Source: Patescibacteria group bacterium (lineage in GTDB: Bacteria > Patescibacteriota > Minisyncoccia > Phycocordibacterales > JAKAEA01). From it: a stretch of 64,000 nucleotides of DNA. Shown here one piece after another: positions 1 to 64,000 of the stretch (positions within the stretch are counted from its first letter, which is position 1; the number at the start of each line of letters is the position of its first letter). A program made the position numbers and the translations under genes. Under the pieces are notes generated by a model. That model made no database searches. It was not told where the DNA came from and was given only the letters and a program-made list of their open reading frames with translations. The stretch is taken from positions 104,396 to 168,395 of the forward strand of contig JAZKCY010000001.1 of NCBI GenBank assembly GCA_040387855.1, read 5' to 3'.

Positions 1-61
1 GTGAAGATGAGGAAACTATAATTGCCTCGTTTAGAAAATCTAAATAATTTCTTTAAGAAAA

Positions 62-90
62 CTTTATCTCGAAAGAGATAAAGTTTTTCG
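62..90 (+). terminator. rho-independent terminator for an upstream + strand gene
   Basis: Perfect hairpin CTTTATCTC-GAAA-GAGATAAAG followed by a TTTTT run. Confidence 0.5.
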
Positions 91-91
91 T

Positions 92-1612
92 ATGAGGCAC
101 TCGTTATTGCTTCCAGTAATTTTTGGATTCATCTCTGGTGTACTCATTCGTTCGTTTGTTCGCATAGAGAATGGTGTGTGTTTTATTTCGGTCGGCATAT
201 CTATATTAATTTTGATATGGATGTATTTTACGCATCAAATTCACGAACGACGAAATGTAAAAGTTTATTCGCACACGTCGCTCATCATTGCGTTGGTGAT
301 GAGTGCGTGTATTGGAATAGTTCGGTACAACATTTTTGAACATGACAGTGGTGATGCTGTTTTGAAAAGTTTTGTTGAACAGAAAATAGAAGGGAAGGGA
401 GTAGTTGTGAGTGATCCAGAAGAGAGAAGCACATCAGTTAGACTTATTTTAGAGTTACGAGAATTGGGTCAAGAAAAACTGATAAAGCCGACAAAGATTC
501 TTGTTTCAGATTTTCCATACTCACGTGTCGCATATGGTGACGAAGTTCAGATTAAGGGGGTGCTTCAAGAGCCTGAAAATTTTGAAGGAGATACAGGCAG
601 AGAATTTAACTACATTTCTTTTTTAGCAAAAGATAAAATATTTTACATCATGCCTCAAAGTCAGGTGGAAATTATTTCTCATGATAATGGAAATGCTGTT
701 GCCAGTTGGCTACTAGCACTCAAGAAAAAATATATACATTCGATTGACCAAGCAATACCATTTCCCGAATCGCGACTTGGAGCAGGAATCACCATCGCAG
801 GCAAACGAGCACTACCAAAGTCAGTGGAAGAAGATTTTCAAAAATCCGGAACACTTCAAGTAGTTGTACTTTCTGGATACAACATGACGATCGTTGCCGA
901 AGGAATTATGATCATCTGTGCTTCACTACCTTTTATTATTGCTTCTTCACTTGGGATTCTTGGAATCGTGTTATTCACCATTATGGCGGGAGCATCTGCT
1001 ACCGTGGTGCGAGGTGCAGTGATGGCAATCTTAGTAGTATTCTCAAAACTTTTTCATCGACGTTACACAGTCACTCGGGCACTGTGTATTACTGGATGCG
1101 GCATGGTTGTAGTAAACCCGATGCTTCTCGTATTCGATCCATCATTTCAATTATCGTTTCTTGCTACTATCGGGCTCATCTATGTTTCACCAATTGTTGA
1201 GAAACACATGCATTGGGTTACAGAACGTTATAAATTGCGAGAAATCAGTACTGCCACAATTGCAGCTCAATTATTTGTTACACCGTTTCTTCTGTATACA
1301 TCAGGAGTGTTTAGCGTAGTTTCATTACCTGCAAATGTTCTGCTTACGTTAGTTATTCCACTTACTATGCTCGTATGTTTCATAACAGGTATGGTGGGTA
1401 TGTTTGTTCCGTTACTCGCAACGTTACTTGGGTATCTCGCATTTGTCTTTTTAAGATACACTCTCACAACAGTGCACATATTTGCGGCACTTCCGTTTGC
1501 ATCCGTTACTCTTCCATTCTTCCCTTTGTGGTTACTAGTAGTGTCATATGGTTGTTACGCAGTGATCATAAAAAAGTTTTACGAAAATGTAGCTCGGGAT
1601 GAAACATACTAA
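92..1612 (+). CDS. comEC: ComEC/Rec2 competence protein, N-terminal membrane part (DUF4131 plus competence domain); the MBL domain is encoded separately
   Basis: 506 aa polytopic membrane protein with an N-terminal DUF4131-like region followed by a multi-TM competence-domain-like region. No MBL motif is present in this ORF. Confidence 0.6.
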   Translation: MRHSLLLPVIFGFISGVLIRSFVRIENGVCFISVGISILILIWMYFTHQIHERRNVKVYSHTSLIIALVMSACIGIVRYNIFEHDSGDAVLKSFVEQKIEGKGVVVSDPEERSTSVRLILELRELGQEKLIKPTKILVSDFPYSRVAYGDEVQIKGVLQEPENFEGDTGREFNYISFLAKDKIFYIMPQSQVEIISHDNGNAVASWLLALKKKYIHSIDQAIPFPESRLGAGITIAGKRALPKSVEEDFQKSGTLQVVVLSGYNMTIVAEGIMIICASLPFIIASSLGILGIVLFTIMAGASATVVRGAVMAILVVFSKLFHRRYTVTRALCITGCGMVVVNPMLLVFDPSFQLSFLATIGLIYVSPIVEKHMHWVTERYKLREISTATIAAQLFVTPFLLYTSGVFSVVSLPANVLLTLVIPLTMLVCFITGMVGMFVPLLATLLGYLAFVFLRYTLTTVHIFAALPFASVTLPFFPLWLLVVSYGCYAVIIKKFYENVARDETY

Positions 1613-1640
1613 TCAATGTTTTTCTTCACAAAAAAAATTG

Positions 1641-1771
1641 GTCGGGGGAGAGGTGAAAAATAAATAGATGGCTAATATAAACAAAATAAACTTTTGATAA
1701 AGAAAACATAAAGTGATGTGTAACGGTACTCACAACTATCCATAAAAATACAAAATGTCGGGGGAGGGGGT
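1641..1771. repeat. two G-rich direct repeats GTCGGGGGAG(A/G)GGTG, about 116 bp apart, in an AT-rich intergenic region
   Basis: One copy at 1641-1654 and one at 1757-1771, read directly from the sequence. Confidence 0.5.
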
Positions 1772-1794
1772 GCTAAGTGCCGTGTGACATAAAA

Positions 1795-1829
1795 AAACAG
1801 ACGCCCCTCATCATGAGGAGCATCTGTTT
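1795..1829 (-). terminator. rho-independent terminator of sod
   Basis: Inverted repeat AAACAGA...TCTGTTT enclosing GC-rich arms. On the minus strand it is followed by a T-run. Confidence 0.5.
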
Positions 1830-1855
1830 GGTTACACAGCAGTTGTGTAACTTGT

Positions 1856-2452
1856 TTAGGCTTGTGATGCCTTCTTAAAGTTTTCTTCAATAATTTCCCA
1901 ATTAAGATTTTCGAAAAACGCATCAACATATTTTGCTTTTGCTGTTTGATAGTCTAGATAGAAAGAGTGTTCCCACATATCGAGGCCGAGTACGAGGGGA
2001 AGGCCATTGAGCTGACCAAGGTGCTGCTCATCAACCCATGCGTGTGTGAGCTGCTGCATGTGAGGATCCCAGTACAACATTGCCCAACCGATTCCTCTTG
2101 TCATAGCAATTGCCTTAAAGCCGACAAGCCATGCATCAAATGAGGGAGCTTGTTTCTCGATCTGAGATTTTAGGAGTGATCCTTGAGGTAGAGGTTTTGC
2201 TCCTCCTTCAAGAGACTTAAAATAATATTCGTGATTTCGAAGTCCATTGAACTCGAAACTAAAACGTCGCTGGAGTTCACTGAGGACATAGGCATTTTTT
2301 TCTGAGTCACTCATGTATTCACCAATCTTGGTAAGGATGAGGTTTGCATGTTTTACATACCCTGCGTAGAGCTTCAAATGCTCCTCAATGTTTTTTGCTG
2401 AGATTCCTTTCAATTCACCGATACTGAATTTTTGTTCTTGGTACTGATTCAT
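1856..2452 (-). CDS. sodA: Fe/Mn superoxide dismutase
   Basis: Contains the DMWEHSFYLDYQ signature and the Fe/Mn-SOD fold motifs. 198 aa. Confidence 0.85.
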   Translation of the reverse strand: MNQYQEQKFSIGELKGISAKNIEEHLKLYAGYVKHANLILTKIGEYMSDSEKNAYVLSELQRRFSFEFNGLRNHEYYFKSLEGGAKPLPQGSLLKSQIEKQAPSFDAWLVGFKAIAMTRGIGWAMLYWDPHMQQLTHAWVDEQHLGQLNGLPLVLGLDMWEHSFYLDYQTAKAKYVDAFFENLNWEIIEENFKKASQA

Positions 2453-2570
2453 GTGCGTGAGCTAATTGGTAATGGGTATATCCTAACAGACTCTCACAAG
2501 AAAGAATACTTTCACTTTTATTTTTTAAAAAATGTGATATCCTCGCACAGAGGGGAATCACTTCACGTTC

Positions 2571-2867
2571 TTGGGAGATAGGATGTCTCTACCACATACC
2601 GACGACCGTTCATTTCGGCTCAATGCCTGGTCATTGGCACTCCTAGCGAGTGCAACCAAACGCGAGCGACACGGCAGCTTCGATGTTTGCGGTGAAGGAA
2701 AAGAAGATCTCTTCACCTATAAACTCGAGGATGGCCGTGAAGTTCACGAACTTGTGACCACGCCATCAACGCAGGGACCGCTCGCAATTATCGGACTCTT
2801 CGATGCGAACGGTAGGTTGATAGAAGAGTCGACAACTTGGTCTCAGACCACAAACTCTCACGCCTAG
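2571..2867 (+). CDS. small hypothetical protein with elevated GC (about 52%)
   Basis: 98 aa ORF whose composition differs from its neighbours. It is followed immediately by a terminator hairpin that contains its stop codon. Confidence 0.4.
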   Translation: MGDRMSLPHTDDRSFRLNAWSLALLASATKRERHGSFDVCGEGKEDLFTYKLEDGREVHELVTTPSTQGPLAIIGLFDANGRLIEESTTWSQTTNSHA

Positions 2868-2888
2868 GCGTGAGCTTTTTTATTTTTT
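2856..2888 (+). terminator. rho-independent terminator
   Basis: Hairpin CTCACGCC-TAG-GCGTGAG with the TAG stop in the loop, followed by TTTTTTATTTTTT. Confidence 0.6.
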
Positions 2889-2916
2889 CTTCATCTCCAT
2901 TTTTTATACTTAGTGA

Positions 2917-3783
2917 GTGAATACATTAAAAGAATACTCAAGAATAATTTTTGTAAGCCTTTTATTACTTTCAAATATTTTTATTTGGTATGTCTATCTG
3001 TGTGAAAGAAATTCTGGAGAGGTGACAGTATCGTTTTTAAATATTGGACAGGGTGATGCAATCTACATCCAGTCGCCAACAGGTAATCAAATTATGATTG
3101 ATGGTGGACCACCTCATGCAGTGCTTGGAGAATTAAGAAAAGTAATTCCATTTTATGATCGGTCACTCGATATGCTTTTAGTAACCAATCCTGACACCGA
3201 TCACTATGCAGGATTCATCGATGTACTAAAAGGATATGATGTGAAATATGTTGCAGAGCCAGGAACATATTCACCCTCACAAACATATAAAGTTTTTAAA
3301 GAAGAAGTCGCACATGAACATGCTTCAACCACACTCCTGAAAAGAAATATGATTATCCATTTGGGAGGAGGAGCAGATCTTCACATTTTGTATCCAGATA
3401 AAGATGTCTCAAAAGAGACAACTAATGATGGGTCAGTCCTTGCAAAATTAGTGTATAAAAATAATGAAATTATGTTCACTGGTGATGCTCCAAAAAGTTC
3501 TGAAGAATATTTAGTAAGTTTAAATCCACATGATTTAAAAAGCGATGTGCTTAAAGTCGGTCACCATGGTTCTAAGACATCGTCATCAGAGAAATTTGTA
3601 GAGGCTATTAATCCTAGGTTCGCAATAATTTCAGCAGGAGAGAAAAATAGGTACGGACATCCGCATTCTGAGACAACTGATGTTTTTAAAAAACTCGGTG
3701 TGCCTGTTTTCGGTACTTATGAGCATGGAATGATTACCTTAAAACTTGATGGAATAAACGTTGCGACATCATTTGAGAAATAA
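2917..3783 (+). CDS. ComEC/Rec2-type metallo-beta-lactamase domain protein (the C-terminal ComEC module as a separate gene)
   Basis: N-terminal TM helix, then LNIGQGDAIYIQSP and HHGS motifs typical of the ComEC MBL domain. Confidence 0.7.
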   Translation: MNTLKEYSRIIFVSLLLLSNIFIWYVYLCERNSGEVTVSFLNIGQGDAIYIQSPTGNQIMIDGGPPHAVLGELRKVIPFYDRSLDMLLVTNPDTDHYAGFIDVLKGYDVKYVAEPGTYSPSQTYKVFKEEVAHEHASTTLLKRNMIIHLGGGADLHILYPDKDVSKETTNDGSVLAKLVYKNNEIMFTGDAPKSSEEYLVSLNPHDLKSDVLKVGHHGSKTSSSEKFVEAINPRFAIISAGEKNRYGHPHSETTDVFKKLGVPVFGTYEHGMITLKLDGINVATSFEK

Positions 3784-3806
3784 AAAGATGAGCGTATAGT
3801 TATGGA

Positions 3807-4112
3807 ATGGAACGCTATCAACAAGAACTTGATCAATGGTTTAAAGATAATAAGTGGGACTACTGGAAGCCACATGAGATATTAGCGCGGCTCTTTGAAG
3901 AAGGAGGTGAATTCGCTCGATTAGTAAATCACACGTATGGTCCCAAAAAGAAAAAGGCTACTGAGCTAGAGCAAGATGTCGAAGAAGAGTTGGGTGATAT
4001 TATCTATACACTAATTTGCTATGCAAATAGTCATAACATTAATTTAGATACTGCTATTCGGAAAAGCTTTGATAAAGTTATTACACGAGATAAAGATAGA
4101 TATTCACAATAA
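3807..4112 (+). CDS. MazG-like nucleotide pyrophosphohydrolase
   Basis: 101 aa all-alpha protein carrying the EExGE..ELGD MazG motifs. Confidence 0.6.
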   Translation: MERYQQELDQWFKDNKWDYWKPHEILARLFEEGGEFARLVNHTYGPKKKKATELEQDVEEELGDIIYTLICYANSHNINLDTAIRKSFDKVITRDKDRYSQ

Positions 4113-4122
4113 TTTAGCCAAC

Positions 4123-4150
4123 AAAAAATCCCCGGAGAGGGGATTTTTTG
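4123..4150. terminator. bidirectional rho-independent terminator (mazG-like + strand / rpmB - strand)
   Basis: Hairpin AAAAAATCCCCGGAGAGGGGATTTTTTG flanked by an A-run on one side and a T-run on the other. Confidence 0.6.
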
Positions 4151-4156
4151 TTTCTT

Positions 4157-4399
4157 CTATAATACTCCTGCTTTCTTAAGTGTTGCGTATGCTCCGTTCT
4201 TGTTGATCGTCTTGATTGCTTTAGTTGAAAGGGTCAAGATGATGTGTTTATTCATTTCAGGAATAAAGATCTTCTTCTTTTGAAGGTTTGGGTACTTTCG
4301 TACTTTTCCAGTTGGATTGTACTGAGTTGCTCGAGTTCGGTTAGAGTATCCTCCACCCATTCGAGATCCTATTTTCATTACGGGACAAGTCTTTGCCAT
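4157..4399 (-). CDS. rpmB: 50S ribosomal protein L28
   Basis: 80 aa, with MAKTCPV...PNLQKK...LSTKAIKTI matching L28. Confidence 0.8.
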   Translation of the reverse strand: MAKTCPVMKIGSRMGGGYSNRTRATQYNPTGKVRKYPNLQKKKIFIPEMNKHIILTLSTKAIKTINKNGAYATLKKAGVL

Positions 4400-4461
4400 A
4401 TATGTGGTAAGTTAGTGCAAATGATAGTATCATGAGGTTATAAATAACGCAAGACAGAGCA

Positions 4462-5067
4462 ATGGAATTAATCATTATTTACATCATTATCGTTTTAATG
4501 TCGGTTGTCATTCACGAAGTAGCTCACGGCTATGCTGCTGATGTGCAGGGAGATCCCACAGCAAAATACGAAGGTCGACTTACGTTAAATCCATTAAAAC
4601 ACTTAGATCCGATAGGTTCTGTGCTTGTTCCAATTGTTACTAGTATTGCAGGGTTTCCTTTTGGTTGGGCAAAACCGGTACCTTATAACCCTTATAACCT
4701 CAGGAATCAGCGATGGGGAGAGCTTTTTGTGGCTCTAGCTGGGCCATTATCTAATATTCTCATAGCATTGTTTTTTGTAGTCTTTATACGATTAGAGATT
4801 GGCAATATAGTATTTATGAGTCTTGCTCAACAAATTATCATTGTGAACCTTGGTTTGGCGCTGTTTAATATGATTCCCATTCCACCACTTGATGGCTCAA
4901 AGGTGCTTTTTGCATTTCTACCATTTAAATGGATGCATATCCGCCGACAGCTTGAACAATATTCAATGATTTTGATCCTTATACTGATTCTTGTCCCTAC
5001 ATTTGGAAATATCCTTGGATCTGCTATACTTTACCTAACACAGGTGTTAACAGGATTGAATCTGTAG
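4462..5067 (+). CDS. site-2 protease family (M50) zinc metalloprotease
   Basis: HEVAH (HExxH) motif in a TM segment, plus a PPLDGS (NPDG-like) motif. The protein is polytopic. Confidence 0.7.
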   Translation: MELIIIYIIIVLMSVVIHEVAHGYAADVQGDPTAKYEGRLTLNPLKHLDPIGSVLVPIVTSIAGFPFGWAKPVPYNPYNLRNQRWGELFVALAGPLSNILIALFFVVFIRLEIGNIVFMSLAQQIIIVNLGLALFNMIPIPPLDGSKVLFAFLPFKWMHIRRQLEQYSMILILILILVPTFGNILGSAILYLTQVLTGLNL

Positions 5068-5139
5068 GCGTATTTTAAAGCAGTTTGCTTGCTTTTTTAA
5101 ATCGCCTGTAGTACAGTACTGTCTACATTTTTAATAAAT

Positions 5140-5553
5140 ATGCCAACAGTAAATCAACTCATCAAACGAAACCGACAGAAGGTTGTGCGAAAGCCAAAAG
5201 CTATTGCATTACAACGTTCTTTCAACACGATTAAGAACCGACCTGTATATTTCCCATCTCCTTTTAAGCGAGGTGTATGCACAAAGGTAACAACAAAGAC
5301 TCCTAAGAAGCCTAACTCAGCGGTTCGAAAGATTGCCCGAGTACGACTTACCAACGGAATGGAAGTTACAGCCTACATTCCAGGAGAAGGACACAACCTT
5401 CAGGAACACTCAGTAGTATTACTTCGAGGAGGAAAGGTAAAGGATGTTGGTATTCGATACACTATTGTTCGAGGCGTTCTCGATACTGCAGGCGTTGAAA
5501 AGCGACGAAAGGAGCGATCAGCATACGGAACTAAGAAGCCTAAGACTAAATAA
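5140..5553 (+). CDS. rpsL: 30S ribosomal protein S12
   Basis: MPTVNQLIK...PKKPNSA matches the S12 signature. Confidence 0.95.
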
Positions 5554-5565
5554 CATTAATTAATC

Positions 5566-6036
5566 ATGCGACGAAAACTTAAAAAGAAGCATATTCTTCC
5601 ACCAGATCCTATCTATCACTCAGAAAAGGTTGCTAAATTGGTGAACTGCGTAATGGAAATGGGTAAGAAGAATGCAGCTCGAAAGATTGTCTACGGAGCT
5701 TTTGATGTTATTAAGGAAAAGGCTAAGGTAGAAGATCCACTTATCGTATTTGAAGAAGCGCTTCGAAACGTAGGACCAGCAATGGAAGTACGATCACGAC
5801 GAGTTGGAGGTGCAAACTACCAGGTTCCTCGAGAAGTTCGACCGGAACGAAAGCAAGCACTTGCTCTCCGATGGATTATCGACGCAGCACGAGGCAAAAA
5901 GGGCGCTCCTATGGCTCAAAAGCTCGCTGATGAACTCATTGCAGCATCAAAGAATGAAGGTGAAGCTATCAAGAAGCGTGAAAACACTATCAAGATGGCC
6001 GACGCTAACAAAGCATTCGCCCACTTTGCTTGGTAA
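5566..6036 (+). CDS. rpsG: 30S ribosomal protein S7
   Basis: 156 aa S7 family protein located immediately after rpsL. Confidence 0.95.
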
Positions 6037-6063
6037 TCTCCTGAAATTTAGATATCCCCACAC

Positions 6064-6090
6064 AAAACCCCGATTTCTCGGGGTTTTGTT
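6064..6090 (+). terminator. rho-independent terminator after rpsG
   Basis: AAAACCCCGA-TTTCT-CGGGGTTTTG hairpin followed by a T-run. Confidence 0.6.
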
Positions 6091-6101
6091 ATACTTGAGG
6101 T

Positions 6102-6428
6102 ATGAAAAACCTACCATTCCGCTATAAATTTGGATTAATTACATTAGCTCTGTACTTAATGATTGCTGGATTGCTGATAATCACTCATTTTGCGACGGTA
6201 CAAAACGTAGATGGATTAGGTGATTTCTCTATGGCAGGCTTCGTTCTACTAGTAATATCTCTTCCGGGAATACTTTTAGCTACAGGTTTTCCGTCTTTGG
6301 GTATTATTATGGGTGTTTTAGGTAATACTATTGCATATTTCTTGGTTGGATATGTAATTGGTTCAATTAATGATGTATTAAAAAAGCGAGAACTAACTTT
6401 AATTCGACAACCTGAGGATATAATATAG
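6102..6428 (+). CDS. small hypothetical membrane protein (3 TM) inserted between rpsG and fusA
   Basis: 108 aa hydrophobic ORF. The alternative-frame ORF 5804-6127 is treated as spurious. Confidence 0.4.
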   Translation: MKNLPFRYKFGLITLALYLMIAGLLIITHFATVQNVDGLGDFSMAGFVLLVISLPGILLATGFPSLGIIMGVLGNTIAYFLVGYVIGSINDVLKKRELTLIRQPEDII

Positions 6429-6509
6429 ACTTTTCGCTTTGTTTATATTACAATCACCCTTACTTATTAAGAGGCCACACCTCAAAATTTTTATTATCAA
6501 TCAGTTTAT

Positions 6510-8660
6510 ATGCAAAGAGACTATCCGTTAGAAAGAGTACGTAATTTCGGTATTATTGCCCACATCGACGCAGGTAAGACCACTACGTCAGAACGAATCT
6601 TGTTTTATACAGGAATGAGCCATAAAATCGGTGAAGTTCACGAAGGAGAAACAGTTACCGACTGGATGGAACAGGAACGAGAGCGAGGTATTACTATTAC
6701 CGCCGCTGCTATTACTTGTTTCTGGAATCCTTCATACATGGGAGATGATGTTTCAAAGAAGCATCGTTTCAATGTTATTGATACTCCTGGACATATCGAC
6801 TTTACCGCAGAAGTGAAGCGCTCATTGCGAGTACTCGACGGTGCCGTAGTGGTATTTGACGGTGTGGCAGGTGTAGAACCTCAATCAGAAACCAACTGGC
6901 GATATGCCGATGACGACAATGTGCCTCGAATCTGTTTCATCAACAAGCTTGATCGAATGGGTGCAAGTTTTGATCGATCATTCCAATCTATTATTGATCG
7001 ACTCAATCCAAACGCAGTTCGAGTTCAAATTCCAATTGGAACTGAATCAGATTTCGAAGCTGTTATCGACCTTCTCAAAATGAAGGCCTACTATTTCGAA
7101 GGAGATATGGGTATTAAGATCATCGAAAAAGAAATTCCTGAGGATTACAAGGCAGAAGCAGAGAAATATCGAGCTATTCTTGTTGAAAAGATTGCAGAAC
7201 AAGATGACGAGATGCTTACAGCATACCTTGATGGAAAAACTGACTTTCCTATTGATCAATTGAAAGCAGTTCTACGAAAGGCTTGCCTTCAGGTAAAGCT
7301 TATTCCGGTATTTACTGGATCTGCCCTTAAAAACAAGGGAGTTCAGCTTGTACTCGACGGAGTTGTCGATTATCTTCCAGGTCCAAAGGATGTTCCTCCA
7401 GTTCGAGGTCTTGATCCAAAGGATGGAACTACCGAAATCTTCCGAAACGCCTCAGATGAAGAACCTTTTGCCGCTCTTGCATTCAAACTTCAAAACGATC
7501 CATTCGTAGGTCAGCTTACCTTCTTCCGAGTATATTCAGGAACAATTGAAGCAGGATCTTATATTTACAACGCATCTACTGGAGATAAAGAGCGTTTAGG
7601 CCGAATTGTACGACTTCAAGCAGATAAGCGAGAAGAAGTGAAAAAAGTGTTTGCTGGAGAAATTGCCGCAGCCGTAGGTCTTAAAACTGCAAAAACTTCT
7701 CATACCTTCGCAGATGAAGCAAATCCTATTATTCTTGACCCTATTAAGTTCGTAGAACCTGTGGTTTCACAGCGAATCGAGCCTAAAACAAAGGCAGATC
7801 AGGAAAAGATGGGTACAGCTATGAAAAAGCTTTCTGACGAAGATCCAACCTTTAAGATCAGTTCAAATACAGAAACAGGAGAAACTATTATTTCAGGTAT
7901 GGGTGAATTGCACCTAGAAATCATGGTTGATCGAATGAAACGAGAATTCGGCGTAGAAGCAAACGTAGGTAAGCCACAAGTGGCATATCGAGAGACCATT
8001 ACTGGTACTTCAGAGGCTGAACACAAGTACATCAAACAGTCTGGAGGTAAAGGTCAGTACGGACACGTTCGAATCACTCTTAAGCCAATGGAGCCGCTTG
8101 TAGAGGGTGCTAAGATGCCAAAGAACGTAAAGCGATATGAAGACTTTGAATTCATCGATTCTATTAAGGGAGGAGTTATTCCACAGGAATTTATTCCTGC
8201 AGTAGAAAAGGGAGTGCACGAAGCTATGGATCGTGGAATTCTCGCAGGATTCAAGATGGTAAATGTTTCTTGTGAACTTACATTCGGTTCATACCACGAT
8301 GTGGACTCTTCAGAACTCGCATACAAGATTGCAGGATCTCAGGCCTTCCAAGACGGTGCAAAGCGTGCAAAACCTGTTATTTTGGAGCCTATTATGAAAG
8401 TAGTGGTTACAGTTCCACAAGAATTTTTTGGAGATATTACTGGAAGTCTTTCAGCAAAACGAGGTCTTATTGAAGGAGATACTGAGCGCCCAGGAGGACT
8501 TAAAGTTATTACTTCTAAAGTACCGCTTTCAGAAATGTTCGGATATGTAAGTCAGGTTCGATCAATGACCAAGGGACGAGGAAGTGTAGATATGGAATTT
8601 AGTAACTACGAAATCGTGCCAGGAAACGTAGAAAAGACTATTATCGAAGCTCGAAAATAG
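6510..8660 (+). CDS. fusA: elongation factor G
   Basis: N-terminal [10 protein letters not shown]-domain motif, 716 aa. Confidence 0.95.
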
Positions 8661-8683
8661 TAAAAACTAAGTAAACAAATAAA

Positions 8684-8721
8684 AAACCACTCTAAGCAAG
8701 TCTGCTAAGGGTGGTTTTTTG
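8684..8721. terminator. bidirectional terminator (fusA + strand / 8724..9557 - strand)
   Basis: AAAAAACCACTCTAAGCAAGTCTGCTAAGGGTGGTTTTTT. Confidence 0.55.
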
Positions 8722-8723
8722 TA

Positions 8724-9557
8724 TTAAAGAGCGGGGAAGTGCTCGTGTAATTCGCTTGAATAGTAAAATTCTTGGGCTAATCCGCCAAAACTATAAGTTT
8801 TACCTAAGATATCAAGCTCTGCGCCTCCAATTTTAGGAGATGCATTTGGCTTAGAGTGCGAAAAGCCTATATTATAAAGGGTACTTACTATTCCCGGATT
8901 AGTAGAAATATCAAAGTTGGCCTTTTCCCATTGAGTAATGACCTGTTTGTTATAAAGAGCTGCATAAAGATAGCTATAATACCTACTGTTTTCATCAATA
9001 ATACGGCTAAAACGCTCTGTATTTATGTCATCTGTAGATGTTGCAGTAAAATCAAGTAGATTTTCATATGATGGCCCTAAATAATAAGGAGAACGTGTAT
9101 TCTTAAGGTTTTGCTCTATATGTATGGCCGTTTCTTGTTTAATGCCCATCACACCCCACGAAAACTGGCTTTGGTTACCCAAAAGTTTCAAAGGAGCAAA
9201 AACAGACTTAAAAATCTCACGTTCTGTATGAAAAAGGCGTAACTGCTCTACGGCGAGCTCTGCTACAAGCAATCGAGGGCTTGTATTTGATGCTTTAGCG
9301 GCTTTATTTATAGATTCTTTATCGCGAATAACTGCTTCTTTAAATACCTTCCATTCATCACCTTCCGCCCATTGTGGGGTATTTTGTGATGTGGGTGTAG
9401 AAGATGAAGTTTTAAAAAAAGTATCTTGTTGATCAATAATGCTTTTTGAGTTTGTCCATTGCCATTTAACGGCGAAATATCCTGCAACGAGTACAAAACC
9501 AATGAGTGCAAAGAGGTACACAAGTATAATCCATATTTTTCTTATCCACATATTCAA
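8724..9557 (-). CDS. hypothetical membrane-anchored (N-terminal TM) extracytoplasmic protein
   Basis: 277 aa with a single N-terminal TM helix. No recognisable family. Confidence 0.4.
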   Translation of the reverse strand: MNMWIRKIWIILVYLFALIGFVLVAGYFAVKWQWTNSKSIIDQQDTFFKTSSSTPTSQNTPQWAEGDEWKVFKEAVIRDKESINKAAKASNTSPRLLVAELAVEQLRLFHTEREIFKSVFAPLKLLGNQSQFSWGVMGIKQETAIHIEQNLKNTRSPYYLGPSYENLLDFTATSTDDINTERFSRIIDENSRYYSYLYAALYNKQVITQWEKANFDISTNPGIVSTLYNIGFSHSKPNASPKIGGAELDILGKTYSFGGLAQEFYYSSELHEHFPAL

Positions 9558-9607
9558 TAGTTGAGTTTCTTATTAGATGCTATGATTTTACTATTATACA
9601 TAATCAG

Positions 9608-12184
9608 TTGAGAATATCTTTTATGAAAGCATTATTATCCCGCATAGGAATTAGCCTTCTCATATGCGCTTTTGTTGTTGGTCCACTTAATGTTGGGCAA
9701 GCACAAACTGTTGATGTACCAGCTCCCGTAGCTAGCTTTGTCACAATTCCAAGTGCTGTGCTTAGACTTGAATACAATAGTGCACAAATGGATCCTTCAT
9801 TAGTTGCAACTTTTAAAATTATTGTTAACTCAGGATCTCAAGAAAGAAAAGTATATGAGACTGGTTTTGCAGATCAGCTTATATTTATGAAGACAGGTAA
9901 TTGGGTAAATGCAAATTCATATAGTCGAACGGTAACTCCTCCAGCAAATGTTACAAAGACTCAAGACCAGTACGGAAGAACTATCTTTACTATTCCAGCA
10001 AATCAACAAGCAGAGTTTACACAAGTTACAAAATATAATCCGAAGCAGCTTTTTGCGGGAAGATACTATGCGAAGATTGCTAATGTGTATGCGCCAGCAA
10101 GTACTTCAGGTACCGATGACTATTTTTCTGCACCTGTAAATAAATCAAATGAAGTAACTATTGTTGGAGAAGTTTCTCCATACATTGATTTTGTTCATGT
10201 TGGTAACAATGCTGTGTCTATCAACGGTCAGCGTTTTGCTCGATTCGAAAATCAAGTATTAATTGATGGAGTAGTGCTCTACGGAAAACGACCTTCATTA
10301 GGAAATAAAGGAGCAGCTGTTTCATTTAATTATGTAGGAGCAAAGCTTACGCCTGGACGTCATTCTATTGCAATCAATCATCCAGTGACCGGAAGAAGTA
10401 ATACTATGTGGTTTGAAATTCCTGGAACAGTACCTACTAATCCTACAATACCGGGATGTCCTACAGGAGCGATGTATAATTCTCTTACAGGTGCTCCTTG
10501 CGTGCCTTCTACAACAGGTGTAATTACAGTAAGTCTTGATGCAGGTACTCCTTCAATAACAACTCACACAGTACATTCAGTATATGGCGCACAAGGTGTA
10601 GAAATGCAGAAGTTTGCAGCACGAGCTGTAAATGCTGATACAAAATTTATTTCTACAGGTGTTAGCTTCACGGGAGAGATTCCAACTGCTGTGTATCTCT
10701 ATGATGGAAATACTCTTATTGATTCACGATCAGGAGCAGCAAACGTTACATTTAATTTCCCTACATCAAACATTGTAATTGCAAAAGATACAACTCGAGT
10801 ATTCACTATTAAAGCAGATTTTGCTCCTACTACAGCAAATGGAGCTACATCAAAAAGTGTAGTTACGTCAGCACAATATTTAAGTGATACAATCATTACG
10901 ATCCCTACTGCTGGAGTGACTGGAAATGTACAAAACTTTACAAGTTCAACAACTGGATCACAGGCAAATCTTACCTTTGTATCTGGAACTGCTTCAACAT
11001 TAACAAGTATATCAACAGGTGAGACAAGTGCAGTTACAGGTACAATTGCATTTAAAGTAAAGCCTGTAGGAGGATCAGCTGCAATTCCTTCAACATCTGA
11101 TTTTGAATTAAAACTTAATTCTTCAGCATATTCTCCAATCACAATTACAAACAAGACCGTCACTATGACGAGTGCAACTGGAGCTGCAACGGGAAGTATT
11201 CTCGCTGAAGGAAGTGAATACACAATTCAGGTAACTGGTGTAATTCAACCTTTTGCAATCCCTGTGACTGGTATCTCAACCGGATATTTTTCTCTCACAA
11301 GTACAAAGTTTACTGTTGGTGGAACTGTGGTAACTCAAACATCAGGACTCGAAAACTTTAAGACAAATAGTGTAACTGTTGTAAAATCAGGACCAATGCC
11401 AGAATCTTCTGTCACTGTTTTTTCACCAAATGGAGGTGAGAGTATAAATGGCAATACATCATTCGCAATCAAGTTTAAACCTATACCCGGAGTTCAACAC
11501 TTTGTAAATCTTATTGATGAATCAAATTCACCAAGTAATAAGGAGTATGATTTAAGATACTCTAATGGAAATGCTGTCATGGGGGAAACAACAGAACAGC
11601 AAACCTTTGTTGCTATTGTACCTCCTGGTTATAATATTACATCAGGAAATAAATTTAAGATTGAAGTTTGCGCAAATTTCAAATGTGATAAAAGTAATGA
11701 GTATTTTACTTTTACAACATCAAATGTAACTCCAGCACCTACAACTCCTACTATCACAGGTTACAGTTTGATTAATGCTGATACAGATCAAGTAATCGCT
11801 GGGTATGAAACTATCAGCAATGGGGTCACACTAAATCTTGCAACACTTCCTACAAAAAATCTCAACATCCGAGCAAATGTTGCCGGAGGAACTGCAAGTG
11901 TTAAATTCACCACATCAGGTGCACAGTCATCAACCTATACAGAGAGTGGAGCGCCATTTGCTCTAAAAGGCGATACCAATGGTAATTATCTCCCTTGGAC
12001 ACCTATTGCTGGCACATACACTGTTATAGCTACTCCTTACAGCAAAATAAGCGCTCAGGGCACAGCTGGAACCGCGGTAGCACTTACATTTAAGGTTGTA
12101 ACTTCAACTACTACTGCTGCTGACTATAGTTTCAGCGAACAAGTGGCAAATATTGTGAATGCTCTCAATAATTTGTTTAGATAA
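9608..12184 (+). CDS. large secreted/surface protein (signal peptide; Thr/Ser/Val/Gly-rich beta-type repeats; Cys pairs)
   Basis: 858 aa with an N-terminal signal peptide (MKALLSRIGISLLICAFVVGPLNVGQA). Composition resembles an adhesin or S-layer protein. Confidence 0.5.
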   Translation: MRISFMKALLSRIGISLLICAFVVGPLNVGQAQTVDVPAPVASFVTIPSAVLRLEYNSAQMDPSLVATFKIIVNSGSQERKVYETGFADQLIFMKTGNWVNANSYSRTVTPPANVTKTQDQYGRTIFTIPANQQAEFTQVTKYNPKQLFAGRYYAKIANVYAPASTSGTDDYFSAPVNKSNEVTIVGEVSPYIDFVHVGNNAVSINGQRFARFENQVLIDGVVLYGKRPSLGNKGAAVSFNYVGAKLTPGRHSIAINHPVTGRSNTMWFEIPGTVPTNPTIPGCPTGAMYNSLTGAPCVPSTTGVITVSLDAGTPSITTHTVHSVYGAQGVEMQKFAARAVNADTKFISTGVSFTGEIPTAVYLYDGNTLIDSRSGAANVTFNFPTSNIVIAKDTTRVFTIKADFAPTTANGATSKSVVTSAQYLSDTIITIPTAGVTGNVQNFTSSTTGSQANLTFVSGTASTLTSISTGETSAVTGTIAFKVKPVGGSAAIPSTSDFELKLNSSAYSPITITNKTVTMTSATGAATGSILAEGSEYTIQVTGVIQPFAIPVTGISTGYFSLTSTKFTVGGTVVTQTSGLENFKTNSVTVVKSGPMPESSVTVFSPNGGESINGNTSFAIKFKPIPGVQHFVNLIDESNSPSNKEYDLRYSNGNAVMGETTEQQTFVAIVPPGYNITSGNKFKIEVCANFKCDKSNEYFTFTTSNVTPAPTTPTITGYSLINADTDQVIAGYETISNGVTLNLATLPTKNLNIRANVAGGTASVKFTTSGAQSSTYTESGAPFALKGDTNGNYLPWTPIAGTYTVIATPYSKISAQGTAGTAVALTFKVVTSTTTAADYSFSEQVANIVNALNNLFR

Positions 12185-12211
12185 ATTTTAGCTAGAATCT
12201 AAAGTTTGAAA

Positions 12212-12237
12212 GGCTCGTCTTTAAAGACGAGCTTTTC
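12212..12237 (+). terminator. rho-independent terminator
   Basis: GCTCGTCTT-TAA-AGACGAGC hairpin followed by TTTT. Confidence 0.6.
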
Positions 12238-12239
12238 AT

Positions 12240-12267
12240 TTGACATTATTTCCTGTTCTGCTACTAT
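12240..12267 (+). promoter_or_regulatory. sigma70-like promoter for tuf (TTGACA, 16-nt spacer, TACTAT)
   Basis: Hexamers and spacing read directly from the sequence. Confidence 0.45.
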
Positions 12268-12369
12268 GAGACCTATCGCATTTTTGCGTCGTTTTTTGTA
12301 TCTATCTTGGACAGTTTGGATGCAAAAGAATTAATAGTTAGTTCATTTATTACTTAATTTAATAATTTT

Positions 12370-13563
12370 ATGGCAGAAGTATTCGATCGCTCAAAACCAC
12401 ACGTTAACGTGGGTACTATCGGACACGTTGACCACGGAAAGACAACTCTTACCGCGGCTATTCTTAACGTGCTCGGTCTTTCAGGACAGACAGTTAAGAT
12501 GAAGAACGTTAATGATATCGACTCAGCGCCTGAAGAAAAGGCACGAGGTATTACTATTGCGCTCTCACACAATGAGTACTCAACAGTAAATCGACATTAC
12601 GCTCACATTGATGCTCCAGGTCACGCCGACTACATCAAGAACATGATTACTGGTGCCGCTCAAATGGACGGTGCTATCCTTGTAGTAGCAGCAACTGACG
12701 GAGTTATGCCACAGACACGAGAACACATTCTTCTTGCTCACCAGGTGGGTGTACCTAAGATTATCGTGTTCCTCAACAAAGTAGACATGGTTGATGACCA
12801 GGATCTTATTGACCTTGTTGAAGAAGAAGTCCGAGATCTTCTTACAAAAAATGATTACGACGGCAAAAATACTCCTATTATCCGAGGTTCAGGCCTTAAG
12901 GCTCTTGAAGCAAAGGATATTAATGATGAATGGGCACAGAAAGTTCTAGAACTTACAAAGACTTTGGATGAATTCATCCCTGTTCCTGTTCGAGACACAG
13001 AAAAGCCTTTCCTTATGCCAGTAGAAGACATCTTCTCTATTGAAGGACGAGGAACTGTGGTTACTGGAAAAATTGAACGAGGAATGATTAAGGTTGGAGA
13101 AGACGTAGAAATCGTTGGACTCAAGCCTACAGCAAAGACAACTGTTACTGGTATCGAAATGTTCAACAAGCAGTTGAATGAAGGTATGGCAGGAGACAAT
13201 GCCGGAATTCTCGTTCGAGGTCTTAAGAAAGAAGACATCACTCGAGGTCAGGTTCTTGCTAAGCCAGGATCTGTAGTTCCTCATACAGACTTCGAAGCAG
13301 AAGTATACATCTTGAAGAAAGAAGAAGGAGGTCGACACACTCCATTCTTTACAGGATACAAGCCACAGTTCTACATCCGAACAACTGACGTTACTGGAGA
13401 AGTAACACTCGCAGAAGGAGTAGAAATGGTTATGCCAGGAGATACAGTTACCTTTAAGGTAAAGCTTGTAGCACCAGTTGCTCTTGAAAACAACACACGA
13501 TTTGCTATCCGAGAAGGAGGAAAGACTGTGGGAGCGGGAGTTGTAACAAAGATCGTAGCATAA
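12370..13563 (+). CDS. tuf: elongation factor Tu
   Basis: [10 protein letters not shown] motif, 397 aa. Confidence 0.95.
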
Positions 13564-13616
13564 GTATAGGTTCGAGTTTCATATCGAAACTTGAAGTTCA
13601 TTAACAACAAAGCATC

Positions 13617-13979
13617 ATGACTGAAGCAACGACAAAAAAAACATCCCGAAAAGCAGCACCTAAGAAAGATGGTATTCAGCGACTACGTATTCGCGTACGA
13701 GCCTACGAATACAAGATTCTCGATGTATCTGTAAAACAAATTATGGATACAGCACTTCGTTATGATGCTCAGGTTGTTGGACCTATTCCACTTCCTACAG
13801 AAATCAAGAAGTACACCGTGAACCGATCTGCATTCGTATATAAGAACGCGCGAGAGCAGTTTGAAATGCGAACTCACAAGCGATTGATTGATATTATCAA
13901 TCCTTCAGCTAAGATCATTGAATCTCTTACCAACCTCAACTTGCCATCTGGCGTCAATATCGACGTTAAGATTATCTAA
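13617..13979 (+). CDS. rpsJ: 30S ribosomal protein S10 (with a short basic N-terminal extension)
   Basis: [13 protein letters not shown] core matches S10. Confidence 0.9.
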
Positions 13980-14001
13980 GGAGAGCTGTAAATAAACCGA
14001 C

Positions 14002-14622
14002 ATGAAATTTATTCTAGGAATAAAACAGAATATGACACAGCTCTTCAATACTGAGGGCAAGGTGCAGCCAGTAACAATCCTTTCAACAGGACCTGCTACT
14101 GTAACTCAAGTGAAGACACCAGAAACTGATGGTTATAAGGCTATTCAGGTTGGTTTTGGTGAGCGACACGAAAAGAATATCAACAAAGCTCAGAAAGGAC
14201 ATTTCAAAACTCTTGGAAATTTCCGATACGTAAAGGAATTTCGAATTAAGGGTGATGCTGCTCCTACATTTAATGTTGGAGACAAGATTGATCTTGCATC
14301 TTTCAAAGAAGGTGATGTTGTTACTATCTCAGCTGTTACAAAAGGTAAAGGTTTCCAGGGTGTAGTGAAGCGACACGGATTCGGTGGAGGTCCACGATCA
14401 CACGGTCAGAAGCACTCTGAACGAGAGCCAGGATCTATTTCTGGAGGAACTCGAAACGGAGGACGTGTGCCCCTAGGTATGCGAATGGCAGGCCGAATGG
14501 GATCTGATCGCGTTACTATTAAGAATCTCAAAATTGCTCAGATCAATGCTGAAGCAGGTTTGATTGCACTTCAAGGAGCAATCCCAGGTCGACGAGGTAC
14601 TCTTGTTGAAATCCGAGGATAA
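14002..14622 (+). CDS. rplC: 50S ribosomal protein L3
   Basis: L3 family protein at the expected S10-operon position. Confidence 0.9.
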   Translation: MKFILGIKQNMTQLFNTEGKVQPVTILSTGPATVTQVKTPETDGYKAIQVGFGERHEKNINKAQKGHFKTLGNFRYVKEFRIKGDAAPTFNVGDKIDLASFKEGDVVTISAVTKGKGFQGVVKRHGFGGGPRSHGQKHSEREPGSISGGTRNGGRVPLGMRMAGRMGSDRVTIKNLKIAQINAEAGLIALQGAIPGRRGTLVEIRG

Positions 14623-14642
14623 TCTTTCTCTAATCAAAATTT

Positions 14643-15296
14643 ATGAAAACAAAAATTTACAACATAAAAGGCGAAGAGAAAGGTGACTTCACACTTCCTG
14701 AAGATATCTTTTCTACTCCGTGGAATGCTGACTTAGTTCACCAAGTTGTGACATCTATGATGTCTAATGCACGAAATCCTATTGCTCATGCAAAGACTCG
14801 AGCAGAAGTACGAGGAGGAGGTAAGAAGCCTTGGCAGCAGAAAGGTCTTGGTCGCGCACGACACGGTTCTACTCGATCACCTATCTGGGTAGGTGGAGGT
14901 GTTGCACACGGACCACGAAATGATAAGAACTTTGATCGAAAGATCAATCGAAAGATGAAAGCAAAGGCTCTCTTTGCAATCCTTTCAAAGAAATTTAAGG
15001 ACAATGAAATTCTTTTTGTTGATTCACTTGAATTAGCAGCTCCAAAGACAACTGAAGCTCTTACTGTTATGAAGTCACTAAGTGGTATCAAGGGATACGA
15101 GCGACTTACACAGAAGCGAACAAATGCAGCATTTATCGCCCTTCCTGGAAAGAGTGTTGCAACTGAAAAGAGTTTCAATAACTTTGGAAACGTAGAAGTA
15201 GGAGATGTACGAAATCTCAATCCTCTCCATGTATTGAATTATAAATTCCTAGTGATTGCTAATCCAGAAGAATCTCTTAAAACTCTCACTAAATAA
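14643..15296 (+). CDS. rplD: 50S ribosomal protein L4
   Basis: L4 family protein at the expected operon position. Confidence 0.9.
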   Translation: MKTKIYNIKGEEKGDFTLPEDIFSTPWNADLVHQVVTSMMSNARNPIAHAKTRAEVRGGGKKPWQQKGLGRARHGSTRSPIWVGGGVAHGPRNDKNFDRKINRKMKAKALFAILSKKFKDNEILFVDSLELAAPKTTEALTVMKSLSGIKGYERLTQKRTNAAFIALPGKSVATEKSFNNFGNVEVGDVRNLNPLHVLNYKFLVIANPEESLKTLTK

Positions 15297-15307
15297 TTAC
15301 TACAAAC

Positions 15308-15679
15308 ATGGCATTATTTGGATCAAAAAAGAAAACAGAAGCAAAGAAAGACGTAGCTGAAACAAAAGCAGTTGCAACAGTTGATGCTACTCGAGTTGGA
15401 TCACGAAGTCTTTCTCACATCATTAAGCGACCTCGAATTACAGAAAAAGCTTCTGTAATGTCAGAACTTGGAGTATATACATTTGAAGTATCATCAGATT
15501 CAACAAAGAAAACTATTGCTGAAGCTGTAAAGGGACTCTACAATGTAACTCCTGTTAAAGTGACAGTTTCATCTGTACCTGCAAAGAAGGTCTTTGTACG
15601 AGGAAAGTGGGGGATCAAGAAGGGAGCAAAGAAGGCATATGTGTTCCTTAAGAAAGGAGACACTATCGAGTTTGTATAA
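15308..15679 (+). CDS. rplW: 50S ribosomal protein L23 (with N-terminal extension)
   Basis: L23 core plus an N-terminal extension, at the expected operon position. Confidence 0.85.
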   Translation: MALFGSKKKTEAKKDVAETKAVATVDATRVGSRSLSHIIKRPRITEKASVMSELGVYTFEVSSDSTKKTIAEAVKGLYNVTPVKVTVSSVPAKKVFVRGKWGIKKGAKKAYVFLKKGDTIEFV

Positions 15680-15726
15680 TAATAAAAACCTAAGGGACCA
15701 GGACACCCGATATACCTGCGAACACC

Positions 15727-16578
15727 ATGAAAACATACCGACCAACAACAAAATCACGCCGAAATATGACCTCCATCAACTATGGAGACTATTTAACAGC
15801 GTCAGAACCACAGAAGTCACTTACTCATGGTTTCAAGCGATCAGTAGGACGCAACCATCATGGTAAAGTAACAACTCGACATAAGGGTTCAGGCCACAAG
15901 CGACTCTATCGAGATGTTGATTTCTCATACAACAAGTATGAAATCCCTGCAAAGATTGCAACTATCGAATATGATCCAAACCGAACAGGATTTATTGCAC
16001 TTGCAGTATATGCAGACGGAGAAAAGCGATACATTCTCGCTCCAAAATCAATGCGAGTAGGAGATACTTTCATTGTATCTGAGAAGGCAGATGTAAAGCC
16101 TGGAAACAGACTTCCATTAAGCAAAATCCCTGTAGGAACATTTGTATATAACGTAGAATTAAAGAAGAACGGAGGAGCAAAGATTGCTCGATCAGCAGGA
16201 AACTTCGTAGAAGTGATCGGTCATGATGCAGGATTTGCATTCATCAAAATGCCTTCAAGTGAAGTTCGACGAGTTGTTGATACAGGATTTGCATCAGTAG
16301 GAACCGTATCAAACGATGAAAACCGACTTGTTAATCTTGGAAAAGCGGGACGAAGTCGATGGTTGGGAATTCGACCAACAGTTCGAGGTACTGCCATGAA
16401 CCCAGTAGACCACCCATACGGAGGAGGAGAAGGACGACAGGGACGAGGAACTCGACGAGCAAAGTCTGTATACGGAAAGCCAACAGGAAAGGGACAGAAG
16501 TCACGACGAGCAAAGAAGTACTCAAACGTCTTCATTGTTTCTCGACGAAAAGTTGGAAAGAAGAAGGACAACAAATAA
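15727..16578 (+). CDS. rplB: 50S ribosomal protein L2
   Basis: 283 aa with an intact C-terminus, L2 family. Confidence 0.95.
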   Translation: MKTYRPTTKSRRNMTSINYGDYLTASEPQKSLTHGFKRSVGRNHHGKVTTRHKGSGHKRLYRDVDFSYNKYEIPAKIATIEYDPNRTGFIALAVYADGEKRYILAPKSMRVGDTFIVSEKADVKPGNRLPLSKIPVGTFVYNVELKKNGGAKIARSAGNFVEVIGHDAGFAFIKMPSSEVRRVVDTGFASVGTVSNDENRLVNLGKAGRSRWLGIRPTVRGTAMNPVDHPYGGGEGRQGRGTRRAKSVYGKPTGKGQKSRRAKKYSNVFIVSRRKVGKKKDNK

Positions 16579-16591
16579 TACTCCATACAAA

Positions 16592-16620
16592 AATCCCCAC
16601 CATCTGGTTGGGGTTTTTTG
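16592..16620 (+). terminator. rho-independent terminator immediately after rplB
   Basis: CCCCACC-ATCT-GGTTGGGG hairpin followed by TTTTTTG. Confidence 0.65.
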
Positions 16621-16624
16621 TTTG

Positions 16625-16652
16625 TTGACAAAACACAGAAATACTATATAAC
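16625..16652 (+). promoter_or_regulatory. sigma70-like promoter (TTGACA, 16-nt spacer, TATAAC) upstream of the MYG1 gene
   Basis: Hexamers read directly from the sequence. Confidence 0.45.
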
Positions 16653-16706
16653 TACGCACAGAATCCAGCTCGCGTGAGTATGGAAGGGGAGACACATGTT
16701 TAAAAC

Positions 16707-17618
16707 ATGGGAGAACTCGTGAACGACAAGCTTCCGATTCGTTGGTCAGGCGAGAAGCTGGTGGCATGCACTCACAGCGGACGGTTTCATGGTGATGAAA
16801 TCCATGCTGCCGGCGTCTTGGCTGCCCGCGGCATGGTTAACGAGTTTCGGCGGAGCCGAGACCCTGCAGTGCTCGCCACGTGTGATCTGCGTTTCGACGT
16901 GGGCTACATGTACGATTCAGCCACTATGGACTTCGACCACCATCAAGACGGTGGAGCCGGTGTTCGGGACAACGGTGTGCCGTATGCATCGGCCGGGCTT
17001 ATCTGGGCTCACTTCGGCCATGAGTTGTGCAACGACGATGCCGAGGTACATGCAGAGGTCGACAGGATCCTGTTCCAGCCGATCGACGCACGGGATGTGG
17101 GCTACGACAAGCACATCAAGGCTGGCCAGGGGCTCGTCTACGGCATTTCCGACGACATCCGTCGTCGCAACCCGCCGCCGTTTAGTGACGTAAATTCGGA
17201 CGCTGTCTTCTTAGAGGTGGTGGAGGAGGCCAGGCGTCGTATTGTCGCGGAAGTCGCACTCGTGACGACCGATCTCCGGATCATTCCTCCGTATATCGAG
17301 CGAATGCTCGCTGTTGCGGATACGCCGGGGCTGCTCGTGCTCGACATCGCCTACGACTGGCCCAAGGTTATGCAGAAGTACGCCCCGAACATCTCGGTGA
17401 TCGTCTTTCCGAGCGAAGACGAGAGCGGCTGGAGAGTTCAGTCGGTCAACCTGCAGAAGAGACCGTTGCCTCGTTTATGGGCTGGCAAAAACGGCGCGGA
17501 CATGGTGAAAGCCTCGGGTGTGGCAGACGCACAGTTCTGCAACGCTAAGGGTTATCTCGCCAGTGCCCAAAGCATGGAAGGCGCCGTGGCTTTAGCAGAA
17601 ATCGTGCTTCGAATATAG
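16707..17618 (+). CDS. MYG1/UPF0160-family metal-dependent hydrolase (3'-5' exonuclease-type), high GC (about 59%)
   Basis: Contains CTHSGRFHGDE, RSRDP, CDLRFDVG, DHHQ and SAGLIWAHFGH, matching the conserved MYG1 motifs across the full length. Composition is foreign relative to the surrounding ribosomal-protein genes. Confidence 0.85.
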   Translation: MGELVNDKLPIRWSGEKLVACTHSGRFHGDEIHAAGVLAARGMVNEFRRSRDPAVLATCDLRFDVGYMYDSATMDFDHHQDGGAGVRDNGVPYASAGLIWAHFGHELCNDDAEVHAEVDRILFQPIDARDVGYDKHIKAGQGLVYGISDDIRRRNPPPFSDVNSDAVFLEVVEEARRRIVAEVALVTTDLRIIPPYIERMLAVADTPGLLVLDIAYDWPKVMQKYAPNISVIVFPSEDESGWRVQSVNLQKRPLPRLWAGKNGADMVKASGVADAQFCNAKGYLASAQSMEGAVALAEIVLRI

Positions 17619-17619
17619 G

Positions 17620-17655
17620 AGGAGATCGACTCGTCGGTCTTGCTCCTTTTTTTTA
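17620..17655 (+). terminator. rho-independent terminator after the high-GC MYG1 gene
   Basis: GGAGATCGAC...GTCGGTCTTGCTCC imperfect hairpin followed by T8. Confidence 0.5.
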
Positions 17656-17681
17656 TACCTCTACAGTGATACGATATATCT

Positions 17682-18629
17682 ATGTTTACTACTATCTACA
17701 TTCCCACAAGAATTCAAAACGATACTGCATCAGCAATTTTTATATTAAAGAAATATGGCCGAGAAAAATTTCCAGGGATTGAAAACGCAAAGATAGAAAT
17801 TAGATCTGTTATACCTGTAGGTTTTACTGAAGAAGCTTTGGAAAAAGAGGGGATAGTACTTGTTGATATTGGAAAGGGTAAATTTGATCACCATGGCTCA
17901 GAAGTACAAATTACTTCAACCGATCTCGTATGTAAATTCTTGGGTGTTATAGATAATCCAGCATTAGAAAAGCTTCGAAAATATGTGGAGCGATGTGACT
18001 TTTTTGGTAAAGGCATTATTTCAAATGATCCATTAGATAGAGCTTTTGGATTGCCAGGGCTCCTTATAAATTTAAATAAAAAGCATAACTCAGAGCCAAA
18101 TTCTGTGTACCCAATAATTGCCGAACTTTTTGATGCTCACGTTTTAGAAGAAGAACAGCGTACAGTAGGGTTACCAAAAGAAGTTGAAGAAAAAACCACA
18201 GCTGGATTGGTGGATATATTTAGCCTCAAGCATCATGGCAAAAATATTAAGTGCATCTATATTGCTTCAGATAATATCAGCCTTTCAGGATACCTTCGTT
18301 CTCAAATGGGCGGAGCATATGATGTTGCGATTATTCATATGAGCACAGGACATATAAATATTATGACTCGTCCTGCCAAGCGTGTTGATTTACATGCTCT
18401 CATTGCTGTCATACGCCGCTCAGAGCTTATGAAACGTGGTGACGTGAAGCTCTACACCAATGATCTTCTTTCTCAGACAGGCCGCTTTGATAAGGTCCCT
18501 CAGTGGTATTATGATCCTGCTACAAACTCACTTCAAAACGGAGGGATCAATCCAGGGCAAATAGAAAAGACTGTACTCTCTCGAAAAGAAATAATTGAAT
18601 TGGTGAAAGTGGGATTGGGAGATAGATAA
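17682..18629 (+). CDS. divergent MYG1-like paralog (low GC); the N-terminal His/Asp metal motif is not conserved
   Basis: VLVDIGKGKFDHHG aligns to the DVG..DHHQ region of the upstream MYG1, but the THxGxFHxDE block reads TRIQNDTASA. Confidence 0.5.
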   Translation: MFTTIYIPTRIQNDTASAIFILKKYGREKFPGIENAKIEIRSVIPVGFTEEALEKEGIVLVDIGKGKFDHHGSEVQITSTDLVCKFLGVIDNPALEKLRKYVERCDFFGKGIISNDPLDRAFGLPGLLINLNKKHNSEPNSVYPIIAELFDAHVLEEEQRTVGLPKEVEEKTTAGLVDIFSLKHHGKNIKCIYIASDNISLSGYLRSQMGGAYDVAIIHMSTGHINIMTRPAKRVDLHALIAVIRRSELMKRGDVKLYTNDLLSQTGRFDKVPQWYYDPATNSLQNGGINPGQIEKTVLSRKEIIELVKVGLGDR

Positions 18630-18637
18630 TATTTTTT

Positions 18638-19087
18638 ATGATTATAGAACCAGATCAGCACTATTATGAAAATGGGAAATATGTGTGGACTCCTGAAAAA
18701 AGGGCTGCTGCGTGGGAAAAATGTTTTACTGTTTTAGAACAAGAAGCGACATCTGGAAAATTTAAAAAGATAGTGATGCTTATTGGCATTCCAGGAGCAG
18801 GGAAGAGTACCTACACTAAAGCTCATGATAGTGAGTCTACTATTATATTTGATGGAGTCTTTGTAAATCCGAAAGAACGGGAACGAGCTATTACTATTGC
18901 ACATTCAACAGGCCTTCCGATTGAAGGGGTGTGGCTTAATACACCTTTAGAAATATGTTTGGAAAGAAATGCTCAAAGAACTGATGATAGAAAGGTACGG
19001 GAGGATCATGTAACTATGATGTATGAGAATTTACAGAAAAATAAGCCTCGTTTAGAAGAGGGATATACGACATTTATAGAGCAATAA
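18638..19087 (+). CDS. small P-loop NTPase/kinase (AAA_33 / polynucleotide-kinase-like)
   Basis: 149 aa with Walker A GIPGAGKST, a downstream D/R-rich lid, and a size and architecture resembling Pnk/zeta-type kinase domains. Confidence 0.55.
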   Translation: MIIEPDQHYYENGKYVWTPEKRAAAWEKCFTVLEQEATSGKFKKIVMLIGIPGAGKSTYTKAHDSESTIIFDGVFVNPKERERAITIAHSTGLPIEGVWLNTPLEICLERNAQRTDDRKVREDHVTMMYENLQKNKPRLEEGYTTFIEQ

Positions 19088-19093
19088 AGACAC

Positions 19094-19121
19094 TTGACAA
19101 TATATATAGCTGTGCTATAAT
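19094..19121 (+). promoter_or_regulatory. consensus sigma70 promoter (TTGACA, 16-nt spacer, TATAAT) for the 19172 gene
   Basis: Perfect hexamers read directly from the sequence. Confidence 0.55.
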
Positions 19122-19171
19122 ATACACCGTACCAGTTCCGTCAGTTTTCACCTACTAGAAAGGGTCATTCC

Positions 19172-19855
19172 ATGACCGCTTCGTCCACCCCCAGCGTCGC
19201 TTCCGCCAAGATCCTGATGTCCAGCCTCCGCACCGTGAACCGGTTCGTGCTGAACTTCCAGGTCGAGGGCCTGCGCCCGCCGAGCAACTTCCCGCCGATC
19301 CGCGAGTGCGCCCCCCTCACCACGGGGACCAAGGCGCCCAAGCAGGTCGAGCGCGGCGAGAAGCTCGTCGAGCGGACCCGCGAGGTCTGCTCGCTCGATG
19401 CCCCGAGCATCATCAGCGCCTGCTTTGACGCCGGCCTGATCTACTGCAAGATGCTCATGCTCCCCAAGGGTCCGCCCACGGTCAGCATGCGCTTCAAGCG
19501 GCAGACGGAGCAGACCGACGCGGTCGCCCCGAACGACGCCAACTACCTCACGACGGAGATCGAGACGATCTACGGTCCGTGGATGGTGATGCTCCAGGGC
19601 TCGCTCCGGCTCGACTGCAACTTCGACCCCTACGGGCTCACCGTGGAGGAGGAGGCCGAGTACCTGCGGAAGCGCTACCGGAACGCCGGCACGCACAACG
19701 CGACGGAGATCGAGCGCAAGGTCAAGCAAGAGGCCACGGGCACGCCGTACCTCCTGACCGGGACGCACTACGTCGAGGCCCTGCGGCTCACCCCGCCGGC
19801 CTACCACAGGCTGTTCGCCCACGAGGGTGCGCTCCTGCTCGACGGCGAGCTCTAG
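19172..19855 (+). CDS. hypothetical protein, very high GC (about 65%, strongly GC3-biased), unknown function
   Basis: 227 aa with normal amino-acid composition and GC-ending codons. The overlapping minus-strand ORF 19148..19969 is judged to be a high-GC antisense artefact. Confidence 0.6.
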   Translation: MTASSTPSVASAKILMSSLRTVNRFVLNFQVEGLRPPSNFPPIRECAPLTTGTKAPKQVERGEKLVERTREVCSLDAPSIISACFDAGLIYCKMLMLPKGPPTVSMRFKRQTEQTDAVAPNDANYLTTEIETIYGPWMVMLQGSLRLDCNFDPYGLTVEEEAEYLRKRYRNAGTHNATEIERKVKQEATGTPYLLTGTHYVEALRLTPPAYHRLFAHEGALLLDGEL

Positions 19856-19911
19856 GTCGATGTTCGACCCAGCGTTTTGATGAACAATACCCCAAACTAG
19901 AAAGGTGAACA

Positions 19912-19940
19912 GGCCGATGCATAAACTGCATCGGCCTTTC
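19912..19940 (+). terminator. rho-independent terminator after the 19172 gene
   Basis: GGCCGATGCA-TAAAC-TGCATCGGCC perfect 10-bp stem followed by TTT. Confidence 0.6.
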
Positions 19941-19953
19941 ACTTGGGAAAGAT

Positions 19954-19980
19954 TTGACATGCTCCACACTTTCGTATAAT
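19954..19980 (+). promoter_or_regulatory. consensus sigma70 promoter (TTGACA, 15-nt spacer, TATAAT) re-initiating the rpsS-rplV-rpsC... operon
   Basis: Hexamers read directly from the sequence. Confidence 0.55.
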
Positions 19981-20031
19981 ATGTGACTCACGCTCTGAAC
20001 TAGAGCTCTTTTGTTTCATATATATCTATCC

Positions 20032-20385
20032 ATGGCACGATCACTCAAAAAAGGACCATACGTTGACGAAAAGCTTCTCAAGAAAATTGAGGGCAAAAAG
20101 CCACAGGCTACTGGGGTTATTAAGACCTGGGCACGTGCAAGTCAGATTTCACCAGAAATGGTAGGTTTTATCTTTGGCGTTCACAACGGTAAGGATCATA
20201 TCGAAGTTTTGGTATCTGAAGAAATGGTGGGTCATCGTCTTGGTGAATTTTCTCCAACAAAGAAATTCCTACGACACGGAGGTAAGATGCAGAAGGAGCT
20301 TGAACAGAAAAAGAAGGAATCAGAAATTGCAGCAGCGCAATCTGCTAAGGCTGCAACAGCTGATGCCGGTGCTAAGAAAAAATAA
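20032..20385 (+). CDS. rpsS: 30S ribosomal protein S19 (Lys/Ala-rich C-terminal extension)
   Basis: [12 protein letters not shown] matches S19. The start is placed at the internal ATG of the ORF listed from 20011. Confidence 0.9.
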
Positions 20386-20390
20386 TTACT

Positions 20391-20753
20391 ATGGCCAAGG
20401 TAACCGCAAAACTTTCAAATTATCGACAGTCAACCCGTAAGGTCCGCATCGTTGCAAACCTTGTCCGTGGTAAAAAAGCTACAGCAGCTGTAACTGAGCT
20501 CAATTTTCTTGCGAAACGTGCAGGGGATCCTCTTGCAAAGCTTATTGAGTCTGCTCTTGCAAATGCTAAGAATCTTAATATCGACAAGGAAAACCTTATT
20601 GTTAAGGAGATTCGAGTTGATCAGGGAGTAACTCTTCATCGATCAATGCCACGAGCACGAGGACGAGCATTTCCAATTAAGAAGCGATCAGCGCACGTAA
20701 TGCTTACTCTAGAAGAGGCAGCACCAAAAGCATCTAAGAAGAAATCTAAATAA
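20391..20753 (+). CDS. rplV: 50S ribosomal protein L22
   Basis: L22 family protein at the expected operon position. Confidence 0.9.
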   Translation: MAKVTAKLSNYRQSTRKVRIVANLVRGKKATAAVTELNFLAKRAGDPLAKLIESALANAKNLNIDKENLIVKEIRVDQGVTLHRSMPRARGRAFPIKKRSAHVMLTLEEAAPKASKKKSK

Positions 20754-20756
20754 TTT

Positions 20757-21413
20757 ATGTCACACACCGTACATCCATATTCACATCGTTTAGGAATCTT
20801 GAGAGACTGGAAGTCTCGCTGGTTTGGAACTGATAAAAAGTTCCGAGACTTTCTAAAATGCGACGTTCTTCTTCGAGAATATCTTGTGAAGAAGCTACGA
20901 GGGATGTATGTAAGTGGTATCGAAATTGAACGAAACGAGAAGGCACTCCGTGTCATTATCAAAACCTCACGACCTGGAATGATTATTGGTCGAAGTGGAG
21001 AAAACTCAGTAAAGCTTAAGAACGACATTCAGAACTTTATCAAGAAACTTAAAGTTTCTATCACACAGGAACTCAAAGTAGATATTGAAGAAATAAAGTC
21101 ACCTGAATCAAATGCTGCCATTGTAGGTATGATGGTTGCAGAAAGCTTAGAGAAACGACTTCCATTCCGACGAGTACTCAAGCAGACTGTTGAGAAAGTT
21201 ATGGCAAATCGAGAAGTTCAAGGAGTGCGAGTAGCACTAGGAGGACGACTTGGTGGAGCTGAAATGGCACGATATGAAGAACTAAAGCGAGGTCGAATTC
21301 CTTTGCAAACATTGCGAGCGGATATTGATTTTGCACGAGAAAAGGCTCACATGACATACGGTGATATTGGTATCAAAGTATGGATCTATAAGGGCGACAT
21401 ATTTAAGAAATAA
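20757..21413 (+). CDS. rpsC: 30S ribosomal protein S3
   Basis: KH-domain S3 family protein at the expected operon position. Confidence 0.9.
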   Translation: MSHTVHPYSHRLGILRDWKSRWFGTDKKFRDFLKCDVLLREYLVKKLRGMYVSGIEIERNEKALRVIIKTSRPGMIIGRSGENSVKLKNDIQNFIKKLKVSITQELKVDIEEIKSPESNAAIVGMMVAESLEKRLPFRRVLKQTVEKVMANREVQGVRVALGGRLGGAEMARYEELKRGRIPLQTLRADIDFAREKAHMTYGDIGIKVWIYKGDIFKK

Positions 21414-21422
21414 TATACTGCC

Positions 21423-21848
21423 ATGCAATTTTTCCCTAAAAAAGTACTACATAGAAAATGGCACGTAATGCGCCGAAATCCAAGTCGAGTAAAGATGGAT
21501 ACACGAGGCAATAAGCTTTCATTCGGATCATTTGGTATCAAAGCTGTTTCAGAACAGCGAGTAAAATCAAATCAGATTGAAGCTGCTCGAAAGGTGATCT
21601 CTCGATCACTTGGAAAGACTGGGAAGATTTGGGTTCGAATTTTCCCAGATATGCCATATACCCAGAAGCCTGCTGAAGTGAAGATGGGTAAGGGTAAAGG
21701 AGACCCAGTAGGATATCAGGTGCAAGTATGGCCTGGACGAGTACTCTTTGAAGTCGATGGTATCGATGAAAAGACAGCTCGAGAAGCTCTACGAAAGGCA
21801 GGAACAAAACTTCCTCTTAAAACAAAGGTAGTAAGTCGAGAAGGATAG
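21423..21848 (+). CDS. rplP: 50S ribosomal protein L16
   Basis: L16 family protein at the expected operon position. Confidence 0.9.
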   Translation: MQFFPKKVLHRKWHVMRRNPSRVKMDTRGNKLSFGSFGIKAVSEQRVKSNQIEAARKVISRSLGKTGKIWVRIFPDMPYTQKPAEVKMGKGKGDPVGYQVQVWPGRVLFEVDGIDEKTAREALRKAGTKLPLKTKVVSREG

Positions 21849-21903
21849 TCGAATTTAGGAGCTACGATTGACTAATGTCAAAAAATAGCTAGAATCAACC
21901 ACA

Positions 21904-22086
21904 ATGTCATCATTTAATAAAACAAGTGCACAAGATCTTCAGAAAACTCTCGTTGAGAAACGAAAGGCTCTTCAATCTTTTCGATTCAACCTTTCAGGTT
22001 CAAAGACTCGAAATGTAAAAGAAGGACGAGGAATAAAGAAAGAAATTGCACAAATTCTCACTGCTCTTAACGCGCGAAACGCATAA
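21904..22086 (+). CDS. rpmC: 50S ribosomal protein L29
   Basis: 60 aa L29 family protein at the expected operon position. Confidence 0.8.
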   Translation: MSSFNKTSAQDLQKTLVEKRKALQSFRFNLSGSKTRNVKEGRGIKKEIAQILTALNARNA

Positions 22087-22089
22087 GTT

Positions 22090-22354
22090 TATGACACACG
22101 AACACACAACAAAAGCAAAGACACTTGAAGGAGTTGTTTCATCAGATAAGATGAAGGATACTGTCGTGGTTGTCGTAGAACGATATGTAAAGCACCCAAA
22201 GTACCAGAAATTCGTACAGTCACGAAAGAAGTATAAGGTGCACGACGAAGGCAATAAGGCAAAAGTAGGGGACAAAGTGGTTATTATTGGAACACGACCT
22301 ATTTCACGACATAAGTCTTTCCGAATTTTAGAAATAAAGTCAGCGCAGCAATAG
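22090..22354 (+). CDS. rpsQ: 30S ribosomal protein S17
   Basis: S17 OB-fold motifs. Start placed at the ATG after the rpmC stop. Confidence 0.85.
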
Positions 22355-22364
22355 CAAAACGTAT

Positions 22365-22739
22365 ATGATACAGCCCCGCTCAATAGTTAAAATAGCCGAC
22401 AACACAGGTGCCAAGATTGGCCGAATTTTCAAAGTACTTGGATCTTCAAAAAAGCGCTATGCGGAAATTGGCGATATCGTGGTTCTTTCTGTGCAAAAGG
22501 CTGAACCTCGAAAGTCAGTTAAGAAGAAAGATGTATTAAAAGCTGTTGTTGTGCGACAGAAGAAAGCATTTCGACGAGAAGATGGTTCATACATCCGATT
22601 CGATGAAAACGCAGTTGTAATTATTAACCAGACCAAGAAAGAGTACGGTGCAGTAGGAACCCGAGTTTTCGGACCAGTGCCACGAGAACTTTCTGGAAAA
22701 TTCCAAGCAGTAATTTCATTAGCACCTGAAGTGCTCTAA
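22365..22739 (+). CDS. rplN: 50S ribosomal protein L14
   Basis: MIQPRS..ADNTGAK matches L14. Confidence 0.95.
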
Positions 22740-22750
22740 TATTCAAATAT

Positions 22751-23017
22751 ATGCAGATCAAATCAGGAGATAATGTAATAGTGCTTACCGGTAAGGACAA
22801 AGGAAAGTCTGGAAAGGTAGTTAAGGCATTCCCAAAGGAAGACAAAGTTCTTATTGAGGGAGTAAATATCAAAAAGCGCCACAAGCGAGCAACTCGCCAA
22901 GGACAAAAAGGTCAAATTGTTGAAATGCCTCATCCAATTCATGTTTCAAACGTGAAAAAGGCTGATGATGCTAAGCCAAAGAAGACTACTAAGAAGGCTA
23001 AAGCTGAAACTAAATAA
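22751..23017 (+). CDS. rplX: 50S ribosomal protein L24
   Basis: KOW motif, L24 family. Confidence 0.9.
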   Translation: MQIKSGDNVIVLTGKDKGKSGKVVKAFPKEDKVLIEGVNIKKRHKRATRQGQKGQIVEMPHPIHVSNVKKADDAKPKKTTKKAKAETK

Positions 23018-23022
23018 ATATC

Positions 23023-23607
23023 ATGAAGTCTGTTAAGGAAAAAAATAATACATCATTCGATGCCCTCAAGGGATCTTTCGGATACAAAAATAAGATGCAG
23101 TCACCACGATTGGTGAAGGTAGTTGTATCTTCAGGTATTGGTTCTCAGAAAGATAAAAAGAAGATTGAGCTTATTGCTGATCGACTAGGAAAAATTACAG
23201 GTCAGAAAGCTGCTCCACGAGGTGCGAAGCAATCAATTTCAAACTTTAAGAGCCGACAGGGAGATACCGTTGGGTATCAAATGACACTACGAGGACAGCG
23301 AATGTTTGATTTCCTCGATAGATTCTTAAATGTTGCGCTTCCTCGAACACGAGACTTCCGAGGAATTTCAGCACGGGGAATTGATGATATGGGTAATTAT
23401 ACCGTAGGAATCAAAGAGCATACTATCTTCCCAGAAACAACTGATGAAGATGTAAAGGATGTGTTTGGTTTGGCGGTTACTGTAGTAACCACATCAGACA
23501 ATAAGAAGGAAACAAAGGCTTTTCTTGATTTCTTAGGTTTCCCATTCAAGAAGGCTGAGAACGACGTTAAGGAAGCAAAGGAAGCTAAGAAAAAAGACAA
23601 AAAATAG
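23023..23607 (+). CDS. rplE: 50S ribosomal protein L5 (Lys-rich C-terminal tail)
   Basis: L5 family protein at the expected operon position. Confidence 0.9.
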   Translation: MKSVKEKNNTSFDALKGSFGYKNKMQSPRLVKVVVSSGIGSQKDKKKIELIADRLGKITGQKAAPRGAKQSISNFKSRQGDTVGYQMTLRGQRMFDFLDRFLNVALPRTRDFRGISARGIDDMGNYTVGIKEHTIFPETTDEDVKDVFGLAVTVVTTSDNKKETKAFLDFLGFPFKKAENDVKEAKEAKKKDKK

Positions 23608-23664
23608 TATACAAGGCAGAACGTTGACCACAACAACATTTTCTGCTAGTATTTCATTCACTTT

Positions 23665-23850
23665 ATGGCAAAGACATCCGTTATAGCACGATCACAAAAA
23701 CCACCAAAATTTAGCACACGAATTGTTCGTCGATGTTTCCGTTGCGGACGAAAGCGCGGGTACATGAGAGAGTTTGATATGTGCCGAATCTGTTTCCGTG
23801 AATTGGCAAACGAAGGAATGATTCCAGGCGTTAAGAAATCATCTTGGTAA
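23665..23850 (+). CDS. rpsZ: 30S ribosomal protein S14 type Z (zinc-binding)
   Basis: 61 aa with CxxC...CxxC. Confidence 0.9.
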
Positions 23851-23880
23851 TACTGTAACTGTACTGATTCAAATAAATTT

Positions 23881-24267
23881 ATGGACACAATCTCAGATTT
23901 AATAATTCGAATAAAAAATGCAAGCGATGTAGAAAAGGAAACTGTTTCAGTTCCGTTCTCAAAGCTCAAACTCGCTATTGTAGATCTTCTTGAAAAAGAA
24001 GGATTTGTTAAAAATAGTACAAAGCGAGGAAAGAAAGTGCAGAAGTCACTTGAGATTGGTCTTATCTATGATCAGTATGGTCCTCGAGTAAAAGGGGTAC
24101 AGCGAGTATCACATCTTTCAAAGCGAATGTATGGAGGTGTTAAAGATTTGAAATCTGTTAAGCAAGGACACGGAGTACTTGTACTCACAACTCCTAAGGG
24201 AATTATGACTGACGCTGAGGCTCGAAAGCAGAAGGTGGGAGGTGAGCTTCTCTTTAAAATCTGGTAA
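23881..24267 (+). CDS. rpsH: 30S ribosomal protein S8
   Basis: S8 family protein at the expected operon position. Confidence 0.9.
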   Translation: MDTISDLIIRIKNASDVEKETVSVPFSKLKLAIVDLLEKEGFVKNSTKRGKKVQKSLEIGLIYDQYGPRVKGVQRVSHLSKRMYGGVKDLKSVKQGHGVLVLTTPKGIMTDAEARKQKVGGELLFKIW

Positions 24268-24271
24268 TTAT

Positions 24272-24799
24272 ATGTCACGAATCGGCAAAAAAATAATAGA
24301 AATTCCTGAAAAGACTGAAGTCACCGTAGCCGGTGGTAAAGTTACTGTAAAAGGACCAAAAGGAACACTTGAAAAAGAGTTTGGATCTTTTGTTGAAGTA
24401 AAAGTTGTAGATAAAACTGTGGTAATTGAACCAAAGAAATCTGCACCAGAGGCTTTTTGGGGAACATACGCTTCTCATATTACAAATATGGTAAAGGGTG
24501 TAACAGAAGGTTTTACTAAGAAACTTATCCTTGAAGGAATTGGATATAAAGCCGATGTAAAGGGAACTGATTTGGTGATGGCTCTTGGATTTTCTCATCC
24601 AGTAAAGATGGCAATCCCTACTACCTTGAAAGTAACCTCAGATAAAGGTATTGTAACTGTAACAGGTGCAAATAAAGAAGAAGTAGGACAATTTGCAGCA
24701 GTTGTTCGAGCTTGGAAGAAGCCAGAACCATATAAAGGTAAAGGGTTCCGATATGAAGATGAAGTTATTCGTCGAAAGGTAGGTAAGAAGTCTGCATAA
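24272..24799 (+). CDS. rplF: 50S ribosomal protein L6
   Basis: MSRIGKK start; L6 family. Confidence 0.9.
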   Translation: MSRIGKKIIEIPEKTEVTVAGGKVTVKGPKGTLEKEFGSFVEVKVVDKTVVIEPKKSAPEAFWGTYASHITNMVKGVTEGFTKKLILEGIGYKADVKGTDLVMALGFSHPVKMAIPTTLKVTSDKGIVTVTGANKEEVGQFAAVVRAWKKPEPYKGKGFRYEDEVIRRKVGKKSA

Positions 24800-24804
24800 C
24801 ATTT

Positions 24805-25155
24805 ATGAATAAGAGCACTATTAAATACGAAAAAAGAGCACGACGACACGGACGTATCCGAGCGAAAATTTCTGGTACCCAGGAAAAACCTCGAATTTCA
24901 GTGTATAAGTCTAACAAGCAGGTATATGCTCAGATCATTAATGATGATCTAGGTACTACTCTTGCAGCAGCTTCAACTCAGAAGGTTGCTGGAAAGGGAA
25001 TGCTTGAAAAAGCAAAGGCTGCAGGTATGGAACTTGCAAAGCTTGCTCTTAGCAAAAACATTTCAAAAGTAGTTTTTGATCGAGGAGGTTTTATTTACAC
25101 TGGTCAGATTAAAGCGTTTGCTGAAGGAGCACGCGAAGGAGGACTTTCATTCTAA
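24805..25155 (+). CDS. rplR: 50S ribosomal protein L18
   Basis: L18 family protein at the expected operon position. Confidence 0.9.
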   Translation: MNKSTIKYEKRARRHGRIRAKISGTQEKPRISVYKSNKQVYAQIINDDLGTTLAAASTQKVAGKGMLEKAKAAGMELAKLALSKNISKVVFDRGGFIYTGQIKAFAEGAREGGLSF

Positions 25156-25161
25156 ATATAT

Positions 25162-25848
25162 ATGTCAGAAGAACAGAAACAACCTAATACACCCGCAACA
25201 CCAAATACACAAGCAGAGTTTGGAACCTCTTCAGGTGTTCACAATGCTCAGGGTGCTCGACCTCCACAGCGAGGTCCTCGACGAGATGGACCTACTTCAG
25301 CAGGTGGACGACCAGATTTCAAAAAGAATCCTCGACGATTTGCAGGACGACCTGAAAAACAGAAGCCTGAATATGATCAGAAGATCATTGATATCCGACG
25401 AGTAGCCCGAGTGGTTGCTGGAGGACGACGATTTAGTTTCTCAGTAGCGCTCGTTATTGGAGACCGAAAAGGTAAAGTAGGAGTAGGACTTGGAAAAGCG
25501 GGGGATACAGCACTTGCTATTGAAAAGGCTATGAAGAGTGCAAAAAAGAAACTCGTAAAGATTCCTATGACAAAGACTATGTCTATTCCTTATGAGACTA
25601 CCGCAAAGTTTTCTTCATCAGTTGTAGTTCTTACTCCAGCTCCTGGACGAGGAATTGTAGCAGGAAGTTCTGTTCGAAGTATTATCGAGCTTGCAGGACT
25701 TAAGGATATTGGAGCAAAGCTTCGCTCAGGTTCAAAGAACCGATTAAACAATGCCCGAGCAACTATTCATGCATTGAAGAGTCTTACCCCACATCGAAAA
25801 GTAATTATGGCTCAGCAGGGACGTGGAGCAAAGGTAGAAGCTAAATAA
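25162..25848 (+). CDS. rpsE: 30S ribosomal protein S5 (about 60 aa Pro/Gln/Arg-rich N-terminal extension)
   Basis: S5 core from about residue 70. Confidence 0.9.
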   Translation: MSEEQKQPNTPATPNTQAEFGTSSGVHNAQGARPPQRGPRRDGPTSAGGRPDFKKNPRRFAGRPEKQKPEYDQKIIDIRRVARVVAGGRRFSFSVALVIGDRKGKVGVGLGKAGDTALAIEKAMKSAKKKLVKIPMTKTMSIPYETTAKFSSSVVVLTPAPGRGIVAGSSVRSIIELAGLKDIGAKLRSGSKNRLNNARATIHALKSLTPHRKVIMAQQGRGAKVEAK

Positions 25849-25855
25849 AACTATC

Positions 25856-26296
25856 ATGCAGATTCATCAGTTAAAAAGAAAAACAGAAAATAAAAAGCGC
25901 ATGATTGTTGCGCGAGGAGGTAAGCGTGGAAAAACAGCTGGCCGAGGTACAAAAGGTCAAAAAGCACGAGCAGGACGAAAGATTCGACCTGAAATGCGAG
26001 ATATCATCAAGAAGATTCCTAAAATGCGAGGACGTGGTAAGAACAGCAACGTAAGTATTTACGAGCGAGATACTCCTGTAAATATCGTTGCTATTGAGGC
26101 AGCATTTGCAAACGGTGATACGGTAACTCAGGCTACACTTTTGGAAAAGGGGATTATTTCTATTCGAAATGGTAAAATGCCTACAGTAAAGATTCTCGGT
26201 ATTGGAGATCTTACAAAGAAGCTCACTTTTAAAGATCTAGCAGTGTCTGCATCAGTAAAGGCAAAGATTGAAAAAGCTGGCGGAAACATTTCATGA
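25856..26296 (+). CDS. rplO: 50S ribosomal protein L15 (directly after rpsE; no rpmD/L30 gene)
   Basis: L15 family protein. Confidence 0.9.
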   Translation: MQIHQLKRKTENKKRMIVARGGKRGKTAGRGTKGQKARAGRKIRPEMRDIIKKIPKMRGRGKNSNVSIYERDTPVNIVAIEAAFANGDTVTQATLLEKGIISIRNGKMPTVKILGIGDLTKKLTFKDLAVSASVKAKIEKAGGNIS

Positions 26297-27567
26297 ACTC
26301 ACTCTGGTCAAAATTAAGATTAATTATAGGAGACAAGGTACTACGACGAAGGATTTTTATAACCCTTGGTCTTCTTGTCGTATTTAGATTACTTTCAGTT
26401 ATTCCAATTCCTGGTATTGATACACTTCGATTAAACTCACTCTTTGCTGGAAACCAGCTTCTCGGATTCTTAAACATCTTCTCTGGAGGTAGTTTGTCAA
26501 ACCTTTCAATTGTGATGCTTGGAGTTGGTCCTTACATTACTGCATCTATTATCATGCAGTTGTTGACCTTGATGTCTCCTCGATTGAAGACAATGTACCA
26601 AGAAGAAGGTGTTGCAGGACGAATGAAGTTTGCTCAGTACTCACGAATGCTTTCTATTCCGCTTGCACTTATCCAAGGTTTTGCATTCCTTACTCTTTTT
26701 GAACGACAGGGTGTTATCGATACATTGACCGTATTTGATATGATTCGAAACCTCATGATTATCACAGGAGGATCAGTATTCCTTATGTGGCTTGGAGAAC
26801 GAATCAGTGAATTCGGTATTGGAAACGGAGTATCTCTCCTTATCTTCGGAGGTATCATTGCTGCATTGCCATTAAGTGTCACACAAATTGCATACCAGTT
26901 TGATCAGTCACAACTTCCTGTGTACATAGCACTTCTTATTGCTGCTGTAGCTATGATCTATGCGATTGTTGTTATCACTGAAGCAGAACGTCCAATTCCA
27001 GTAACCTATGCTAAGCGAGTGCGAGGTAATAAGGTATATGGAGGTGTTTCAACCTATCTTCCATTACGACTCAATCAGGCTGGGGTTATTCCAATTATCT
27101 TTGCGATGTCATTGCTGTTGTTGCCACAAGTAATCTTCCGATTCTTGGCTCAGGTAGACAATGCAACTGTTCAGGCCGCATCTCGATGGGTTGATACGAC
27201 TCTTCAAAATCAGTGGGTATATGCAAGTATTTACTTTATTCTTATCTTTGCATTTACCTACTTCTACACAGCAGTAACCTTTGATCCTCAGAGTCTCTCA
27301 ACCAATCTTCAGAAAAATGGTGCATTTGTTCCAGGAGTGCGACCAGGACAATCAACAGCGGTATACATGTCTCGAATGTTGACTCGTCTTACAGCTTTCG
27401 GAGCACTCTTCCTCGCAATCATTGCTGTGGTGCCCCTCATTGTTCAAGGTCTTGTACCAAGTGCTTCATCGATTGCAATTGGAGGTACGGGATTACTCAT
27501 CGTTGTATCAGTAGTTATTGATCTCATCAAAAAGACCGAAGCTCAGGTATCAATGAAAGAATACTAA
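26293..27567 (+). CDS. secY: preprotein translocase subunit SecY
   Basis: 424 aa, 10 TM, SecY motifs. Confidence 0.95.
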   Translation: MNSLWSKLRLIIGDKVLRRRIFITLGLLVVFRLLSVIPIPGIDTLRLNSLFAGNQLLGFLNIFSGGSLSNLSIVMLGVGPYITASIIMQLLTLMSPRLKTMYQEEGVAGRMKFAQYSRMLSIPLALIQGFAFLTLFERQGVIDTLTVFDMIRNLMIITGGSVFLMWLGERISEFGIGNGVSLLIFGGIIAALPLSVTQIAYQFDQSQLPVYIALLIAAVAMIYAIVVITEAERPIPVTYAKRVRGNKVYGGVSTYLPLRLNQAGVIPIIFAMSLLLLPQVIFRFLAQVDNATVQAASRWVDTTLQNQWVYASIYFILIFAFTYFYTAVTFDPQSLSTNLQKNGAFVPGVRPGQSTAVYMSRMLTRLTAFGALFLAIIAVVPLIVQGLVPSASSIAIGGTGLLIVVSVVIDLIKKTEAQVSMKEY

Positions 27568-27609
27568 TTCAAAAAACCTCTTCATGAGGTTTTTTGTTAT
27601 ACTAAGAAT

Positions 27610-28200
27610 ATGACACCCCAAACATTTTTATTTTTTGGCCGATCAGGATCTGGAAAGGGAACACAGGCTAAACTTCTTATAGATTATTTAAAAAAGAAAA
27701 CACCAGAAACTCAAGTAGAATATATAGAAACTGGAAGTAAACTCCGAGAATTTTCAAACGAAGTAGGCCTAACTGCAAAGATGACATCTGATATTATGAA
27801 AGTGGGGGGACTTCTACCTTCATTCATTCCAATCTGGATTTGGACTAACTACTTTGTGCGCTATATGGATGGATCAGAACATCTCATTCTCGATGGTCTT
27901 TCACGACGGGCGTATGAAGCACCTATTCTTGATGATGCCCTTAAGTTTTATAAGCGTGAAAAACCTTTTGTGCTTCTCATTGATGTGCCTCGAGACTGGG
28001 CAAAGGATCACTTATTACATCGAGGACGATCAGACGACACACAGAAAGATATTGATTCACGACTTGATTGGTATGACTCAAATGTATTACCAACAGTAGA
28101 GTACTTCAAAAACAATGAGTATTATACGTTTATTACTATTAATGGTAATCAGAGTATTGAAGACGTGCATAAACAGATCCTAGAAAAAACTGGGATGTAA
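27610..28200 (+). CDS. adk: adenylate kinase
   Basis: GRSGSGKGTQ P-loop. 196 aa and somewhat divergent. Confidence 0.75.
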   Translation: MTPQTFLFFGRSGSGKGTQAKLLIDYLKKKTPETQVEYIETGSKLREFSNEVGLTAKMTSDIMKVGGLLPSFIPIWIWTNYFVRYMDGSEHLILDGLSRRAYEAPILDDALKFYKREKPFVLLIDVPRDWAKDHLLHRGRSDDTQKDIDSRLDWYDSNVLPTVEYFKNNEYYTFITINGNQSIEDVHKQILEKTGM

Positions 28201-28206
28201 GCTTAT

Positions 28207-28977
28207 ATGATTACTATTAAGTCTCAAAAAGAAATAGAAATTTTACGAGAGGGAGGTAAGCGCCTTGCCTCTATTCTTGCTGAAGTTGTAAAAGAAGTAA
28301 AGGCTGGTGTATCAACAGATTATTTAAATACTTTTGCTGAGAATCTTATTAAAAAAGGTGGAGATAAATCTGCATTTTTAAACTACAAACCAAAAGGTGC
28401 CGACCGACCATTTCCTGCAAGTTTGTGTGTGTCAGTAAATGACGAAGTTGTGCACGGTATTCCAAATGAAAAGCCTAAAGTTTTGGAGGAGGGGGATGTA
28501 GTGAGCCTTGATCTTGGCTTGATTCATAAAAAGATGTTTACCGATCATGCAGTAACGGTTGCTGTAGGTAAACCTTCAAAAGATGTACAAAAGCTAATTA
28601 CAATTACTAAGGAGGGCCTCATGATGGGCATCAAAGCCGCAAAACCGGGCAAGACGACAGGGGATATTGGTTTTGCTATTGAGTCACATGCCAACCCTCA
28701 CAAACTCGGTATCGTAGAAGAATTGGCCGGACACGGTGTTGGTTATTCTGTACATGAAGAACCATTTGTTCCAAATTATGGACGCCCTGGAGAAGGAGTG
28801 CTTTTGAAACCAGGCATGGTGTTGGCTATTGAACCTATGTTTACGTTGGGAACAGCAGATATTGATTTCGACGATGATGGATATACAGTGCGAACATCTG
28901 ATGGATCTATGGCAGCGCACTTTGAACATACTATTGTGATTACTGAAGATGGAGCTGAGATACTCACAACTTTGTAG
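28207..28977 (+). CDS. map: methionine aminopeptidase type I
   Basis: Pita-bread fold with conserved D/H/E metal ligands. Confidence 0.9.
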   Translation: MITIKSQKEIEILREGGKRLASILAEVVKEVKAGVSTDYLNTFAENLIKKGGDKSAFLNYKPKGADRPFPASLCVSVNDEVVHGIPNEKPKVLEEGDVVSLDLGLIHKKMFTDHAVTVAVGKPSKDVQKLITITKEGLMMGIKAAKPGKTTGDIGFAIESHANPHKLGIVEELAGHGVGYSVHEEPFVPNYGRPGEGVLLKPGMVLAIEPMFTLGTADIDFDDDGYTVRTSDGSMAAHFEHTIVITEDGAEILTTL

Positions 28978-29019
28978 TTTTTAAAATTTAAAAAAATGAA
29001 GCTGTGATATAATTTTCCT

Positions 29020-31797
29020 ATGGAAAATCCAAATCTACTTCAACCAGAACAAAAATTTTCTTCACCTGAAGAAGAGTTAGCATATTTAAGAAATCAGGTA
29101 GCTGTGCGAGAGAGGGAACTCATGGCACGAGGTGCAGAAGTTACACGTGATGAAGTTATTTCAGATAAAGTAAAAGATTACAGCTATGCTCCCACACAAG
29201 CTGTGTTACACGAGACCCACAAAGCACCCGATACTTATATAGAAGACTTAGCCCTCAATCTCGCTCCTGAGACTCATGATTATAAAATTATAGAACTTGT
29301 AAAAATCCTTAAAGAAAAGGGGATTAAAAATGCTATGGATGTGGTGGCTGAAATGAATGATCCGCACGTTGAGGATGATTTTCATAGATTCTTAGTACAG
29401 TATGTTAAAAAAGGTTTAGTAATAGATGGATTGAAGCCGAAATCTGAATTGTTTAGAGAGCTTAATATGACACTCTATGAAGTGTCTCTTCCTGACTCAA
29501 AAGATCAGGAAAATAAAAGCATTAAAGAGCTTGTTTCATCGATGGAGCAGTTTTACTCAGGTATGATGGCTATTGAAGACCGTGATGATTCAGGCAGATA
29601 TTTTTCTATTGAAATTGCCAACCCAAATCATAGTGAAGAATTTATTGTATATGTATCGGTGCCTGATACAAAAAAGAATTTGTTTGAAAAGCAAATCCTT
29701 TCACTGTTTCCATTGGCAAAGATCAAAGAAATTCCCGATGACTACAATATCTTTAATGAAGCAGGAGCAACGGTAGGATCAGTTGCAGAATTTGATTCGC
29801 ATGCTGCATTACCTATCAAAACATACGAAACATTTGATCATGATCCAATGAACGTAGTGTTGAATACGTTTTCTAAAATTAAAAAAGACGGCGAAGGTGC
29901 CGCAATTCAGTTTATAATTCGACCGCCTGTTGCAGATGAATATGTAAAGCAATACAAAATGACCCTTGAGCAAGTACAAAAGGGGACAAAGCTTAAGGAT
30001 GCACTTCCAAAATCTATAGCTAAAGAAGTGTTTGGCAGTTTTAAAGATGTGTTCTTCGGAAGTAAAAAAGATGAAGACAAAGATACATCAAAAACTGTTG
30101 ATGAAAATGCAGTAGAGCAATTAAAGAATAAAATTTCTAGTCCAATTGCTGAAGTGAATATTCGTATTATTGCATCAGCACCTACTATTTCTGACGCAGA
30201 TAAAATAATTTCGGACATTGAATCAAGTTTCCGTCAGGTGGAAAATACGCAAGGGAATAAACTTATCTTTAAGCGACAAAGTGGTAAAAAACTTATTGCA
30301 ATGGCAAAAGATTTTTCATACCGAGCTTTTACTTCAGACCATTTACTACCTATAAACTTTAAGGAACTTACAACACTTTTTCACTTTCCAGGATCAACTA
30401 TCAAATCATCTCCACAACTTAAGCAAAGTATGGCAGCATCAGCTCCTGCACCTATGGATATGCCTCAAGATGGAACATTACTTGGTGTAAATAGATTCCG
30501 AAATGTTGAGACTAAAGTATTCATGACTAAAGAAGATCGATTGCGACATATGTATGTGATCGGACAAACTGGAACTGGTAAATCAACTATCCTCAAGAAT
30601 ATGATTGCTCAAGATATTCTCCAGGGAGAGGGAGTATGTATGATTGACCCTCACGGCGTAGATATTTTGGATATTCTTTCTATTATTCCTCCAGAACGAT
30701 ATGAAGATATTATTTACTTTGATCCAAGTGATACAAAGCGACCAATGTCTCTCAACATGCTTGAGTATGATAGACGTTATCCAGAACAGAAGACATTCGT
30801 GGTCAACGAAATGATGTCTATTTTTAACAAGCTTTTCGATATGAAAACATCGGGAGGTCCAATGTTTGAACAGTACTTCCGAAATGCAACAATGCTTGTG
30901 ATTGAAGACCCAGATACTGGTTCTACTCTTTTGGACGTATCTCGTGTACTTGCCGATAAAGCATATCGACAGCTGAAAATTGCGCGATGTAAAAATCCTA
31001 TTGTTGTGCAATTCTGGAAAGAGATTGCCGAGAAGGCTGGAGGAGAAGCATCCCTTGGTAATATTGTGCCGTATATTACCTCTAAATTCGACGTATTCCT
31101 CTCAAACGACATCATGAGACCAATTGTGTCTCAGGAACAATCAAGCTTCAATTTTAGAGAGCTTATGGATACTAAGAAGATTCTCTTAGTGAACCTTGCC
31201 AAGGGACGACTTGGAGATATTAATGCCAATCTCATTGGTCTTATTATTGTGGGGAAAATCTTGATGGCCGCACTTTCACGAGCTGATTCACTTCATCTAA
31301 ATCCAGCTCCGTTTTATCTTTATATCGACGAGTTCCAAAACGTAACTACCGATTCTATTTCAACTATTCTTTCTGAAGCTCGAAAGTACAAGCTTTCACT
31401 CAATGTTGCTCACCAATTTATCGCCCAACTAGATGAAGGTATTCGAGACTCCGTGTTTGGAAACGTAGGAAATATGGCGGTATATCGAGTGGGTGCAGAT
31501 GATGCAGAATTTCTTGAAAAACAATTTGCTCCTGAATTTACTGCAAAAGATATTATGAATATTGAGAACTACCATGCATATCTCAAGATACTTGTTCGCG
31601 GAAAGCCGGTAAAACCTTTTGATATTAAGGCACAAGCATCTCCACAAGGTAAGAAAGATCATCTTGAAAAACTCAAAGAACTTTCAGGTTTGAAATATGG
31701 CCGTGATCGAGCAGATGTAGAGGCTGACATTATGCTTAAGTATAAAAAGCCAGATCCTGTGCCTCCAGTTGCACCAGCAGCAGCAACAAAGTTATAA
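29020..31797 (+). CDS. VirB4/TraG-superfamily (FtsK/HerA-like, AAA_10/DUF87) type-IV-secretion-type ATPase with a large soluble N-terminal domain and no TM segments
   Basis: 925 aa with Walker A VIGQTGTGKST, Walker B-like LYIDEFQNV, and the ARKYKLSLNVAHQ (RK...[AS]xQ) motif typical of VirB4/TraC/T4CP ATPases. Confidence 0.55.
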   Translation: MENPNLLQPEQKFSSPEEELAYLRNQVAVRERELMARGAEVTRDEVISDKVKDYSYAPTQAVLHETHKAPDTYIEDLALNLAPETHDYKIIELVKILKEKGIKNAMDVVAEMNDPHVEDDFHRFLVQYVKKGLVIDGLKPKSELFRELNMTLYEVSLPDSKDQENKSIKELVSSMEQFYSGMMAIEDRDDSGRYFSIEIANPNHSEEFIVYVSVPDTKKNLFEKQILSLFPLAKIKEIPDDYNIFNEAGATVGSVAEFDSHAALPIKTYETFDHDPMNVVLNTFSKIKKDGEGAAIQFIIRPPVADEYVKQYKMTLEQVQKGTKLKDALPKSIAKEVFGSFKDVFFGSKKDEDKDTSKTVDENAVEQLKNKISSPIAEVNIRIIASAPTISDADKIISDIESSFRQVENTQGNKLIFKRQSGKKLIAMAKDFSYRAFTSDHLLPINFKELTTLFHFPGSTIKSSPQLKQSMAASAPAPMDMPQDGTLLGVNRFRNVETKVFMTKEDRLRHMYVIGQTGTGKSTILKNMIAQDILQGEGVCMIDPHGVDILDILSIIPPERYEDIIYFDPSDTKRPMSLNMLEYDRRYPEQKTFVVNEMMSIFNKLFDMKTSGGPMFEQYFRNATMLVIEDPDTGSTLLDVSRVLADKAYRQLKIARCKNPIVVQFWKEIAEKAGGEASLGNIVPYITSKFDVFLSNDIMRPIVSQEQSSFNFRELMDTKKILLVNLAKGRLGDINANLIGLIIVGKILMAALSRADSLHLNPAPFYLYIDEFQNVTTDSISTILSEARKYKLSLNVAHQFIAQLDEGIRDSVFGNVGNMAVYRVGADDAEFLEKQFAPEFTAKDIMNIENYHAYLKILVRGKPVKPFDIKAQASPQGKKDHLEKLKELSGLKYGRDRADVEADIMLKYKKPDPVPPVAPAAATKL

Positions 31798-31804
31798 TCG
31801 GTAC

Positions 31805-32410
31805 ATGTCACATCCAAAATACGAACGAACACTTGTGGTTATTAAACCAGATGGTATCCAGCGATCATTGATAGGGGAGATTATTAAGCGATACGAACAA
31901 ATTGGACTTAAATTAGTAGCCATGAAAATGATGATGGCTACGCCTGAGCATATTGAAGCTCATTATACCCTTGATCCAGAATGGCGACGTATTACTGGAG
32001 AGAAAACAATTAAAGGCTATAAAGATAAAGGTCTCACTCCACCAACTGAAGATCCATTGGAAGTGACCGGTGCACTTTTGGGAAAGCTTAAGACTTATAT
32101 GACAGCAGGGCCACTTGTAGCCATGGTGTGGCAAGGCGCTCATGCGGTAAAAATAGTGAGAAAGATAACCGGTGGGACTGAACCACTAACCTCAGATGTA
32201 GGAACAATTCGAGGGGATTATGTGTTGGATTCATATCAAATGACTGATGCTGATGGCCGATCTATTAGAAATTTAATTCATGCATCAGGAACTCCAAAAG
32301 AAGCAGAAGAAGAAATCAAACACTGGTTTAATCCTGATGAAATCATGGATTATAAGCTTGTACAGGAACAAATTTTGTACGACATAAAGATGGGTGGAGT
32401 TTTAGAATAG
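31805..32410 (+). CDS. ndk: nucleoside diphosphate kinase (long form with insertion)
   Basis: TLVVIKPDG and the NxxHxSD region. Start placed at the internal ATG. Confidence 0.8.
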   Translation: MSHPKYERTLVVIKPDGIQRSLIGEIIKRYEQIGLKLVAMKMMMATPEHIEAHYTLDPEWRRITGEKTIKGYKDKGLTPPTEDPLEVTGALLGKLKTYMTAGPLVAMVWQGAHAVKIVRKITGGTEPLTSDVGTIRGDYVLDSYQMTDADGRSIRNLIHASGTPKEAEEEIKHWFNPDEIMDYKLVQEQILYDIKMGGVLE

Positions 32411-32469
32411 AAACATATTTAATTCTTGTTGGTAAGTATTCAAGAAATTTTAAAAACTTATAATGAGTA

Positions 32470-32665
32470 CAGGTCGCTCGGGATATTCATTCTTATTAAG
32501 TATTCTTTAGGGAGCCTAACATCGCTGCAATCTGGTGCGCCCTCGTCGCAAGACGTTGGTACCGAAGAATGTTAGCTGCAGGCACCCACTTAGCTTACCG
32601 CTAGGGTGAATACTCCCGGCGGCCTACTAAACATCTCATCCTTAGCTTTGCTCAGGATGGGATTT
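32470..32665 (+). ncRNA. candidate structured small RNA of unknown family (GC-rich island in AT-rich spacer)
   Basis: A TATAAT box at 32457-32462 lies about 7 nt upstream. A long closing helix pairs AGGTCGCTCGGGATATTC (32471-32488) with GAATACTCCCGGCGGCCT (32608-32625). A central CGTC-GCAA-GACG GNRA hairpin sits at 32546-32557. A 3' hairpin CATCC...GGATG is followed by TTTTT at about 32660. Confidence 0.35.
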
Positions 32666-32688
32666 TTAGTTTCTGGTATAATAATCCT

Positions 32689-33102
32689 ATGCAGCGATTG
32701 AATACTCTCATATTTCTGTTGATAGTCGTAGCAATTATTGCAACGCTGCATTTGGCTGGATTTGAGTTTCAGTTTTACTGGAGATTATATTGGTATGATC
32801 GTATTGTGCATACACTTTCAGGCTTTTGGGTAACATTTGTAACTCTTCAGTTTACTAAAAAGTATACCCAAGCTGATACCTTTAAGATTGCGAGTGTAGG
32901 ATTGGCTGCTATTCTTATTATTGGTATTTTGTGGGAGTTTTTTGAATATGGAATTGGAGCAACCTCATTGAGCGATCTTCATTTTGTAAGTAATAGTATT
33001 GGAGATCTTATTTGTGATATTGCTGGTGGAATTATTGCCATTGTAATGAGTATTATTATTTTTCGCAGAGAACAATTATGGAACAACAAAAAGCTTTCTT
33101 AA
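32689..33102 (+). CDS. VanZ-like family membrane protein
   Basis: 137 aa, 4 TM, VanZ-like motif pattern. Confidence 0.5.
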   Translation: MQRLNTLIFLLIVVAIIATLHLAGFEFQFYWRLYWYDRIVHTLSGFWVTFVTLQFTKKYTQADTFKIASVGLAAILIIGILWEFFEYGIGATSLSDLHFVSNSIGDLICDIAGGIIAIVMSIIIFRREQLWNNKKLS

Positions 33103-34469
33103 CGTTTGCCAGTGGAGTAGGCACCGTTACAGGAGCTAATTTTTTATTAGAGATAGAGACATCCACAGGAATAAAACGAATTGCTGTTGATTGTGGTCTT
33201 GAGCAGGGGAGTGAATTGGCAGATGCTCGAAATCGTGATCCATTTGCCTACGATCCAGCAACAGTAGATATCCTACTTATTACGCATGGCCATATTGATC
33301 ATATTGGAAGAATTCCAAAGTTTGTTAAAGATGGCTTTAAAGGAGTTATCTATTCTACTCCTGCAACAAAAGATATTACATCAGTGATGCTTCCTGATGC
33401 GATGCGCCTCATGATGGAAAGTTCTCAGCGACATGGCGTTCTTCCGATGTATGAGCAAAAAGATTTAGAACAAGCAATGCGTCTTTGGAAAACAATTCCA
33501 TATTACACAAACTTTGCACTTACTCCTGAAATAAATGTGTATCTTAAAGATTCAGGCCATATATTGGGTGCTGCGATGTTTGAGATTTCGCGAAAGGGAA
33601 GCGCTAAAAAAATAGTATTTACGGGAGATTTAGGAAATTCACCATCGCTCTTTTTGCGAGATACTGATCCAGTAACAGATGCTACGTATATGGTCATGGA
33701 ATCTGTATATGGAGATCGCAATCATGAACCTAAAGAAGAGCGTAGAAATAAGTTTGCTGATATTATCCGAGATGTCATCCACCGCAAGCGCACTCTTATT
33801 ATTCCAGCATTTTCGCTTGAGCGAACCCAAGATATTCTCTATGAACTTAATCACCTTATAGAACGCGAAAATATTGGAGATATAAAAGTATTTATTGATT
33901 CACCATTGGCTGCAAAGATTACGGGGATTTATAAGCTCTATAAAGATGATTTCAAAGATTCTGCTAAAAAGTATATTGCAGAAGGAGATGATTTGTTTGA
34001 TTTCCCAAAACTTAAATTCACCTTACAAAAGCATGAATCAGAACGGTTAGATCATATTGCTGGGCCAAAGATTATTATTGCTGGTTCTGGAATGAGTAAT
34101 GGAGGTCGTGTAGTGGGCCATGAACTTCACTATTTACCTGAGCATGACACAACACTGCTTTTGGTAGGGTATCAATCTGCAGGTACTTTGGGCCGACAAA
34201 TTCATGATGGGGCGCGGCAAGTAACCATTGATGAACAGACTATTCGCATTAATGCTGAAGTAAAAAGCATTATGGGCTATTCATCTCATAAAGATTCTGA
34301 TCACTTAATAGAGTTTGTAGAAAAAACTGCTGGGACAGTAAAGCAAGTATTTGTTGCTATGGGTGAACCAAAGTCAGCGCTGTTTTTAGTGCAGCGGTTA
34401 AGAGATTACTTAAATGTAAATGCAAAGTTCCCACGACAAGGGGAGAAGGTGGAACTTGATCTAAATTAA
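33078..34469 (+). CDS. MBL-fold beta-CASP ribonuclease (RNase J / CPSF-like)
   Basis: ITHGHIDHIG in the MBL domain, followed by beta-CASP and RMMBL regions. 463 aa. Confidence 0.7.
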   Translation: MEQQKAFLTFASGVGTVTGANFLLEIETSTGIKRIAVDCGLEQGSELADARNRDPFAYDPATVDILLITHGHIDHIGRIPKFVKDGFKGVIYSTPATKDITSVMLPDAMRLMMESSQRHGVLPMYEQKDLEQAMRLWKTIPYYTNFALTPEINVYLKDSGHILGAAMFEISRKGSAKKIVFTGDLGNSPSLFLRDTDPVTDATYMVMESVYGDRNHEPKEERRNKFADIIRDVIHRKRTLIIPAFSLERTQDILYELNHLIERENIGDIKVFIDSPLAAKITGIYKLYKDDFKDSAKKYIAEGDDLFDFPKLKFTLQKHESERLDHIAGPKIIIAGSGMSNGGRVVGHELHYLPEHDTTLLLVGYQSAGTLGRQIHDGARQVTIDEQTIRINAEVKSIMGYSSHKDSDHLIEFVEKTAGTVKQVFVAMGEPKSALFLVQRLRDYLNVNAKFPRQGEKVELDLN

Positions 34470-34519
34470 TAGGAGCATATAATTACCTCATCGGTTTTAA
34501 TCACTATAATTAGATATAT

Positions 34520-34957
34520 ATGGGAGCAGAATCAATGCCTTTAGGATCAAGTAAAGTTGAAATATCTCAGTATGATATGGATCATGCTCGAGAGAGAGTT
34601 ATTGCGCTAATGTCTAATGGACCTATGTCTGGAGAACATTATGAAACAGAACCAGACGGGCTACCAATAGAAGCTCCAGTGATTAATGGTCCAAAGCATA
34701 AGGAAAGAATTGGAAAGATGCTTAATGAAGGTGAACCATTAACCTATGATTATACTGTAAGTGATGTGAGTACATTCCACCCGGGAGTTACTGCTGCAGC
34801 TGGAAAAGTACATATTGAAGTGAAGAGAGATGAATCAGGAACTGGACTTGAATATAAGTTCAGTTTAATTTCGAATGATCCAAAGACAGGTGAATTATTC
34901 ACTATTGAAAATAATCTTAGTTTTGTAGACGCAGGAATTATTCCAGAAAATTACTAA
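34520..34957 (+). CDS. hypothetical protein
   Basis: 145 aa ORF with no recognised family. Confidence 0.4.
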   Translation: MGAESMPLGSSKVEISQYDMDHARERVIALMSNGPMSGEHYETEPDGLPIEAPVINGPKHKERIGKMLNEGEPLTYDYTVSDVSTFHPGVTAAAGKVHIEVKRDESGTGLEYKFSLISNDPKTGELFTIENNLSFVDAGIIPENY

Positions 34958-35028
34958 GACTTTCTGAAAATACAGCTAAACAAAAACACTCTGATTTCTC
35001 AGGGTGTTTTTGTTTAAGAGGGAAGATA

Positions 35029-35370
35029 TTACTTAGCCTTAGCTACGATTCTCTGGAATGTTTCTGGATGATCAGCTGCGATCTGTGAGAGAACCTTTCG
35101 ATCTAGATTGATGTTAAGTTTCTTTAGAGCTCCCATGAACTTACTAAATGAACCTGCTTCACCAAGACCTGCATTGATTCGAACATTAAAGAGTCGTCGT
35201 GCGTCACCCTTCTTGTCTCGTCGGTGAGCAAATGCATAAGCTCCAGCATGTGAAATAGCTTCATATGCCTGCTTTTCTTTGGTTCCTCGTCCAAAGCGGT
35301 AGCCTTTTACCTGCTTTAATATATTTCGTCGTGTTTTAAGCGCATTAACGCCTTTCTTTACTCGTGACAT
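35029..35370 (-). CDS. rplT: 50S ribosomal protein L20
   Basis: L20 family protein in the rplT-rpmI-infC arrangement. Confidence 0.9.
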   Translation of the reverse strand: MSRVKKGVNALKTRRNILKQVKGYRFGRGTKEKQAYEAISHAGAYAFAHRRDKKGDARRLFNVRINAGLGEAGSFSKFMGALKKLNINLDRKVLSQIAADHPETFQRIVAKAK

Positions 35371-35381
35371 GGTGGTGGATG

Positions 35382-35570
35382 TTAGTTACTGGTTGCAAGG
35401 AAACGAGACATAGCCTTATTCTTCATAACCATAGACATGGTTCGTCGCTTGTGCATTTGTGATCGTCGGCCTTCTTTTGCGTTAAAGTGGTTTTGACCGG
35501 CTTTTCGCATAACGAGTATACCGTTTTTGGTCACTTTTATTCGCTTTGTAAATGATTTGTTGGTCTTCAT
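35382..35570 (-). CDS. rpmI: 50S ribosomal protein L35
   Basis: 62 aa L35 family. Confidence 0.85.
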   Translation of the reverse strand: MKTNKSFTKRIKVTKNGILVMRKAGQNHFNAKEGRRSQMHKRRTMSMVMKNKAMSRFLATSN

Positions 35571-35644
35571 GGAATTGTTCTAACGTGACTAGTATACTCG
35601 CATAAAAGGCTTATTTAGTCAATATATAGGAGTATAGGGCTCTT

Positions 35645-36157
35645 TTACTTCTTTTCAATAACTACGGTTAGGCCTTTTGGGCTCTTTTTAGGAGAATCGG
35701 CAATCTTATATTCTTCAGTAATAAGATGGAGAACCCGTTCCATTCGCTCTTTGAGGAAGTTGAATTCCATAAACTTAGATCGTCCAGTAAGGAAGAGGTC
35801 GATCTTAATTCGATGGCCTTCTCGTAGCCATTCTGAGGCCTTTTTAGCCTTAAGATCAAGATCATGTTCACCAGTTCCTACCTTAACTTGAATATTTTTA
35901 GTCTCGGTAGTTTTAGACTTTGCTTTAGCTGCCTTCTGCTTTTTGTTTTCAGCATACTGGAACTTACCGTAGTCCATGATCTTTGCAATAGGAGGCTTTG
36001 CATTGGGGCTAATTTCAATAAGATCAAGTCCCGCTGAATTTGCCCGTTCCAATGCTTCTCGTGTTGAGATAACACCAAGATTCTCTCCCTGCTCACCAAT
36101 AACCCGGAGTTCCGGGGATTGAATTTGGTGATTGATTCGTGTTCGTTGCGTACTCAG
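35645..36157 (-). CDS. infC: translation initiation factor IF-3, apparently with a non-AUG start (in-frame CTG or similar about 105 nt upstream of the listed TTG)
   Basis: Upstream in-frame sequence with no stop encodes RINHQIQSPELRVIGEQGENLGVIST, which is the conserved IF-3 N-terminal domain. A TAA stop lies at 36173-36175. Confidence 0.7.
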   Translation of the reverse strand: MSTQRTRINHQIQSPELRVIGEQGENLGVISTREALERANSAGLDLIEISPNAKPPIAKIMDYGKFQYAENKKQKAAKAKSKTTETKNIQVKVGTGEHDLDLKAKKASEWLREGHRIKIDLFLTGRSKFMEFNFLKERMERVLHLITEEYKIADSPKKSPKGLTVVIEKK

Positions 36158-36249
36158 ATGGGTAAGTGTTAATTAATAACGTTGGCATACTATAGCACAA
36201 TTTATTTTGAGTGGCAATGAAGGAATGCTCTGTGATATACTCATGAGTA

Positions 36250-37392
36250 ATGGAATCAGGGGAACAAAAAAAGCCTCGTAGTGAACTTAAACCATATTTT
36301 CACCGTGTGTCTTTTATAGAATCGATTGGAGTAAAGATCTTTTTTATGCTCCTGTGTTTCTCACTTGTTGTTGTAATTATTGTTATTGGATATTTCTCAG
36401 GTTTTTTTGAATCAGAAAAGAATCAGCTCCTTCAGGAGGTACTAAAGTTTCTTAATATAGAACTTGTACCTGTATTGCCTGTAATCATAATTCTTTCTGC
36501 GCTCATGGCGTTTTTCTTATCTCGCTATGTTACAAAGCCAATTCGAGATGCAATGCAGGCACTGACTTCAGTATCAGAAGGGCAGACTCACGTGGATATA
36601 GCATCTACAAGACAAGATGAATTAGGAAATCTCATTCTTATTTTGAATGCGACGCTTCGAAAACTCCGTGAAGCGCAACAGCATGCCGAAGATGTGTCTG
36701 ATATGAAATCAAATTTTGTGACGGTAGCTGCCCACCAGCTTCGTACTCCTTCTACAGGTGTAAAATGGGCACTCGATATTCTTGCTCAGGATCAGAATAT
36801 GAGCACTGACTCACGAAATCTGATTGATCAAAGTAAAGTTGCCGTAAATCAAATTGTTACGATTGTTAATGACCTTCTCAATTCTGCCAAAGAGGATAAT
36901 CCAATTGATGGCTATTCGTTTAAGCCAATAAATATTATTGAACTTATCAATGCCTCGATTGCAGGAGAAACGTTGCGAGCGCGAGAGAAGAATGTCCAGA
37001 TTGCTTTTCATAATACAACATACGAACAAGAGATCATGCTCAATCTTGATAAATCAAAGATTGGTATGGCTCTTACAAACCTTTTTGATAATGCCGTAAG
37101 ATATAATCGGCCTAATGGTTTCGTTGAAATTACACTTACAAAAGATACTGATACTGTTGATATTTCTATAAAAGATAATGGAATTGGTATCCCACCAAAT
37201 GAACAGGGGAGAATATTCTCACAGTTTTATCGGGCGGCCAATGCAGTTTCAGCAGAACCAAACGGTAGTGGTATTGGTCTGTTTATGACAAAAAATGCTG
37301 TTGAACAGCATCAAGGAAAAATTTGGTTTGAAACTGAAGAAGGTGTAGGTACAGTCTTCCACATTGTGTTACCCCTTCCTGCAAAGGCTTAA
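36250..37392 (+). CDS. sensor histidine kinase (TM, HAMP-like, HisKA, HATPase_c)
   Basis: H-box AAHQLRTP, N-box NLFDNAVRYN, and G-boxes DNGIGIP / GSGIGL. Confidence 0.85.
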   Translation: MESGEQKKPRSELKPYFHRVSFIESIGVKIFFMLLCFSLVVVIIVIGYFSGFFESEKNQLLQEVLKFLNIELVPVLPVIIILSALMAFFLSRYVTKPIRDAMQALTSVSEGQTHVDIASTRQDELGNLILILNATLRKLREAQQHAEDVSDMKSNFVTVAAHQLRTPSTGVKWALDILAQDQNMSTDSRNLIDQSKVAVNQIVTIVNDLLNSAKEDNPIDGYSFKPINIIELINASIAGETLRAREKNVQIAFHNTTYEQEIMLNLDKSKIGMALTNLFDNAVRYNRPNGFVEITLTKDTDTVDISIKDNGIGIPPNEQGRIFSQFYRAANAVSAEPNGSGIGLFMTKNAVEQHQGKIWFETEEGVGTVFHIVLPLPAKA

Positions 37393-37760
37393 GCTACTGC
37401 TGAAATAATCTCTTCAGGAGTTACGTTCGCTTTAACAAAAAATTTAGAAGCTCCAAGAGCTATCGCTTTATCAATATCGCTTTGTTGGCCTAAATTTGAA
37501 ACCATAATTACATTTATGGTTTTGGTCTTTGCATTTGTCTTGAGCTTTTCTAGAATTTCATAGCCATTCATTCCAGGAAGGAGGATATCAAGGAGAATTA
37601 CTTCAGGCATTTCTCGTTCTGCAATAGCTAATGCTTCGGTTCCTTCTTTAGCTGAAAAGAGTTTATAACCTTTAGCTGCAAGTCGCTGTGCAAGAAGTGA
37701 TTGTAAAAATGGATCATCCTCTACGAGAAGCACTTTTTTTAATGAATTTGCAGTTTCCAT
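37389..37760 (-). CDS. single-domain response regulator (CheY-like receiver)
   Basis: KKVLLVEDD...D...K receiver motifs. Start placed at the internal ATG (METANS). Confidence 0.75.
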   Translation of the reverse strand: METANSLKKVLLVEDDPFLQSLLAQRLAAKGYKLFSAKEGTEALAIAEREMPEVILLDILLPGMNGYEILEKLKTNAKTKTINVIMVSNLGQQSDIDKAIALGASKFFVKANVTPEEIISAVA

Positions 37761-37833
37761 GGGTAAATATATTAGTAGTAATATTGTAGCATGCTCTGTA
37801 AGAACAGCAATTCTCATTCGTTATAGAAGAGAT

Positions 37834-38202
37834 ATGGAATATGTAACAACATCAGACGCACGAGTTCGGCCGTTATATCGAGGTACACAAGTGGTTTGGT
37901 ATATCTTAAATGTACTTGAAGCGCTATTGCTATTCAGATTTGTACTTAAATTATTGGGAGCAAATGCTGCTGCAGGTTTTACAAGCTTTATTTACTCATT
38001 ATCGTACCCGTTTGTCGCACCATTTTTAAATGTATTTCGAGTATCAAAAGTAGCAGGCTCAACATTTGAATGGACAACATTGCTTGCTATGTTTGTATAT
38101 TGGCTCATTGCATGGGCAATTGTACGACTTATTGTCATGAACAAGCCTGTCACAACAAATGAAGCTCGATCTAAGCTCAATAAGCAAGACGTAGAAGTAT
38201 AA
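37834..38202 (+). CDS. YggT-family membrane protein
   Basis: YggT-like TM pattern. Start placed at the internal ATG. Confidence 0.5.
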   Translation: MEYVTTSDARVRPLYRGTQVVWYILNVLEALLLFRFVLKLLGANAAAGFTSFIYSLSYPFVAPFLNVFRVSKVAGSTFEWTTLLAMFVYWLIAWAIVRLIVMNKPVTTNEARSKLNKQDVEV

Positions 38203-38206
38203 TTAA

Positions 38207-38887
38207 TTAAATAGTGTGACTTTGGATCCCTCGTTCATGAGTGTGATCATTCCAAGAAATCAGCTTCCAACGCTGATTTTTTGGTGGTCCAAACCAGCCT
38301 CGCTCATATTGACATATAGTTACCCCTGCATTACTTGCTCCGTTTTGGAAACTCATCACATTGTATGATGACGCATTAAGGTCATCTCCATAAAGCATAT
38401 ATGCAATGAGCATACGGAGAAATATTCCGTGTGTGAGCACAAGAATATTTTTCTCACGTCGTTTGCCAAGGTAAGAGAGTGCTTTACGTGCGCGTTCTTT
38501 AAGATCTAAGAAATTTTCTTCATCAGAAAATCTAAATTCATCGCTATGATAGGCTTTATCTATAGTGTCTACAATTCGGCGTACTGCAGGGTCTTCCACG
38601 GATTTACCAATAATTTCAGATGGATTACGTCGTTCTTTGAGAAGCTCGACAAATTCTAGGTTTCTAGGAGGTTGAAATGACTGATTAATAATAGCTGCCG
38701 TCTCTCGTGTGCGTTCATAGGGACTCACAAGAATAACATCAATAGGAAGATGACAAAGACTTTGTCCTGCTGCTTGTGCTTGAGCTTTGCCTTTTTCACT
38801 AAGCCCGCCATCAGATCCCTGACGGATGCCTTTTGAATTTAGTAAGCTCTCTCCATGTCGTACAAAGTAAAATGTTTTTTGTCGCAT
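38207..38887 (-). CDS. histidine phosphatase family protein (phosphoglycerate mutase-like)
   Basis: N-terminal FVRHGES (RHG) motif, plus a conserved downstream His in LTHG. Confidence 0.75.
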   Translation of the reverse strand: MRQKTFYFVRHGESLLNSKGIRQGSDGGLSEKGKAQAQAAGQSLCHLPIDVILVSPYERTRETAAIINQSFQPPRNLEFVELLKERRNPSEIIGKSVEDPAVRRIVDTIDKAYHSDEFRFSDEENFLDLKERARKALSYLGKRREKNILVLTHGIFLRMLIAYMLYGDDLNASSYNVMSFQNGASNAGVTICQYERGWFGPPKNQRWKLISWNDHTHERGIQSHTI

Positions 38888-40263
38888 TATTTGTATTATA
38901 TAGTACTCTTATACATATGCTGAAATATTATAAAGAACATAAAGCACAAGTTGCTCTTGTCGCATTACTTATTATTGCACTAGTTGCAGGAATAGGGATG
39001 TATTATTTTGTCGCTCCAAATGAACCAAAGGCTAAACCTCCTATAGAGCAAGCTAGTATTCCAACTACTGAGTACAAAAATACAGAATATAATTTTACGG
39101 TTAATTATCCAGCTCAATGGATGCTTAGTGGGGAAGATCAATTTGCCTTAGAACATAAAAGTGGATGTATTGTAGCTATGAATAAACTTGATACAAAAGC
39201 ATTACAAGAAAAATATTCAGGAGGACTTGATATATCTGCAGAGACTTTTTATGAAAATGATTCACGTGATGTATATATAGATAATTCCCATTTTACCTTA
39301 ACTTCATATCAAGAGAGACCTCAAGATTCTAAAAGTGAGATTGCAATTATGGGTGCATATATAGAGCACTTTCCTACAGCTACTAGTTCAAATGTATTGT
39401 CCGTAAAAGGCAAAGACGGTAACTCACTTAATCCTGAATGTATTACTGATTTTTTAAGTCTCATTAAATCTGGCATTAATCTTTCAGGAGAACCGTACAC
39501 TATTGTATATACATCTCAGGGGACAATTACATTGCGCACAAGCTCGTATGTGCTTGGCAGTAATCCTAATTGGGAAAACACTCGTGGTGTGCTCGTATTT
39601 ACAGACACTAAAAAGAAAGAAACTGTGCTTTCATATGTAGATCTTTATTCATATGATCCGCAAAGTCAACTTGTAGGTGATGAATTCTACTTTATTAACA
39701 CCACAGGTATGTTGTCTTCATTCAACCTTCTTACCAAAGAATTAAGAACACTAAGCCTTGCTGGTGTAACCTCCGTTGAATATTTTACTTCACCACGACT
39801 TAATGATTTTTTTGTGTATAAAGATACAGTTTTTTACCTCGCTGGAGACAATTGCAATGAATACCGTGCACAGTGTAATCTTGATCTCTATGCATATTCA
39901 CTAACAACCGAACAGGTTAAGCTCCTTACATCTGGTGTGGCTGCTAGAAAGATTTTGGGATTTGATACTGCATCTCAGAAAATTTATATGGAATATCGTG
40001 ATGGAGATGCAGGATGTATGTGGCAAAGTATCTACTCGTTCTCTTTAGAATTGGCCCAACTTCAGAGAGATGTTGATTATGGGTATTGTGAAGGGGATTC
40101 AGAAAATACTGATGCGTTAAAAAAAGTTGCTGATATCACCACAACGTTACAAGATCAGTTGCGGTATCTGAAAAATATACTAGTTAAAGATGGAGAGATT
40201 TTACCAGGTTCATATGTAAACACAGGTACATATGGTGCAATTCGATACAACGATGAATTATAG
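38833..40263 (+). CDS. hypothetical membrane-anchored extracytoplasmic protein
   Basis: 476 aa with an N-terminal TM helix. The start may be the downstream ATG, which would avoid overlap. Confidence 0.4.
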   Translation: MNLVSSLHVVQSKMFFVALFVLYSTLIHMLKYYKEHKAQVALVALLIIALVAGIGMYYFVAPNEPKAKPPIEQASIPTTEYKNTEYNFTVNYPAQWMLSGEDQFALEHKSGCIVAMNKLDTKALQEKYSGGLDISAETFYENDSRDVYIDNSHFTLTSYQERPQDSKSEIAIMGAYIEHFPTATSSNVLSVKGKDGNSLNPECITDFLSLIKSGINLSGEPYTIVYTSQGTITLRTSSYVLGSNPNWENTRGVLVFTDTKKKETVLSYVDLYSYDPQSQLVGDEFYFINTTGMLSSFNLLTKELRTLSLAGVTSVEYFTSPRLNDFFVYKDTVFYLAGDNCNEYRAQCNLDLYAYSLTTEQVKLLTSGVAARKILGFDTASQKIYMEYRDGDAGCMWQSIYSFSLELAQLQRDVDYGYCEGDSENTDALKKVADITTTLQDQLRYLKNILVKDGEILPGSYVNTGTYGAIRYNDEL

Positions 40264-41212
40264 CGACATTATTTTTATTTTAATCTTAGGGTACTACTTG
40301 TACAGGGGATACAAGCTTGGATTTTTAGTGTTACTTACACGATTGGTTTCTTTTGGAGGAGGCCTATTTATTTCGCTCCTCATATATCAACATGTAGGTA
40401 GACTTTTGGTAGCACGAATCACAACTGTCCCATCTCAAATAGTGTATATAATTAGCTTTATTGTAGTATTTATTCTAGCAGAGCTCCTCTTGGGTATGAT
40501 ACTACGAAGAATCTTCCAGTTTATTCCTGAAGCATGGCGTTTGTCTCGAATAAATAAAATAGCTGGTGTTGTACCTGCAATTGTAGATGGATTTCTTTTC
40601 ATTGGCTTACTGGTATTGCTTTCAACAATTTTGCCAGTACAAGCATCTATCAAGCAAAACGTATCGCAGTCACAGATTGGAGGATATGTGATGAATACAA
40701 TTCCGAAGCTTGATGATTATGCTCAGCGGTTGTTTGGAAACCGTATAGAAGAATCGCTTACTCACTTTAGTGTTCGTCCAAATCCAGATGAAAGTGTTTC
40801 AATTCCGTTTAAGCCAAAAACCGTAAGTATCGATGAAGAAGCAGAACGGGCTATGCTTGATCTCGTAAATGAGGAACGTAGGAAGGTGGGCGCTCAGCCG
40901 CTTGTTATCGATCGTACTATTGTAGAAGTCGCTCGAAAGCATTCTCGTGATATGTGGCAGCGTGGGTATTTTGCGCATGAAAATCCTGATGGAGCAGATC
41001 CATTCGATCGTATGGAAGCTGGAGGAGCTAGCTTTATTACTGCTGGAGAAAATTTAGCATTTGCTCAGACTGTTGGTATTGCTCATACCGGACTTATGAA
41101 TTCACCAGGACACAAAAGGAATATTTTGGATCCAAATTTTGGCAGAGTCGGCATTGGAGTCATAAGTGGAGGCATTTATGGGAAAATGTTTACACAAAAT
41201 TTTGCAAACTAG
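40232..41212 (+). CDS. CvpA-like membrane domain fused to an extracellular CAP/SCP (YkwD-like) domain
   Basis: N-terminal 4-TM CvpA-like region. The C-terminal GHKRNILDPNFGRVGIGV matches the CAP-domain signature. Confidence 0.55.
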   Translation: MVQFDTTMNYSDIIFILILGYYLYRGYKLGFLVLLTRLVSFGGGLFISLLIYQHVGRLLVARITTVPSQIVYIISFIVVFILAELLLGMILRRIFQFIPEAWRLSRINKIAGVVPAIVDGFLFIGLLVLLSTILPVQASIKQNVSQSQIGGYVMNTIPKLDDYAQRLFGNRIEESLTHFSVRPNPDESVSIPFKPKTVSIDEEAERAMLDLVNEERRKVGAQPLVIDRTIVEVARKHSRDMWQRGYFAHENPDGADPFDRMEAGGASFITAGENLAFAQTVGIAHTGLMNSPGHKRNILDPNFGRVGIGVISGGIYGKMFTQNFAN

Positions 41213-41255
41213 TTTTTTAAAGTAATATTTCGCACGTGAGCTCGTCTCATATTCT

Positions 41256-41459
41256 ATGAGCGATTATTATTTTAACTACATTTTTATGAAAGATGATAAT
41301 AAAGTGCATGCAAAAGATACCTTACGAGATTTGAAAGACAATCCTAAGGAAGCTCTCCACAATGATTACGAGCAAACAAAGGCAGATATGCAAAGTATAA
41401 AGGAAAAAGCTACCGGTGAACGGTATGAAGATGAACCTTTTATGGATATGAGACTCTAG
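41256..41459 (+). CDS. small hypothetical protein
   Basis: 67 aa ORF; weak call. Confidence 0.25.
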   Translation: MSDYYFNYIFMKDDNKVHAKDTLRDLKDNPKEALHNDYEQTKADMQSIKEKATGERYEDEPFMDMRL

Positions 41460-41481
41460 CTCATGAATAAAAAATCCTCAA

Positions 41482-41847
41482 CTATATGTGAGGGTTTTTT
41501 GTTGAGAATAATTTTCCCAAAAGATAAAAGCTAAGAATCCCAACTAAACCAAATGATAGATCATGAAGATCAAAGGTACGTGAACTAGAAAGTACCTGAA
41601 GGCTCTCATCTATGAGAGCGAAAGCAATCACAAGTGTGATACCAAGAGATAGAGTAAAGCCAAAAATCTTAGTGGTTTTTCGTTGCAATGCTAGATCTGC
41701 TGCACTAGCAAGGATTCCAAATAACAGAAAATGTCCTACAGAGTCATAATAGGGGATCATTTTAATTGCAGTAGGCATGGTGCCTACATAGGCAAAAATA
41801 GAGAAGCAAACAAGAAAGATAAAAAATGCTAGTGCAAATAATTTCAT
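41482..41847 (-). CDS. VanZ-like membrane protein
   Basis: 121 aa, 4 TM. Confidence 0.45.
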   Translation of the reverse strand: MKLFALAFFIFLVCFSIFAYVGTMPTAIKMIPYYDSVGHFLLFGILASAADLALQRKTTKIFGFTLSLGITLVIAFALIDESLQVLSSSRTFDLHDLSFGLVGILSFYLLGKLFSTKNPHI

Positions 41848-42626
41848 ATAGGTTTAGATACTCTATATCTTTTAACGTGTTTAAGATAGGCCACAATAAT
41901 AAAACTAATAATAACCATTAAAAACCACGAGCTTATCTTTTGGAATGAAACAACCTGCCATGCATGAATCTGATCAGGATATTTCCAAGCACCAAGATAG
42001 GTCGAAATATTCTCTGCTATCCATATGAAAAATGCAATAAGCATGAATGCTATGCCTAATGGAATACTTCTGCGCTTAGTAGTTACGGTAAACAGAAATT
42101 TTGTTTTCCAAAAAAATATAAATATAAGTGGAATAAGCACAAATCTAATATCTTGAATAAAGTGATTGGTAAAGAAGTTTATATAAATAATAATGCCAAT
42201 AAGTAAACTGCTAATATATGATGGATAGCTAGTAAGTTCAGCTTTAAATATTTTCCATGCTTGAGCTAAATAGCTTCCCACTGCAGCATACATAAATCCA
42301 CTGTATAACGGCACATCGGCAATTTTAAATAAACCCTCTTCAGGATAGCTCCATGATCCAATTGATGGGTGCGTCTTATAAGCTTCAAGCGCAAACCCAA
42401 TGACGTGAAATAAAAATATAACTTTTATCTCATCTTTTGTTTCAAGTTTTGTAAGATACAAAATAATCTGAATTCCAACTGCTGCGAGGAATAGAAAGTC
42501 ATAGCGGGCTAGACCAAAGAGGGGAAGATGGTTTGATAAGAAAAGGAGAACAAAAAACGACCCAGCAAAAATAGAGGCTTGTGCCTCTTTAAGTCCGAAT
42601 ATAAAAAATTCCTGAATATGCTTCAT
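41844..42626 (-). CDS. polytopic membrane protein (DUF817-like)
   Basis: 260 aa, about 8 TM. Confidence 0.4.
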   Translation of the reverse strand: MKHIQEFFIFGLKEAQASIFAGSFFVLLFLSNHLPLFGLARYDFLFLAAVGIQIILYLTKLETKDEIKVIFLFHVIGFALEAYKTHPSIGSWSYPEEGLFKIADVPLYSGFMYAAVGSYLAQAWKIFKAELTSYPSYISSLLIGIIIYINFFTNHFIQDIRFVLIPLIFIFFWKTKFLFTVTTKRRSIPLGIAFMLIAFFIWIAENISTYLGAWKYPDQIHAWQVVSFQKISSWFLMVIISFIIVAYLKHVKRYRVSKPI

Positions 42627-42670
42627 GGATATTAGATATAACTATCCATGAAGGTACTATGTTACAAGGG

Positions 42671-43348
42671 TTATCGCAGTACCTGGCGTACATCCTCGTC
42701 ATCCTCAAAATCATGATCTGAGTCATCAGTGTCCTCTTCTTCAACTATGTCTTGTTTGGAATCCAAGGTTTTAAGATCTTTTCGAAATCGTGCTTGATTG
42801 TTGTGTACCGTACCTTCTAATAGTATTTTTGAAAGTTTACGAGCAACTTTAATATCAATAATAGGAATAAGAAACTTTCTGTTTTTTGCCTGCATTTCTT
42901 CACGGCTGTTATCTGAGCTTGTTACGATATCAAGTCGAGCAAGACCACACATTCTAAAATGGTAAGGGCGATCTATGTGTACGTTACTAATTTGCTGATA
43001 GGGAATAGTAGTTTCATGAATAAAAAGAATTCCTCGGTGGAGATGAAGTGCATACTCATCAAGAATAAACTTATATGAACGATACATTACATTTGCTCGG
43101 AGATAGGCAACAAAGATAAAAGAGATACCAAAAAGCACACACCATTGTGAAAGCATTCCTACATCAATAAACCATTCGGGATGGTTTCCTAAGAATTCTG
43201 TGGCTGCTGTATTGAGGTGGCCAAAATACATTGCCCATGAGAGATAGATTAGACCAAGACCAATACCTGTAAGCCACCATCCATATGAGTAGAATAAATA
43301 CATAAAAGTATTTTTTCCGCGTTTGTGTTTTTTCTCAAACTCGAGCAT
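42671..43348 (-). CDS. bacterial PH-domain (bPH_2, YdbS/YdbT-like) membrane protein with an acidic C-terminal tail
   Basis: Two TM helices followed by a PH-like domain. Confidence 0.45.
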   Translation of the reverse strand: MLEFEKKHKRGKNTFMYLFYSYGWWLTGIGLGLIYLSWAMYFGHLNTAATEFLGNHPEWFIDVGMLSQWCVLFGISFIFVAYLRANVMYRSYKFILDEYALHLHRGILFIHETTIPYQQISNVHIDRPYHFRMCGLARLDIVTSSDNSREEMQAKNRKFLIPIIDIKVARKLSKILLEGTVHNNQARFRKDLKTLDSKQDIVEEEDTDDSDHDFEDDEDVRQVLR

Positions 43349-43420
43349 GTGTCTATTGTACAACAAAAGAGGCAACAAAAAATCCCCAACCTTTCGGCAG
43401 GGGATTCTTTGAGGGGAGCT

Positions 43421-43618
43421 TTATGCTCGCTGAACGTTGATAGCGTTCTTTCCTTTTTGTGTGTCTTCTGTATCAAAAGAAACAGCGTCACCTTCTCGTA
43501 GTTCGTCAAAACTAACGCCTACAAGAGAATTAGAGTGAAAGAAAATGTCCTTTCCTCCTTCTTCTGGAGCGATGAAACCGAATCCTTTGTCCATGATCTT
43601 TTTGATTGATCCTTTCAT
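43421..43618 (-). CDS. cspA: cold-shock protein (CspA family)
   Basis: KGFGFI RNP1 motif. Start placed at the internal ATG (MKGSIKK). Confidence 0.85.
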   Translation of the reverse strand: MKGSIKKIMDKGFGFIAPEEGGKDIFFHSNSLVGVSFDELREGDAVSFDTEDTQKGKNAINVQRA

Positions 43619-43811
43619 TGGTTTGATTGTGATTGATAATAAACAAATAGAATGTTCTTTTGATCGACGATTTCGAATCAAGCTCTTTGTTATTGGTAAT
43701 ACTATCATAGTACATGAAATTTGTCAATCTATAAATAATATGGTGAAATTTGAGGCGTTCATATAGAGTTAGATATACTATATATACATTTTATAAATAA
43801 CTAGTAACTTT

Positions 43812-44027
43812 ATGAGTGAATTTGGACCCTCACCAATCCCGCCAATGGGTGGGACAGGAGACTTCGAGAGGAAGCTTCAAGAAGAGATTAAAAAGAAAAA
43901 AGAAAAGGAAGGAGAAGAAGAGCAAGAAAATGATCCAGCATCTCCACAACCAGATGTTGAACAAAGAATAGAAAAGTTAAGAAAAGAAATAGAAGAGAGT
44001 GGTAAGGGTGGAGAATGGGTAGGGTAG
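43812..44027 (+). CDS. small Lys/Glu-rich hypothetical protein
   Basis: 71 aa ORF. Confidence 0.3.
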   Translation: MSEFGPSPIPPMGGTGDFERKLQEEIKKKKEKEGEEEQENDPASPQPDVEQRIEKLRKEIEESGKGGEWVG

Positions 44028-44082
44028 TTCTTGTCCCACTGTTGAGTATGATATGATTTATGAATATACATAATTCATCATC

Positions 44083-45102
44083 ATGGAACCACGACCACGA
44101 AAAGTTGTTCGAATATCTCGTAATAAAGTTTTGTTTGGAAGTATTGTACTTGTAGCTCTTATCTTGTTTGCTGCTCAAATGTCTATGAGCACTATGGGAT
44201 TAAAGCCTGTTGAACTTCGCAACTCTGAAATCCCTGGTGTCGCTTCATCACCAACATCATATCCTTACGATGGTGGATATGGACGACCATATAATGGCAC
44301 ATCTGACATTACTGATACACGGGAATTTCTTAAAGTAAGCTACAACGGGAATATTAAGACTCGTGATGTTTCTGATGTTGTAAAAGATGTGAAGGGCGCT
44401 ATCAGAGAAGTGGAGGGACGAATTGATTCTGAATCAACATCACCACAACATGGCTATGTTTCATTTGTTGTTCCAAAAAGTACTTTTGAAAATTTTAGAG
44501 CTCAGATCGAAAGTATCACGCATGCAAAGCTGTATACTGAAACCGTTTCATCACAAAATCTTTTGGGAGAGAAGCAGGGGATAGAACAAAATATGCAAGC
44601 AGCAACGACATCGCTTGCAACGCTTGAACAAGAAAAGAAGACGTTGGATGCTAAGCATGCTCAAGCTAGTGCTTCTATCAAACGAGATACAACTTCTGTA
44701 CAAAGCCAACTTGTTTCAGTACGACAAAGAATGAACACAGCTCAAGATGAAAACGAGTATGCTTCATTACAGACAGAAGAGTCTACTCTCAATTACAGAC
44801 TATCAGTACTTCAAGAAAACTTAAATAAAGAAAATAGAACATATGCAAATCAGAATGCAAATCTCGTTGCATATATTGAACAGGCTAAAAAGACAGTAGA
44901 TGGTGTTGTAAAACAAGATACTCAATTTACAAATAATGTAGAAACAGTAAATGGATATGTGGCGGTGCAGTGGGTAAGTCTTTGGGATCTTGCGGTGCTA
45001 TTCTCGCCGGTTCATCCATGCATTGTTATACTCATCCTTATTGCGATAGCTATCTTTTATACATATAGAAAGGGATATATTCCAAAGGTAGAGTTTGTAT
45101 AA
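44083..45102 (+). CDS. DUF4349-like protein (N-terminal TM, coiled coil, C-terminal TM)
   Basis: Domain architecture only. Confidence 0.4.
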   Translation: MEPRPRKVVRISRNKVLFGSIVLVALILFAAQMSMSTMGLKPVELRNSEIPGVASSPTSYPYDGGYGRPYNGTSDITDTREFLKVSYNGNIKTRDVSDVVKDVKGAIREVEGRIDSESTSPQHGYVSFVVPKSTFENFRAQIESITHAKLYTETVSSQNLLGEKQGIEQNMQAATTSLATLEQEKKTLDAKHAQASASIKRDTTSVQSQLVSVRQRMNTAQDENEYASLQTEESTLNYRLSVLQENLNKENRTYANQNANLVAYIEQAKKTVDGVVKQDTQFTNNVETVNGYVAVQWVSLWDLAVLFSPVHPCIVILILIAIAIFYTYRKGYIPKVEFV

Positions 45103-45174
45103 ATCAGAGGGCCAATAGGTAATAAAAGACTCTAATCTAGACATATTACTTAAAGTGTGGTATTTTAGTGTGTA

Positions 45175-46323
45175 ATGAAAATAGCTATTAATATCACCCG
45201 TGAACAAATGGGAGGTATTACCACAACAAACCTTAGTCTTCTCAATCAACTTCATGGGTCAAATGATGTGTCTTTTGTTGGAATAGAATTAAATAGCAAC
45301 AGAAGCTTTAAATCAGCATCATTATTTAGACACTTGAGTCCTGAATGGTTTTCTCATCATGTAATAAGCGTGTGCGATTATCCCCTTGGAGTCATGATAA
45401 AGCGATCTAAGAATCTCGCTGATCTAGAAAAGAGATTTGCTCCCATAATCTTACTCATCAGAAAAATTTTACAAAAAGAACGACCTGACGTTGTTCTTTT
45501 AAATGGCACATATTACATGCCCTGGCTCATATCTATCGCATGTAAAAAAGAGAAGATCCCTGTAGTGCTTTGGTATGCGGGTGTACTTTCTCAAGAGACC
45601 TCTCATTTTGCGGTAAAAGAAAAGAACTTGATGTGGAATATGGAACGAGCTGTTGTACACAATGCAACCAAAGTAATTTTCCCATCAACTATTTGTAAAG
45701 AAAAAGTACAAAGATCTGTGGTGAATTCTACTAAAGTACGAAATGCATTGGTGATTCCAAATCCAATTTCTCCATTGTTTACTCAGCACAAATCACCAGA
45801 ATCTTCTGTTGAAAATAGAATTGCTTTTGTTGGCCGATTTGCTCAAATCAAAAATCCTGCAGGTTTTATTAAAATACATAAAGCGCTTTTAAAATGTAAG
45901 TGGAAGCATGAGGCAACCATCGTAACAAACGTACAATCTATTGATCGTAGAAAAATCCCAAAGACTATCACTGTTTTGCCAAGTATGACTCCTAGTGAAT
46001 TGAAGATATTCTATGCAACTCAAGGGGTAATTATATGCCCGTCATTATTTGAAACATTTGGTAATGTCCCAATCGAAGCAGCATGTATTGGTATTCCCGT
46101 TCTTGTACACAATAATATGGGATGCGCTGAAGTGCTCAATGAGTCTAATTTGAGAAAATGTGTTATTGATTTTAATGATGAAGCTGCCGTTATTAAAAGA
46201 GTAAAAGAATTGTGTGGCCAGCAGATTCTCATACGACAGATAAATAATTTAAGAAAAAGAGTAGACGTAAAATATATCTCGCAAGAAATAATTTTGGTAA
46301 TTAAGAGTGTTATAGAGAAATAA
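45175..46323 (+). CDS. glycosyltransferase family 4 (GT-B, group 1)
   Basis: C-terminal ETFGNVPIEAACIGIPVLV matches the E-x7-E GT1/GT4 motif. Confidence 0.75.
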   Translation: MKIAINITREQMGGITTTNLSLLNQLHGSNDVSFVGIELNSNRSFKSASLFRHLSPEWFSHHVISVCDYPLGVMIKRSKNLADLEKRFAPIILLIRKILQKERPDVVLLNGTYYMPWLISIACKKEKIPVVLWYAGVLSQETSHFAVKEKNLMWNMERAVVHNATKVIFPSTICKEKVQRSVVNSTKVRNALVIPNPISPLFTQHKSPESSVENRIAFVGRFAQIKNPAGFIKIHKALLKCKWKHEATIVTNVQSIDRRKIPKTITVLPSMTPSELKIFYATQGVIICPSLFETFGNVPIEAACIGIPVLVHNNMGCAEVLNESNLRKCVIDFNDEAAVIKRVKELCGQQILIRQINNLRKRVDVKYISQEIILVIKSVIEK

Positions 46324-46324
46324 A

Positions 46325-46345
46325 AAACCGCGAACGAGTCGCGGA
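46325..46345. terminator. bidirectional terminator shared by convergent genes
   Basis: CCGCGA-ACGAG-TCGCGG hairpin with an A-run on the + side and a T-run on the - side. Confidence 0.5.
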
Positions 46346-47641
46346 TTAGAAGAACTTGAGCATGAAGGTGATGATGATGAACAATACACCCAGGATGCTC
46401 ACGCTCCAGATGATGTAGCCAAAGAACGAAGGCATCGAGATCCCGCGCCGTTTGGCAATGGCGAAGATCATAAAGTTTGGCGCATTGCCAATGTAGGTGA
46501 GTGCCCCCATATACACGGCGCCAAGACTGATGGCCTTCACGAGGTCTGGTGATTGTGCTGTCAGGTGGGGAAGCGAGGTCGAACCCGTTGTCGATTCGGC
46601 CATCGACATGAATACCAGGAACGTCGGCGCATTGTCGAGCACCGACGAGAACACACCGGTTGCCCAGAAGTACTGTGCTGGCTCGCTCACTCCAAGCGAC
46701 GAACCTGAATGCTGCAGCAGCTGCAGTGCTGGGACCATTGTCATGAAGATCCCGGCGAATACGACTGCCACCTCCACTATCGGTCCGAACTCGAAGTTGT
46801 TTTTTTGTCGCGCCTCTTTTGCAATTGGCGCGAGCTTCGAGTACACGAGTGATATGACGATGGTGATCACGAAGATCACTTCACGCCACGGGCTCGCTAC
46901 CGCAATGACACTGCCTACGATCACCATCATGAGCACTGCATTGCCAAGGCCGATGAGCATGAGTGGCTCCACATGCTCTTTGTCTTGAGCAATATCTTCG
47001 TTGGACTCCTTGTTGTAAAAGTACTTGTCGATCACGAGGTACACAGCGAGCAACACGATGCCGCTCACCAACCAGTAGACCCAAAGATTTCGGGCAAACC
47101 AGAAGAATTCGATTCCTCGCAAGTAGCCGAGGAAGAGCGGTGGGTCACCGAGGGGAGTGAGTAACCCTCCGAGATTGCTTACCAAAAAGATGAAAAACAC
47201 GACAGTATGCCGCACGTGTTTTCGTTCTTGGTTGCTTCGCAATAGTGGATAGATCATGAGGATCGAGGCACCCATTGTGCCCACAACACTCGCCATGATG
47301 TATCCGCTCGCAAGCATCATCGCATTGCGGCCCGGCGTTGCTCGCAGATCACCCTTGATGTGGATGCCTGAGGCAACGATGAACAGCGCAGCGAGGAGCA
47401 GTATGAACTGCACAAATTCGATCCCCGCATGCACGATCAAGTTTCGATCGTGCTGTGCCACGTAGATGGCAACTGGTAAGCCGAGCGTGAGGATCACGCA
47501 CAATTTCACCCAGTTTTTTTCCCACGCATGCTTGGTAAAGCTCACGAGGGGAAGGACTGCGATGAGGCCGAGCAGCACCGCAAACGGCACTACCGACCAC
47601 AGTGTTGGAATCCACGAACTTGCTGCAAGTGATGAAATCAC
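46346..47641 (-). CDS. ArsB/NhaD-superfamily permease (putative ion/anion transporter), elevated GC (about 54%)
   Basis: LTPLGDPPLFLGY matches the TPxGDPPN-type motif, with multi-TM topology. A GTG start sits behind a GAGAGGG Shine-Dalgarno. Confidence 0.6.
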   Translation of the reverse strand: MISSLAASSWIPTLWSVVPFAVLLGLIAVLPLVSFTKHAWEKNWVKLCVILTLGLPVAIYVAQHDRNLIVHAGIEFVQFILLLAALFIVASGIHIKGDLRATPGRNAMMLASGYIMASVVGTMGASILMIYPLLRSNQERKHVRHTVVFFIFLVSNLGGLLTPLGDPPLFLGYLRGIEFFWFARNLWVYWLVSGIVLLAVYLVIDKYFYNKESNEDIAQDKEHVEPLMLIGLGNAVLMMVIVGSVIAVASPWREVIFVITIVISLVYSKLAPIAKEARQKNNFEFGPIVEVAVVFAGIFMTMVPALQLLQHSGSSLGVSEPAQYFWATGVFSSVLDNAPTFLVFMSMAESTTGSTSLPHLTAQSPDLVKAISLGAVYMGALTYIGNAPNFMIFAIAKRRGISMPSFFGYIIWSVSILGVLFIIITFMLKFF

Positions 47642-47777
47642 GACACCCTCTCTGTAAGAACAATTGAATCCGTTCAATCGACGGTCAGACTTTTAAATAC
47701 CACATTATATATATAAAGTCAATATACTAGCAAATAAAAAACCATGAAGCGCGATGGTTTGTCGCGCACTCATGGTG

Positions 47778-48173
47778 TTAAATACTTAGCCCGATTTCTA
47801 TCCGCAAAAGCTCTGAACACCTCTGCATGTCTTCAATCGGTAAGACATGTGCTTCCTTGAAATCTCGATGTCGATCTCTTACTTCTGGGATATCAAACAC
47901 CGACTTCTTGATCATCCGGAAGCAGGCAGGATCATTTTTGATGATTGCCCAGTCTTCACCGGAACCGATGATGATTCCGCATACAAAAGCGATCCACATG
48001 TCCCACGCCTTGAACGAGTGTAGCTCGTCGTTGGGAACTTCCGGTTTCCACGTGGGCAGTGGGCCTGGGTTAAACTTTGCCTGTCCGCGTTGGAAGTAAA
48101 TCATCGAGGTCGTGGGATTGTTTCTTCCATACACCCACAGACACTCAACCGCTGGCAGTTTCACAGACATCAA
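47778..48173 (-). CDS. hypothetical protein, moderately elevated GC
   Basis: 131 aa ORF followed by an ACCAT...ATGGT hairpin and T-run. Confidence 0.4.
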   Translation of the reverse strand: MMSVKLPAVECLWVYGRNNPTTSMIYFQRGQAKFNPGPLPTWKPEVPNDELHSFKAWDMWIAFVCGIIIGSGEDWAIIKNDPACFRMIKKSVFDIPEVRDRHRDFKEAHVLPIEDMQRCSELLRIEIGLSI

Positions 48174-48245
48174 TACCTCCTCGGTTTTGTACAGTAAAGG
48201 TACCGTAGATGATAGTACTAAAATCCAATAAAAAGGCCAGTCGAT

Positions 48246-48449
48246 TTATTTAACTAGATATTTGCCGGCAACACTGAGTGCAAATGAAGGTAAAATAATA
48301 CACACAGTAGTTTGAAGTAATCTAATAAGCACAATGTTGAAGACGGTGCTTCCATCACCATCAGGAGGAGTTGTTGCAATTAGAAGGATGCCAATAATAC
48401 CGAAAGCTATAGATGCGTAGATAAATATTTTAGTAGCAATAGGTTGCAT
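48246..48449 (-). CDS. small membrane protein
   Basis: 67 aa, 2 TM. Confidence 0.35.
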   Translation of the reverse strand: MQPIATKIFIYASIAFGIIGILLIATTPPDGDGSTVFNIVLIRLLQTTVCIILPSFALSVAGKYLVK

Positions 48450-48460
48450 AGAAGTAGTAA

Positions 48461-48664
48461 TTATTTTTTATATTCCAAAACATCACCTGGCTGGCAGTCT
48501 AATGCTTTGCAGATTGCATCAAGAGTTGTAAGTCGTACTGCTTTTGCTTTGCCGTTTTTCAAGATAGAAAGATTGGCCATAGTAATGCCCACTTTTTCTG
48601 TGAGTTCAGTAACGCTCATTTTTCGCTTTGCAAGCATAACGTCAATGTTGATAATAATTGCCAT
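48461..48664 (-). CDS. small XRE-family HTH transcriptional regulator (YozG-like)
   Basis: MSVTELTEKVGITMANLSILKNGKAKAVRLTTLDAICKALDCQPGD. Confidence 0.8.
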   Translation of the reverse strand: MAIIINIDVMLAKRKMSVTELTEKVGITMANLSILKNGKAKAVRLTTLDAICKALDCQPGDVLEYKK

Positions 48665-48671
48665 AAATAGT

Positions 48672-49190
48672 TTATACAGTTAATTCGTTTTCCTTTTTAA
48701 TATCAACAACATTCTGTAAGAGTTTTTGTAGTACACCTGCAAAGGTGGCAATGATAAGTGGTGAACATACAAACGTCATTGCAAAAAGAATGAGTCCAGG
48801 TGCATCATCTCCATCAGCAATAAAAAATGCGAGCGGCATAATAAATACATAACACAAGGTCATACTACCTGCGCAGTACTTTATTGTTTTTAGAGCATTC
48901 ACTGATTCCTGAGAGAACGCAGTGTTCTTATCAATGTATGTTAAAAGCTTGAGACCTTGATAGAGTGCGATGAAAAAGGGAATAGCACTGAGATATAGTC
49001 CTACAAATGCGAAAGGTTGCGACTCTTTAATTCCTGGCCACTCAAGTGCCATTCCTCTATATATGTGAGGGAATGCAAAAATGCAGAGGGCGAGTACCGC
49101 GAGTCCAAATACGATAATGACTGCTTTTAAAAATAATGTTGATCCTTTATTCATAAAACTATGATTAGTTGATGATAAAGAGCTTAGCAT
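48672..49190 (-). CDS. DUF2975-like membrane protein (the usual partner of YozG-like HTH)
   Basis: 172 aa, 4 TM, with the conserved gene pairing. Confidence 0.5.
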   Translation of the reverse strand: MLSSLSSTNHSFMNKGSTLFLKAVIIVFGLAVLALCIFAFPHIYRGMALEWPGIKESQPFAFVGLYLSAIPFFIALYQGLKLLTYIDKNTAFSQESVNALKTIKYCAGSMTLCYVFIMPLAFFIADGDDAPGLILFAMTFVCSPLIIATFAGVLQKLLQNVVDIKKENELTV

Positions 49191-49265
49191 GGCGTATATC
49201 GTAAGTCAATAAATATATATTGTTTTATTATTTTGACTATAAAAAAAGCACTAATGACTTTAGTG

Positions 49266-49892
49266 CTATTTCGATGTATTGCGAACTGCGGCGAAGCATG
49301 TATTCTCCCAAGGGACCCTGAGATCCTGCCCTCCGGTCATGAAGTAGTTTGGAGCGAGTTGGAGTACTCGCTTGTTACTAATCTTCATGAGTACTGGGTT
49401 GTACCCAACGTGGGGTGGGCTCGTGTTGGTTTTATCAAACACCATTTCCCCAAGTGCCAGTACGATGTGGTCGTTCTGGAACTCGGGGTATTTGGCGCCG
49501 AAGGCCAAGAGCTCGACGAGATTTGCCGGACGGCAGTCGTTGTCGACGATGATCTTTAGGATGTCGTTCGTACGCATACTGCGTTCGAACGAAAACATGA
49601 CCATCGTTTCTTCAGCGCTCGCTCGAGTGGTGTCCGAAATTGTACGCGGAATTCGCGGGTTAACCTCCACATACGTACCACGCTCGATATACTCATGCGA
49701 GCTGAGTGTCCGATCAACGGCAACCGAAAATTCTTTCGTTCGAACTTCTGGTCCCGATTCCTTGATCGGGTTCGTCATCGCTTTTTCCTGGGCCTCCTTC
49801 ATCAACCGCTCGCCCTCGTTGTGGGGCGCGCAGCCGATGGTGAGGCCGAGGATCATGACGATGAGGAACGACAGACGGGGAAGCAGTGACAT
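49266..49892 (-). CDS. lipoprotein of unknown function, high GC (about 57%)
   Basis: Signal peptide with lipobox LTIGC. Confidence 0.55.
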   Translation of the reverse strand: MSLLPRLSFLIVMILGLTIGCAPHNEGERLMKEAQEKAMTNPIKESGPEVRTKEFSVAVDRTLSSHEYIERGTYVEVNPRIPRTISDTTRASAEETMVMFSFERSMRTNDILKIIVDNDCRPANLVELLAFGAKYPEFQNDHIVLALGEMVFDKTNTSPPHVGYNPVLMKISNKRVLQLAPNYFMTGGQDLRVPWENTCFAAVRNTSK

Positions 49893-50058
49893 GGTTTCTC
49901 CTTGCAGGGCGCACTGGCTTTTAGTTTCTGCACATGCAGTTACTTCTTGCCAGTAAAGAACGGATCATCAGTACTACATCATATTTAATAATATAAGTCA
50001 AATATAGTTTTTAAATAAAAAACCGCACTACATACACATTGTGTAGACAGGCGGCGAA

Positions 50059-51132
50059 TCAAGTTTGAGGTTTACCTAAAGAACGGAGCAGTCTGTAGTG
50101 GGACACAATGGCCAACCACATCGTGTCGTGTGAGTGGTAGGTCAGTTCGTGGCGTTTGCAGACCCGTCGTACGAGCCTGCAAATTTTGGGGTAGTGGATG
50201 TGGGAAATCCTGGGGAAGAGGTGGTGCTCGATCTGGTAATTTAATCCTCCTAGGAACCAGGTGAGCACTTTGTTTTTTGGAGCGAAGTTGGCCGTCGTGA
50301 GCACTTGATGCTCCGCCCACGCATTTTCCATTGCTCCCTGTTCGGGGTCTGGAAGCGGGAACTTTGTTTCTTCCACTACATGGGCAAGTTGGAATACGAC
50401 GGCAAGTACCACACCCATACACCAACTGGCGAAAAGGTACACGAGCACTACCTGCCAGAACGGATGGAAGAGCGAAGGGATGACAAACGCCCATGTATAG
50501 AACAGAAGCTTGCCTCCAATGAACGTTGCTAGATGCACTCCTCGTGGGCGCGCGAACGGATATTTCCCGATCCGTCCACGTATGACGTTGAGGAAGTCAT
50601 CGAAGAGTTGCCACTTCACAGGAACCAATCCGTACACAAACCACAAATAAATGTGTTGCACGCGGTGAAACCAAAGCCTGGGTTGCGTGGGCGCGAGACG
50701 CCCTAAGATCCCAGTATTGATGTCATCGTCATGCTCCGCAATATTTGTGTATGTGTGATGGACGATGTTGTGCTTGTGCGTCCACACGTACGAACTTCCC
50801 CCTATGGCATCGAGTGAGAATGCAGCGAGACGGTTGATCCATCGGTGTTTTGAAAACGCCTGATGATTCCCGTCGTGCTGAATGCAAAACCCGATTCCTG
50901 CCATCGCCAATCCAATGCTCATGGCGAGCAACATCGCTTGCCACCACGCGGTGGCAAAGAATACGAGCACGATGTAGCTCGCTGCTAGCCACAGCATGAG
51001 CGTGACCGCCTTCACGTAGAGGTCGGCAGTAGCATGGCGACTGCGCTTGGTCATCGCAAAGTAGCGATCCACCGTTTTTTTGAGGTCAGAGAAAAAATCG
51101 CTACGCTTCCGAAACTTGACTGGGGTGATCAT
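50059..51132 (-). CDS. membrane fatty-acid desaturase family protein, high GC
   Basis: Three His boxes: HDGNH, HNIVHH and HQIEHH. Start at the ATG behind GAAAGGAGGG. Confidence 0.8.
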   Translation of the reverse strand: MITPVKFRKRSDFFSDLKKTVDRYFAMTKRSRHATADLYVKAVTLMLWLAASYIVLVFFATAWWQAMLLAMSIGLAMAGIGFCIQHDGNHQAFSKHRWINRLAAFSLDAIGGSSYVWTHKHNIVHHTYTNIAEHDDDINTGILGRLAPTQPRLWFHRVQHIYLWFVYGLVPVKWQLFDDFLNVIRGRIGKYPFARPRGVHLATFIGGKLLFYTWAFVIPSLFHPFWQVVLVYLFASWCMGVVLAVVFQLAHVVEETKFPLPDPEQGAMENAWAEHQVLTTANFAPKNKVLTWFLGGLNYQIEHHLFPRISHIHYPKICRLVRRVCKRHELTYHSHDTMWLAIVSHYRLLRSLGKPQT

Positions 51133-51237
51133 GACACCCTCCTTTCGTTGTAATGCAATTGGTGCTGGTCCAACCAAAGTATACCATCTTGGATGTATAT
51201 TAATTTGAAAGCAGAATCGCAAAGAAATAAAAAGTAC

Positions 51238-52008
51238 CTATACCTCAGAATTCAATATCATTTCAATTTCTTTTTTTACATCCTCATCACTCTTTGTAGG
51301 CATGAGATCTCCTTTTTGATTTCCATAATTACCAGCTTGAGCATGATTCATTCCTTCAATAGGGAAGTCTCTCTGTGACGTTGGAAGATTGCTGCTATAT
51401 GCTGAGAGTTTTTCAGGAGTTAATACACCATCAAGAGAACCATGAATATTTACTACCTTAAAGTTTTTACTTGATACATCGCTGTTGCAGTAGGTTCCTA
51501 CTAAGAGTAATGTCTCAAACTTTTCTGCATGATTTTTTGCATACTCACATGCCATTGCTCCTCCCATTGAATGACCGCCAAGAGTCCATGTTTTTATTTC
51601 AGGATGTGTATCAATTATTTTACCAGCTTGGCCAATACTAAATATCGCGAGATTTAAAGGAGGTTTAGTAACAAACAATATAGAAGGAGAAGAAGTGCTG
51701 GTGACAATACTTTCTAATTTATAAAAGTAAGCTTGAGGATCAACTTTTGCTCCAGGATAATAGATAACTCCTTTTGTAGATGTTGTCGCATTAGGAGCAA
51801 TCTCCCAGTATTTTGGATGCTCAGTTACTGTTATAAGATCTTTATTTGTATTTAAAAATTCTTGAAGTTTAGTTTGATCGGCTTTGTAAATTTGCTTTGC
51901 CCAGATTACAAAAGAAATAACAGCGATCAATAGGAGCGTTATAAGCGTAAGAACTATTTTCCTCCAGAGCTTCATTTTCTTAGGGGTAGGTTGGATAGCG
52001 GTTTGCAT
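51238..52008 (-). CDS. alpha/beta-hydrolase (lipase/esterase-like) with N-terminal TM anchor
   Basis: GHSMGG nucleophile elbow. The start is placed at the internal ATG so it does not overlap the upstream gene. Confidence 0.6.
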   Translation of the reverse strand: MQTAIQPTPKKMKLWRKIVLTLITLLLIAVISFVIWAKQIYKADQTKLQEFLNTNKDLITVTEHPKYWEIAPNATTSTKGVIYYPGAKVDPQAYFYKLESIVTSTSSPSILFVTKPPLNLAIFSIGQAGKIIDTHPEIKTWTLGGHSMGGAMACEYAKNHAEKFETLLLVGTYCNSDVSSKNFKVVNIHGSLDGVLTPEKLSAYSSNLPTSQRDFPIEGMNHAQAGNYGNQKGDLMPTKSDEDVKKEIEMILNSEV

Positions 52009-52138
52009 AAAATATATTATAAAGTGTTTTTTGTTTGTAGGATATTCATAAATAAAAAACTGCGAGATGCATAGAGATGTGAATCTCTCGGCTTTCTCGC
52101 AATAAGTTGGTTGGATGATCCTAACCGATCTTTTCCCT

Positions 52139-52816
52139 TCATTCCTCACTAAGAGGAAATTGGGTCGGAAGTTTCTCGACATGACGTACCATGACATCGA
52201 AACCTCTAAGAATTGTTGGCACGTCTACGCCCGAAAGCTTCACGTGTCCGAATCCCATCTGCCCCATGTCGAGAATCGTGACAACCGTCTCATTTGTCTC
52301 CACCTTGACCTCGATCCTTAAGATGCAGGAAAACTCGGAATCACCGATGCCTTCCAGCCTGCTCTTGAAGTGAGGTAACATCCCGAGCTTGGTGGCGTTG
52401 GACAAGACCCTGTCAGGGATTTCATACATCGCCACGACTTTGCACGGACCGGAGCGCATCTTGAAATACGTAGGGGCCCCAGGTTGCTTGTCGCCGAAGA
52501 CCCGCACGAAATCGTCCGCATCAGTCTCAACTTTATGCTGTGCTGTCACGGGTAAGGACAGCACTAAGGATGTGTCATCCTTAAATTCGGCTTTCCCTCC
52601 ATGAACACCGAATTTAGCCAGAAAGTCGCCGGCAATGTCTTCACCCAGCCTACGTGCTCCTTCTGGTGCCTGAAGATACCATTCCCTCTGGTCACCAGTG
52701 AACCCCGTTCCGATCAAGCGCACTTGAGGATTTCCCGATTTCACAATGCCTCCAAGGCAAGGGTTGTTTGATGAGAACTCTAAGAGGAAATTATAATAAA
52801 ATACATGAGTTGTCAA
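52139..52816 (-). CDS. hypothetical protein, high GC
   Basis: 225 aa ORF with coding-like composition and no recognised family. Confidence 0.45.
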   Translation of the reverse strand: MTTHVFYYNFLLEFSSNNPCLGGIVKSGNPQVRLIGTGFTGDQREWYLQAPEGARRLGEDIAGDFLAKFGVHGGKAEFKDDTSLVLSLPVTAQHKVETDADDFVRVFGDKQPGAPTYFKMRSGPCKVVAMYEIPDRVLSNATKLGMLPHFKSRLEGIGDSEFSCILRIEVKVETNETVVTILDMGQMGFGHVKLSGVDVPTILRGFDVMVRHVEKLPTQFPLSEE

Positions 52817-52899
52817 TTTTATTGTGAAAGTATCTAAAAGAAATAAAAATCCGCAAGAGAGTCGAGGAGAGAATTGAATCTCTCGCGGCTTTCTTGCGG

Positions 52900-53238
52900 C
52901 TACTCATCTTGCATGTGAAGCGACAACCTGATCATCGTGAACCATCTCGCAGGCACGAAATGTGTCGTCTTGAATTCCCCGGGTGTTCGTTCGTGGGGGA
53001 AGTTCACGACCTTACCCGTCTCAGGGGTGTAGGTGGTCAGCCCCATTTCGTTGGGGTTGCAGTTTATGAACTCGGAGTAGAGCTCATCAGGGTCGTTGGG
53101 ATGTACACCCATCACCCCTCGTTCATCTGCCCGGAATCTCCGGATGATCTCGATGACCTCTCCGACTTCATGCCAGCCCCAACTCGCATATGGTTCTGGA
53201 ATGTCTTTGAATCGATGCAAAGCGGGTAACACTTTCAC
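52900..53238 (-). CDS. hypothetical protein, high GC
   Basis: 112 aa ORF with a GTG start behind an AAGGA Shine-Dalgarno. Confidence 0.4.
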   Translation of the reverse strand: MKVLPALHRFKDIPEPYASWGWHEVGEVIEIIRRFRADERGVMGVHPNDPDELYSEFINCNPNEMGLTTYTPETGKVVNFPHERTPGEFKTTHFVPARWFTMIRLSLHMQDE

Positions 53239-53344
53239 GTTTATTCCTTACCACCTTATGGTGGCTGCATAGGAATCTGTTCTTACCTTGGGCTCCCAAG
53301 GTTTCTGCCATTGGTTATATAAAAAATAATAGAAGACTGCAAGT

Positions 53345-53372
53345 AATAAAAAGCCCCGCTAGCATGCCGGGG
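53345..53372 (-). terminator. rho-independent terminator overlapping the stop codon of the 53359 gene
   Basis: CCCCG-CTAGCATGC-CGGGG followed by CTTTTTATT on the - strand. Confidence 0.5.
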
Positions 53373-53739
53373 TGAGACTGCGGGCTCGATTGATGAGCAC
53401 TTCCAAATAGCTGTGCACATCATAATCGAACCACTTCTTTGGACTGTTCGGGTTGAGAATCTTGTCCCTGCTAAACGCCACATGCCCGAGTGGTTCACAC
53501 GCATCCGCAAGATCAGGATAACCTCTCGGCCAGGTTGGCGGATGATGATATCCGGTATAGAGTGTCGCGTCGATAAGGCACGGCTTGTGGTGTGGCAGGG
53601 AACTGAGCTTCACATCCCATGGTACAACTTTAAGCGTGATGAACCCTCGGGCTTTTATGATCCCGAAGATGATCGGCGACAACATTCGCCGCTGGTCCAA
53701 TGGAACGTCGTGAACGACAGTGAGCAACGTAAGAATCAT
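53359..53739 (-). CDS. hypothetical protein, high GC
   Basis: 126 aa ORF with an ATG start behind an AGGAGGG Shine-Dalgarno. Confidence 0.45.
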   Translation of the reverse strand: MILTLLTVVHDVPLDQRRMLSPIIFGIIKARGFITLKVVPWDVKLSSLPHHKPCLIDATLYTGYHHPPTWPRGYPDLADACEPLGHVAFSRDKILNPNSPKKWFDYDVHSYLEVLINRARSLTPAC

Positions 53740-53833
53740 AATATCCCTCCTGGAGAAGATAATACGTCACGGGAGGGAATTGGCAAGAGATTATCAAATA
53801 GCTTTTTATGCTCAACTATTAGATAATTGTAAA

Positions 53834-54262
53834 ATGAAGAAAATAATTAGTGTAATTGTAATTATTACAATTCTACTGTTAGGGTATATTAATATCTTTT
53901 ACTCTGCACCCGCAGAAGATATCTTTGAATTTATTCAAGGATTATTACTGCTATTAATTACTATATTTGTGCCGGCAATATTTATAAAAAAATACATTAA
54001 AAGAACATCAAAGTTATTTGCTACTGGTAAAGGGCTTCTCGTTGGAGGATTACTGGCGATACTCTACAATCTTTTTGATTTTTATTTTATTAAAAAAATA
54101 GTAAATGGCGGTTGTGGTGATCTGTGTGGAATTTCAAATTTTATATTGGGTTTTCTAAGTATTGCCCTAATACTTGTAGGTATTATTTTGTTGATAATTA
54201 ATATAGTTGTAAATATCAAAAGCGGCATTGGTAAAGTTATTGATACTAATTCAAAAAAATGA
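53834..54262 (+). CDS. small polytopic membrane protein
   Basis: Start placed at MKKIISV. Confidence 0.4.
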   Translation: MKKIISVIVIITILLLGYINIFYSAPAEDIFEFIQGLLLLLITIFVPAIFIKKYIKRTSKLFATGKGLLVGGLLAILYNLFDFYFIKKIVNGGCGDLCGISNFILGFLSIALILVGIILLIINIVVNIKSGIGKVIDTNSKK

Positions 54263-55551
54263 AAAATCATAAAAGAGGTTTTGCTCCAGTCATAATAATT
54301 TTTTTGGTAGTTGCTGCTCTTGGAGGTGGTGCATATGTATATACAAATGTTAATGACAAAAAAGAAATCAAAAAAACATTAATAAATGAAAATCCTTTGA
54401 ATGAAACTCCACGTACTGAAAACATACCAAGTACGTCTTCACCATCTCCTAAAACAGCAACGACAACTGTTACTGCTACTACAACTGCAAAAGTTAAAGT
54501 AACACCACCTCCTGTTAAAAAAATAACTATAAGTTGTGCAGCACTCAAACGTAACCTCGTGGTGGGATCAGTGGGGGATGATGTCTATGAACTTCAACGA
54601 TATCTTATGGATCAGGGATTACTCGTAAGAGCAGATTATATTCAAAAGGGAGTCTATGATGAATTTACTCGCGAAGCAGTAGCTCGACTTCATGCAAAGT
54701 TTTCAATTGTTCCTACCGACTTAAGTATTCCGCAGAAAGTTGGAAACTTTGAAAATAAGACCCGAGCATACTTACAAAATGGATGTACAAATACCCAATT
54801 GGTAGCAGCACCTCCTTCTCAGGAAAAACCATTCGATGCTGAATGTCTTTCAAGTTCAGCACCTGCTACTTCTATCGGCATTCCATGTAAACAAAATTTA
54901 ACTACATCAGCATCGGCAAATGTCACAGTGATAACTCCAAATGGAGGTGAGGTGTATTCAATAGGTTCACAGATTCCTGTTATTCGATGGAAGGTACCTT
55001 CTCCCTATAATGCAATTGAACTTGTGCTTATGCCTATGAGTGGAACTAATACCAATAGCCCAATATATAGTGCAAAACTTAAGGGATATGGTTTTGGTGG
55101 ATATGTCCCAAAACAAAACAGCCAATCAGTGGTAGATAGACCAATGATTATGACTGAAAATACTATTGATCAAACGATTCCTCCTGGGCAATATAAAATG
55201 AGAATTTACTATTATGCTGAAGGACAAGATTATACTGAAGCTGAATATCTACCCTTAGGCTATGATGACAGTGATCAATCATTTACACTTATTGATGCTC
55301 CAGAGATTACAGAATTTAGAACATCTCATGAAATTACAAGTGACATCAGATCTACTACATTGGTTTGGAAAACTACAAATGCAGCATTTTGTACAATGAG
55401 TGGTCCTAACTTCGCAGCAAATACTAGTGTGGAAATTGAGAGTGCCGTAAGTACTGGGAATTTAAATGCTACCAGTACCTATATGCTCACGTGTGAAAGT
55501 AAAAAAGGACAAAAGGTTTCAAAATCACTTACTGTTTTTGTAAGTCAATAA
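54259..55551 (+). CDS. secreted protein with a peptidoglycan-binding-like domain (PG_binding_1) and Thr-rich linker
   Basis: Signal/TM at the N-terminus, then GDDVYELQRYLMDQGLL...TREAVARLHAKFSI. Confidence 0.5.
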   Translation: MKNHKRGFAPVIIIFLVVAALGGGAYVYTNVNDKKEIKKTLINENPLNETPRTENIPSTSSPSPKTATTTVTATTTAKVKVTPPPVKKITISCAALKRNLVVGSVGDDVYELQRYLMDQGLLVRADYIQKGVYDEFTREAVARLHAKFSIVPTDLSIPQKVGNFENKTRAYLQNGCTNTQLVAAPPSQEKPFDAECLSSSAPATSIGIPCKQNLTTSASANVTVITPNGGEVYSIGSQIPVIRWKVPSPYNAIELVLMPMSGTNTNSPIYSAKLKGYGFGGYVPKQNSQSVVDRPMIMTENTIDQTIPPGQYKMRIYYYAEGQDYTEAEYLPLGYDDSDQSFTLIDAPEITEFRTSHEITSDIRSTTLVWKTTNAAFCTMSGPNFAANTSVEIESAVSTGNLNATSTYMLTCESKKGQKVSKSLTVFVSQ

Positions 55552-55654
55552 GAGTATAGAACTTAAATACACAAAAGGCTCAGATGAAAATCTGAGTCTT
55601 TTGTGTTTAATGAAGTTAGAATCTCCTTATATGGTGGGGTATTAAAACTTATAT

Positions 55655-56326
55655 TTAAGAAACAAAACTTAAGAATTCATCACCAAAGTTTGTTGTCCTT
55701 TTCGCAAGCATACCTGAACTACTAGTCGTGGCATGGAGCGTGCCTTTTAAAGTTAACCCTTTTGCTTCAAGGTCCTGATATATCAAATCGTAGAACTCTC
55801 TTTTTCCACGAAGTTCAGGATATACTTCTTCCATAAATGTTGTTGCGCCACCCATTGAATATTTATCAAGGTTTACTCCATTAGTTATACAAGCATTTTT
55901 AGGGTCACTAAAATAATGCAAAATTTTAATATGCCAAGGAGTAATGTTATCAATGTATGATAAAAAGATCAGCTTCATATTATTGCTTATGGTTATATTT
56001 CTTGCTGTATTAACTATTGCGTTTTTTAAAGCATCTAGTTTTTCTTGTTCGTGATTTCTAATAGCAATTTGGGATGCATGAATGAAGACTGTAATAAACT
56101 CAGGATTATTCATCAGCTTTTCTTTTGATATAGATTCATCTTCAAGTCTGTTTATTCTCTCTGCCATTTCATTAAACCATTGGGTTTTTCGGGTTTCGAG
56201 CGGAGTATTTACTAAACCAAGTAGTTCTAATGCTGGCCCACCAATAGCAGGAATCATGGAAGCTACAATTTTTGTAATAAACATTGCATGATCGCCAACG
56301 GTTTCTTTTTCTGGGAGTTTACCCAT
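55655..56326 (-). CDS. hypothetical protein (possibly Abi/defence-like; unassigned)
   Basis: 223 aa soluble protein adjacent to the ssrA locus. Confidence 0.35.
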   Translation of the reverse strand: MGKLPEKETVGDHAMFITKIVASMIPAIGGPALELLGLVNTPLETRKTQWFNEMAERINRLEDESISKEKLMNNPEFITVFIHASQIAIRNHEQEKLDALKNAIVNTARNITISNNMKLIFLSYIDNITPWHIKILHYFSDPKNACITNGVNLDKYSMGGATTFMEEVYPELRGKREFYDLIYQDLEAKGLTLKGTLHATTSSSGMLAKRTTNFGDEFLSFVS

Positions 56327-56380
56327 GCTGCGATTATACTCCTGTGATAAAAATCAGCAAATTCATAGGTTCGATTCCCA

Positions 56381-56626
56381 TCATGTCCACATGCTTATTA
56401 GCTTCTCCTTCTTATCTCTTCGCCATTTTTTAATCTGAATTTCTCTTTTGCGAGCAGAGGCCAATGTTGCATGTGTTTCAAGAAACACTATTTTGAATTC
56501 TGATTTAAATTTTGTGTAGTAAGCACCTCGCCCAGAGTTGTGCTCAGCTAATCTCCTTTGTGGTTCATCGGTTACTCCAATATATAAATTGTTATAGGAG
56601 TTTTTTATCATGTAGACGTAGTACAT
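56381..56626 (-). CDS. small GIY-YIG nuclease-superfamily protein (UPF0213/YhbQ-like)
   Basis: YVYMIKNSYNNLYIGVT...RRLAEHN...KKW. Confidence 0.7.
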   Translation of the reverse strand: MYYVYMIKNSYNNLYIGVTDEPQRRLAEHNSGRGAYYTKFKSEFKIVFLETHATLASARKREIQIKKWRRDKKEKLISMWT

Positions 56627-56732
56627 GAGAGGAGTATGAAACAGGGAAGGTGAAACAGATATAAAGAAAAGATAAACACAGAAAAGCCCGTTCGACTCCT
56701 CGAAGACTCGTCGCTCAGGGCACTCGATTCGC

Positions 56733-56770
56733 AGTAACAAAAAACACTACTGTTTTAACAATAGTGTTTT
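56733..56770 (-). terminator. rho-independent terminator of ssrA
   Basis: AAAACACTA / TAGTGTTTT 9-bp stem, followed on the - strand by TTTTTTGTT. Confidence 0.55.
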
Positions 56771-56817
56771 AGGTGGCTTGCCACGAGTGATCCTGCGTTC
56801 TTGCGCGGCGAATCGAG

Positions 56818-57226
56818 TGGAGATGGCGGGAATCGAACCCGCGTGCAAAAGAAGTTCTTAAATGGGTCTACAATGTATAGAGAATCTTAACCACCCGAAG
56901 GTGGGTTTAAACGCAGTGGGTAAAAAGATAATCAAAATTCCCACGTTGCCGAGTCCCTTTATTTCGATCAATCATCGGAACGAGTGAAAGATCTATCTCA
57001 ACGATATACCACCAACACTTAGTAAGTTGAGAAAAAACTAAGGTGGCGTCGTCTGGCTACCGTTTAAAGGGGTTTACGCGAGAGCGAAAGCGAAGTTACT
57101 TGCGTAAGGCGAAGCAACTGCTGTTCGTGCTGATTTTGCACTTGAAGTTTCCGTCAGATTTAAGAGTTAACGGTGCTCTACATTGCGCAGATAAGAAACA
57201 AACTCTTGTCTAGGCCGATCATCCCC
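56818..57226 (-). ncRNA. ssrA: tmRNA (transfer-messenger RNA)
   Basis: The 5' GGGGATG pairs with the 3' CATCTCC-A, including the G3:U70 alanine identity pair. The T-arm reads GCGGGTTCGATTCCCGC. There is an internal in-frame tag ORF ...AVASPYASNFAFALA* ending in TAA. smpB lies immediately upstream. Confidence 0.85.
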
Positions 57227-57323
57227 TGGGAGACATTCACTCACACTCATATATAGAGGGAAGTGAATAGCTTTCAGTGAACGACTGGCCGCAAAGTATT
57301 TAGTTTTCAAAGTGCTTACAAGA

Positions 57324-57782
57324 CTAACGATCTTTATACTCTCTTCGTATCTGACGTTCGGTATCGCGTTTCTTTATTGATTCGCGTTTATCAAACTGCT
57401 TCTTTCCTCGAACTGTTGCAATTTCAACCTTAATCTTGTGTCCTTTATTATACACTGTAATTGGCACTATTGTCAATCCTTTAACGAGGCCTGCAAGTTT
57501 GGCTATTTCATTGCGTGTAAGCAACAATTTGCGGTTTTGCAGAGGATCATAATCATCTACATTTCCTACCTGATATGGAGGGATTTGCATGTGCATTATA
57601 TAGGCTTCTCCACCACGAATGATGATATATGAGCCTTCAAGTGACCCTTGGCCCTTGCGAAGTGACTTCACTTCCTGACCAGATAGCACAATACCAGCCT
57701 CGAAGCGCTCGAGGATTTCGTAGGTAAAGTGGACTTTTCGGTTGTGGATGAGTGTGCTCACATAATTATGATAACAGAGCAT
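57324..57782 (-). CDS. smpB: SsrA-binding protein SmpB
   Basis: NRKVHFTYEILERFEAGIVLSGQEVKSLR. The exact start is uncertain. Confidence 0.85.
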   Translation of the reverse strand: MLCYHNYVSTLIHNRKVHFTYEILERFEAGIVLSGQEVKSLRKGQGSLEGSYIIIRGGEAYIMHMQIPPYQVGNVDDYDPLQNRKLLLTRNEIAKLAGLVKGLTIVPITVYNKGHKIKVEIATVRGKKQFDKRESIKKRDTERQIRREYKDR

Positions 57783-57864
57783 GGCCGAAAGTATAGGGGA
57801 GCTCATGCGTCCATACATATATATACGGTAACGGGATAGCTTTTTTAATGTATAATAATCACCT

Positions 57865-59796
57865 ATGAACGGAAATAATAATCAAACGCCAGGCCCGCGA
57901 TCGCCTCAAAAGCCCAAGGCTCCGTCGGGAAATCAGTTTTTGAAGAATATGTTGACGGGTCTGTTTATCCTCTTCATGTTGATCTTGCTCTACTCAGTAG
58001 TAGCAGAACGACGAGGAAAGGCGGAAGAAATATCATTGTCTCAGTTGGCAAATGATATTACGTCAGGAAAGGTAACGAAAGTTGTGGTAAATGGTGATAC
58101 GGTAAACGCGCATTACGATATTAAGAATGAGGTAGTAAAGACAGCAAAGAAGGAAGACGGTACTGCGCTTACTGACACATTGGTAAACTACGGAGTTACA
58201 CCGCAGCAGCTTTCACAAGTTGCTATTCAAGTTGAAAATCCAAACGGCTTAGCATTTTGGGTTCTCAATCTTGCGCCGATTATTCTCCCAATCTTGATTG
58301 TTATCTTGATTGCATGGTTCATCACTCGCCAAGTGAAGGGAGCTGGTGTACAAGCATTCACCTTCGGACAATCAAAGGCTCGAATTATCCCACCAGATGA
58401 TAAAAAGCAGCGAGTGACATTTAAGGATGTTGCCGGTGCTAAAGAAGCAAAAGAAGAACTCGCAGAAATTGTAGACTTCTTAAAGAATCCAAAAAAGTTC
58501 TTGGAGATTGGTGCACGAATTCCAAAAGGTATTCTTTTGATGGGTTCACCTGGAACTGGTAAGACATTGCTCGCTCGAGCAGTGGCAGGGGAAGCTCAAG
58601 TAGCATTCTTCTCAATCTCAGGTTCTGAATTCGTTGAAATGTTTGTGGGAGTAGGAGCTTCACGAGTACGAGATCTTTTCAAACTCGCAAAACAAGCTGC
58701 ACCTGCAATTATCTTCGTCGACGAAATTGACGCCGTAGGACGAATTCGAGGAACAGGAGTAGGAGGAGGAAATGATGAACGAGAACAAACACTCAACCAG
58801 ATTCTCGTTGAAATGGATGGATTCGAACCAAACGAAAAAGTTATCGTTATGGCCGCAACCAACCGACCAGACGTGCTCGACCCAGCGCTGTTGCGACCAG
58901 GACGATTTGACCGACGTGTGATGATTGATCCGCCAGACCGACATGACCGATTAGAAATTCTTAAAATTCATGCTCGCCAGAAACCATTTGGTGAAGATGT
59001 AAATCTTGAAGTGATTGCAGAACGAACTCCAGGATTTTCTGGAGCCGATCTCTACTCACTTATGAACGAAGGTGCTATCCTTGCAGCTCGTGAAAACCGA
59101 ACAAAGATCACTCAATACGATCTTATCCGATCTATCGAAAAAGTTATGCTCGGACCGGAACGAAAGAGTCATATCTTAAACAAGCGAGAAAAAGAACTCA
59201 CTGCATATCATGAAGCAGGACATGCACTCGTAGCATCAGTACTCGAACACTCAGACCCAGTGCACAAAATCTCTATCATCTCTCGAGGACGAGCAGCGGG
59301 ATACACCCTGAAGCTTCCACTTGAAGATCGACGAATGCAGTCACGAAAAGAATTCATCGACGATATTGCAATGACCCTTGGAGGATTCATTGTAGAAAAG
59401 ATGATCTACGGTGATACAACTACAGGTCCATCAAACGATCTTCAAGTATCAACAGCACTTGCACGAGATATGGTGACTCGATACGGTATGTCTGAGAAGC
59501 TTGGACCTATTGCTCTTGAAGGAGAGGGAGGACGAGCACTCTTCGGACGAGGTGTTGAAGACCATACTCACTCGGAAAAAATCTCTAGTCAGATTGATGA
59601 GGAAGTAGCATTGATTATGAACACTGCTTACAAGAAAGCAGAAGAGATTATCGTGAAGCATAGAAATGTGCTTGAGATAATCACTCGACGATTGATTGAA
59701 ACAGAAACAATCGAACGAGAAGAATTTGATCAGATCCTTGTGGCAAACGGAATCAATCTAAAAAAGAGACAAGAAGAGGTTATAGCTAAAGTATAA
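57865..59796 (+). CDS. ftsH: ATP-dependent zinc metalloprotease FtsH
   Basis: GSPGTGKT Walker A, AAA SRH, and HEAGHA zinc motif. Confidence 0.95.
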
Positions 59797-59804
59797 GAAC
59801 AACA

Positions 59805-59835
59805 AAACCCTGCAGAGATGCAGGGTTTTGTTTTG
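59805..59835 (+). terminator. rho-independent terminator of ftsH
   Basis: CCCTGCA-GAGAT-GCAGGG followed by TTTTGTTTTG. Confidence 0.6.
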
Positions 59836-59842
59836 AAAAATG

Positions 59843-59916
59843 TCCACCCTCTTGGATTCGAACCAAGGACCACCGAGGTATAAGCTCGGTGCTCTAACCA
59901 ACTGAGCTAAGGGTGG
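59843..59916 (-). tRNA. tRNA with anticodon UAU (Ile-type, AUA-reading), 74 nt, CCA not encoded
   Basis: Manual fold: acceptor CCACCCT/AGGGTGG, D-arm GCTC-AGTTGGTTA-GAGC, anticodon arm CCGAG-CTTATAC-CTCGG, variable loop TGGTC, T-arm CTTGG-TTCGAAT-CCAAG, discriminator A. Confidence 0.75.
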
Positions 59917-59984
59917 AATAGGCTGATTCTATAGGAAAAAGAAGCTTTAATCAATGTTACCTGAAAGCCGGGCTTGCGTAGTAT

Positions 59985-61049
59985 ATGCATATGAAAAACA
60001 ATATTATTATCATTGCCGGTATTGCCGTACTCATGAGCTTGTTTTCAGTAGGCTCTACGGCTCACGCCCTTAGTCCTTTACCGGATTTTGAGCGACGAAT
60101 GTGCGTTGGGATTGATTCAAATTTAACCGTAGGTTCACGAGATAAAGTTCCAACTGGATATGTATTTCGATTACAGCAGTATCTACAATCAGCAGGATTC
60201 TTAAATGTTAATCCAACAGGGTATTTTGGATCACTTACCAAAGAAGCAGTACGAAAATTCCAGCAATCAAATGGAGTTTCAGCAACTGGATATTTTGGAC
60301 CTCTTACTCGAGCAAAGCTTAAAGCTGTAAGTTGTACAGATGATATGCCAACTCCACCAGTTGTATCAAAAGATTTTTCTATTAGTGCAACTACAGATAA
60401 ATCTGTATATGTATCTGGTGAACCAATTGTTGTAACTATTACAGCAAAAAATATGGCATCAACTCCAAAGAATATGGAGTTTACCAATGGGTGTGAGACA
60501 GCTCTTAAAATTGGTGATTACGATCAAGTGCCAGTTCGACTTTGTATCTTGATGCTTAGTACAAAAACATTTGCAGCAGGGGAATCAAAGACATGGACAG
60601 TTACACTTCCAAAAGAAGAATATCAGGTACCTGTGGGAACTCACATTCTTGAAGCAAGTATCACAGGATACGGTGCAGCAAAAGTTCCTCTTACTGTAGT
60701 AGCATCACAAACAAGTCTAATGGTGACTTACCCAAAGGGAGGAGAGACATGGAAGATGGGAACTACACAAAAGGTTACATGGATGATGTCTAATGCAACA
60801 CCATACTCACGAGTAGATATTAAAATCCGACCAGCCATAGTATGTATTACTACACCATGTGAAGCAGAACCAGTACTCTCAATTAAAAATGCGCCGTTTG
60901 ATATTGCAAATCCATTTTACACCATCAATCTAAATCAAGGTGCAAACAAAGATGCGATTTTTTCTCCTGGAAATTATACAGCTGAAGTTTGCATAACAGG
61001 CACAACTATTTGTGCAAAGAGTGCATCACACTTTACTGTTGTTGAGTAA
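59985..61049 (+). CDS. secreted protein with a peptidoglycan-binding-like domain (paralog-like to 54259..55551)
   Basis: Signal peptide, then RLQQYLQSAGFL...TKEAVRKFQQSNGVSATGYFGPLT. Confidence 0.5.
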   Translation: MHMKNNIIIIAGIAVLMSLFSVGSTAHALSPLPDFERRMCVGIDSNLTVGSRDKVPTGYVFRLQQYLQSAGFLNVNPTGYFGSLTKEAVRKFQQSNGVSATGYFGPLTRAKLKAVSCTDDMPTPPVVSKDFSISATTDKSVYVSGEPIVVTITAKNMASTPKNMEFTNGCETALKIGDYDQVPVRLCILMLSTKTFAAGESKTWTVTLPKEEYQVPVGTHILEASITGYGAAKVPLTVVASQTSLMVTYPKGGETWKMGTTQKVTWMMSNATPYSRVDIKIRPAIVCITTPCEAEPVLSIKNAPFDIANPFYTINLNQGANKDAIFSPGNYTAEVCITGTTICAKSASHFTVVE

Positions 61050-61113
61050 ATTCTCTGGAACATTAAATAGTTAAAACTAAAACCACTTACTAATAATTAG
61101 TGAGTGGTTTTAG

Positions 61114-63270
61114 TTATTCAAAGTGGATGTCATCTTGTCGTGCGACTTTATTTTTTAAGATGGGGTAGTGGGAGAGCGTAAGATCATGTTCAAGAAGAGT
61201 CCGAGCTTCGGTACGGGCTGCTTCTACCATTTTCAGATTTTTCATTGCTTCCATCGCCAGGTCAGAAACACCCCATTGCTTACGACCATAGAGCTGCCCG
61301 GCACCGCGGAGTTGAAGATCAAATTCAGAAAGTTCAAATCCGTTTTTTGCAGTCTTTAATGCATTGAGTCGGTCCATTGATTTCTGTGATGATGTCTCAG
61401 AAAAGACATAACAGTATGCCTGATGATTGGATCGAATAACACGACCTCGTAATTGGTGCAGCTGTGAAAGACCAAAACGTTCTGCTCCTTCAATAATAAT
61501 AATAGTAGCATTAGGAACATTTACTCCCACTTCAACTACCGATGTGGCAACAAGAATATGTATTTTGCCGTCAGAGAAATCTTGCATCACATCTTCTTTC
61601 TCATCAGGTTTCATCTTGCTATGCAAAATGTCTATGTTGTACTCAGGGAAGACTTCTTTCTTAAGTCGCTTTGCTTCTTCTTTTACCGATTTTGCTTCGA
61701 CAGCAAATTCTTTTGATGGATCTGGCTCATCAATGCGCGGACATATCACATAAAGCTGTCGGCCAGCTTTCATTTCTTCCCGAATCCTTTCGTACGTTTG
61801 CGCACGCTTTGTTGGAGGAATAATATCAGTAATTATTGGCTTTCGTCCTACCGGCATTTGATCAAGCAGCGTTAAATCAAGATCACCAAAGACAGTAAGA
61901 GCGAGCGTGCGGGGAATAGGGGTTGCAGTCATTGAAAGCAGATGTGGAATTTGGGCTTGTTTGTTTACAAGTTTTTGTCGTTGCTTGGTACCAAATCTGT
62001 GTTGCTCATCAATGATTACATATGACAGATGCTTAAACTGCACGGCTTTTTGAATAAGAGAATGCGTTCCAATAAGAATGGGAATTTCACCATTGGCTAC
62101 CCATTTCAAAAGTTGGGTGCGAGAAATGTCGGTCCATCCTTCAGGATTTACTTTTGAAGGAAACTTTTTGCAACCAGATGAAGTGATGAGTCCAATACTA
62201 ATTCCTAAATGATAAAAATATTTAATAAATGATTCGAAATGTTGTTTGGCCAAGATTTCAGTAGGGCACATGTAGGCAACTTGAAGAGTCCCGAAAACTT
62301 GTCCCTTTGGACGAGTGGTTACTGCTGCATAAGTGGTAGTTGCTGCCACTGCTGTTTTTCCAGATCCCACATCTCCTTCAAGAAGTCGTGACATAGGATG
62401 ACCTGATTTAAAATCATCGATGATTTGTGAGATGGCTTTTGCTTGTGCTTCGGTTTCTTTAAACGGAAAACGTGAAGTGAACTTTTCTAAATCAGAATAC
62501 TCTTTTTCGATAATAAATGCAGGATTATTTTCGTTCTCGAGTCTATCTTTTTGTTTTAAGAGCTGGATCATAAACACTTCTTCAAAAGCAAAACGTTTTC
62601 GTGCTGCTTCAGAGTCACTCAATTTGCGGGGAGTGTGAATCCAGATAAGCGCAGTCTTTAATCCAGGTAATTTATATTTTTCTAGAATTTCTTGTGGAAT
62701 TGGATCTTCACATGAATCTAAACTATTTGCAGAAAATACTTTTTGAATAGCATGAAAGATCCATCGTGAAGTAATTCCCTGAGTTTCAGGATATACAGGG
62801 TAGAGACCACCTTGCTCGTGTGATTCGCCAAAAAGGGAAGTGCCTGCAACTGCTGGAGGCTTATCGGTAAATTCATATTCAGGATTTGAAAGATAGAAGC
62901 CTCCTGTTTTTCGTTCACTTACTTTTCCTGTAAAGCGAGCATATGATCCTTCGGGAATCATCTTGGCAATATATGCTTGGTGAAACCACACTACTCCCAT
63001 AGTTCCTGTCGCATCTTCAAGCGTAGCTTTGGCCATGGGGATCTTAGAACGAAAACCTTTTTTTAATTCTACCCCTGTAATTTTTGCATAAATAGAAGCT
63101 GTTTCTCCTTTAACCAAATTAGAAATATTTTTAACATCTCCAGCTTCAGAATAGCGGGTGGGGAAATAGTAGAGCAAATCTTCAATAGTCTTAAGACCAA
63201 GTCGTTGAAGTGCTTTCTTTTGGATATCTAATGTTCGGAAGGCTTTCTCAATCGGTGTCGTGAGTTCCAT
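61114..63270 (-). CDS. recG: ATP-dependent DNA helicase RecG
   Basis: Wedge domain, DVGSGKT Walker A and DEQHRFG Walker B. 718 aa. Confidence 0.9.
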   Translation of the reverse strand: MELTTPIEKAFRTLDIQKKALQRLGLKTIEDLLYYFPTRYSEAGDVKNISNLVKGETASIYAKITGVELKKGFRSKIPMAKATLEDATGTMGVVWFHQAYIAKMIPEGSYARFTGKVSERKTGGFYLSNPEYEFTDKPPAVAGTSLFGESHEQGGLYPVYPETQGITSRWIFHAIQKVFSANSLDSCEDPIPQEILEKYKLPGLKTALIWIHTPRKLSDSEAARKRFAFEEVFMIQLLKQKDRLENENNPAFIIEKEYSDLEKFTSRFPFKETEAQAKAISQIIDDFKSGHPMSRLLEGDVGSGKTAVAATTTYAAVTTRPKGQVFGTLQVAYMCPTEILAKQHFESFIKYFYHLGISIGLITSSGCKKFPSKVNPEGWTDISRTQLLKWVANGEIPILIGTHSLIQKAVQFKHLSYVIIDEQHRFGTKQRQKLVNKQAQIPHLLSMTATPIPRTLALTVFGDLDLTLLDQMPVGRKPIITDIIPPTKRAQTYERIREEMKAGRQLYVICPRIDEPDPSKEFAVEAKSVKEEAKRLKKEVFPEYNIDILHSKMKPDEKEDVMQDFSDGKIHILVATSVVEVGVNVPNATIIIIEGAERFGLSQLHQLRGRVIRSNHQAYCYVFSETSSQKSMDRLNALKTAKNGFELSEFDLQLRGAGQLYGRKQWGVSDLAMEAMKNLKMVEAARTEARTLLEHDLTLSHYPILKNKVARQDDIHFE

Positions 63271-63275
63271 TGCCC

Positions 63276-64000
63276 CTAGAGTATACCAAATTTTTGACCT
63301 TGTTTTACAATAAAGCCTTCATCACAAAGCTTCAGCAAATTTTTATCTATGATCTCAGGAGTAGTACTGATATTTTCTAGTTCTAGTTGCTTTATAAGAC
63401 TTTTTTCTGTCTGAGGGCTTTTTGTAATAGCTCGAACAATAGCAGCTCGTATTTGCCGATTAGAGCCAATAAATTTAGATTGTTTCGTATAGTGCTTGCT
63501 GCGTTTATTTGCATTACCATGAGCCTTTTTGAGCATCACACCATAGTCCATGAGTGCATAGTACCAATCTCTGGGGTTTTTTTGATCTAAAGTTTTTCTA
63601 ACTAACTCTAAAATTTCTGAGTCGTGAATCTCACCATGCTCTTTGGAGAAAAATTCATGAATGTACACTGTCCGAATGTTGGTTTCTATAATTGGATGAG
63701 CTTTATTAAATGCGAATGCTAGGACTGCACCGGCAGTGTATGGCCCAATGCCAGGTAAATCTAATAGTTCTGCATACGTAGTTGGGAATTTTTTAGAATA
63801 CTTTTGTACAACAGTTTGTGCTGCACGCTGCAATGCTAATGCTCGTCTGTTGTAACCCAAGCCTTGCCAATAGGTAAGAACTTGCTGTAATGGAGCTTTT
63901 GCAAGCACTTCTGCTGTGGGAAATACTTCAAGCCATGCTGTGTATTTTGGAATAACTCGTTCTGTCTGGGTTTGTTGAAGCATTATTTCTGAAACCAAAA
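63276..64000 (-). CDS. HhH-GPD base-excision DNA glycosylase (MutY/Nth family), partial; the N-terminus lies beyond the window edge
   Basis: VSEIMLQQTQ...LPGIGPYTAGA HhH-GPD motif. The ORF stays open to position 64000. Confidence 0.65.
   Translation of the reverse strand, partial: LVSEIMLQQTQTERVIPKYTAWLEVFPTAEVLAKAPLQQVLTYWQGLGYNRRALALQRAAQTVVQKYSKKFPTTYAELLDLPGIGPYTAGAVLAFAFNKAHPIIETNIRTVYIHEFFSKEHGEIHDSEILELVRKTLDQKNPRDWYYALMDYGVMLKKAHGNANKRSKHYTKQSKFIGSNRQIRAAIVRAITKSPQTEKSLIKQLELENISTTPEIIDKNLLKLCDEGFIVKQGQKFGIL

What the first reader, a model, noticed from the sequence alone, without database searches (positions are those of the whole stretch)
16579..20031. Self-contained four-gene insertion exactly between rplB and rpsS inside the S10 ribosomal-protein operon
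The rplB-rpsS junction is among the most conserved gene adjacencies in bacteria. Here both genes are intact, and 3.4 kb carrying four genes sits between them. A rho-independent terminator (16592-16620) sits just after rplB. Internal TTGACA/TATAAN promoters lie at 16625 and 19094, and terminators follow both high-GC genes. A near-perfect TTGACA-15-TATAAT promoter at 19954-19980 restarts transcription of rpsS through rplO. The ribosomal operon has therefore been split into two transcription units by an insert that brings its own expression signals. No integrase, transposase or repeats are visible at the borders.
Basis: partly seen in the sequence, partly recalled or inferred. Interest (0 to 1): 0.9.

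Follow-up and report, generated by a model that had tools for sequence, protein, structure and literature searches.

The report
Conserved RNA-processing genes splitting ribosomal operon
Four non-ribosomal genes really do sit between rplB and rpsS in this Patescibacteria genome, but they are an old, lineage-conserved RNA-end-processing locus at a junction that was already a transcription boundary and a hotspot for extra genes, and two of the four have an unexplained, long-maintained high G+C content.

Summary
rplB (15727-16578) and rpsS (20032-20385) are intact. Between them lie 3.45 kb with four genes, three hairpin terminators and three sigma-70-like promoters. No integrase or flanking repeats are present.

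The interpretation of a recent, self-contained insert that split the operon is only partly right.
- The rpsS promoter and a short leader hairpin occur throughout this Paceibacteria-type clade, including relatives with no insert.
- L084 carries MYG1, an ORF2 homologue and an ORF4-like gene at the same junction, with the same promoter and terminator layout. Synonymous sites between the two genomes are saturated.
- A third lineage has ORF2 directly after rplB.
- Other relatives carry unrelated cargo at this junction: MazEF, ParE, glycosyltransferase with deacetylase, DAGK, a 1439-aa surface protein.
- All 67 other loci retrieved (mostly non-Patescibacteria) have gaps under 150 nt.

Gene content:
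- ORF1: MYG1-family DHH exoribonuclease.
- ORF2: an unnamed DHH/DHHA1-fold family, often fused to 2H phosphoesterases.
- ORF3: Pnkp/T4-Pnk-like kinase.
- ORF4: an orphan.

I infer an RNA-end processing or repair function.

Unexplained: MYG1 (GC3 0.68) and ORF4 (GC3 0.96) are GC-rich in a 40% GC genome. Their positional counterparts in relatives are also GC-rich and diverge very fast.

The parts
15727..16578 (+). rplB (ribosomal protein L2), intact; left anchor of the locus
   Evidence: Pfam Ribosomal_L2_N and L2_C. 62-71% identical to the Paceibacteria-type relatives L001-L014 and about 80-90% to L084.
16584..16624 (+). Intrinsic-terminator-like hairpin plus U-tract after rplB
   Evidence: -18.3 kcal/mol, z -2.9. 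L084 has an equivalent hairpin at the same place, -16.5 kcal/mol, z -5.1.
16625..16652 (+). Promoter-like site P1 (TTGACA-16-TATAAC) upstream of ORF1
   Evidence: Read from the sequence. L084 has TTGACA-17-TATAAA at the same position. Not experimentally mapped.
16707..17618 (+). ORF1: MYG1/UPF0160-family DHH phosphoesterase (predicted 3'-5' exoribonuclease); GC 0.58, GC3 0.68
   Evidence: PF03690, E 2.4e-42, 146 bits. Best database homologue is only 39-42% identical. Sister to the L084 MYG1: NJ 100/100, plus a shared deletion and shared loss of the FCH histidine. GC values.
17617..17655 (+). Terminator-like hairpin plus U8 after ORF1
   Evidence: -15.6 kcal/mol, z -2.6. Listed by the terminator scan at 17622-17641.
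17682..18629 (+). ORF2: member of an unnamed family seen only in Patescibacteria-labelled records, with a DHH/DHHA1-like fold; native GC 0.38
18638..19087 (+). ORF3: small P-loop kinase resembling polynucleotide 5'-kinases; starts 8 nt after ORF2, so probably co-transcribed with it
   Evidence: AAA_33, E 6.7e-14. Best PDB matches are the C. thermocellum Pnkp kinase domain (E 3.7e-6) and T4 Pnk. PHROG polynucleotide kinase, E 1.8e-10. TIGR04075 bacter_Pnkp, E 4e-8, below its cutoff.
19094..19121 (+). Promoter-like site P2: TTGACA-16-TGcTATAAT (12/12 with extended -10) upstream of ORF4
   Evidence: Best-scoring site in 18 kb. The same TTGACA..TGTG(A/C)TATAAT lies at the orthologous position in L084 and L094.
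19172..19855 (+). ORF4: orphan protein-coding gene; GC 0.68, GC1/2/3 = 0.61/0.46/0.96
   Evidence: Codon-position periodicity and codon usage. Only itself found among 5.8 billion proteins and among 1.84 billion representatives. No family in Pfam, PADLOC, PHROGs or NCBIfam. The positional counterpart in L084 is 27% identical, pairwise E 4e-9.
19904..19943 (+). Long hairpin (17 pairs) after ORF4; terminator-like with a weak U-tract
   Evidence: Region folds at -36.9 kcal/mol, z -5.5. Perfect 11-nt inverted repeat I23. Equivalent 15-pair hairpin in L084. A TGTTCGA(A)CC motif just after the stop codon is shared with L084.
19954..19982 (+). Promoter-like site P3 for rpsS and the downstream ribosomal genes
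   Evidence: Conserved in position and sequence in L084. Present upstream of rpsS in the Paceibacteria-type relatives, with or without an insert.
19992..20013 (+). rpsS 5'-leader hairpin (GCUCU-gaacu-AGAGC) plus U-rich tract
   Evidence: weak on its own: -6.5 to -7.3 kcal/mol. An equivalent AGCUC-loop-GAGCU-U-rich element is present in L001, L002, L003, L005, L006, L011, L012 and L084.
20032..20385 (+). rpsS (ribosomal protein S19), intact; right anchor
   Evidence: Pfam Ribosomal_S19, E 3.3e-32. The ATG at 20032 matches the MxRSLKKGP starts of relatives.

Best explanation
The locus is a lineage-conserved accessory gene set, not a recent mobile insertion. It sits at a transcription-unit boundary that already existed between rplB and rpsS in this Paceibacteria-type Patescibacteria clade.

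Why the site is permissive (inferred). In this clade rpsS has its own promoter and leader hairpin, and in several members rplB has its own terminator. The junction therefore tolerates extra genes without polar effects on ribosomal-protein expression. I infer that cargo enters and is exchanged by homologous recombination anchored in the highly conserved flanking ribosomal genes, since no integrase or repeats are present.

What it encodes. In the window's sub-lineage the junction holds an RNA-end toolkit arranged as separate units:
- P1 to MYG1 to terminator.
- ORF2-ORF3, by read-through or an unrecognised promoter.
- P2 to ORF4 to hairpin.
- P3 to leader to rpsS and onward.

Inferred activities:
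- MYG1 trims RNA 3' ends. The human and yeast enzymes are 3'-5' exoribonucleases that process rRNA (PMC6582341).
- ORF2 is a DHH/DHHA1 phosphoesterase. I infer that it removes terminal phosphates or degrades short oligoribonucleotides, because its homologues are repeatedly fused to 2H cyclic-phosphodiesterase domains.
- ORF3 phosphorylates 5'-OH ends.
- Together they would heal or mature broken or precursor RNA (rRNA, tRNA) or recycle RNA.
- ORF4 is a fast-evolving partner of unknown role.

Shown versus inferred. Shown: gene content, folds and families, conserved synteny and signals, the clade-wide rpsS promoter, variable cargo in relatives, and the composition anomaly. Inferred: the enzymatic activities, the transcript structure, the recombination route, and any link to ribosome biogenesis. 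The persistently high GC3 of MYG1 and the ORF4-like genes remains unexplained.
For: - Anatomy and signals.
- Conserved architecture in L084, including orthologous promoters, hairpins and the TGTTCGA(A)CC motif.
- ORF2 directly after rplB in a third lineage, with the same P2-type promoter.
- Close-relative fragments with the same gene spacing.
- Saturated four-fold sites between the window and L084 (identity 0.25-0.48 vs chance 0.23-0.32).
- MYG1 orthology (NJ 100/100; shared deletion and lost His and Trp).
- Clade-wide rpsS promoter and leader, also without an insert.
- Different cargo at the same junction: MazEF in L004, ParE in L010, GT2 with deacetylase and DAGK in L011, DAGK in L012, a Big_7/PG-binding protein in L001, and unknown genes in L002, L003, L006, L013 and L061.
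- Tight junction in 67 of 76 loci, including all non-Patescibacteria genomes retrieved.
- ORF2 fold and fusions.
- ORF3 kinase affinities.
- MYG1 biochemistry: PMC6582341.
- No repeats or integrase.
Against: - No transcript data exist. Promoter and terminator calls are consensus matches, and their overall count is at chance level.
- No RNA ligase or 2H domain is present in this window's locus, so a complete repair pathway is not encoded here.
- ORF3 is missing in L084. MYG1 is missing in the L094 lineage. The gene set is therefore not a fixed module.
- Both syntenic MYG1 proteins have lost the conserved C-terminal FCH histidine, so their activity may differ from characterised MYG1.
- The GC3 of 0.96 in ORF4 would normally signal a very recent transfer, which fits poorly with simple vertical inheritance.
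- Only three lineages with the arrangement could be retrieved.
Confidence: 0.6

Rival explanations
1. Recent horizontal insertion. A foreign, self-contained four-gene cassette with its own signals recently landed between rplB and rpsS and split the operon.
For: - Two genes have strongly foreign composition: GC3 0.68 and 0.96 against about 0.28 for native genes.
- ORF4 codon usage looks like that of a roughly 70% GC organism: A3 0.00, T3 0.03.
- The window has other GC-elevated, probably acquired genes: CitMHS_2, a fatty-acid desaturase and several orphans at 46-54 kb.
- HGT and genomic islands are common in Patescibacteria (PMC12455944).
- The cargo at this junction differs among relatives.
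Against: - The same gene order, the same high/low/high GC alternation and the same promoters and hairpins occur in L084, at saturated synonymous divergence.
- ORF2 and ORF3 have native composition, as do the intergenic regions.
- The rpsS promoter predates any insert.
- No donor was found for ORF1 (at most 42% identity) or ORF4 (none) in 5.8 billion proteins, phages, plasmids or viral contigs.
- A narrower version remains open: recent xenologous replacement of the ORF4 coding sequence alone, which I put at roughly 0.3.
Confidence: 0.12
2. Conflict or defence islet. The junction is a hotspot for selfish or defensive cargo. The GC-rich, rapidly diverging, individually promoted orphans flanking the DHH gene are effector/immunity-type or anti-phage components under arms-race selection. 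The nucleases and the kinase act on foreign or damaged RNA.
For: - Toxin-antitoxin modules occupy the same junction in L004 (MazEF) and L010 (ParE).
- ORF4-like genes diverge extremely fast: 27% identity against 62% for the adjacent ORF2, and no detectable similarity in L094.
- GC-rich orphans recur next to ORF2-family genes in 5 of 7 loci examined.
- ORF3 also matches Zeta_toxin weakly.
Against: - No PADLOC model matches any of the four proteins at a meaningful E-value.
- ORF1, ORF2 and ORF3 resemble housekeeping RNA-metabolism enzymes.
- ORF2 sits next to an S1 RNA-binding protein gene, FtsH or IF-2 in other lineages.
- No known toxin or immunity domain was found in ORF4.
Confidence: 0.18
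3. Nucleic-acid salvage. The DHH enzymes and the kinase degrade scavenged RNA oligonucleotides to mononucleotides for an organism that cannot make nucleotides. The position in the ribosomal cluster is incidental.
For: - The closest structural relatives of ORF2 include NrnA-type nanoRNases and pAp phosphatases, pGpG phosphodiesterases and exopolyphosphatase.
- From general knowledge: Patescibacteria generally lack de novo nucleotide synthesis.
Against: - Recurrent fusion of ORF2 to 2H/LigT and tRNA-ligase-type CPD domains points to RNA end healing rather than bulk degradation.
- ORF3 resembles polynucleotide kinases more than nucleoside or nucleotide kinases.
- The two roles are not mutually exclusive.
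Confidence: 0.08
4. Assembly chimera. The high-GC blocks are foreign reads joined into the contig.
For: - Sharp GC steps occur at the gene borders.
- ORF4's exact protein is recorded only from NCBI, whereas its neighbours are also found in Logan assemblies.
Against: - Independent assemblies from other samples (L084 from JGI, L094/ERZ1426646 from ENA) show the same interleaving of GC-rich and native genes at the same junction.
- Both flanks of each GC-rich gene are native, and they are orthologous to the L084 flanks.
- The source contig is 981 kb.
Confidence: 0.02

Closest known systems
[quoted passage not shown]
   Same: Same gene order on both sides of the junction. rplB and rpsS are adjacent, with gaps under 150 nt, in 67 of 76 retrieved loci, including all the non-Patescibacteria genomes.
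   Different: rplB is followed by a terminator. rpsS has its own promoter and leader hairpin throughout the clade. 0.5-4.9 kb of non-ribosomal genes sit at the junction in most clade members.
Integration hotspots between conserved core genes that lack integrases (chromosomal HGT hotspots; capsule and O-antigen loci exchanged through conserved flanks). Cited from my own knowledge of the literature, not checked here.
   Same: Variable, compositionally atypical cargo at one fixed position between highly conserved genes. No integrase or repeats. Toxin-antitoxin modules are among the cargo.
   Different: The hotspot lies inside the most conserved ribosomal-protein cluster. Part of the cargo (ORF2, MYG1) is stably inherited over saturated synonymous divergence.
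RNA end-healing enzymes of RNA repair and tRNA splicing (T4 Pnk, bacterial Pnkp/Hen1, fungal and plant Trl1 kinase-CPD)
   Same: ORF3 is a P-loop kinase most similar to the Pnkp and T4 Pnk kinase domains. 2H/CPD domains are fused to ORF2 homologues.
   Different: No ligase or Hen1 is present. In this window the 2H domain is absent. A DHH/DHHA1 protein and a MYG1 exonuclease take the place of the HD or metallophosphatase module. All scores are below the family-specific cutoffs.
MYG1 / UPF0160 3'-5' RNA exonuclease (human MYG1, yeast Yer156c; PMC6582341)
   Same: Full-length Pfam match. The DHH motif and the N-terminal H..FH.D motif are conserved.
   Different: At most 42% identical to any homologue. 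It has lost the conserved C-terminal FCH histidine and carries a deletion, both shared only with the syntenic L084 copy. It is GC-rich in an AT-rich genome and located inside the ribosomal cluster.
DHH/DHHA1 phosphoesterases (NrnA, RecJ, GdpP, family II pyrophosphatase, PPX1)
   Same: ORF2 has a two-domain fold with DHH enzymes as its top structural matches, and an invariant D...D...DHH motif.
   Different: No sequence-profile match to the Pfam DHH or DHHA1 models and no PDB sequence match. The family was seen only in Patescibacteria-labelled records.

Membership tests
MYG1 / UPF0160 (PF03690), for ORF1 | Full-length match to the family HMM above the curated cutoff | tested here: met
   146.1 bits against a cutoff of 22.1; residues 21-299 on profile positions 3-316 of 318.
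MYG1 / UPF0160 (PF03690), for ORF1 | Catalytic DHH motif and N-terminal H-x3-F-H-x-D metal-binding motif | tested here: met
   H23, F27, D30 and D77-H78-H79 are invariant columns in alignment A2.
MYG1 / UPF0160 (PF03690), for ORF1 | Conserved C-terminal histidine (the FCH motif; the His proposed for RNA substrate selectivity in PMC6582341) | tested here: not met
   ORF1 has FCN and the L084 orthologue has FCS, where the other ten sequences in alignment A2 have a histidine at this position (FCH, or FAH in P0013).
MYG1 / UPF0160 (PF03690), for ORF1 | 3'-5' exoribonuclease activity | not testable with these tools
   Needs biochemistry.
DHH/DHHA1 phosphoesterase superfamily, for ORF2 | DHH-type fold (N-terminal DHH domain plus C-terminal DHHA1-like domain) | tested here: met
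DHH/DHHA1 phosphoesterase superfamily, for ORF2 | Conserved Asp and DHH metal-binding motifs | tested here: met
   D14, D62, D69-H70-H71, D116 and D119 are invariant in 40 homologues.
DHH/DHHA1 phosphoesterase superfamily, for ORF2 | Sequence-profile match to the Pfam DHH/DHHA1 models or to solved DHH proteins | tested here: not met
   No Pfam hit at E 0.1 or below. The profile of A1 against PDB gives no hit at E 1 or below. hhalign of A1 against ORF1 aligns only the FDHH motif.
Polynucleotide 5'-kinase (T4 Pnk / Pnkp kinase domain), for ORF3 | P-loop kinase of the AAA_33 type with a Walker A motif | tested here: met
   GIPGAGKST is present. PF13671 scores 52.8 bits against a cutoff of 27.
Polynucleotide 5'-kinase (T4 Pnk / Pnkp kinase domain), for ORF3 | Specific membership in Pnkp or PNK equivalogs | tested here: inconclusive
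   The best PDB hits are the CthPnkp kinase domain (E 3.7e-6) and T4 Pnk (E 1e-3). PHROG polynucleotide kinase gives E 1.8e-10. The TIGR04075, TIGR01663 and PSTK scores are far below their cutoffs.
Complete RNA repair system (Pnkp/Hen1, RtcAB, Trl1-type) | An RNA ligase (sealing) component encoded with the healing enzymes | tested here: not met
   None of the four genes has a ligase domain. The rest of the genome was not searched.
Mobile genomic island / integrative element | Integrase, transposase or relaxase, and flanking direct repeats (att sites) | tested here: not met
   Neighbouring ORFs are tuf and ribosomal-protein genes. No flanking repeats were found. No match in phage, plasmid or viral collections for ORF4.
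Mobile genomic island / integrative element | Absent from related genomes at the same site (recent gain) | tested here: not met
   Present in L084 and, for ORF2, in the ERZ1426646/L094 lineage.
   Positional conservation in L084 and L094. Function is not testable here.

The most novel reading that the evidence does not exclude
The GC-rich genes flanking the DHH gene are MYG1 and the ORF4-like orphans. Each has its own near-consensus promoter and terminator, and each is interleaved with native AT-rich genes. The novel reading is that they are kept at high GC3 by a gene-specific force acting over long evolutionary time. That force could be codon- or mRNA-level selection, for example transcripts or codons that stay usable when A/U-rich RNA or A-ending-codon tRNAs are attacked. 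It could instead be a locus-targeted GC-biased mutation or conversion process coupled to very fast protein divergence. Either would be a new kind of compositionally insulated gene class in Patescibacteria, marked by the ORF2 family.
Probability: 0.2. Interest if true: 0.8.

Novelty: new variant of a known kind. Interest (0 to 1): 0.55.

Why it matters
- The rplB-rpsS adjacency is one of the most conserved gene adjacencies in bacteria. It is systematically broken in one large uncultivated class. There it functions as a promoter-bounded slot that collects accessory genes: toxin-antitoxin modules, envelope enzymes and RNA enzymes. This bears on how ribosomal-protein stoichiometry is regulated in Patescibacteria. 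It also matters for genome binning and HGT detection, because islands inside ribosomal clusters can be mistaken for transferred ribosomal genes.
- The locus defines an uncharacterised DHH/DHHA1 family linked to 2H phosphoesterases, a Pnk-like kinase and MYG1. This gives biochemists a concrete candidate RNA-end-processing pathway in organisms with minimal RNA metabolism.
- The long-term persistence of GC3 0.63-0.96 in specific fast-evolving genes within 40-45% GC genomes contradicts simple amelioration. It can be tested directly with population metagenomics.

Tried and rejected
- Exact-protein look-ups of the window's own rplB, ORF2 and ORF4 found no contig on record. The source assembly could therefore not be re-read independently.
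- The metagenome scan with ORF2 returned only six distant loci and none at the junction.
- ORF4 searches all came back empty: the 5.8-billion-protein search, a full phmmer against 1.84 billion representatives, viral contigs, phage and plasmid tblastn, Pfam, PADLOC, PHROGs, NCBIfam and PDB sequences. The one extra phmmer hit, P0242, is a tandem-repeat translation matching a 33-residue stretch five times. I rejected it as spurious.
- The single-sequence AlphaFold model of ORF4 is unusable (pLDDT 32.8), so no fold search was done on it.
- ORF1 and ORF2 as recent paralogues: rejected. Only the FDHH motif aligns.
- The L094 255-aa gene and the L093/L085 290-aa genes as ORF4 homologues: no significant similarity. 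Only the position and the promoter are shared.
- ORF4 as a GC-rich structured RNA rather than a gene: rejected, because of the strong codon periodicity (GC1/2/3 = 0.61/0.46/0.96) and the intact ORF.
- Integron-like cassette: considered because of the orphan-plus-hairpin units. No integrase was found, and the post-stop motif TGTTCGAMCC is not enriched in the window (4 matches against 5.2 expected).
- Rfam found no known leader or ncRNA between 12 and 27 kb.
- An automatic consensus fold of the rpsS leaders failed because MAFFT misaligned the short hairpins. The hairpin is reported from manual inspection only.
- MYG1 genes elsewhere in Patescibacteria (L081, L082) are not GC-elevated. The anomaly is therefore not a property of the family.

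Full report
**1. Observation**

The window is a 40% GC Patescibacteria genome segment. NCBI labels the source as a 'Patescibacteria group bacterium' MAG with locus tags V4519_, on a 981,549-bp contig. It carries tuf followed by the S10-spc ribosomal cluster. rplB (15727-16578) and rpsS (20032-20385) are intact by Pfam.

Four + strand genes lie between them:

| Gene | Coordinates | Identity | GC / GC3 |
|---|---|---|---|
| ORF1 | 16707-17618 | MYG1/UPF0160, E 2.4e-42 | 0.58 / 0.68 |
| ORF2 | 17682-18629 | no Pfam hit | 0.38 / 0.28 |
| ORF3 | 18638-19087 | AAA_33 kinase | 0.37 / 0.26 |
| ORF4 | 19172-19855 | no family | 0.68 / 0.96 |

Intergenic GC is native, about 0.41.

- Hairpin plus U-tract after rplB: -18.3 kcal/mol.
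- Hairpin plus U8 after ORF1: -15.6 kcal/mol.
- A 17-pair hairpin after ORF4.
- TTGACA-16-TATAAC at 16625.
- A perfect TTGACA-16-TGcTATAAT at 19094-19121.
- TTGACA at 19954 with TATAAT or TAATAT 15 or 17 nt downstream.

There are no flanking repeats, and no integrase or transposase among the neighbouring ORFs. The total number of promoter-like and terminator-like matches in the region is at the chance level. These sites are credible because they are conserved in relatives, as shown below.

**2. How unusual the junction is**

A scan of one genome per GTDB species with the rplB protein returned 80 loci. Both genes could be located in 76 of them.
- In 67 loci the rplB-rpsS gap is under 150 nt. 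This includes every Bacillota, Actinomycetota, Bacteroidota and other non-Patescibacteria genome in the set.
- The 9 loci with gaps over 500 nt are all Patescibacteria-type MAGs. Eight belong to the group most similar to the window (rplB 62-71% identity): L001 4880, L011 4432, L013 1116, L002 1108, L003 858, L004 799, L012 559 and L006 516 nt. The ninth is L061, 567 nt, a more distant MAG labelled Saccharibacteria with rplB 53% identical.
- L005, L009 and L014 have 145, 70 and 58 nt.

The cargo in these gaps is unrelated to the window's four genes and differs from locus to locus:
- L004: a MazE/MazF pair.
- L010: a ParE-type toxin pair, followed by non-ribosomal genes.
- L011: a GT2 glycosyltransferase, a polysaccharide deacetylase, an unknown gene and a DAGK.
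- L012: DAGK alone.
- L001: a 1439-aa Big_7/peptidoglycan-binding protein.
- L002, L003, L006, L013, L061: unknown small genes.

The junction is therefore a clade-wide hotspot for accessory genes.

**3. The split predates the cargo**

Upstream of rpsS I found a TTGAC(A/T)-N16-17-TAnnAT promoter. It occurs in the window, L003, L005, L006, L009, L011, L012, L014 and L084, and further upstream in L002 and L004.

In most of these loci it is followed about 10 nt later by a short AGCUC-loop-GAGCU hairpin and a U-rich tract. L005 (145-nt gap), L009 and L014 have no insert, yet all three have the promoter and L005 also has the hairpin. The rpsS promoter is therefore ancestral to the clade and was not brought by the insert.

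A terminator after rplB is also present in L084 and L005.

**4. The same arrangement exists in relatives**

ORF2 has 157 detectable homologues. Every source name given refers to Patescibacteria: Paceibacterota, Taylorbacteria, Yanofskybacteria.

*L084.* The 62%-identical homologue P0124 lies on a 77.7-kb JGI contig, L084. Its layout is:
- tuf, S10, L3, L4, L23 and L2;
- a terminator and TTGACA-17-TATAAA;
- MYG1 (GC 0.57, GC3 0.63; 37% identical to ORF1);
- a U-rich hairpin;
- the ORF2 homologue (GC 0.38);
- TTGACA-17-TGaTATAAT;
- a 185-aa gene (GC 0.59, GC3 0.77; 27% identical to ORF4, pairwise E 4e-9);
- a 15-pair hairpin;
- a TTGACA promoter, the leader hairpin and rpsS.

The intergenic regions align at the functional motifs. 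These include a TGTTCGA(A)CC motif just after the stop codon of the ORF4-like genes. L084 has no ORF3.

*ERZ1426646 / L094.* A third lineage carries the 54%-identical, 450-aa homologue P0126. This protein has an N-terminal extension with two HxT/S motifs. It sits on an ENA contig directly after tuf-S10-L3-L4-L23-L2, separated from rplB only by a minus-strand 172-aa gene.

The identical protein on L094 is followed by TTGACA-17-TGaTATAAT. That promoter drives a 255-aa GC-rich orphan (GC3 0.79). A hairpin follows, then another consensus promoter and another GC-rich gene (GC3 0.72).

*JGI 3300071358.* Fragments from this sample hold an rplB in the same 90%-identity cluster and an ORF2 86% identical to the window's. 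They show a gene starting 135 nt after rplB and a gene starting 7 nt after ORF2, as in the window.

*Age.* Four-fold synonymous sites in tuf, rplC, rplD, rpsS, rplV, rpsC and rplP between the window and L084 are 25-48% identical, against 23-32% expected by chance. They are essentially saturated. The arrangement is therefore old.

**5. What the genes are**

*ORF1* is a full-length MYG1 with the DHH motif and the N-terminal metal-binding motif. No homologue exceeds 42% identity.
- It is sister to the L084 copy. The NJ cherry is recovered in 100 of 100 bootstraps among 45 sequences. A compositional artefact is possible, but the two also share a deletion and share the loss of the otherwise conserved FCH histidine and NPSW tryptophan.
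- Human MYG1 is a DHH-motif 3'-5' RNA exonuclease that processes pre-rRNA and mitochondrial rRNA 3' ends (PMC6582341).

*ORF2* gives a confident AlphaFold model (pLDDT 92.7).
- D14, D62 and D69-H70-H71 are invariant in 40 homologues.
- No sequence profile (Pfam, NCBIfam, PHROGs, PDB) recognises it.
- Many homologues are fused, at either end, to LigT/2H or tRNA-ligase-type CPD domains.

*ORF3* is a 149-aa P-loop kinase. Its best matches are:
- the C. thermocellum Pnkp kinase domain (E 3.7e-6) and T4 polynucleotide kinase;
- the PHROG 'polynucleotide kinase' family;
- TIGR04075 Pnkp, which is below its family cutoff.

*ORF4* has no detectable relative other than the positional counterpart in L084. 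Its single-sequence model is unusable.

**6. Most likely mechanism**

Shown:
- three or four separately signalled units at a pre-existing operon boundary;
- a 3'-5' exonuclease family, a DHH/DHHA1 phosphoesterase with 2H-domain affinity, and a Pnk-like kinase.

Inferred:
- The set processes RNA ends. MYG1 trims 3' ends, ORF2 removes terminal or cyclic-phosphate products or short oligonucleotides, and ORF3 phosphorylates 5'-OH ends.
- This would serve rRNA or tRNA maturation or repair. The position next to ribosomal genes is consistent with that but does not prove it.
- The pathway is incomplete here, because there is no ligase.
- RNA salvage and a conflict or defence role are viable rivals.
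- Cargo probably enters by recombination through the conserved ribosomal flanks, because no recombinase or repeats are present. This step was not tested.

**7. The unexplained part**

*Composition.* MYG1 and the ORF4-position genes are GC-rich in all three lineages (MYG1 in two of them). The ORF2, ORF3, ribosomal and intergenic sequences between them are native. GC3 values are 0.68 and 0.96 in the window, 0.63 and 0.77 in L084, and 0.64, 0.79 and 0.72 in L094.

*Why a pre-split transfer does not explain it.* Synonymous sites are saturated between the lineages. A gene acquired before their split should therefore have ameliorated to the genomic GC3 of 0.28-0.45. Yet the MYG1 copies are orthologues by tree, shared indel and position.

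*ORF4 codon usage.* ORF4 has A3 0.00 and T3 0.03, with GAG, CTC, GCC, CCG, ACG and ACC as its commonest codons. This looks like a roughly 70% GC organism. Its flanks, however, are orthologous to those in L084.

*Rate of divergence.* These genes also diverge much faster than their neighbours: 37% and 27% identity, against 62% for ORF2 and 68-92% for tuf and the ribosomal proteins compared.

*Recurrence next to ORF2 elsewhere.* GC-rich, Pfam-less genes also sit next to ORF2-family genes elsewhere in the genome in L093 and L085. They are absent in L088 and weak in L095.

*Not a property of the MYG1 family.* MYG1 genes at other genomic positions (L081, L082) are not GC-elevated.

*Other GC-rich genes in the window.* The window holds further GC-elevated genes interleaved with native ones at 46-54 kb: CitMHS_2, a fatty-acid desaturase and several orphans.

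*Candidate explanations.* All of the following are untested:
- codon- or mRNA-level selection;
- locus-specific biased conversion;
- repeated replacement from an unsampled GC-rich gene pool.

**8. Comparison with the known, and verdict**

The closest known things are:
- the canonical S10 operon, which has the same order but is unsplit;
- integrase-free HGT hotspots between core genes;
- RNA end-healing enzymes (Pnkp, T4 Pnk, Trl1 kinase-CPD);
- MYG1;
- NrnA/RecJ-type DHH enzymes.

The locus is not a member of a complete RNA-repair system, because it has no ligase. It is not a mobile island, because it has no recombinase or att sites and is present in relatives.

A paper on HGT in Patescibacteria reports many genomic islands, enriched for translation genes including ribosomal proteins (PMC12455944). 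That is compatible with islands inside ribosomal clusters, but the paper does not describe this junction. My literature searches found no description of an rplB|rpsS hotspot.

Verdict:
- The interpretation as a recent self-contained insertion is only partly supported.
- The thing is a new variant of a known kind: an accessory hotspot locus and an RNA-processing gene set.
- It carries a real compositional anomaly that deserves follow-up.
- Interest is about 0.55.

Noticed in passing
window 19954-20031; L003, L005, L006, L011, L012, L001, L002 and L084 upstream of rpsS: A conserved rpsS 5' leader. A promoter is followed about 10 nt later by a 5-6-bp hairpin with a conserved stem sequence (AGCUC/GAGCU; variants GCUCU/AGAGC, CGCUC/GAGCG and GCUC/GGGC keep pairing) and a U-rich tract. 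It may be an attenuator or a ribosomal-protein autoregulatory site. There is no Rfam match. The automatic consensus fold failed on a misalignment.
   Followed up: partly
window 46346-47677(-), 47778-48173(-), 49266-49892(-), 50059-51222(-), 52139-52816(-), 52900-53238(-), 53359-53739(-), 2571-2867(+): A second mosaic of GC-elevated genes (GC3 0.52-0.67) interleaved with native genes (48672-49190 and 51238-52197, GC3 about 0.3). The GC-elevated set includes a CitMHS_2 transporter and a fatty-acid desaturase; the rest have no Pfam hit. GC3 in this genome looks bimodal.
   Followed up: partly
L084 13488-13751: The relative L084 has an 87-aa DUF2283 gene (GC 0.30) inserted between rplE and rpsN in the spc part of the cluster. 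The window has only 57 nt there (23608-23664). This is a second ribosomal-cluster junction carrying cargo in this lineage.
   Followed up: partly
L084 6066-6912: rplB in L084 matches in two overlapping frames (6066-6632 and 6625-6912), and the gene caller gave a 196-aa product. This is probably an assembly frameshift rather than a pseudogene.
   Followed up: no
window 59842-59916 (-) and 56817-57226 (-): A tRNA-Ile with anticodon UAU (genomic TAT). To my knowledge this is an uncommon way of reading AUA in bacteria. A tmRNA with tag peptide AKSARTAVASPYASNFAFALA is also present.
   Followed up: no
L007 2702-4637: In this MAG, labelled Saccharibacteria, about 1.6 kb downstream of rplB contains no ORF of 70 aa or more, and no rpsS before the contig ends. 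It may be non-coding cargo or degraded genes at the same junction.
   Followed up: no
L093 4778-7902; L085 116-2479; L088 336-3024: Outside the junction, ORF2-family genes sit next to an S1-domain RNA-binding protein gene (L093) or occur as tandem paralogues (L088). In L093 and L085 they also sit next to 290-aa GC-rich orphans that are weakly similar to each other (pairwise E 0.001).
   Followed up: partly
window 19528-19564 and 19678-19714: An internal 37-nt direct repeat (76% identity) within ORF4 encodes ..N(Y/H)(L/N)(T/A)TEIE.. twice, which suggests an internal duplication in the orphan protein.
   Followed up: no

Follow-up and report, generated by a model that had tools for sequence, protein, structure and literature searches.

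The window analysed here, a stretch of 64,000 nucleotides from a Patescibacteria group bacterium with a genomic GC content of about 39%, carries an insert of 3.4 kb with four real + strand open reading frames in the gap between the ribosomal protein genes rplB and rpsS. This layout is identical (100% identity over 12.1 kb) on contig L001 from an independent Logan assembly, where rpsS (6533-6886) corresponds to window positions 20032-20385, and the block is also covered by NCBI annotation (V4519_00685/00695, 981-kb contig). Its features and their flanks are as follows.

15727..16578, + strand: rplB (ribosomal protein L2), upstream flank; open reading frame whose copy on the identical contig L001 has the Pfam domains Ribosomal_L2_N/C
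16595..16619, + strand: terminator-like hairpin (CCCCA...TGGGG, then a T-run) just 3' of rplB, read from the sequence
16707..17618, + strand: gene 1, MYG1/UPF0160-family DHH phosphoesterase, 303 aa, 58% GC (PF03690)
17622..17641, + strand: terminator-like hairpin and T-run between genes 1 and 2 (signal scan)
17682..18629, + strand: gene 2, DHH/DHHA1-fold family member, 315 aa, 38% GC (homologs, model, fold matches)
18638..19087, + strand: gene 3, P-loop kinase, 149 aa, Pnk-like by its best matches (AAA_33, CthPnkp, PHROG)
19094..19121, + strand: promoter-like site of sigma-70 type, TTGACA-16-TATAAT, upstream of gene 4 (scan)
19172..19855, + strand: gene 4, family-less protein, 227 aa, 67.5% GC (frame composition)
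19911..19937, + strand: perfect 11-bp hairpin downstream of gene 4 (inverted repeat I12)
19954..19982, + strand: promoter-like site, TTGACA-17-TAATAT, ahead of rpsS (scan)
20032..20385, + strand: rpsS (ribosomal protein S19), downstream flank (Ribosomal_S19 Pfam domain on L001)

Composition along the block forms a mosaic (58%, 37-38% and 67.5% GC in the 39% GC genome), in which genes 2 and 3 are both native and gene 3 starts only 8 nt past the stop codon of gene 2. The promoter-like site upstream of gene 4 matches the consensus at 12/12 positions, with TG, and the hairpin behind rplB was not returned by our consensus scan. With a hairpin and T-run between genes 1 and 2 and a separate promoter for gene 4, co-transcription of all four genes is unlikely; these signals suggest some three transcription units instead of a single operon. 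Gene 4 would thus form a separate, self-promoted unit, and the site at 19954..19982 would restart transcription into rpsS.

By its sequence, gene 1 is confidently placed in the MYG1 family, which bears out the MYG1/UPF0160 assignment made in the sequence-only reading of this DNA. PF03690 (MYG1_exonuc) is matched far above threshold and almost end to end (E 2.4e-42; 146.1 bits, cut-off 22.1; profile positions 3-316 of 318), solved MYG1 exonuclease chains align with residues 22-301 (E 3e-17) and the motifs quoted earlier (THSGRFHGDE, FDVG, FDHHQ, SAGLIWAHFGH) can all be read in the translation. In a seven-sequence alignment, T22, H23, H28, D30, D64, G66, D77, H78 and H79 are invariant. The C-terminal His conserved in MYG1 is, however, replaced by Asn in gene 1 (FCNAKGY; human FVHASGF); this position is Ser in the MYG1 of L086, the closest related genome, and His is kept in six other Patescibacteria MYG1 proteins. 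Gene 1 has a GC3 of 0.68, and its identity to the other Patescibacteria MYG1 proteins examined is only about 37%. Experimental work has established MYG1 as a 3'-5' RNA exonuclease that acts in rRNA precursor processing and influences the assembly of ribosomes (PMC6582341).

Gene 2 had been regarded as a divergent MYG1 paralog. What stands of this is membership in the same DHH superfamily, which is supported by fold matches and by an hhalign comparison with MYG1 (E 1.3e-4, 53% probability, 138 columns) that aligns the metal-binding motifs. Paralogy, in contrast, appears overstated: BLASTP between genes 1 and 2 gave nothing significant, PF03690 is not matched and a gene 2 family profile run against solved chains found no MYG1 or DHH chain. 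Hence, on sequence grounds, gene 2 is only distantly related to MYG1. Its search against Pfam (E up to 1) and NCBIfam, DHH and DHHA1 models included, gave zero matches. The sequence contains DIGKGKFDHH, and an AlphaFold2 model (pLDDT 94.3) shows the two-domain DHH plus DHHA1 fold. NrnA, RecJ, family II pyrophosphatase and PggH are among its fold matches, the closest folds being those of NrnA, TM1595 phosphodiesterase, PggH, GdpP and exopolyphosphatase; based on this high-confidence model, we assign gene 2 to the DHH/DHHA1 fold. Across 78 family sequences D14, D62, D69, H70 and H71 are invariant, G223 and H224 are at least 90% conserved and an SGH motif is near-invariant, while motif I is cut down to Q12-x-D14 and the family bears a signature of its own, WYYDPATNSLQNGG. 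Gene 2 thus represents a family undescribed until now, whose members are predicted to be metal-dependent phosphoesterases of the DHH/DHHA1 fold.

Members of this family (157 homologs found) come from no fewer than 148 Patescibacteria species, all of them from Patescibacteria-like MAGs. An N-terminal extension is present in 26/79 homologs, and in 20 of these both HxT/S motifs of a 2H cyclic phosphodiesterase are found, so that about a quarter of the family has an N-terminal 2H domain. Pfam labels these extensions LigT_PEase, 2_5_RNA_ligase2 or tRNA_lig_CPD, and one fusion weakly matches an AKAP7-type 2H protein.

As for gene 3, it matches AAA_33 (E 6.7e-14; Walker A, GIPGAGKST), the CthPnkp kinase among solved structures (4gp6, E 3.7e-6) together with T4 Pnk, PHROG 505 polynucleotide kinase (E 1.8e-10), NCBIfam models TIGR04075 bacter_Pnkp and PSTK (all scores being far under the NCBIfam equivalog cut-offs) and, weakly, Zeta_toxin (E 2.6e-5). 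Residues G50, P52, G53, G55, K56, S57 and T58 are invariant in the four-member gene 3 family, as are R110, N111 and R114, and the LERNAQRT stretch aligns with VKRNSKRG of T4 and QERNKNRT of Cth (the lid arginines, RNxxR, of the T4 R122/R126 region). The earlier description as a Pnk-like kinase therefore holds insofar as polynucleotide or tRNA kinases make up all of its best matches (CthPnkp, T4 Pnk, PSTK, PHROG), but gene 3 lacks the canonical acceptor-binding segment of about 40 aa after Walker A, which carries the catalytic Asp in T4 Pnk and CthPnkp (T4 D35/R38). The same segment is missing from its relatives P0124 and P0125, and a third relative, P0126, keeps it (SRDNVR) and is directly followed by a Metallophos_2 phosphoesterase in what amounts to a split Pnkp-like pair. 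Gene 3 also bears a conserved N-terminal extension of 40 aa. Circular permutation, considered as an explanation for the missing segment, gained no support from a shuffled-insert control. The two close homologs of gene 3 sit in unrelated contexts; one adjoins a protein that, by eye, resembles an E2-type enzyme.

Gene 4 is, as had been noted before, a high-GC protein (67.5%) with no recognisable family. Its GC1/2/3 pattern (0.61/0.46/0.965) identifies the + frame as the coding one, and a 273-aa minus-strand ORF over gene 4, picked by the Logan gene caller, was rejected on frame composition as an antisense artefact. Neither Pfam, NCBIfam, PADLOC or PHROGs nor a PDB search with a two-sequence profile returned a family match, and comparison with 2H-phosphoesterase, Tpt1, ligase and toxin families, proposed earlier for this protein, revealed no membership by any library searched. 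Among 5.8e9 clusters and 1.84e9 representatives gene 4 recovered itself alone; its single detectable homolog, X, occupies the equal position in L086 (Smith-Waterman z-score 14), with an equivalent promoter-like site upstream. A single-sequence AlphaFold2 model of gene 4 (pLDDT 33) was unusable.

To see what travels together, the neighbourhoods of gene 2 homologs are informative. The complete four-gene set was found at 0/79 other gene 2 loci and is absent from L086, which does not support the earlier reading of the four genes as one module. What recurs are subsets: MYG1 lies a few genes or less from gene 2 at 6/79 loci and in L086 (seven in all), where the layout reads L2, MYG1, gene 2, X, S19, and 2H-gene 2 fusions occur at 20-26 loci. 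None of the 79 loci, nor L086, has a gene 3 homolog beside gene 2. Identity of the window proteins to their L086 counterparts is 37% (MYG1) and 27% (X), compared with 62% (gene 2) and 68-85% (ribosomal proteins). The previously suggested link to the ribosomal operon proved recurrent rather than one-off: gene 2 lies in or beside the ribosomal protein superoperon at 13/79 loci, in L086 and in the window (15 genomes) and at three distinct positions, a recurrence that speaks for joint regulation with the translation machinery. All 11 occupied L2-S19 gaps contain gene 2, and their cargo varies by genome from one to about nine genes. Judged from representative sequences, most other gene 2 loci have unrelated housekeeping neighbours (FtsH, ParB, RelA/SpoT). 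Phylum-wide, GC-rich and fast-diverging genes of no known family cluster near gene 2 homologs.

Together, these findings are best explained, at a probability we put at roughly 0.45, by a lineage-specific accessory island with gene 2 as its anchor and with enzymes that clean RNA ends; the four genes probably trim or heal such ends without being a fixed four-gene system. From the folds, families, fusions, synteny and transcription signals observed above we infer substrates, reaction order and cooperation among the proteins in the following way. The genome, a Paceibacteria-like one of the Patescibacteria, would house this island between rplB and rpsS; there gene 2, preceded by a MYG1-type 3'-5' RNA exonuclease (gene 1), most likely acts at RNA 3' ends through exonucleolytic trimming and/or removal of 3'-phosphates. 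In the quarter or so of its relatives with a fused 2H domain, opening of 2',3'-cyclic phosphate ends by that domain would come first. In the present genome, the gene 3 kinase would phosphorylate 5'-OH ends. Between them, these proteins would tidy up 2',3'>P and 5'-OH ends, the products of metal-independent endoribonucleases, in order to mature or quality-control stable RNAs of the translation machinery or else to channel RNA fragments into decay. As for the RNA-end processing or repair module proposed from sequence, the 2H fusions and the kinase speak for it independently, but a repair system in the strict sense is not apparent: no ligase, RtcB or methyltransferase (Hen1) family is matched among the four proteins (Pfam, NCBIfam), the set never recurs and there are about three transcription units. 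Also counting against the RNA-end reading are the pairing with gene 3 in this genome only, the unrelated contexts of the two close gene 3 homologs, the missing kinase segment, the His loss in gene 1, the housekeeping neighbours at most other gene 2 loci and the range of substrates known for DHH/DHHA1 and 2H enzymes.

One could object that the four genes have no joint function and that the rplB-rpsS gap is simply a hot spot tolerant of insertion or recombination, where independent promoter-gene-terminator cassettes (moron-like) of different origins have piled up and the nuclease-plus-kinase logic is coincidental. Consistent with this are the three-way GC mosaic, units bounded by separate promoter-like and terminator-like signals, the differing gap cargo, the kinase found beside gene 2 nowhere else and the low identities of MYG1 and X to L086 next to those of gene 2 and the ribosomal proteins, which fit replacement or rapid turnover. 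A mere hot spot, however, fits poorly with gene 2 being present in every occupied L2-S19 gap and at two further positions of the operon, with MYG1-gene 2 adjacency seen again in several genomes, with fusions that couple gene 2 chemistry to RNA-end enzymes and with the 8-nt spacing of two genes of native composition. So to our minds, such a scenario is rather unlikely.

Alternatively, gene 2 may, together with MYG1, serve nucleotide or oligonucleotide turnover instead of RNA-end healing, as the nanoRNase or (cyclic) oligonucleotide phosphodiesterase that degrades, in these reduced genomes, 2-5-mers, pAp, c-di-AMP or 2'-5'-linked and cyclic oligoadenylates, with the fused 2H domain opening 2'-5' or cyclic linkages. 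The fold does not settle the substrate, as DHH/DHHA1 and 2H enzymes are also active on nanoRNA and on oligonucleotides that are cyclic or 2'-5'-linked; indeed, the folds nearest to gene 2 (see above) are in keeping with turnover, as are the weak AKAP7-type match and the diverse cyclic linkages on which DHH phosphodiesterases act, and likewise 2H enzymes in conflict contexts (PMC7824862). We nevertheless consider turnover unlikely, since it gives the adjacent Pnk-like kinase no role, the 2H domains fused to gene 2 are by their matches of tRNA-ligase CPD and LigT type and thus of types active at RNA ends, and no cyclase, CBASS or CRISPR was seen in the neighbourhoods examined, nor any PADLOC match.

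A more speculative and quite improbable option is a hitherto unknown RNA-directed quality-control or conflict system of Patescibacteria, wired into ribosomal protein operons and made up of the gene 2 family and its GC-rich, fast-diverging companions (MYG1-like, gene 4/X, 'family A' and others). If so, the extreme GC3 of the companions would itself be selected instead of being left over from horizontal transfer; it could, for instance, shield their mRNAs from an A/U-directed nuclease activity that the system possesses, or slow down the translation of a partner that is harmful. A plain conflict system (toxin-antitoxin, defence or counter-defence), with a toxic Zeta-like kinase or nuclease and the GC-rich, fast-evolving gene 4 as immunity or specificity partner, is highly improbable: the weak Zeta_toxin match, the E2-type-looking neighbour of a close kinase homolog and the fast divergence and atypical composition of gene 2 companions, common for conflict genes, are countered by best gene 3 matches to polynucleotide kinases rather than zeta toxins, by the lack of PADLOC matches for the four proteins (or three companions from other loci) and of tblastn phage matches for genes 2 and 4, and by the essential-operon position and broad, vertical-looking conservation of gene 2.

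Returning to the RNA-end island, its parts can be set against known systems. Gene 4 resembles phage 'morons' in its consensus promoter, atypical GC, downstream hairpin and insertion between conserved genes, but differs from them in lying in a cellular ribosomal protein operon, with no phage context and no phage homolog found. Gene 1 is like the MYG1 3'-5' RNA exonucleases in its end-to-end alignment and its HxGxFHxDE, DVG and DHHQ motifs, and the rRNA-processing role of MYG1 fits the ribosomal-operon site; it differs by the Asn in place of the C-terminal His and by its GC-richness, and gene 2, with no PF03690 match and a marginal profile-profile match only, falls outside the family. With DHH/DHHA1 enzymes (NrnA, RecJ, GdpP/PggH, family II pyrophosphatase) gene 2 shares the two-domain fold, the invariant DHH triad, the upstream Asp residues and the Gly-His in the C-terminal domain, whereas it is set apart by the absence of sequence-level Pfam or solved-chain matches, the Q-x-D motif I, the WYYDPATNSLQNGG signature, the frequent N-terminal 2H fusions and the restriction to Patescibacteria-like MAGs. 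In the case of Trl1, the fungal and plant tRNA ligase with 5'-OH kinase and 2H CPD, the DHH-fold domain of gene 2 has no counterpart, a ligase domain is missing from our proteins and 2H domain and kinase never meet in one genome among those examined; several gene 2 fusions do, however, match the Trl1 CPD (PF08302), and 2H domain plus kinase would provide an equal pair of healing chemistries. Finally, compared with Pnkp end healing (C. thermocellum Pnkp/Hen1, T4 Pnkp), the block has a phosphoesterase of the DHH fold instead of HAD or calcineurin type, keeps its proteins on separate polypeptides, contains a kinase devoid of the acceptor-binding segment, has no ligase or Hen1 and shows its pairing in a single genome, yet it shares the logic of kinase plus phosphoesterase, the best solved matches of gene 3 are the CthPnkp and T4 kinase domains and its relative P0126 pairs with a calcineurin-type phosphoesterase, just as in CthPnkp.

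Our findings place gene 2, the second of four plus-strand ORFs between rplB and rpsS, in an unannotated DHH-fold family that is structurally confident, often fused to cyclic phosphodiesterases and found repeatedly inside ribosomal-protein operons. The sequence-only reading had the coordinates of all four ORFs exactly right, and its domain calls (MYG1, MYG1-like, Pnk-like) were essentially right, too.

15727-16578, rplB, upstream flank of the four-ORF block
just 3' of rplB, hairpin with T-run, read from the sequence
16707-17618, plus strand, gene 1, MYG1
17622-17641, terminator-like hairpin 3' of gene 1
17682-18629, plus strand, gene 2, DHH/DHHA1-fold protein
18638-19087, plus strand, gene 3, Pnk-like kinase
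19094-19121, promoter-like site 5' of gene 4, matching the consensus at 12/12 positions
19172-19855, plus strand, gene 4, fast-evolving GC-rich protein
19911-19937, perfect 11-bp hairpin
19954-19982, promoter-like site 5' of rpsS
20032-20385, rpsS, downstream flank of the block

These signals, together with the gap of only 8 nt between genes 2 and 3, suggest that the block is made up of about three units, with genes 2-3 as a pair and gene 1 and gene 4 each on its own. The same arrangement of hairpins and promoter-like sites is seen in L086, which holds the nearest relative of gene 2. The window comes from a Patescibacteria MAG with NCBI locus tags V4519_006xx (981-kb contig), and a 12.1-kb Logan contig from an independent assembly is 100% identical to this region, which rules out a synthetic insert or an assembly chimera. 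L086 also speaks against a chimera since it stems from a different sample and has the same layout (L2 / MYG1 - gene 2 - X / S19, with X being the ORF in the gene 4 slot) and the same GC mosaic. No long repeats were found at the insert borders; a 9-mer, CTAGAAAGG, occurs just 5' of the gene 4 start (19155-19163) and again just 3' of its stop (19889-19897) and may, very short as it is, be an element akin to a ribosome-binding site or else a short repeat flanking the gene.

Elsewhere in the window, moderately raised GC (50-53%) marks another group of genes, among them those for a CitMHS_2 transporter, a fatty-acid desaturase and a number of proteins without a Pfam family; scattered among genes of native GC, they have the look of ordinary metabolic genes gained by horizontal transfer. 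Rfam gave no match across the window other than the tmRNA and tRNA genes.

46346-53739, minus strand, second GC-rich gene set
56815-57226, minus strand, tmRNA gene (Rfam, 78 bits)
59843-59916, minus strand, tRNA gene (Rfam)

Gene 2 itself matches no Pfam or NCBIfam family, and its 157 detected homologs, all unnamed, come from Paceibacteria, Yanofskybacteria, Taylorbacteria and similar MAGs; by genome scan, 148 species or more have relatives. Across 78 aligned sequences D14, D62, D69, H70 and H71 never vary, G223 and H224 show conservation of 90% or above and WYYDPATNSLQNGG forms a signature specific to the family. The AlphaFold2 model (pLDDT 94.3) matches DHH-superfamily structures only, with NrnA, RecJ and family II pyrophosphatase found by Foldseek and viral DHH phosphohydrolases by BFVD; a search of solved chains with the family profile found none. 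That gene 2 is a MYG1-like paralog, as had been proposed, holds for the shared superfamily but not for close paralogy: BLASTP gave no match to gene 1, and profile-profile alignment to MYG1 reached a probability of 53% (E 1.3e-4, 138 columns, metal-binding motifs aligned). From this weak similarity, gene 2 is a distant superfamily relative of MYG1 rather than a close paralog. In 26 of the 79 homolog loci from GTDB gene 2 is part of a longer fusion protein, for instance one of 514 aa in L038; 20 of the 26 have N-terminal domains that show both HxT/S motifs and are assigned by Pfam to LigT_PEase, 2_5_RNA_ligase2 or tRNA_lig_CPD. In 15 loci the active copy has a divergent paralog of ~350 aa just upstream (1-2 genes) that is without the DHH triad; this paralog retains a C-terminal WYY...NGG region, has YNR in place of DHH and may be an inactive partner subunit.

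L006:6870-7925, divergent gene 2 paralog
L060:6153-7247, divergent gene 2 paralog
L074:1131-2213, divergent gene 2 paralog (12 further loci)

Position within ribosomal operons, already stressed in the sequence-only reading, proved recurrent. In our context survey (79 GTDB loci plus L086), 13 of the 79 have gene 2 within the ribosomal-protein superoperon or next to it, as do L086 and the window, and gene 2 takes three different positions there: L2|S19 (11 genomes), L5|S8 (L022, L041) and upstream of tuf-S10 (L024, L004). Other neighbours vary and include FtsH, ParB, RelA/SpoT and MiaA, as judged by sequence. MYG1 lies no more than a few genes from gene 2 in 6/79 loci and in L086, while the proposed four-gene module never recurs as a set in any of them. 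In three genomes (L021:4582-5160, L039:5007-5492 and L018) the rplB-rpsS gap also holds an ORF whose product resembles ribosomal protein L10 and, next to it on the downstream side, an alanine-rich gene that may be L7/L12; by eye, the gap thus receives translation genes as well.

As for gene 1, it matches PF03690 (MYG1_exonuc) over the whole profile (E 2.4e-42), solved MYG1 exonuclease chains align to its residues 22-301 (E 3e-17) and every motif previously quoted for it is present. One departure is the conserved C-terminal His (FVHASGF in human), which is Asn in gene 1 (FCNAKGY) and Ser in L086, the closest syntenic relative, and is kept by MYG1 in six other sequences from Patescibacteria. Experiments have characterised MYG1 as a 3'-5' RNA exonuclease with a DHH motif that takes part in processing rRNA precursors and in assembling ribosomes (PMC6582341).

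Gene 3 belongs to a tiny family with three other proteins among 5.8 billion clusters. It matches AAA_33 (E 6.7e-14) and the PHROG 'polynucleotide kinase' (E 1.8e-10), its named-family matches are TIGR04075 bacter_Pnkp and PSTK, and its best solved matches are the C. thermocellum Pnkp kinase domain (4gp6, E 3.7e-6) and T4 Pnk. While its best named relatives are thus all nucleic-acid kinases, as the Pnk-like assignment would have it, the canonical acceptor-side segment is absent: alignment shows that gene 3 and two close homologs lack ~40 residues after the P-loop helix, which carry the catalytic Asp in T4 Pnk, CthPnkp and a relative of canonical layout, P0126 (SRDNVR), and have in their place a common conserved 40-residue N-terminal extension. 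De-permuted gene 3 does align without a break to T4 Pnk, CthPnkp and PNKP of mammals, but a control in which the moved segment was shuffled reached equal scores (z 0 to 2.7), so circular permutation is unsupported. From its sequence, the most fitting description of gene 3 is a Pnk-like kinase whose acceptor side is non-canonical. P0126 (159 aa) sits directly 5' of a Metallophos_2 phosphoesterase on a phage-like contig (L082:247-1469) that also carries Band_7, VgrG3-like/amidase and RNase H genes, and the two look like a split Pnkp-like pair, probably of a phage. That the kinase is a partner conserved alongside gene 2 can be ruled out, as it is absent from all 79 other loci and from L086, and its two close homologs are found in unrelated contexts. 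Next to one of these (47% identical to gene 3), L084:716-1219 encodes an HPN...C motif, and its product resembles, by eye, a ubiquitin-conjugating E2-type enzyme.

The block is a mosaic in composition. Genes 2 and 3 (37-38% GC, GC3 0.26-0.28) match the flanking ribosomal genes, gene 1 has 58% GC (GC3 0.68) and gene 4 67.5%, with GC1/2/3 of 0.61/0.46/0.965 in the plus frame, a periodicity that marks this frame as coding. Segment 19148-19969 is therefore neither a structured RNA (Rfam and ARAGORN gave no match) nor a minus-strand gene, the plus frame having a protein homolog as well; the minus-strand ORF of ~270 aa that the Logan gene caller chose here is, by codon-position GC, an antisense artefact of gene 4. 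Such artefacts (Arg/Leu/Asp/Val/Gly-rich ORFs) recur in longest-ORF maps of several related loci. In line with the earlier 'no recognisable family', gene 4 found no match in Pfam, NCBIfam, PADLOC or PHROGs, only itself among 5.8e9 protein clusters and, by exhaustive HMMER of 1.84e9 representatives, one other protein (P0122), a repetitive artefact; phage records, viral contigs and two metagenome scans gave no relatives, and its single-sequence model is unusable (pLDDT 33). Its one homolog is X, a 185-aa ORF (GC3 0.77) between gene 2 and rpsS in L086; the two share 27% identity across 156 aligned residues, with a Smith-Waterman score of 96 (29.9 +/- 4.6 for shuffles, 0/2000 of which reached 96).

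In other loci the gene 2-rpsS slot is filled by a small GC-rich protein family with the motif 'VRxxFN...LIPxWVxE', whose location at opposite ends of five and two members suggests, from the sequences, a circular permutation.

L012:2231-2782, L019:2384-2977, L021:9083-9661, L027:1046-1582, L039:8977-9606, motif C-terminal
L038:5771-6277, L016:9009-9677, motif N-terminal

This slot family has no detectable similarity to gene 4, and a relationship of gene 4 or X to the five members with C-terminal motif is not demonstrable (hhalign E 0.12-0.55, Smith-Waterman z <1.5). More generally, gene 2 homologs throughout the phylum are flanked by same-strand ORFs with GC at least 10 points over the genome and GC3 of 0.62-0.90, in 32 of 79 loci and in genomes of 36-53% GC, while gene 2 itself keeps host composition. 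Of 55 such GC-rich ORFs, 40 are no farther than 1.5 kb from gene 2, against 24% expected (binomial p 4e-14), and nine of ten scanned have no Pfam domain.

L002:2641-4799, L012:2231-2782, L021:9083-9661, L036:7066-7914, L071:7110-7823, GC-rich ORF examples (loci L002-L081)

L086 and the window share the GC mosaic, yet identity between them is only 37% for MYG1 and 27% for X, as compared with 62% in gene 2 and 68-85% in the ribosomal proteins. Simple recent transfer fails to explain so persistent a mosaic without an identifiable donor; repeated replacement, or selection on GC3, may account for the GC-rich companions. Their clustering around the gene 2 family is an unexplained evolutionary pattern that existing metagenomes allow to be checked.

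What, then, might the gene 2 set do? To our minds, its most likely function (probability about 0.45) is the cleaning or trimming of RNA ends, with 2',3'>P opening, 3' dephosphorylation or exonucleolysis and 5' phosphorylation as the steps that would act on translation-related RNAs or on fragments bound for decay. This RNA-end idea, raised by the sequence-only reading, gains support from repeated fusion of gene 2 to cyclic phosphodiesterases, from the Pnk-like kinase paired with it in this genome and from its recurrent link to MYG1 and ribosomal operons. It is not shown, however, because the kinase is without its canonical acceptor segment and occurs beside gene 2 in this genome only, the block has no sealing enzyme and the four genes neither form one operon nor recur as a set. 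That they are independent cassettes in a hot spot with no joint function is a scenario we regard as rather doubtful. DHH/2H enzymes, moreover, count nanoRNA and cyclic or 2'-5' oligonucleotides among their substrates, too, which weakens RNA-end cleaning and speaks for oligonucleotide or signal turnover instead, albeit as an unlikely option. A toxin or defence system is highly improbable, and membership in a known defence system was rejected, PADLOC having given no match.

Little is known of the enzymes by which Patescibacteria, with their minimal genomes, mature and degrade RNA. Broad spread, cyclic phosphodiesterase fusions and ribosomal-operon placement make the gene 2 family a candidate for their missing RNA 3'-end processing or nanoRNase activity; our literature search found no account of the family, of 2H-DHH fusions in Patescibacteria or of an rplB-rpsS insertion. 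End healing pairs a kinase with a HAD-type phosphatase in T4 and with a calcineurin-type phosphatase in Clostridium, whereas here the kinase is accompanied by a DHH phosphoesterase, which, if RNA-end cleaning holds true, would add a third structural type to the 'kinase plus phosphatase' principle.

Follow-up and report, generated by a model that had tools for sequence, protein, structure and literature searches.

In this Patescibacteria genome, a four-gene cassette is inserted between rplB and rpsS, and the insertion is kept in several related lineages. The second gene of the cassette is a member of a separate and old family within the DHH phosphoesterase superfamily, uncharacterised so far, and MYG1 is its nearest sequence relative on profile comparison. 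The first gene is predicted to encode a genuine, active-type MYG1 3'-5' RNA exonuclease, and the opposite GC content of the two genes is not a scar of recent transfer. We consider it probable that gene 1 is a MYG1 enzyme and gene 2 an active DHH enzyme, that both serve in an RNA-end module, and that the GC excess is maintained by a gene-specific force rather than left by recent transfer. The window is the whole stretch of DNA analysed (64,000 nucleotides), and the cassette and its borders lie within it as follows.

15727..16578, + strand: rplB (ribosomal protein L2), called as an ORF; upstream border of the cassette
16707..17618, + strand: gene 1, predicted 3'-5' RNA exonuclease of the MYG1/UPF0160 family (303 aa; PF03690)
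17622..17651, + strand: terminator-like hairpin and T-run in the gene 1-gene 2 spacer (consensus match only)
17682..18629, + strand: gene 2 (G2), of an unannotated phosphoesterase family with a DHH/DHHA1 fold (315 aa)
18638..19087, + strand: gene 3, compact P-loop kinase (AAA_33, PF13671) of the polynucleotide/tRNA-kinase type
19094..19121, + strand: sigma-70 promoter-like site upstream of g4, TTGACA-16-TATAAT with TG (12/12, consensus match only)
19172..19855, + strand: g4, an orphan 227-aa gene and the GC-rich partner just before rpsS (codon-position periodicity)
19954..19982, + strand: promoter-like site upstream of rpsS (10/12, consensus match only)
20032..20385, + strand: rpsS (ribosomal protein S19), called from its translation; downstream border of the cassette

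Pfam Ribosomal_L2_N/C and Ribosomal_S19 were matched on the identical copies of rplB and rpsS in L001, and the L2 protein is 79% identical to that of L002. A cassette consisting of MYG1, a gene 2 homologue and a small GC-rich gene also occupies the rplB-rpsS interval in L002 and L003, where the syntenic counterparts of gene 2 are 62% and 48% identical to it, respectively. With a terminator-like hairpin lying between them, gene 1 and gene 2 may not be co-transcribed. Gene 3 starts 9 bp past the stop codon of gene 2 (an 8-bp gap), and from the promoter-like site at 19954..19982 the ribosomal operon would be started anew. No RNA gene was detected in the cassette by Rfam and tRNA scans, a repeat search around it gave neither target-site duplications nor inverted repeats that were convincing, and no mobility genes are present at the cassette. 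A 9-bp CTAGAAAGG flanks g4 on both sides; it was seen by eye only and is absent from the repeat-search output.

Gene 1 matched the Pfam model PF03690 (MYG1_exonuc) with an E value of 2.4e-42 and 146.1 bits (cutoff 22.1), over residues 21-299 and model positions 3-316 of 318. A preliminary description of this locus had credited the gene with the complete MYG1 motif set, and this was confirmed: T-H-x-G-x-F-H-x-D, D-V-G, F-D-H-H-Q and D-A-x-D-x-G are all present, together with every residue found invariant in a 41-sequence MYG1 alignment (H23, H28, D30, D64, G66, D77, H78, H79, Q80, D127, D130 and G132). The MYG1 family profile retrieved 'MYG1 exonuclease' from the PDB with an E value of 6e-62. 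Eukaryotic Myg1 has a documented link to ribosome biogenesis, as the mammalian (mouse) and yeast enzymes are 3'-5' RNA exonucleases with a role in pre-rRNA processing (PMC6582341). Elsewhere in the Patescibacteria, MYG1 lies directly upstream of obg, and MYG1 genes away from gene 2 have a genome-typical GC content. In contrast to this typical form, gene 1 lies in the S10 operon, is rich in GC and evolves fast.

The two adjacent genes had been described as tandem paralogs. A BLASTP comparison of gene 1 with gene 2 gave nothing significant (best E value 1.2), and a local MYG1 HMM matched none of the gene 2 homologues. Profile alignment with hhalign did not leave gene 2 unrelated to MYG1 but instead found remote homology (Prob 91.1%, E value 1e-6, 214 columns); 12 unrelated neighbour profiles used as negative controls all scored at most 1.2%, and a cluster of divergent gene-2-like paralogues scored 99.2% against the gene 2 profile. 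The paralogy claim is therefore upheld as remote homology by profile and fold, but not as ordinary paralogy, for which BLASTP and Pfam are both blank in the case of gene 2.

The motifs quoted for the two genes are real, with THSGRFHGDE at residues 22-31 of gene 1 and TRIQNDTASA at residues 9-18 of gene 2, and gene 2 does keep the DIG..FDHHG block (DIGKGKFDHHG, residues 62-72). In the hhalign register, D30 of MYG1 is kept as D14 of gene 2, H28 aligns with Q12 and H23 aligns with a hydrophobic residue. Gene 2 is without these two histidines, which are of the metal-ligand type in MYG1, and so may have a different metal site or none. Gene 2 has a family-specific R-x-Q-x-D-T signature in their place, and the motif is not degenerate as had been described, as P-T-R-x-Q-x-D-T is conserved across the gene 2 family (P8 and D14 invariant; R10, Q12 and T15 at least 90%). 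Gene 2 thus resembles MYG1 in its D-x-G...F-D-H-H block, its one motif-I Asp, its two-domain layout and its profile-level homology, and differs from it in having no Pfam match, no equivalents of H23 and H28, and invariant motifs of its own.

The gene 2 family comprises 157 database clusters from 146 species genomes, almost all of them Patescibacteria MAGs. Gene 2 had no Pfam match even at E<=1 and no NCBIfam or PADLOC match, and a search of PDB sequences with its profile returned only spurious His-tag matches. The family alignment contains 30 invariant columns that include D..DHH. The D-H-H of motif III and the aspartates of motifs II and IV are retained: D62, D69, H70, H71, D116 and D119 never vary, and D106 reaches at least 90%. 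Invariant motifs are PTRxQxDT, RDDFFGKG..S.DPLDRAFG, GYLRS..GG, SGH and WYYDPATNSLQNGG. The predicted fold is a DHH domain followed by a DHHA1-like domain, with a C-terminal domain that resembles the DHHA1-like C-Ala domain. In fold and DHH motif, gene 2 is like the known DHH/DHHA1 phosphoesterases (NrnA, pAp phosphatase, GdpP/PggH, RecJ/Cdc45, family II pyrophosphatase and PPX1). It is unlike them in giving no sequence-level match in Pfam or in the PDB profile search, in having a motif I with a single invariant Asp (D14, inside PTRxQxDT) instead of D-x-D, and in carrying a long helical insert at residues 139-173. Gene 2 represents an unannotated branch of the DHH superfamily that no Pfam or NCBIfam model covers, and a new putative enzyme family.

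The genomic context of the family was surveyed at 83 loci. A 2H/LigT/tRNA_lig_CPD domain is fused to gene 2 relatives at 27 of these (21 N-terminal, 6 C-terminal), and the fused domain of one of them, P0069, matched TIGR02258 'RNA 2',3'-cyclic phosphodiesterase' with an E value of 1e-15. MYG1 adjoins the gene 2 homologue at nine loci and is not found nearby at the other 74. Because members mostly occur without MYG1 nearby and are often fused to 2H domains, the family is best taken as a predicted enzyme family that stands by itself and not as a degenerating duplicate. Eleven loci (~13%) have the gene between or beside rplB and rpsS, the position of the cassette in this genome and in about 10 other species. 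One clade of the family is embedded in the most conserved operon of bacteria. Further neighbours include S1, RNase III, TsaD and FtsH, and there were no mobile-element, integrase/transposase or defence genes among the commonest neighbour families.

Gene 3 matched PF13671 (AAA_33) with an E value of 6.7e-14 and 52.8 bits (cutoff 27) and contains the Walker A motif GIPGAGKST. Its NCBIfam scores were below threshold (31.8 bits versus 750 for Pnkp TIGR04075 and 33 bits versus 290 for PSTK). A kinase of this type stands beside gene 2 in this genome only, among the 83 loci, and gene 3 is therefore not a conserved part of the module. The combination recalls RNA end-healing systems (Trl1 KIN-CPD, bacterial Pnkp and the ThpR/LigT 2H phosphodiesterase), as gene 2 relatives are fused to 2H domains of the LigT/tRNA_lig_CPD/TIGR02258 type and the next gene after gene 2 here encodes a P-loop kinase weakly similar to Pnkp/PSTK. 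It departs from those systems in that no ligase was found in the cassette, the kinase is far under the equivalog cutoffs and unconserved beside gene 2, and a DHH-fold domain is foreign to known healing enzymes.

The cassette most likely serves the maturation of rRNA or tRNA as a module that processes RNA ends, in which gene 2 would be an active, metal-dependent phosphoesterase with RNA 3' ends or phosphorylated ends as its substrates. The family assignments, the remote homology, the fold, the fusions, the synteny and the statistics on composition and rates are results, whereas we infer that gene 2 is catalytically competent, that its substrates are RNA and that it has a part in ribosome biogenesis. 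In the scheme that we propose, the 2',3'-cyclic phosphodiesterase, which is fused to gene 2 in about a third of species, would act first and gene 2 after it. Gene 2 would work beside the polynucleotide-kinase-like gene 3 and the MYG1 exonuclease, and the module would trim or heal the ends of precursors or fragments of rRNA or tRNA. In CPR bacteria, insertions of at least 100 bases occur in 42% of the 16S genes and 77% of the 23S genes (PMC9297842), and once excised, these may supply the substrates of the module. Because the gene 2 family is nearly confined to Patescibacteria, has fusions to RNA 2',3'-cyclic phosphodiesterase domains and is, in one clade, embedded in a ribosomal operon, it is a candidate for the machinery that removes and tidies the insertions in CPR rRNA.

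We weighed a different substrate range for gene 2, in which it would be an NrnA/pAp-phosphatase-like or cyclic-(oligo)nucleotide phosphodiesterase of nucleotide turnover or signalling, acting on nanoRNA, pAp, c-di-AMP or 2',3'-cNMP rather than long RNA ends, with its place in the ribosomal operon incidental. The best structural matches of gene 2 are indeed NrnA, pGpG/c-di-NMP phosphodiesterases, PAP phosphatase and exopolyphosphatase, and most members of the family lie outside ribosomal operons. 2H enzymes also hydrolyse 2',3'-cyclic nucleotides (PMC4201822). However, the closest sequence relative of gene 2 is an RNA exonuclease, its homologues are recurrently linked to MYG1, S1, RNase III, L2/S19 and a Pnkp/PSTK-like kinase, and the fused 2H domains match models for RNA 2',3'-cyclic phosphodiesterase and the tRNA-ligase CPD. 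This reading of gene 2 is therefore rather unlikely, and we retain a role in RNA-end processing as the favoured function.

The contrast in base composition is as originally described. Gene 1 has a GC content of 0.583 and gene 2, on the same (+) strand, one of 0.377, which is close to the 0.404 of the window; at third codon positions (GC3) the values are 0.68 and 0.28. This contrast had been explained by recent acquisition of gene 1 beside a native, possibly catalytically altered paralogue, gene 2, or alternatively a regulatory or pseudo-enzyme partner. In its full form, this account has gene 1 arriving from a high-GC donor and the metal site of gene 2 having decayed. Several observations agree with such a history: gene 1 lies 18 GC points above the genome with the shift confined to the gene, it has a terminator-like element of its own, further GC-rich and probably acquired genes occur at 46-53 kb of the window, and gene 2 lacks the two motif-I histidines. 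A GC anomaly alone is no proof of recent transfer, however, and L002 and L003 already largely refute this account. The MYG1 of L002 is syntenic, sister to gene 1 in a neighbor-joining tree (37% identity, dN/dS 0.33) and itself GC-rich (0.57 against 0.45), although dS between this genome and L002 is saturated (about 1.3 to above 2). Because a GC-rich sister persists at saturated dS, the GC excess must be maintained and not just imported.

The donor side of the transfer account fares no better. Among 5.8 billion proteins searched, the closest matches to gene 1 were only about 40-42% identical, so that no close donor was found, and the intergenic DNA flanking gene 1 is AT-rich and not donor-like. 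Nor does gene 2 appear decayed, as it is under strong purifying selection (dN/dS 0.02-0.12, the range of the ribosomal genes), keeps D..DHH invariant among its 30 invariant columns, is mostly found without MYG1 and, in other members, carries a fused catalytic 2H domain. Recent acquisition of gene 1 beside a failing gene 2 is therefore highly unlikely. When island criteria were applied, gene 1 and g4 proved atypical in composition, but their orthologues are syntenic in L002/L003 and mobility genes are absent. The locus is like an atypical genomic island in that its GC rises sharply at the scale of single genes, mostly through third codon positions, and in its faster protein evolution, but unlike a transferred island in its vertical inheritance at a conserved position, its lack of amelioration at saturated dS and its lack of mobility genes.

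The GC excess is not peculiar to this genome. A GC-rich block, defined as 400 bp at +0.10 GC or more within 1.3 kb of the gene, was found near the gene 2 homologue at 49 of the 83 loci, compared to 10.6% +/- 2.8% of control positions, and a GC-poor block at only 6. At 29 loci a GC3-rich coding ORF is directly adjacent (27 on the same strand). The GC-rich partners have dN/dS values of 0.22-0.83 versus 0.02-0.12 for gene 2, and their dS does not exceed that of their neighbours. The genes beside gene 2 homologues are thus recurrently GC3-rich, fast-evolving and vertically inherited, whether they are MYG1, gene 2 paralogues or orphans. Because the pattern is independent of the partner family, some gene-specific force must maintain GC, and the usual explanation of transfer followed by amelioration does not fit.

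These neighbours might instead mark an integration hotspot at which GC-rich genes are repeatedly replaced from high-GC donors, as the partners are spread over many unrelated BLAST clusters and each GC-rich gene here has promoter-like or terminator-like signals of its own. We regard this as distinctly improbable. Five pairs of closely related genomes have partners that are reciprocal best hits, with dS no higher than that of the flanking genes, which indicates vertical descent; the deviations are one-sided (49 GC-rich versus 6 GC-poor loci) even though the Patescibacteria set spans 31-68% GC; and the commonest neighbour families include no integrase/transposase. Conserved ribosomal operons can seed chimeric joins in metagenome assemblies, but a binning or assembly chimera with foreign high-GC reads stitched into the ribosomal operon is extremely improbable here, since the GC blocks coincide with whole ORFs surrounded by AT-rich promoters and terminators, a Logan contig that was assembled separately, though perhaps from the same sample, shows the same arrangement, and the low/high/low/high pattern recurs in L002, L003, L007, L017, L023, L024, L026, L032, L042 and L043, which come from different studies.

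With maintenance of GC by a gene-specific force as the preferred reading, it is possible, and we suggest it only tentatively, that a locus-specific process drives any direct neighbour of the gene 2 family to high GC3 and fast protein evolution across the phylum, which would be new to bacteria. Candidate causes are a targeted mechanism (GC-biased conversion or mutagenesis) or selection on the partners of an RNA-end-processing enzyme for mRNAs that are rich in GC and resist nucleases. GC-rich, fast-evolving partners of this kind resemble hotspots of GC-biased gene conversion (gBGC) such as mouse Fxy, and to our knowledge gBGC has not been described as acting in this way on single bacterial genes. 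Unlike islands or gBGC hotspots, the effect goes with a position next to members of a single gene family throughout a phylum. A literature search returned nothing relevant on GC-rich Patescibacteria genes, CPR GC3 or links between DHH, 2H and ribosomal operons in CPR. The mRNA-structure z-scores were weak (-2.0 and -2.4, 20 shuffles each).

The orphan g4 has an extreme GC content of 0.675 (GC1/2/3 of 0.61/0.46/0.96). It had no Pfam, NCBIfam or PADLOC match, two large protein databases yielded only g4 itself and one weak repeat match, and the only detectable homologue is the syntenic gene of L002 (27% identity, E value 7e-8). A single-sequence AF2 model was unusable (pLDDT 33). The GC-rich blocks were also considered as non-coding structured RNA and rejected on their strong codon-position periodicity and a dN/dS that is lower in the sense than in the antisense reading. 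When the genes that immediately precede S19 in ten genomes were aligned, there was almost no conservation, and their sole shared trait is a '..IPxWVxER'-like motif that sits at one end in some subgroups and at the other end in others. The partner clusters were linked only weakly by hhalign (at most 78%). The partners are not detached 2H domains, because an HMM of the fused 2H domains matched no GC-rich partner; the same HMM did match four separate low-GC 2H genes.

Both open reading frames that the preliminary description called tandem MYG1 paralogues of opposite base composition, the second with a degenerate metal-binding motif, were confirmed. They lie with two further genes, gene 3 and the orphan gene g4, within the S10 ribosomal-protein operon, in the order S10, L3, L4, L23, L2, gene 1, gene 2, gene 3, g4, S19, L22, S3, L16. 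The window belongs to a low-GC Patescibacteria MAG (window GC 0.40); in NCBI, gene 2 is V4519_00685 and its contig measures 981,549 bp. The cassette between rplB and rpsS comprises:

15727-16578, L2, the 5' border of the cassette
16707-17618, +, gene 1 (MYG1/UPF0160)
17682-18629, +, gene 2 (DHH-fold family)
18638-19087, +, gene 3 (P-loop kinase)
19094-19121, promoter-like TTGACA-16-TATAAT of perfect consensus, upstream of g4
19172-19855, +, g4 (227 aa, GC3 0.96)
20032-20385, S19, the 3' border of the cassette

We found the identical arrangement in L001, a separately assembled Logan contig that may derive from the same source sample. In the loci L002 (gene 2 62% and L2 79% identical to those of the window) and L003 (gene 2 48% identical), the rplB-rpsS interval holds MYG1 and a homologue of gene 2 along with one or two small genes of high GC. 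Conservation of this cassette inside a ribosomal operon is one of three reasons why the finding matters. In these relatives the operon has other peculiarities: the L2 gene of L002 is split into two overlapping open reading frames (6057-6915), L002 also has a DUF2283 gene in place of S14, between L5 and S8 (13488-13751), and a 23S_rRNA_IVP gene lies between S3 and L16 in L003 (9485-9853).

Gene 1 matched Pfam MYG1_exonuc end to end (146 bits; cutoff 22) and carries all residues invariant among 41 MYG1 homologues, and every motif string quoted for the two genes was found. The MYG1 family profile matched PDB entries named 'MYG1 exonuclease' (E 6e-62). Judged by its sequence, gene 1 is a MYG1 member.

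Gene 2 is not an ordinary MYG1 paralogue. It did not match any Pfam, NCBIfam or PADLOC model, and BLASTP against gene 1 aligned only FDHH (E 1.2). Homology emerged at the profile level, where the two families aligned over 214 columns (Prob 91%, E 1e-6) with D14, Q12, DIG and FDHH of gene 2 in register with D30, H28, DVG and FDHHQ of MYG1; 12 unrelated profiles from the same neighbourhoods, compared as a negative control, gave at most 1.2%. Gene 2 is therefore a DHH/DHHA1-fold protein with MYG1 as its nearest sequence family. Its own family spans 157 database clusters, and a scan of species-representative genomes retrieved 146 relatives, nearly all from Patescibacteria/Parcubacteria MAGs and a few with other automated labels. 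An alignment of 42 members has 30 invariant columns, among them P8 and D14 (in P-T-R-x-Q-x-D-T), D62 (in D-I-G), D69-H70-H71, R104, G109, K110, S114, D116, D119, F122, G210-G211, G223 (followed by H224, conserved at ≥90%), W275, D278, T281, N282, N286 and G287. Because its columns are invariant or conserved across this alignment, the N-terminal string previously read as degenerate is a family signature. Gene 2 lacks the motif-I histidines of MYG1 and has the fold and motif III of the DHH superfamily. It is a superfamily-level relative of MYG1, not a decayed duplicate, and the most fitting description is that of a new variant, at family level, among the DHH phosphoesterases. That so conserved a family is unannotated is a further reason for interest.

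The contrast in base composition is real: gene 1 has a GC content of 0.583 (0.65/0.41/0.68 by codon position) and gene 2 of 0.377 (0.51/0.34/0.28, like ordinary window genes). The proposal that gene 1 was recently acquired and sits beside a native degenerate copy is not supported, although the underlying observation was largely correct. MYG1 is syntenic in L002 and L003, and the L002 copy is also GC-rich (0.57 vs 0.45 for its locus; GC3 0.63). Despite sharing only 37% identity, gene 1 and the L002 MYG1 grouped as sisters in a neighbour-joining tree of 49 MYG1 sequences. Synonymous divergence between the window and L002 is saturated (dS from ~1.3 to more than 2 where it could be computed), so an imported GC3 would have decayed under the genome's usual substitution regime. 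No close donor was found among database relatives, the nearest being ~40% identical, and the two of these that we looked at lie on contigs of 42-45% GC. The GC excess is confined within the ORF boundaries: the 60-bp flanks have a GC content of 0.42-0.48, and the cassette genes are separated by AT-rich elements that resemble promoters and terminators.

A GC-rich neighbour of gene 2 recurs across the 83 loci compared (the window plus L002-L086). In 49 loci, a 400-bp block that exceeds the locus median GC by at least 0.10 lies within 1.3 kb of the gene-2 homologue; the rate at control positions within the 83 loci is 10.6% ± 2.8%, and only 6 loci have a GC-poor block beside the homologue. In 29 loci the directly adjacent open reading frame shows the periodicity of coding sequence and exceeds background GC by at least 0.08; 27 of these 29 are on the strand of gene 2. 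These partners include MYG1 (window, L002, L052), divergent gene-2 paralogues (hhalign 99% to gene 2, GC3 0.73-0.85) and several orphan families without a Pfam match. MYG1 away from gene 2 has ordinary GC. Between close genomes, each partner is the reciprocal best hit of its counterpart, and its dS does not exceed that of flanking genes; partner dN/dS is 0.22-0.83, vs 0.02-0.12 for gene 2 and ribosomal genes. The partner and gene 2 are 63% (dN/dS 0.51) and 97% (0.02) identical in amino acids between L070 and L071, 71% (0.39) and 92% (0.05) between L068 and L073, and 78% (0.28) and 83% (0.06) between L017 and L024. The anomaly in GC and in rate is robust statistically, which adds to its interest. 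The opposite base composition is a maintained, position- or partnership-linked property of vertically inherited, fast-evolving genes. It could arise from GC-biased conversion specific to these genes, from targeted mutagenesis or from selection on mRNA or codons; mRNA folding z-scores (g4 -2.0, gene 1 -2.4, gene 2 +0.4; 20 shuffles each) are suggestive at most.

Seven loci (L011, L016, L025, L036, L059, L063, L077) carry a canonical gene-2 homologue in tandem with a divergent gene-2-like paralogue of 350-374 aa, as in L063 (5182-6273 and 6983-8065; GC 0.60 for the paralogue vs 0.42). The paralogue is often the GC-rich member, echoing the opposite-composition theme.

The GC3 of g4 compares with ~0.28 for the genome, and the syntenic gene of L002 (27% identity) is the one homologue that could be detected. 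It contains a 37-nt repeat (19528-19564 and 19678-19714), and the Logan gene caller called an antisense open reading frame at this locus instead of g4. A short motif resembling '(L/I)IPxWV(E/K)ER' is common to small GC-rich genes immediately before rpsS (L003 7093-7683, L042 5771-6277, L017 2231-2782, and L024, L026, L032 and L043). The motif is N-terminal in some genomes and C-terminal in others, which may point to a shared domain that has been circularly permuted or rearranged.

Gene-2 homologues bear N-terminal extensions of ~140-260 aa in 21 of the 83 loci and C-terminal extensions of ~140-220 aa in 6. Every extension recognised by Pfam or NCBIfam is a 2H phosphoesterase: LigT_PEase, 2_5_RNA_ligase2, tRNA_lig_CPD or TIGR02258, 'RNA 2',3'-cyclic phosphodiesterase' (E 1e-15). 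Fusion in both orders argues that the gene-2 and 2H domains are functionally coupled. Gene 3 starts 9 bp past the gene-2 stop codon (an 8-bp gap) and encodes a P-loop AAA_33 kinase whose best specific matches, Pnkp kinase and PSTK, are weak; this kinase adjoins gene 2 in none of the other loci. MYG1 adjoins gene 2 in 9 of 83. The other neighbours of gene 2 have housekeeping roles and lean towards RNA and translation (S1, L2, S19, RNase III, TsaD, FtsH), and mobile-element and defence genes are absent from the commonest neighbour families. In other Patescibacteria, MYG1 immediately precedes obg, the gene for a GTPase of ribosome assembly. In eukaryotes, Myg1 acts as a 3'-5' RNA exonuclease in the processing of pre-rRNA and of mitochondrial rRNA 3' ends (PMC6582341), and long insertions are very frequent in CPR rRNA genes (PMC9297842).

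Gene 2 is probably an active phosphoesterase on RNA ends; it would work after the cyclic phosphate has been opened and in parallel with trimming by MYG1, as part of the maturation or repair of rRNA or tRNA. The main alternative is that it is NrnA-like and acts on nanoRNA or pAp. Bringing together a kinase, a 2H domain and a nuclease recalls RNA end-healing modules (Trl1, Pnkp, ThpR), but no ligase is present, and such modules have not featured a DHH domain before. As a separate observation, in other Patescibacteria MYG1 is immediately followed by obg and gatB on at least four contigs among L088-L092 (e.g., L090 5001-6867), and the MYG1 genes there have genome-typical GC.

Elsewhere in the window, a second GC-rich cluster (46346-53739, -; GC 0.50-0.53, GC3 0.56-0.67) is interleaved with low-GC genes, namely a DUF2975 gene and an alpha/beta hydrolase. 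Four further GC-rich genes of the cluster have no Pfam match. Its named GC-rich members and two RNA genes are:

46346-47677, -, CitMHS_2 transporter
50059-51222, -, fatty-acid desaturase
56815-57226, -, tmRNA (Rfam 78 bits; tag peptide AKSARTAVASPYASNFAFALA)
59842-59916, -, tRNA-Ile with anticodon TAT (UAU)

Reading of AUA by a UAU tRNA-Ile is less common than by the usual lysidine-modified CAU tRNA.
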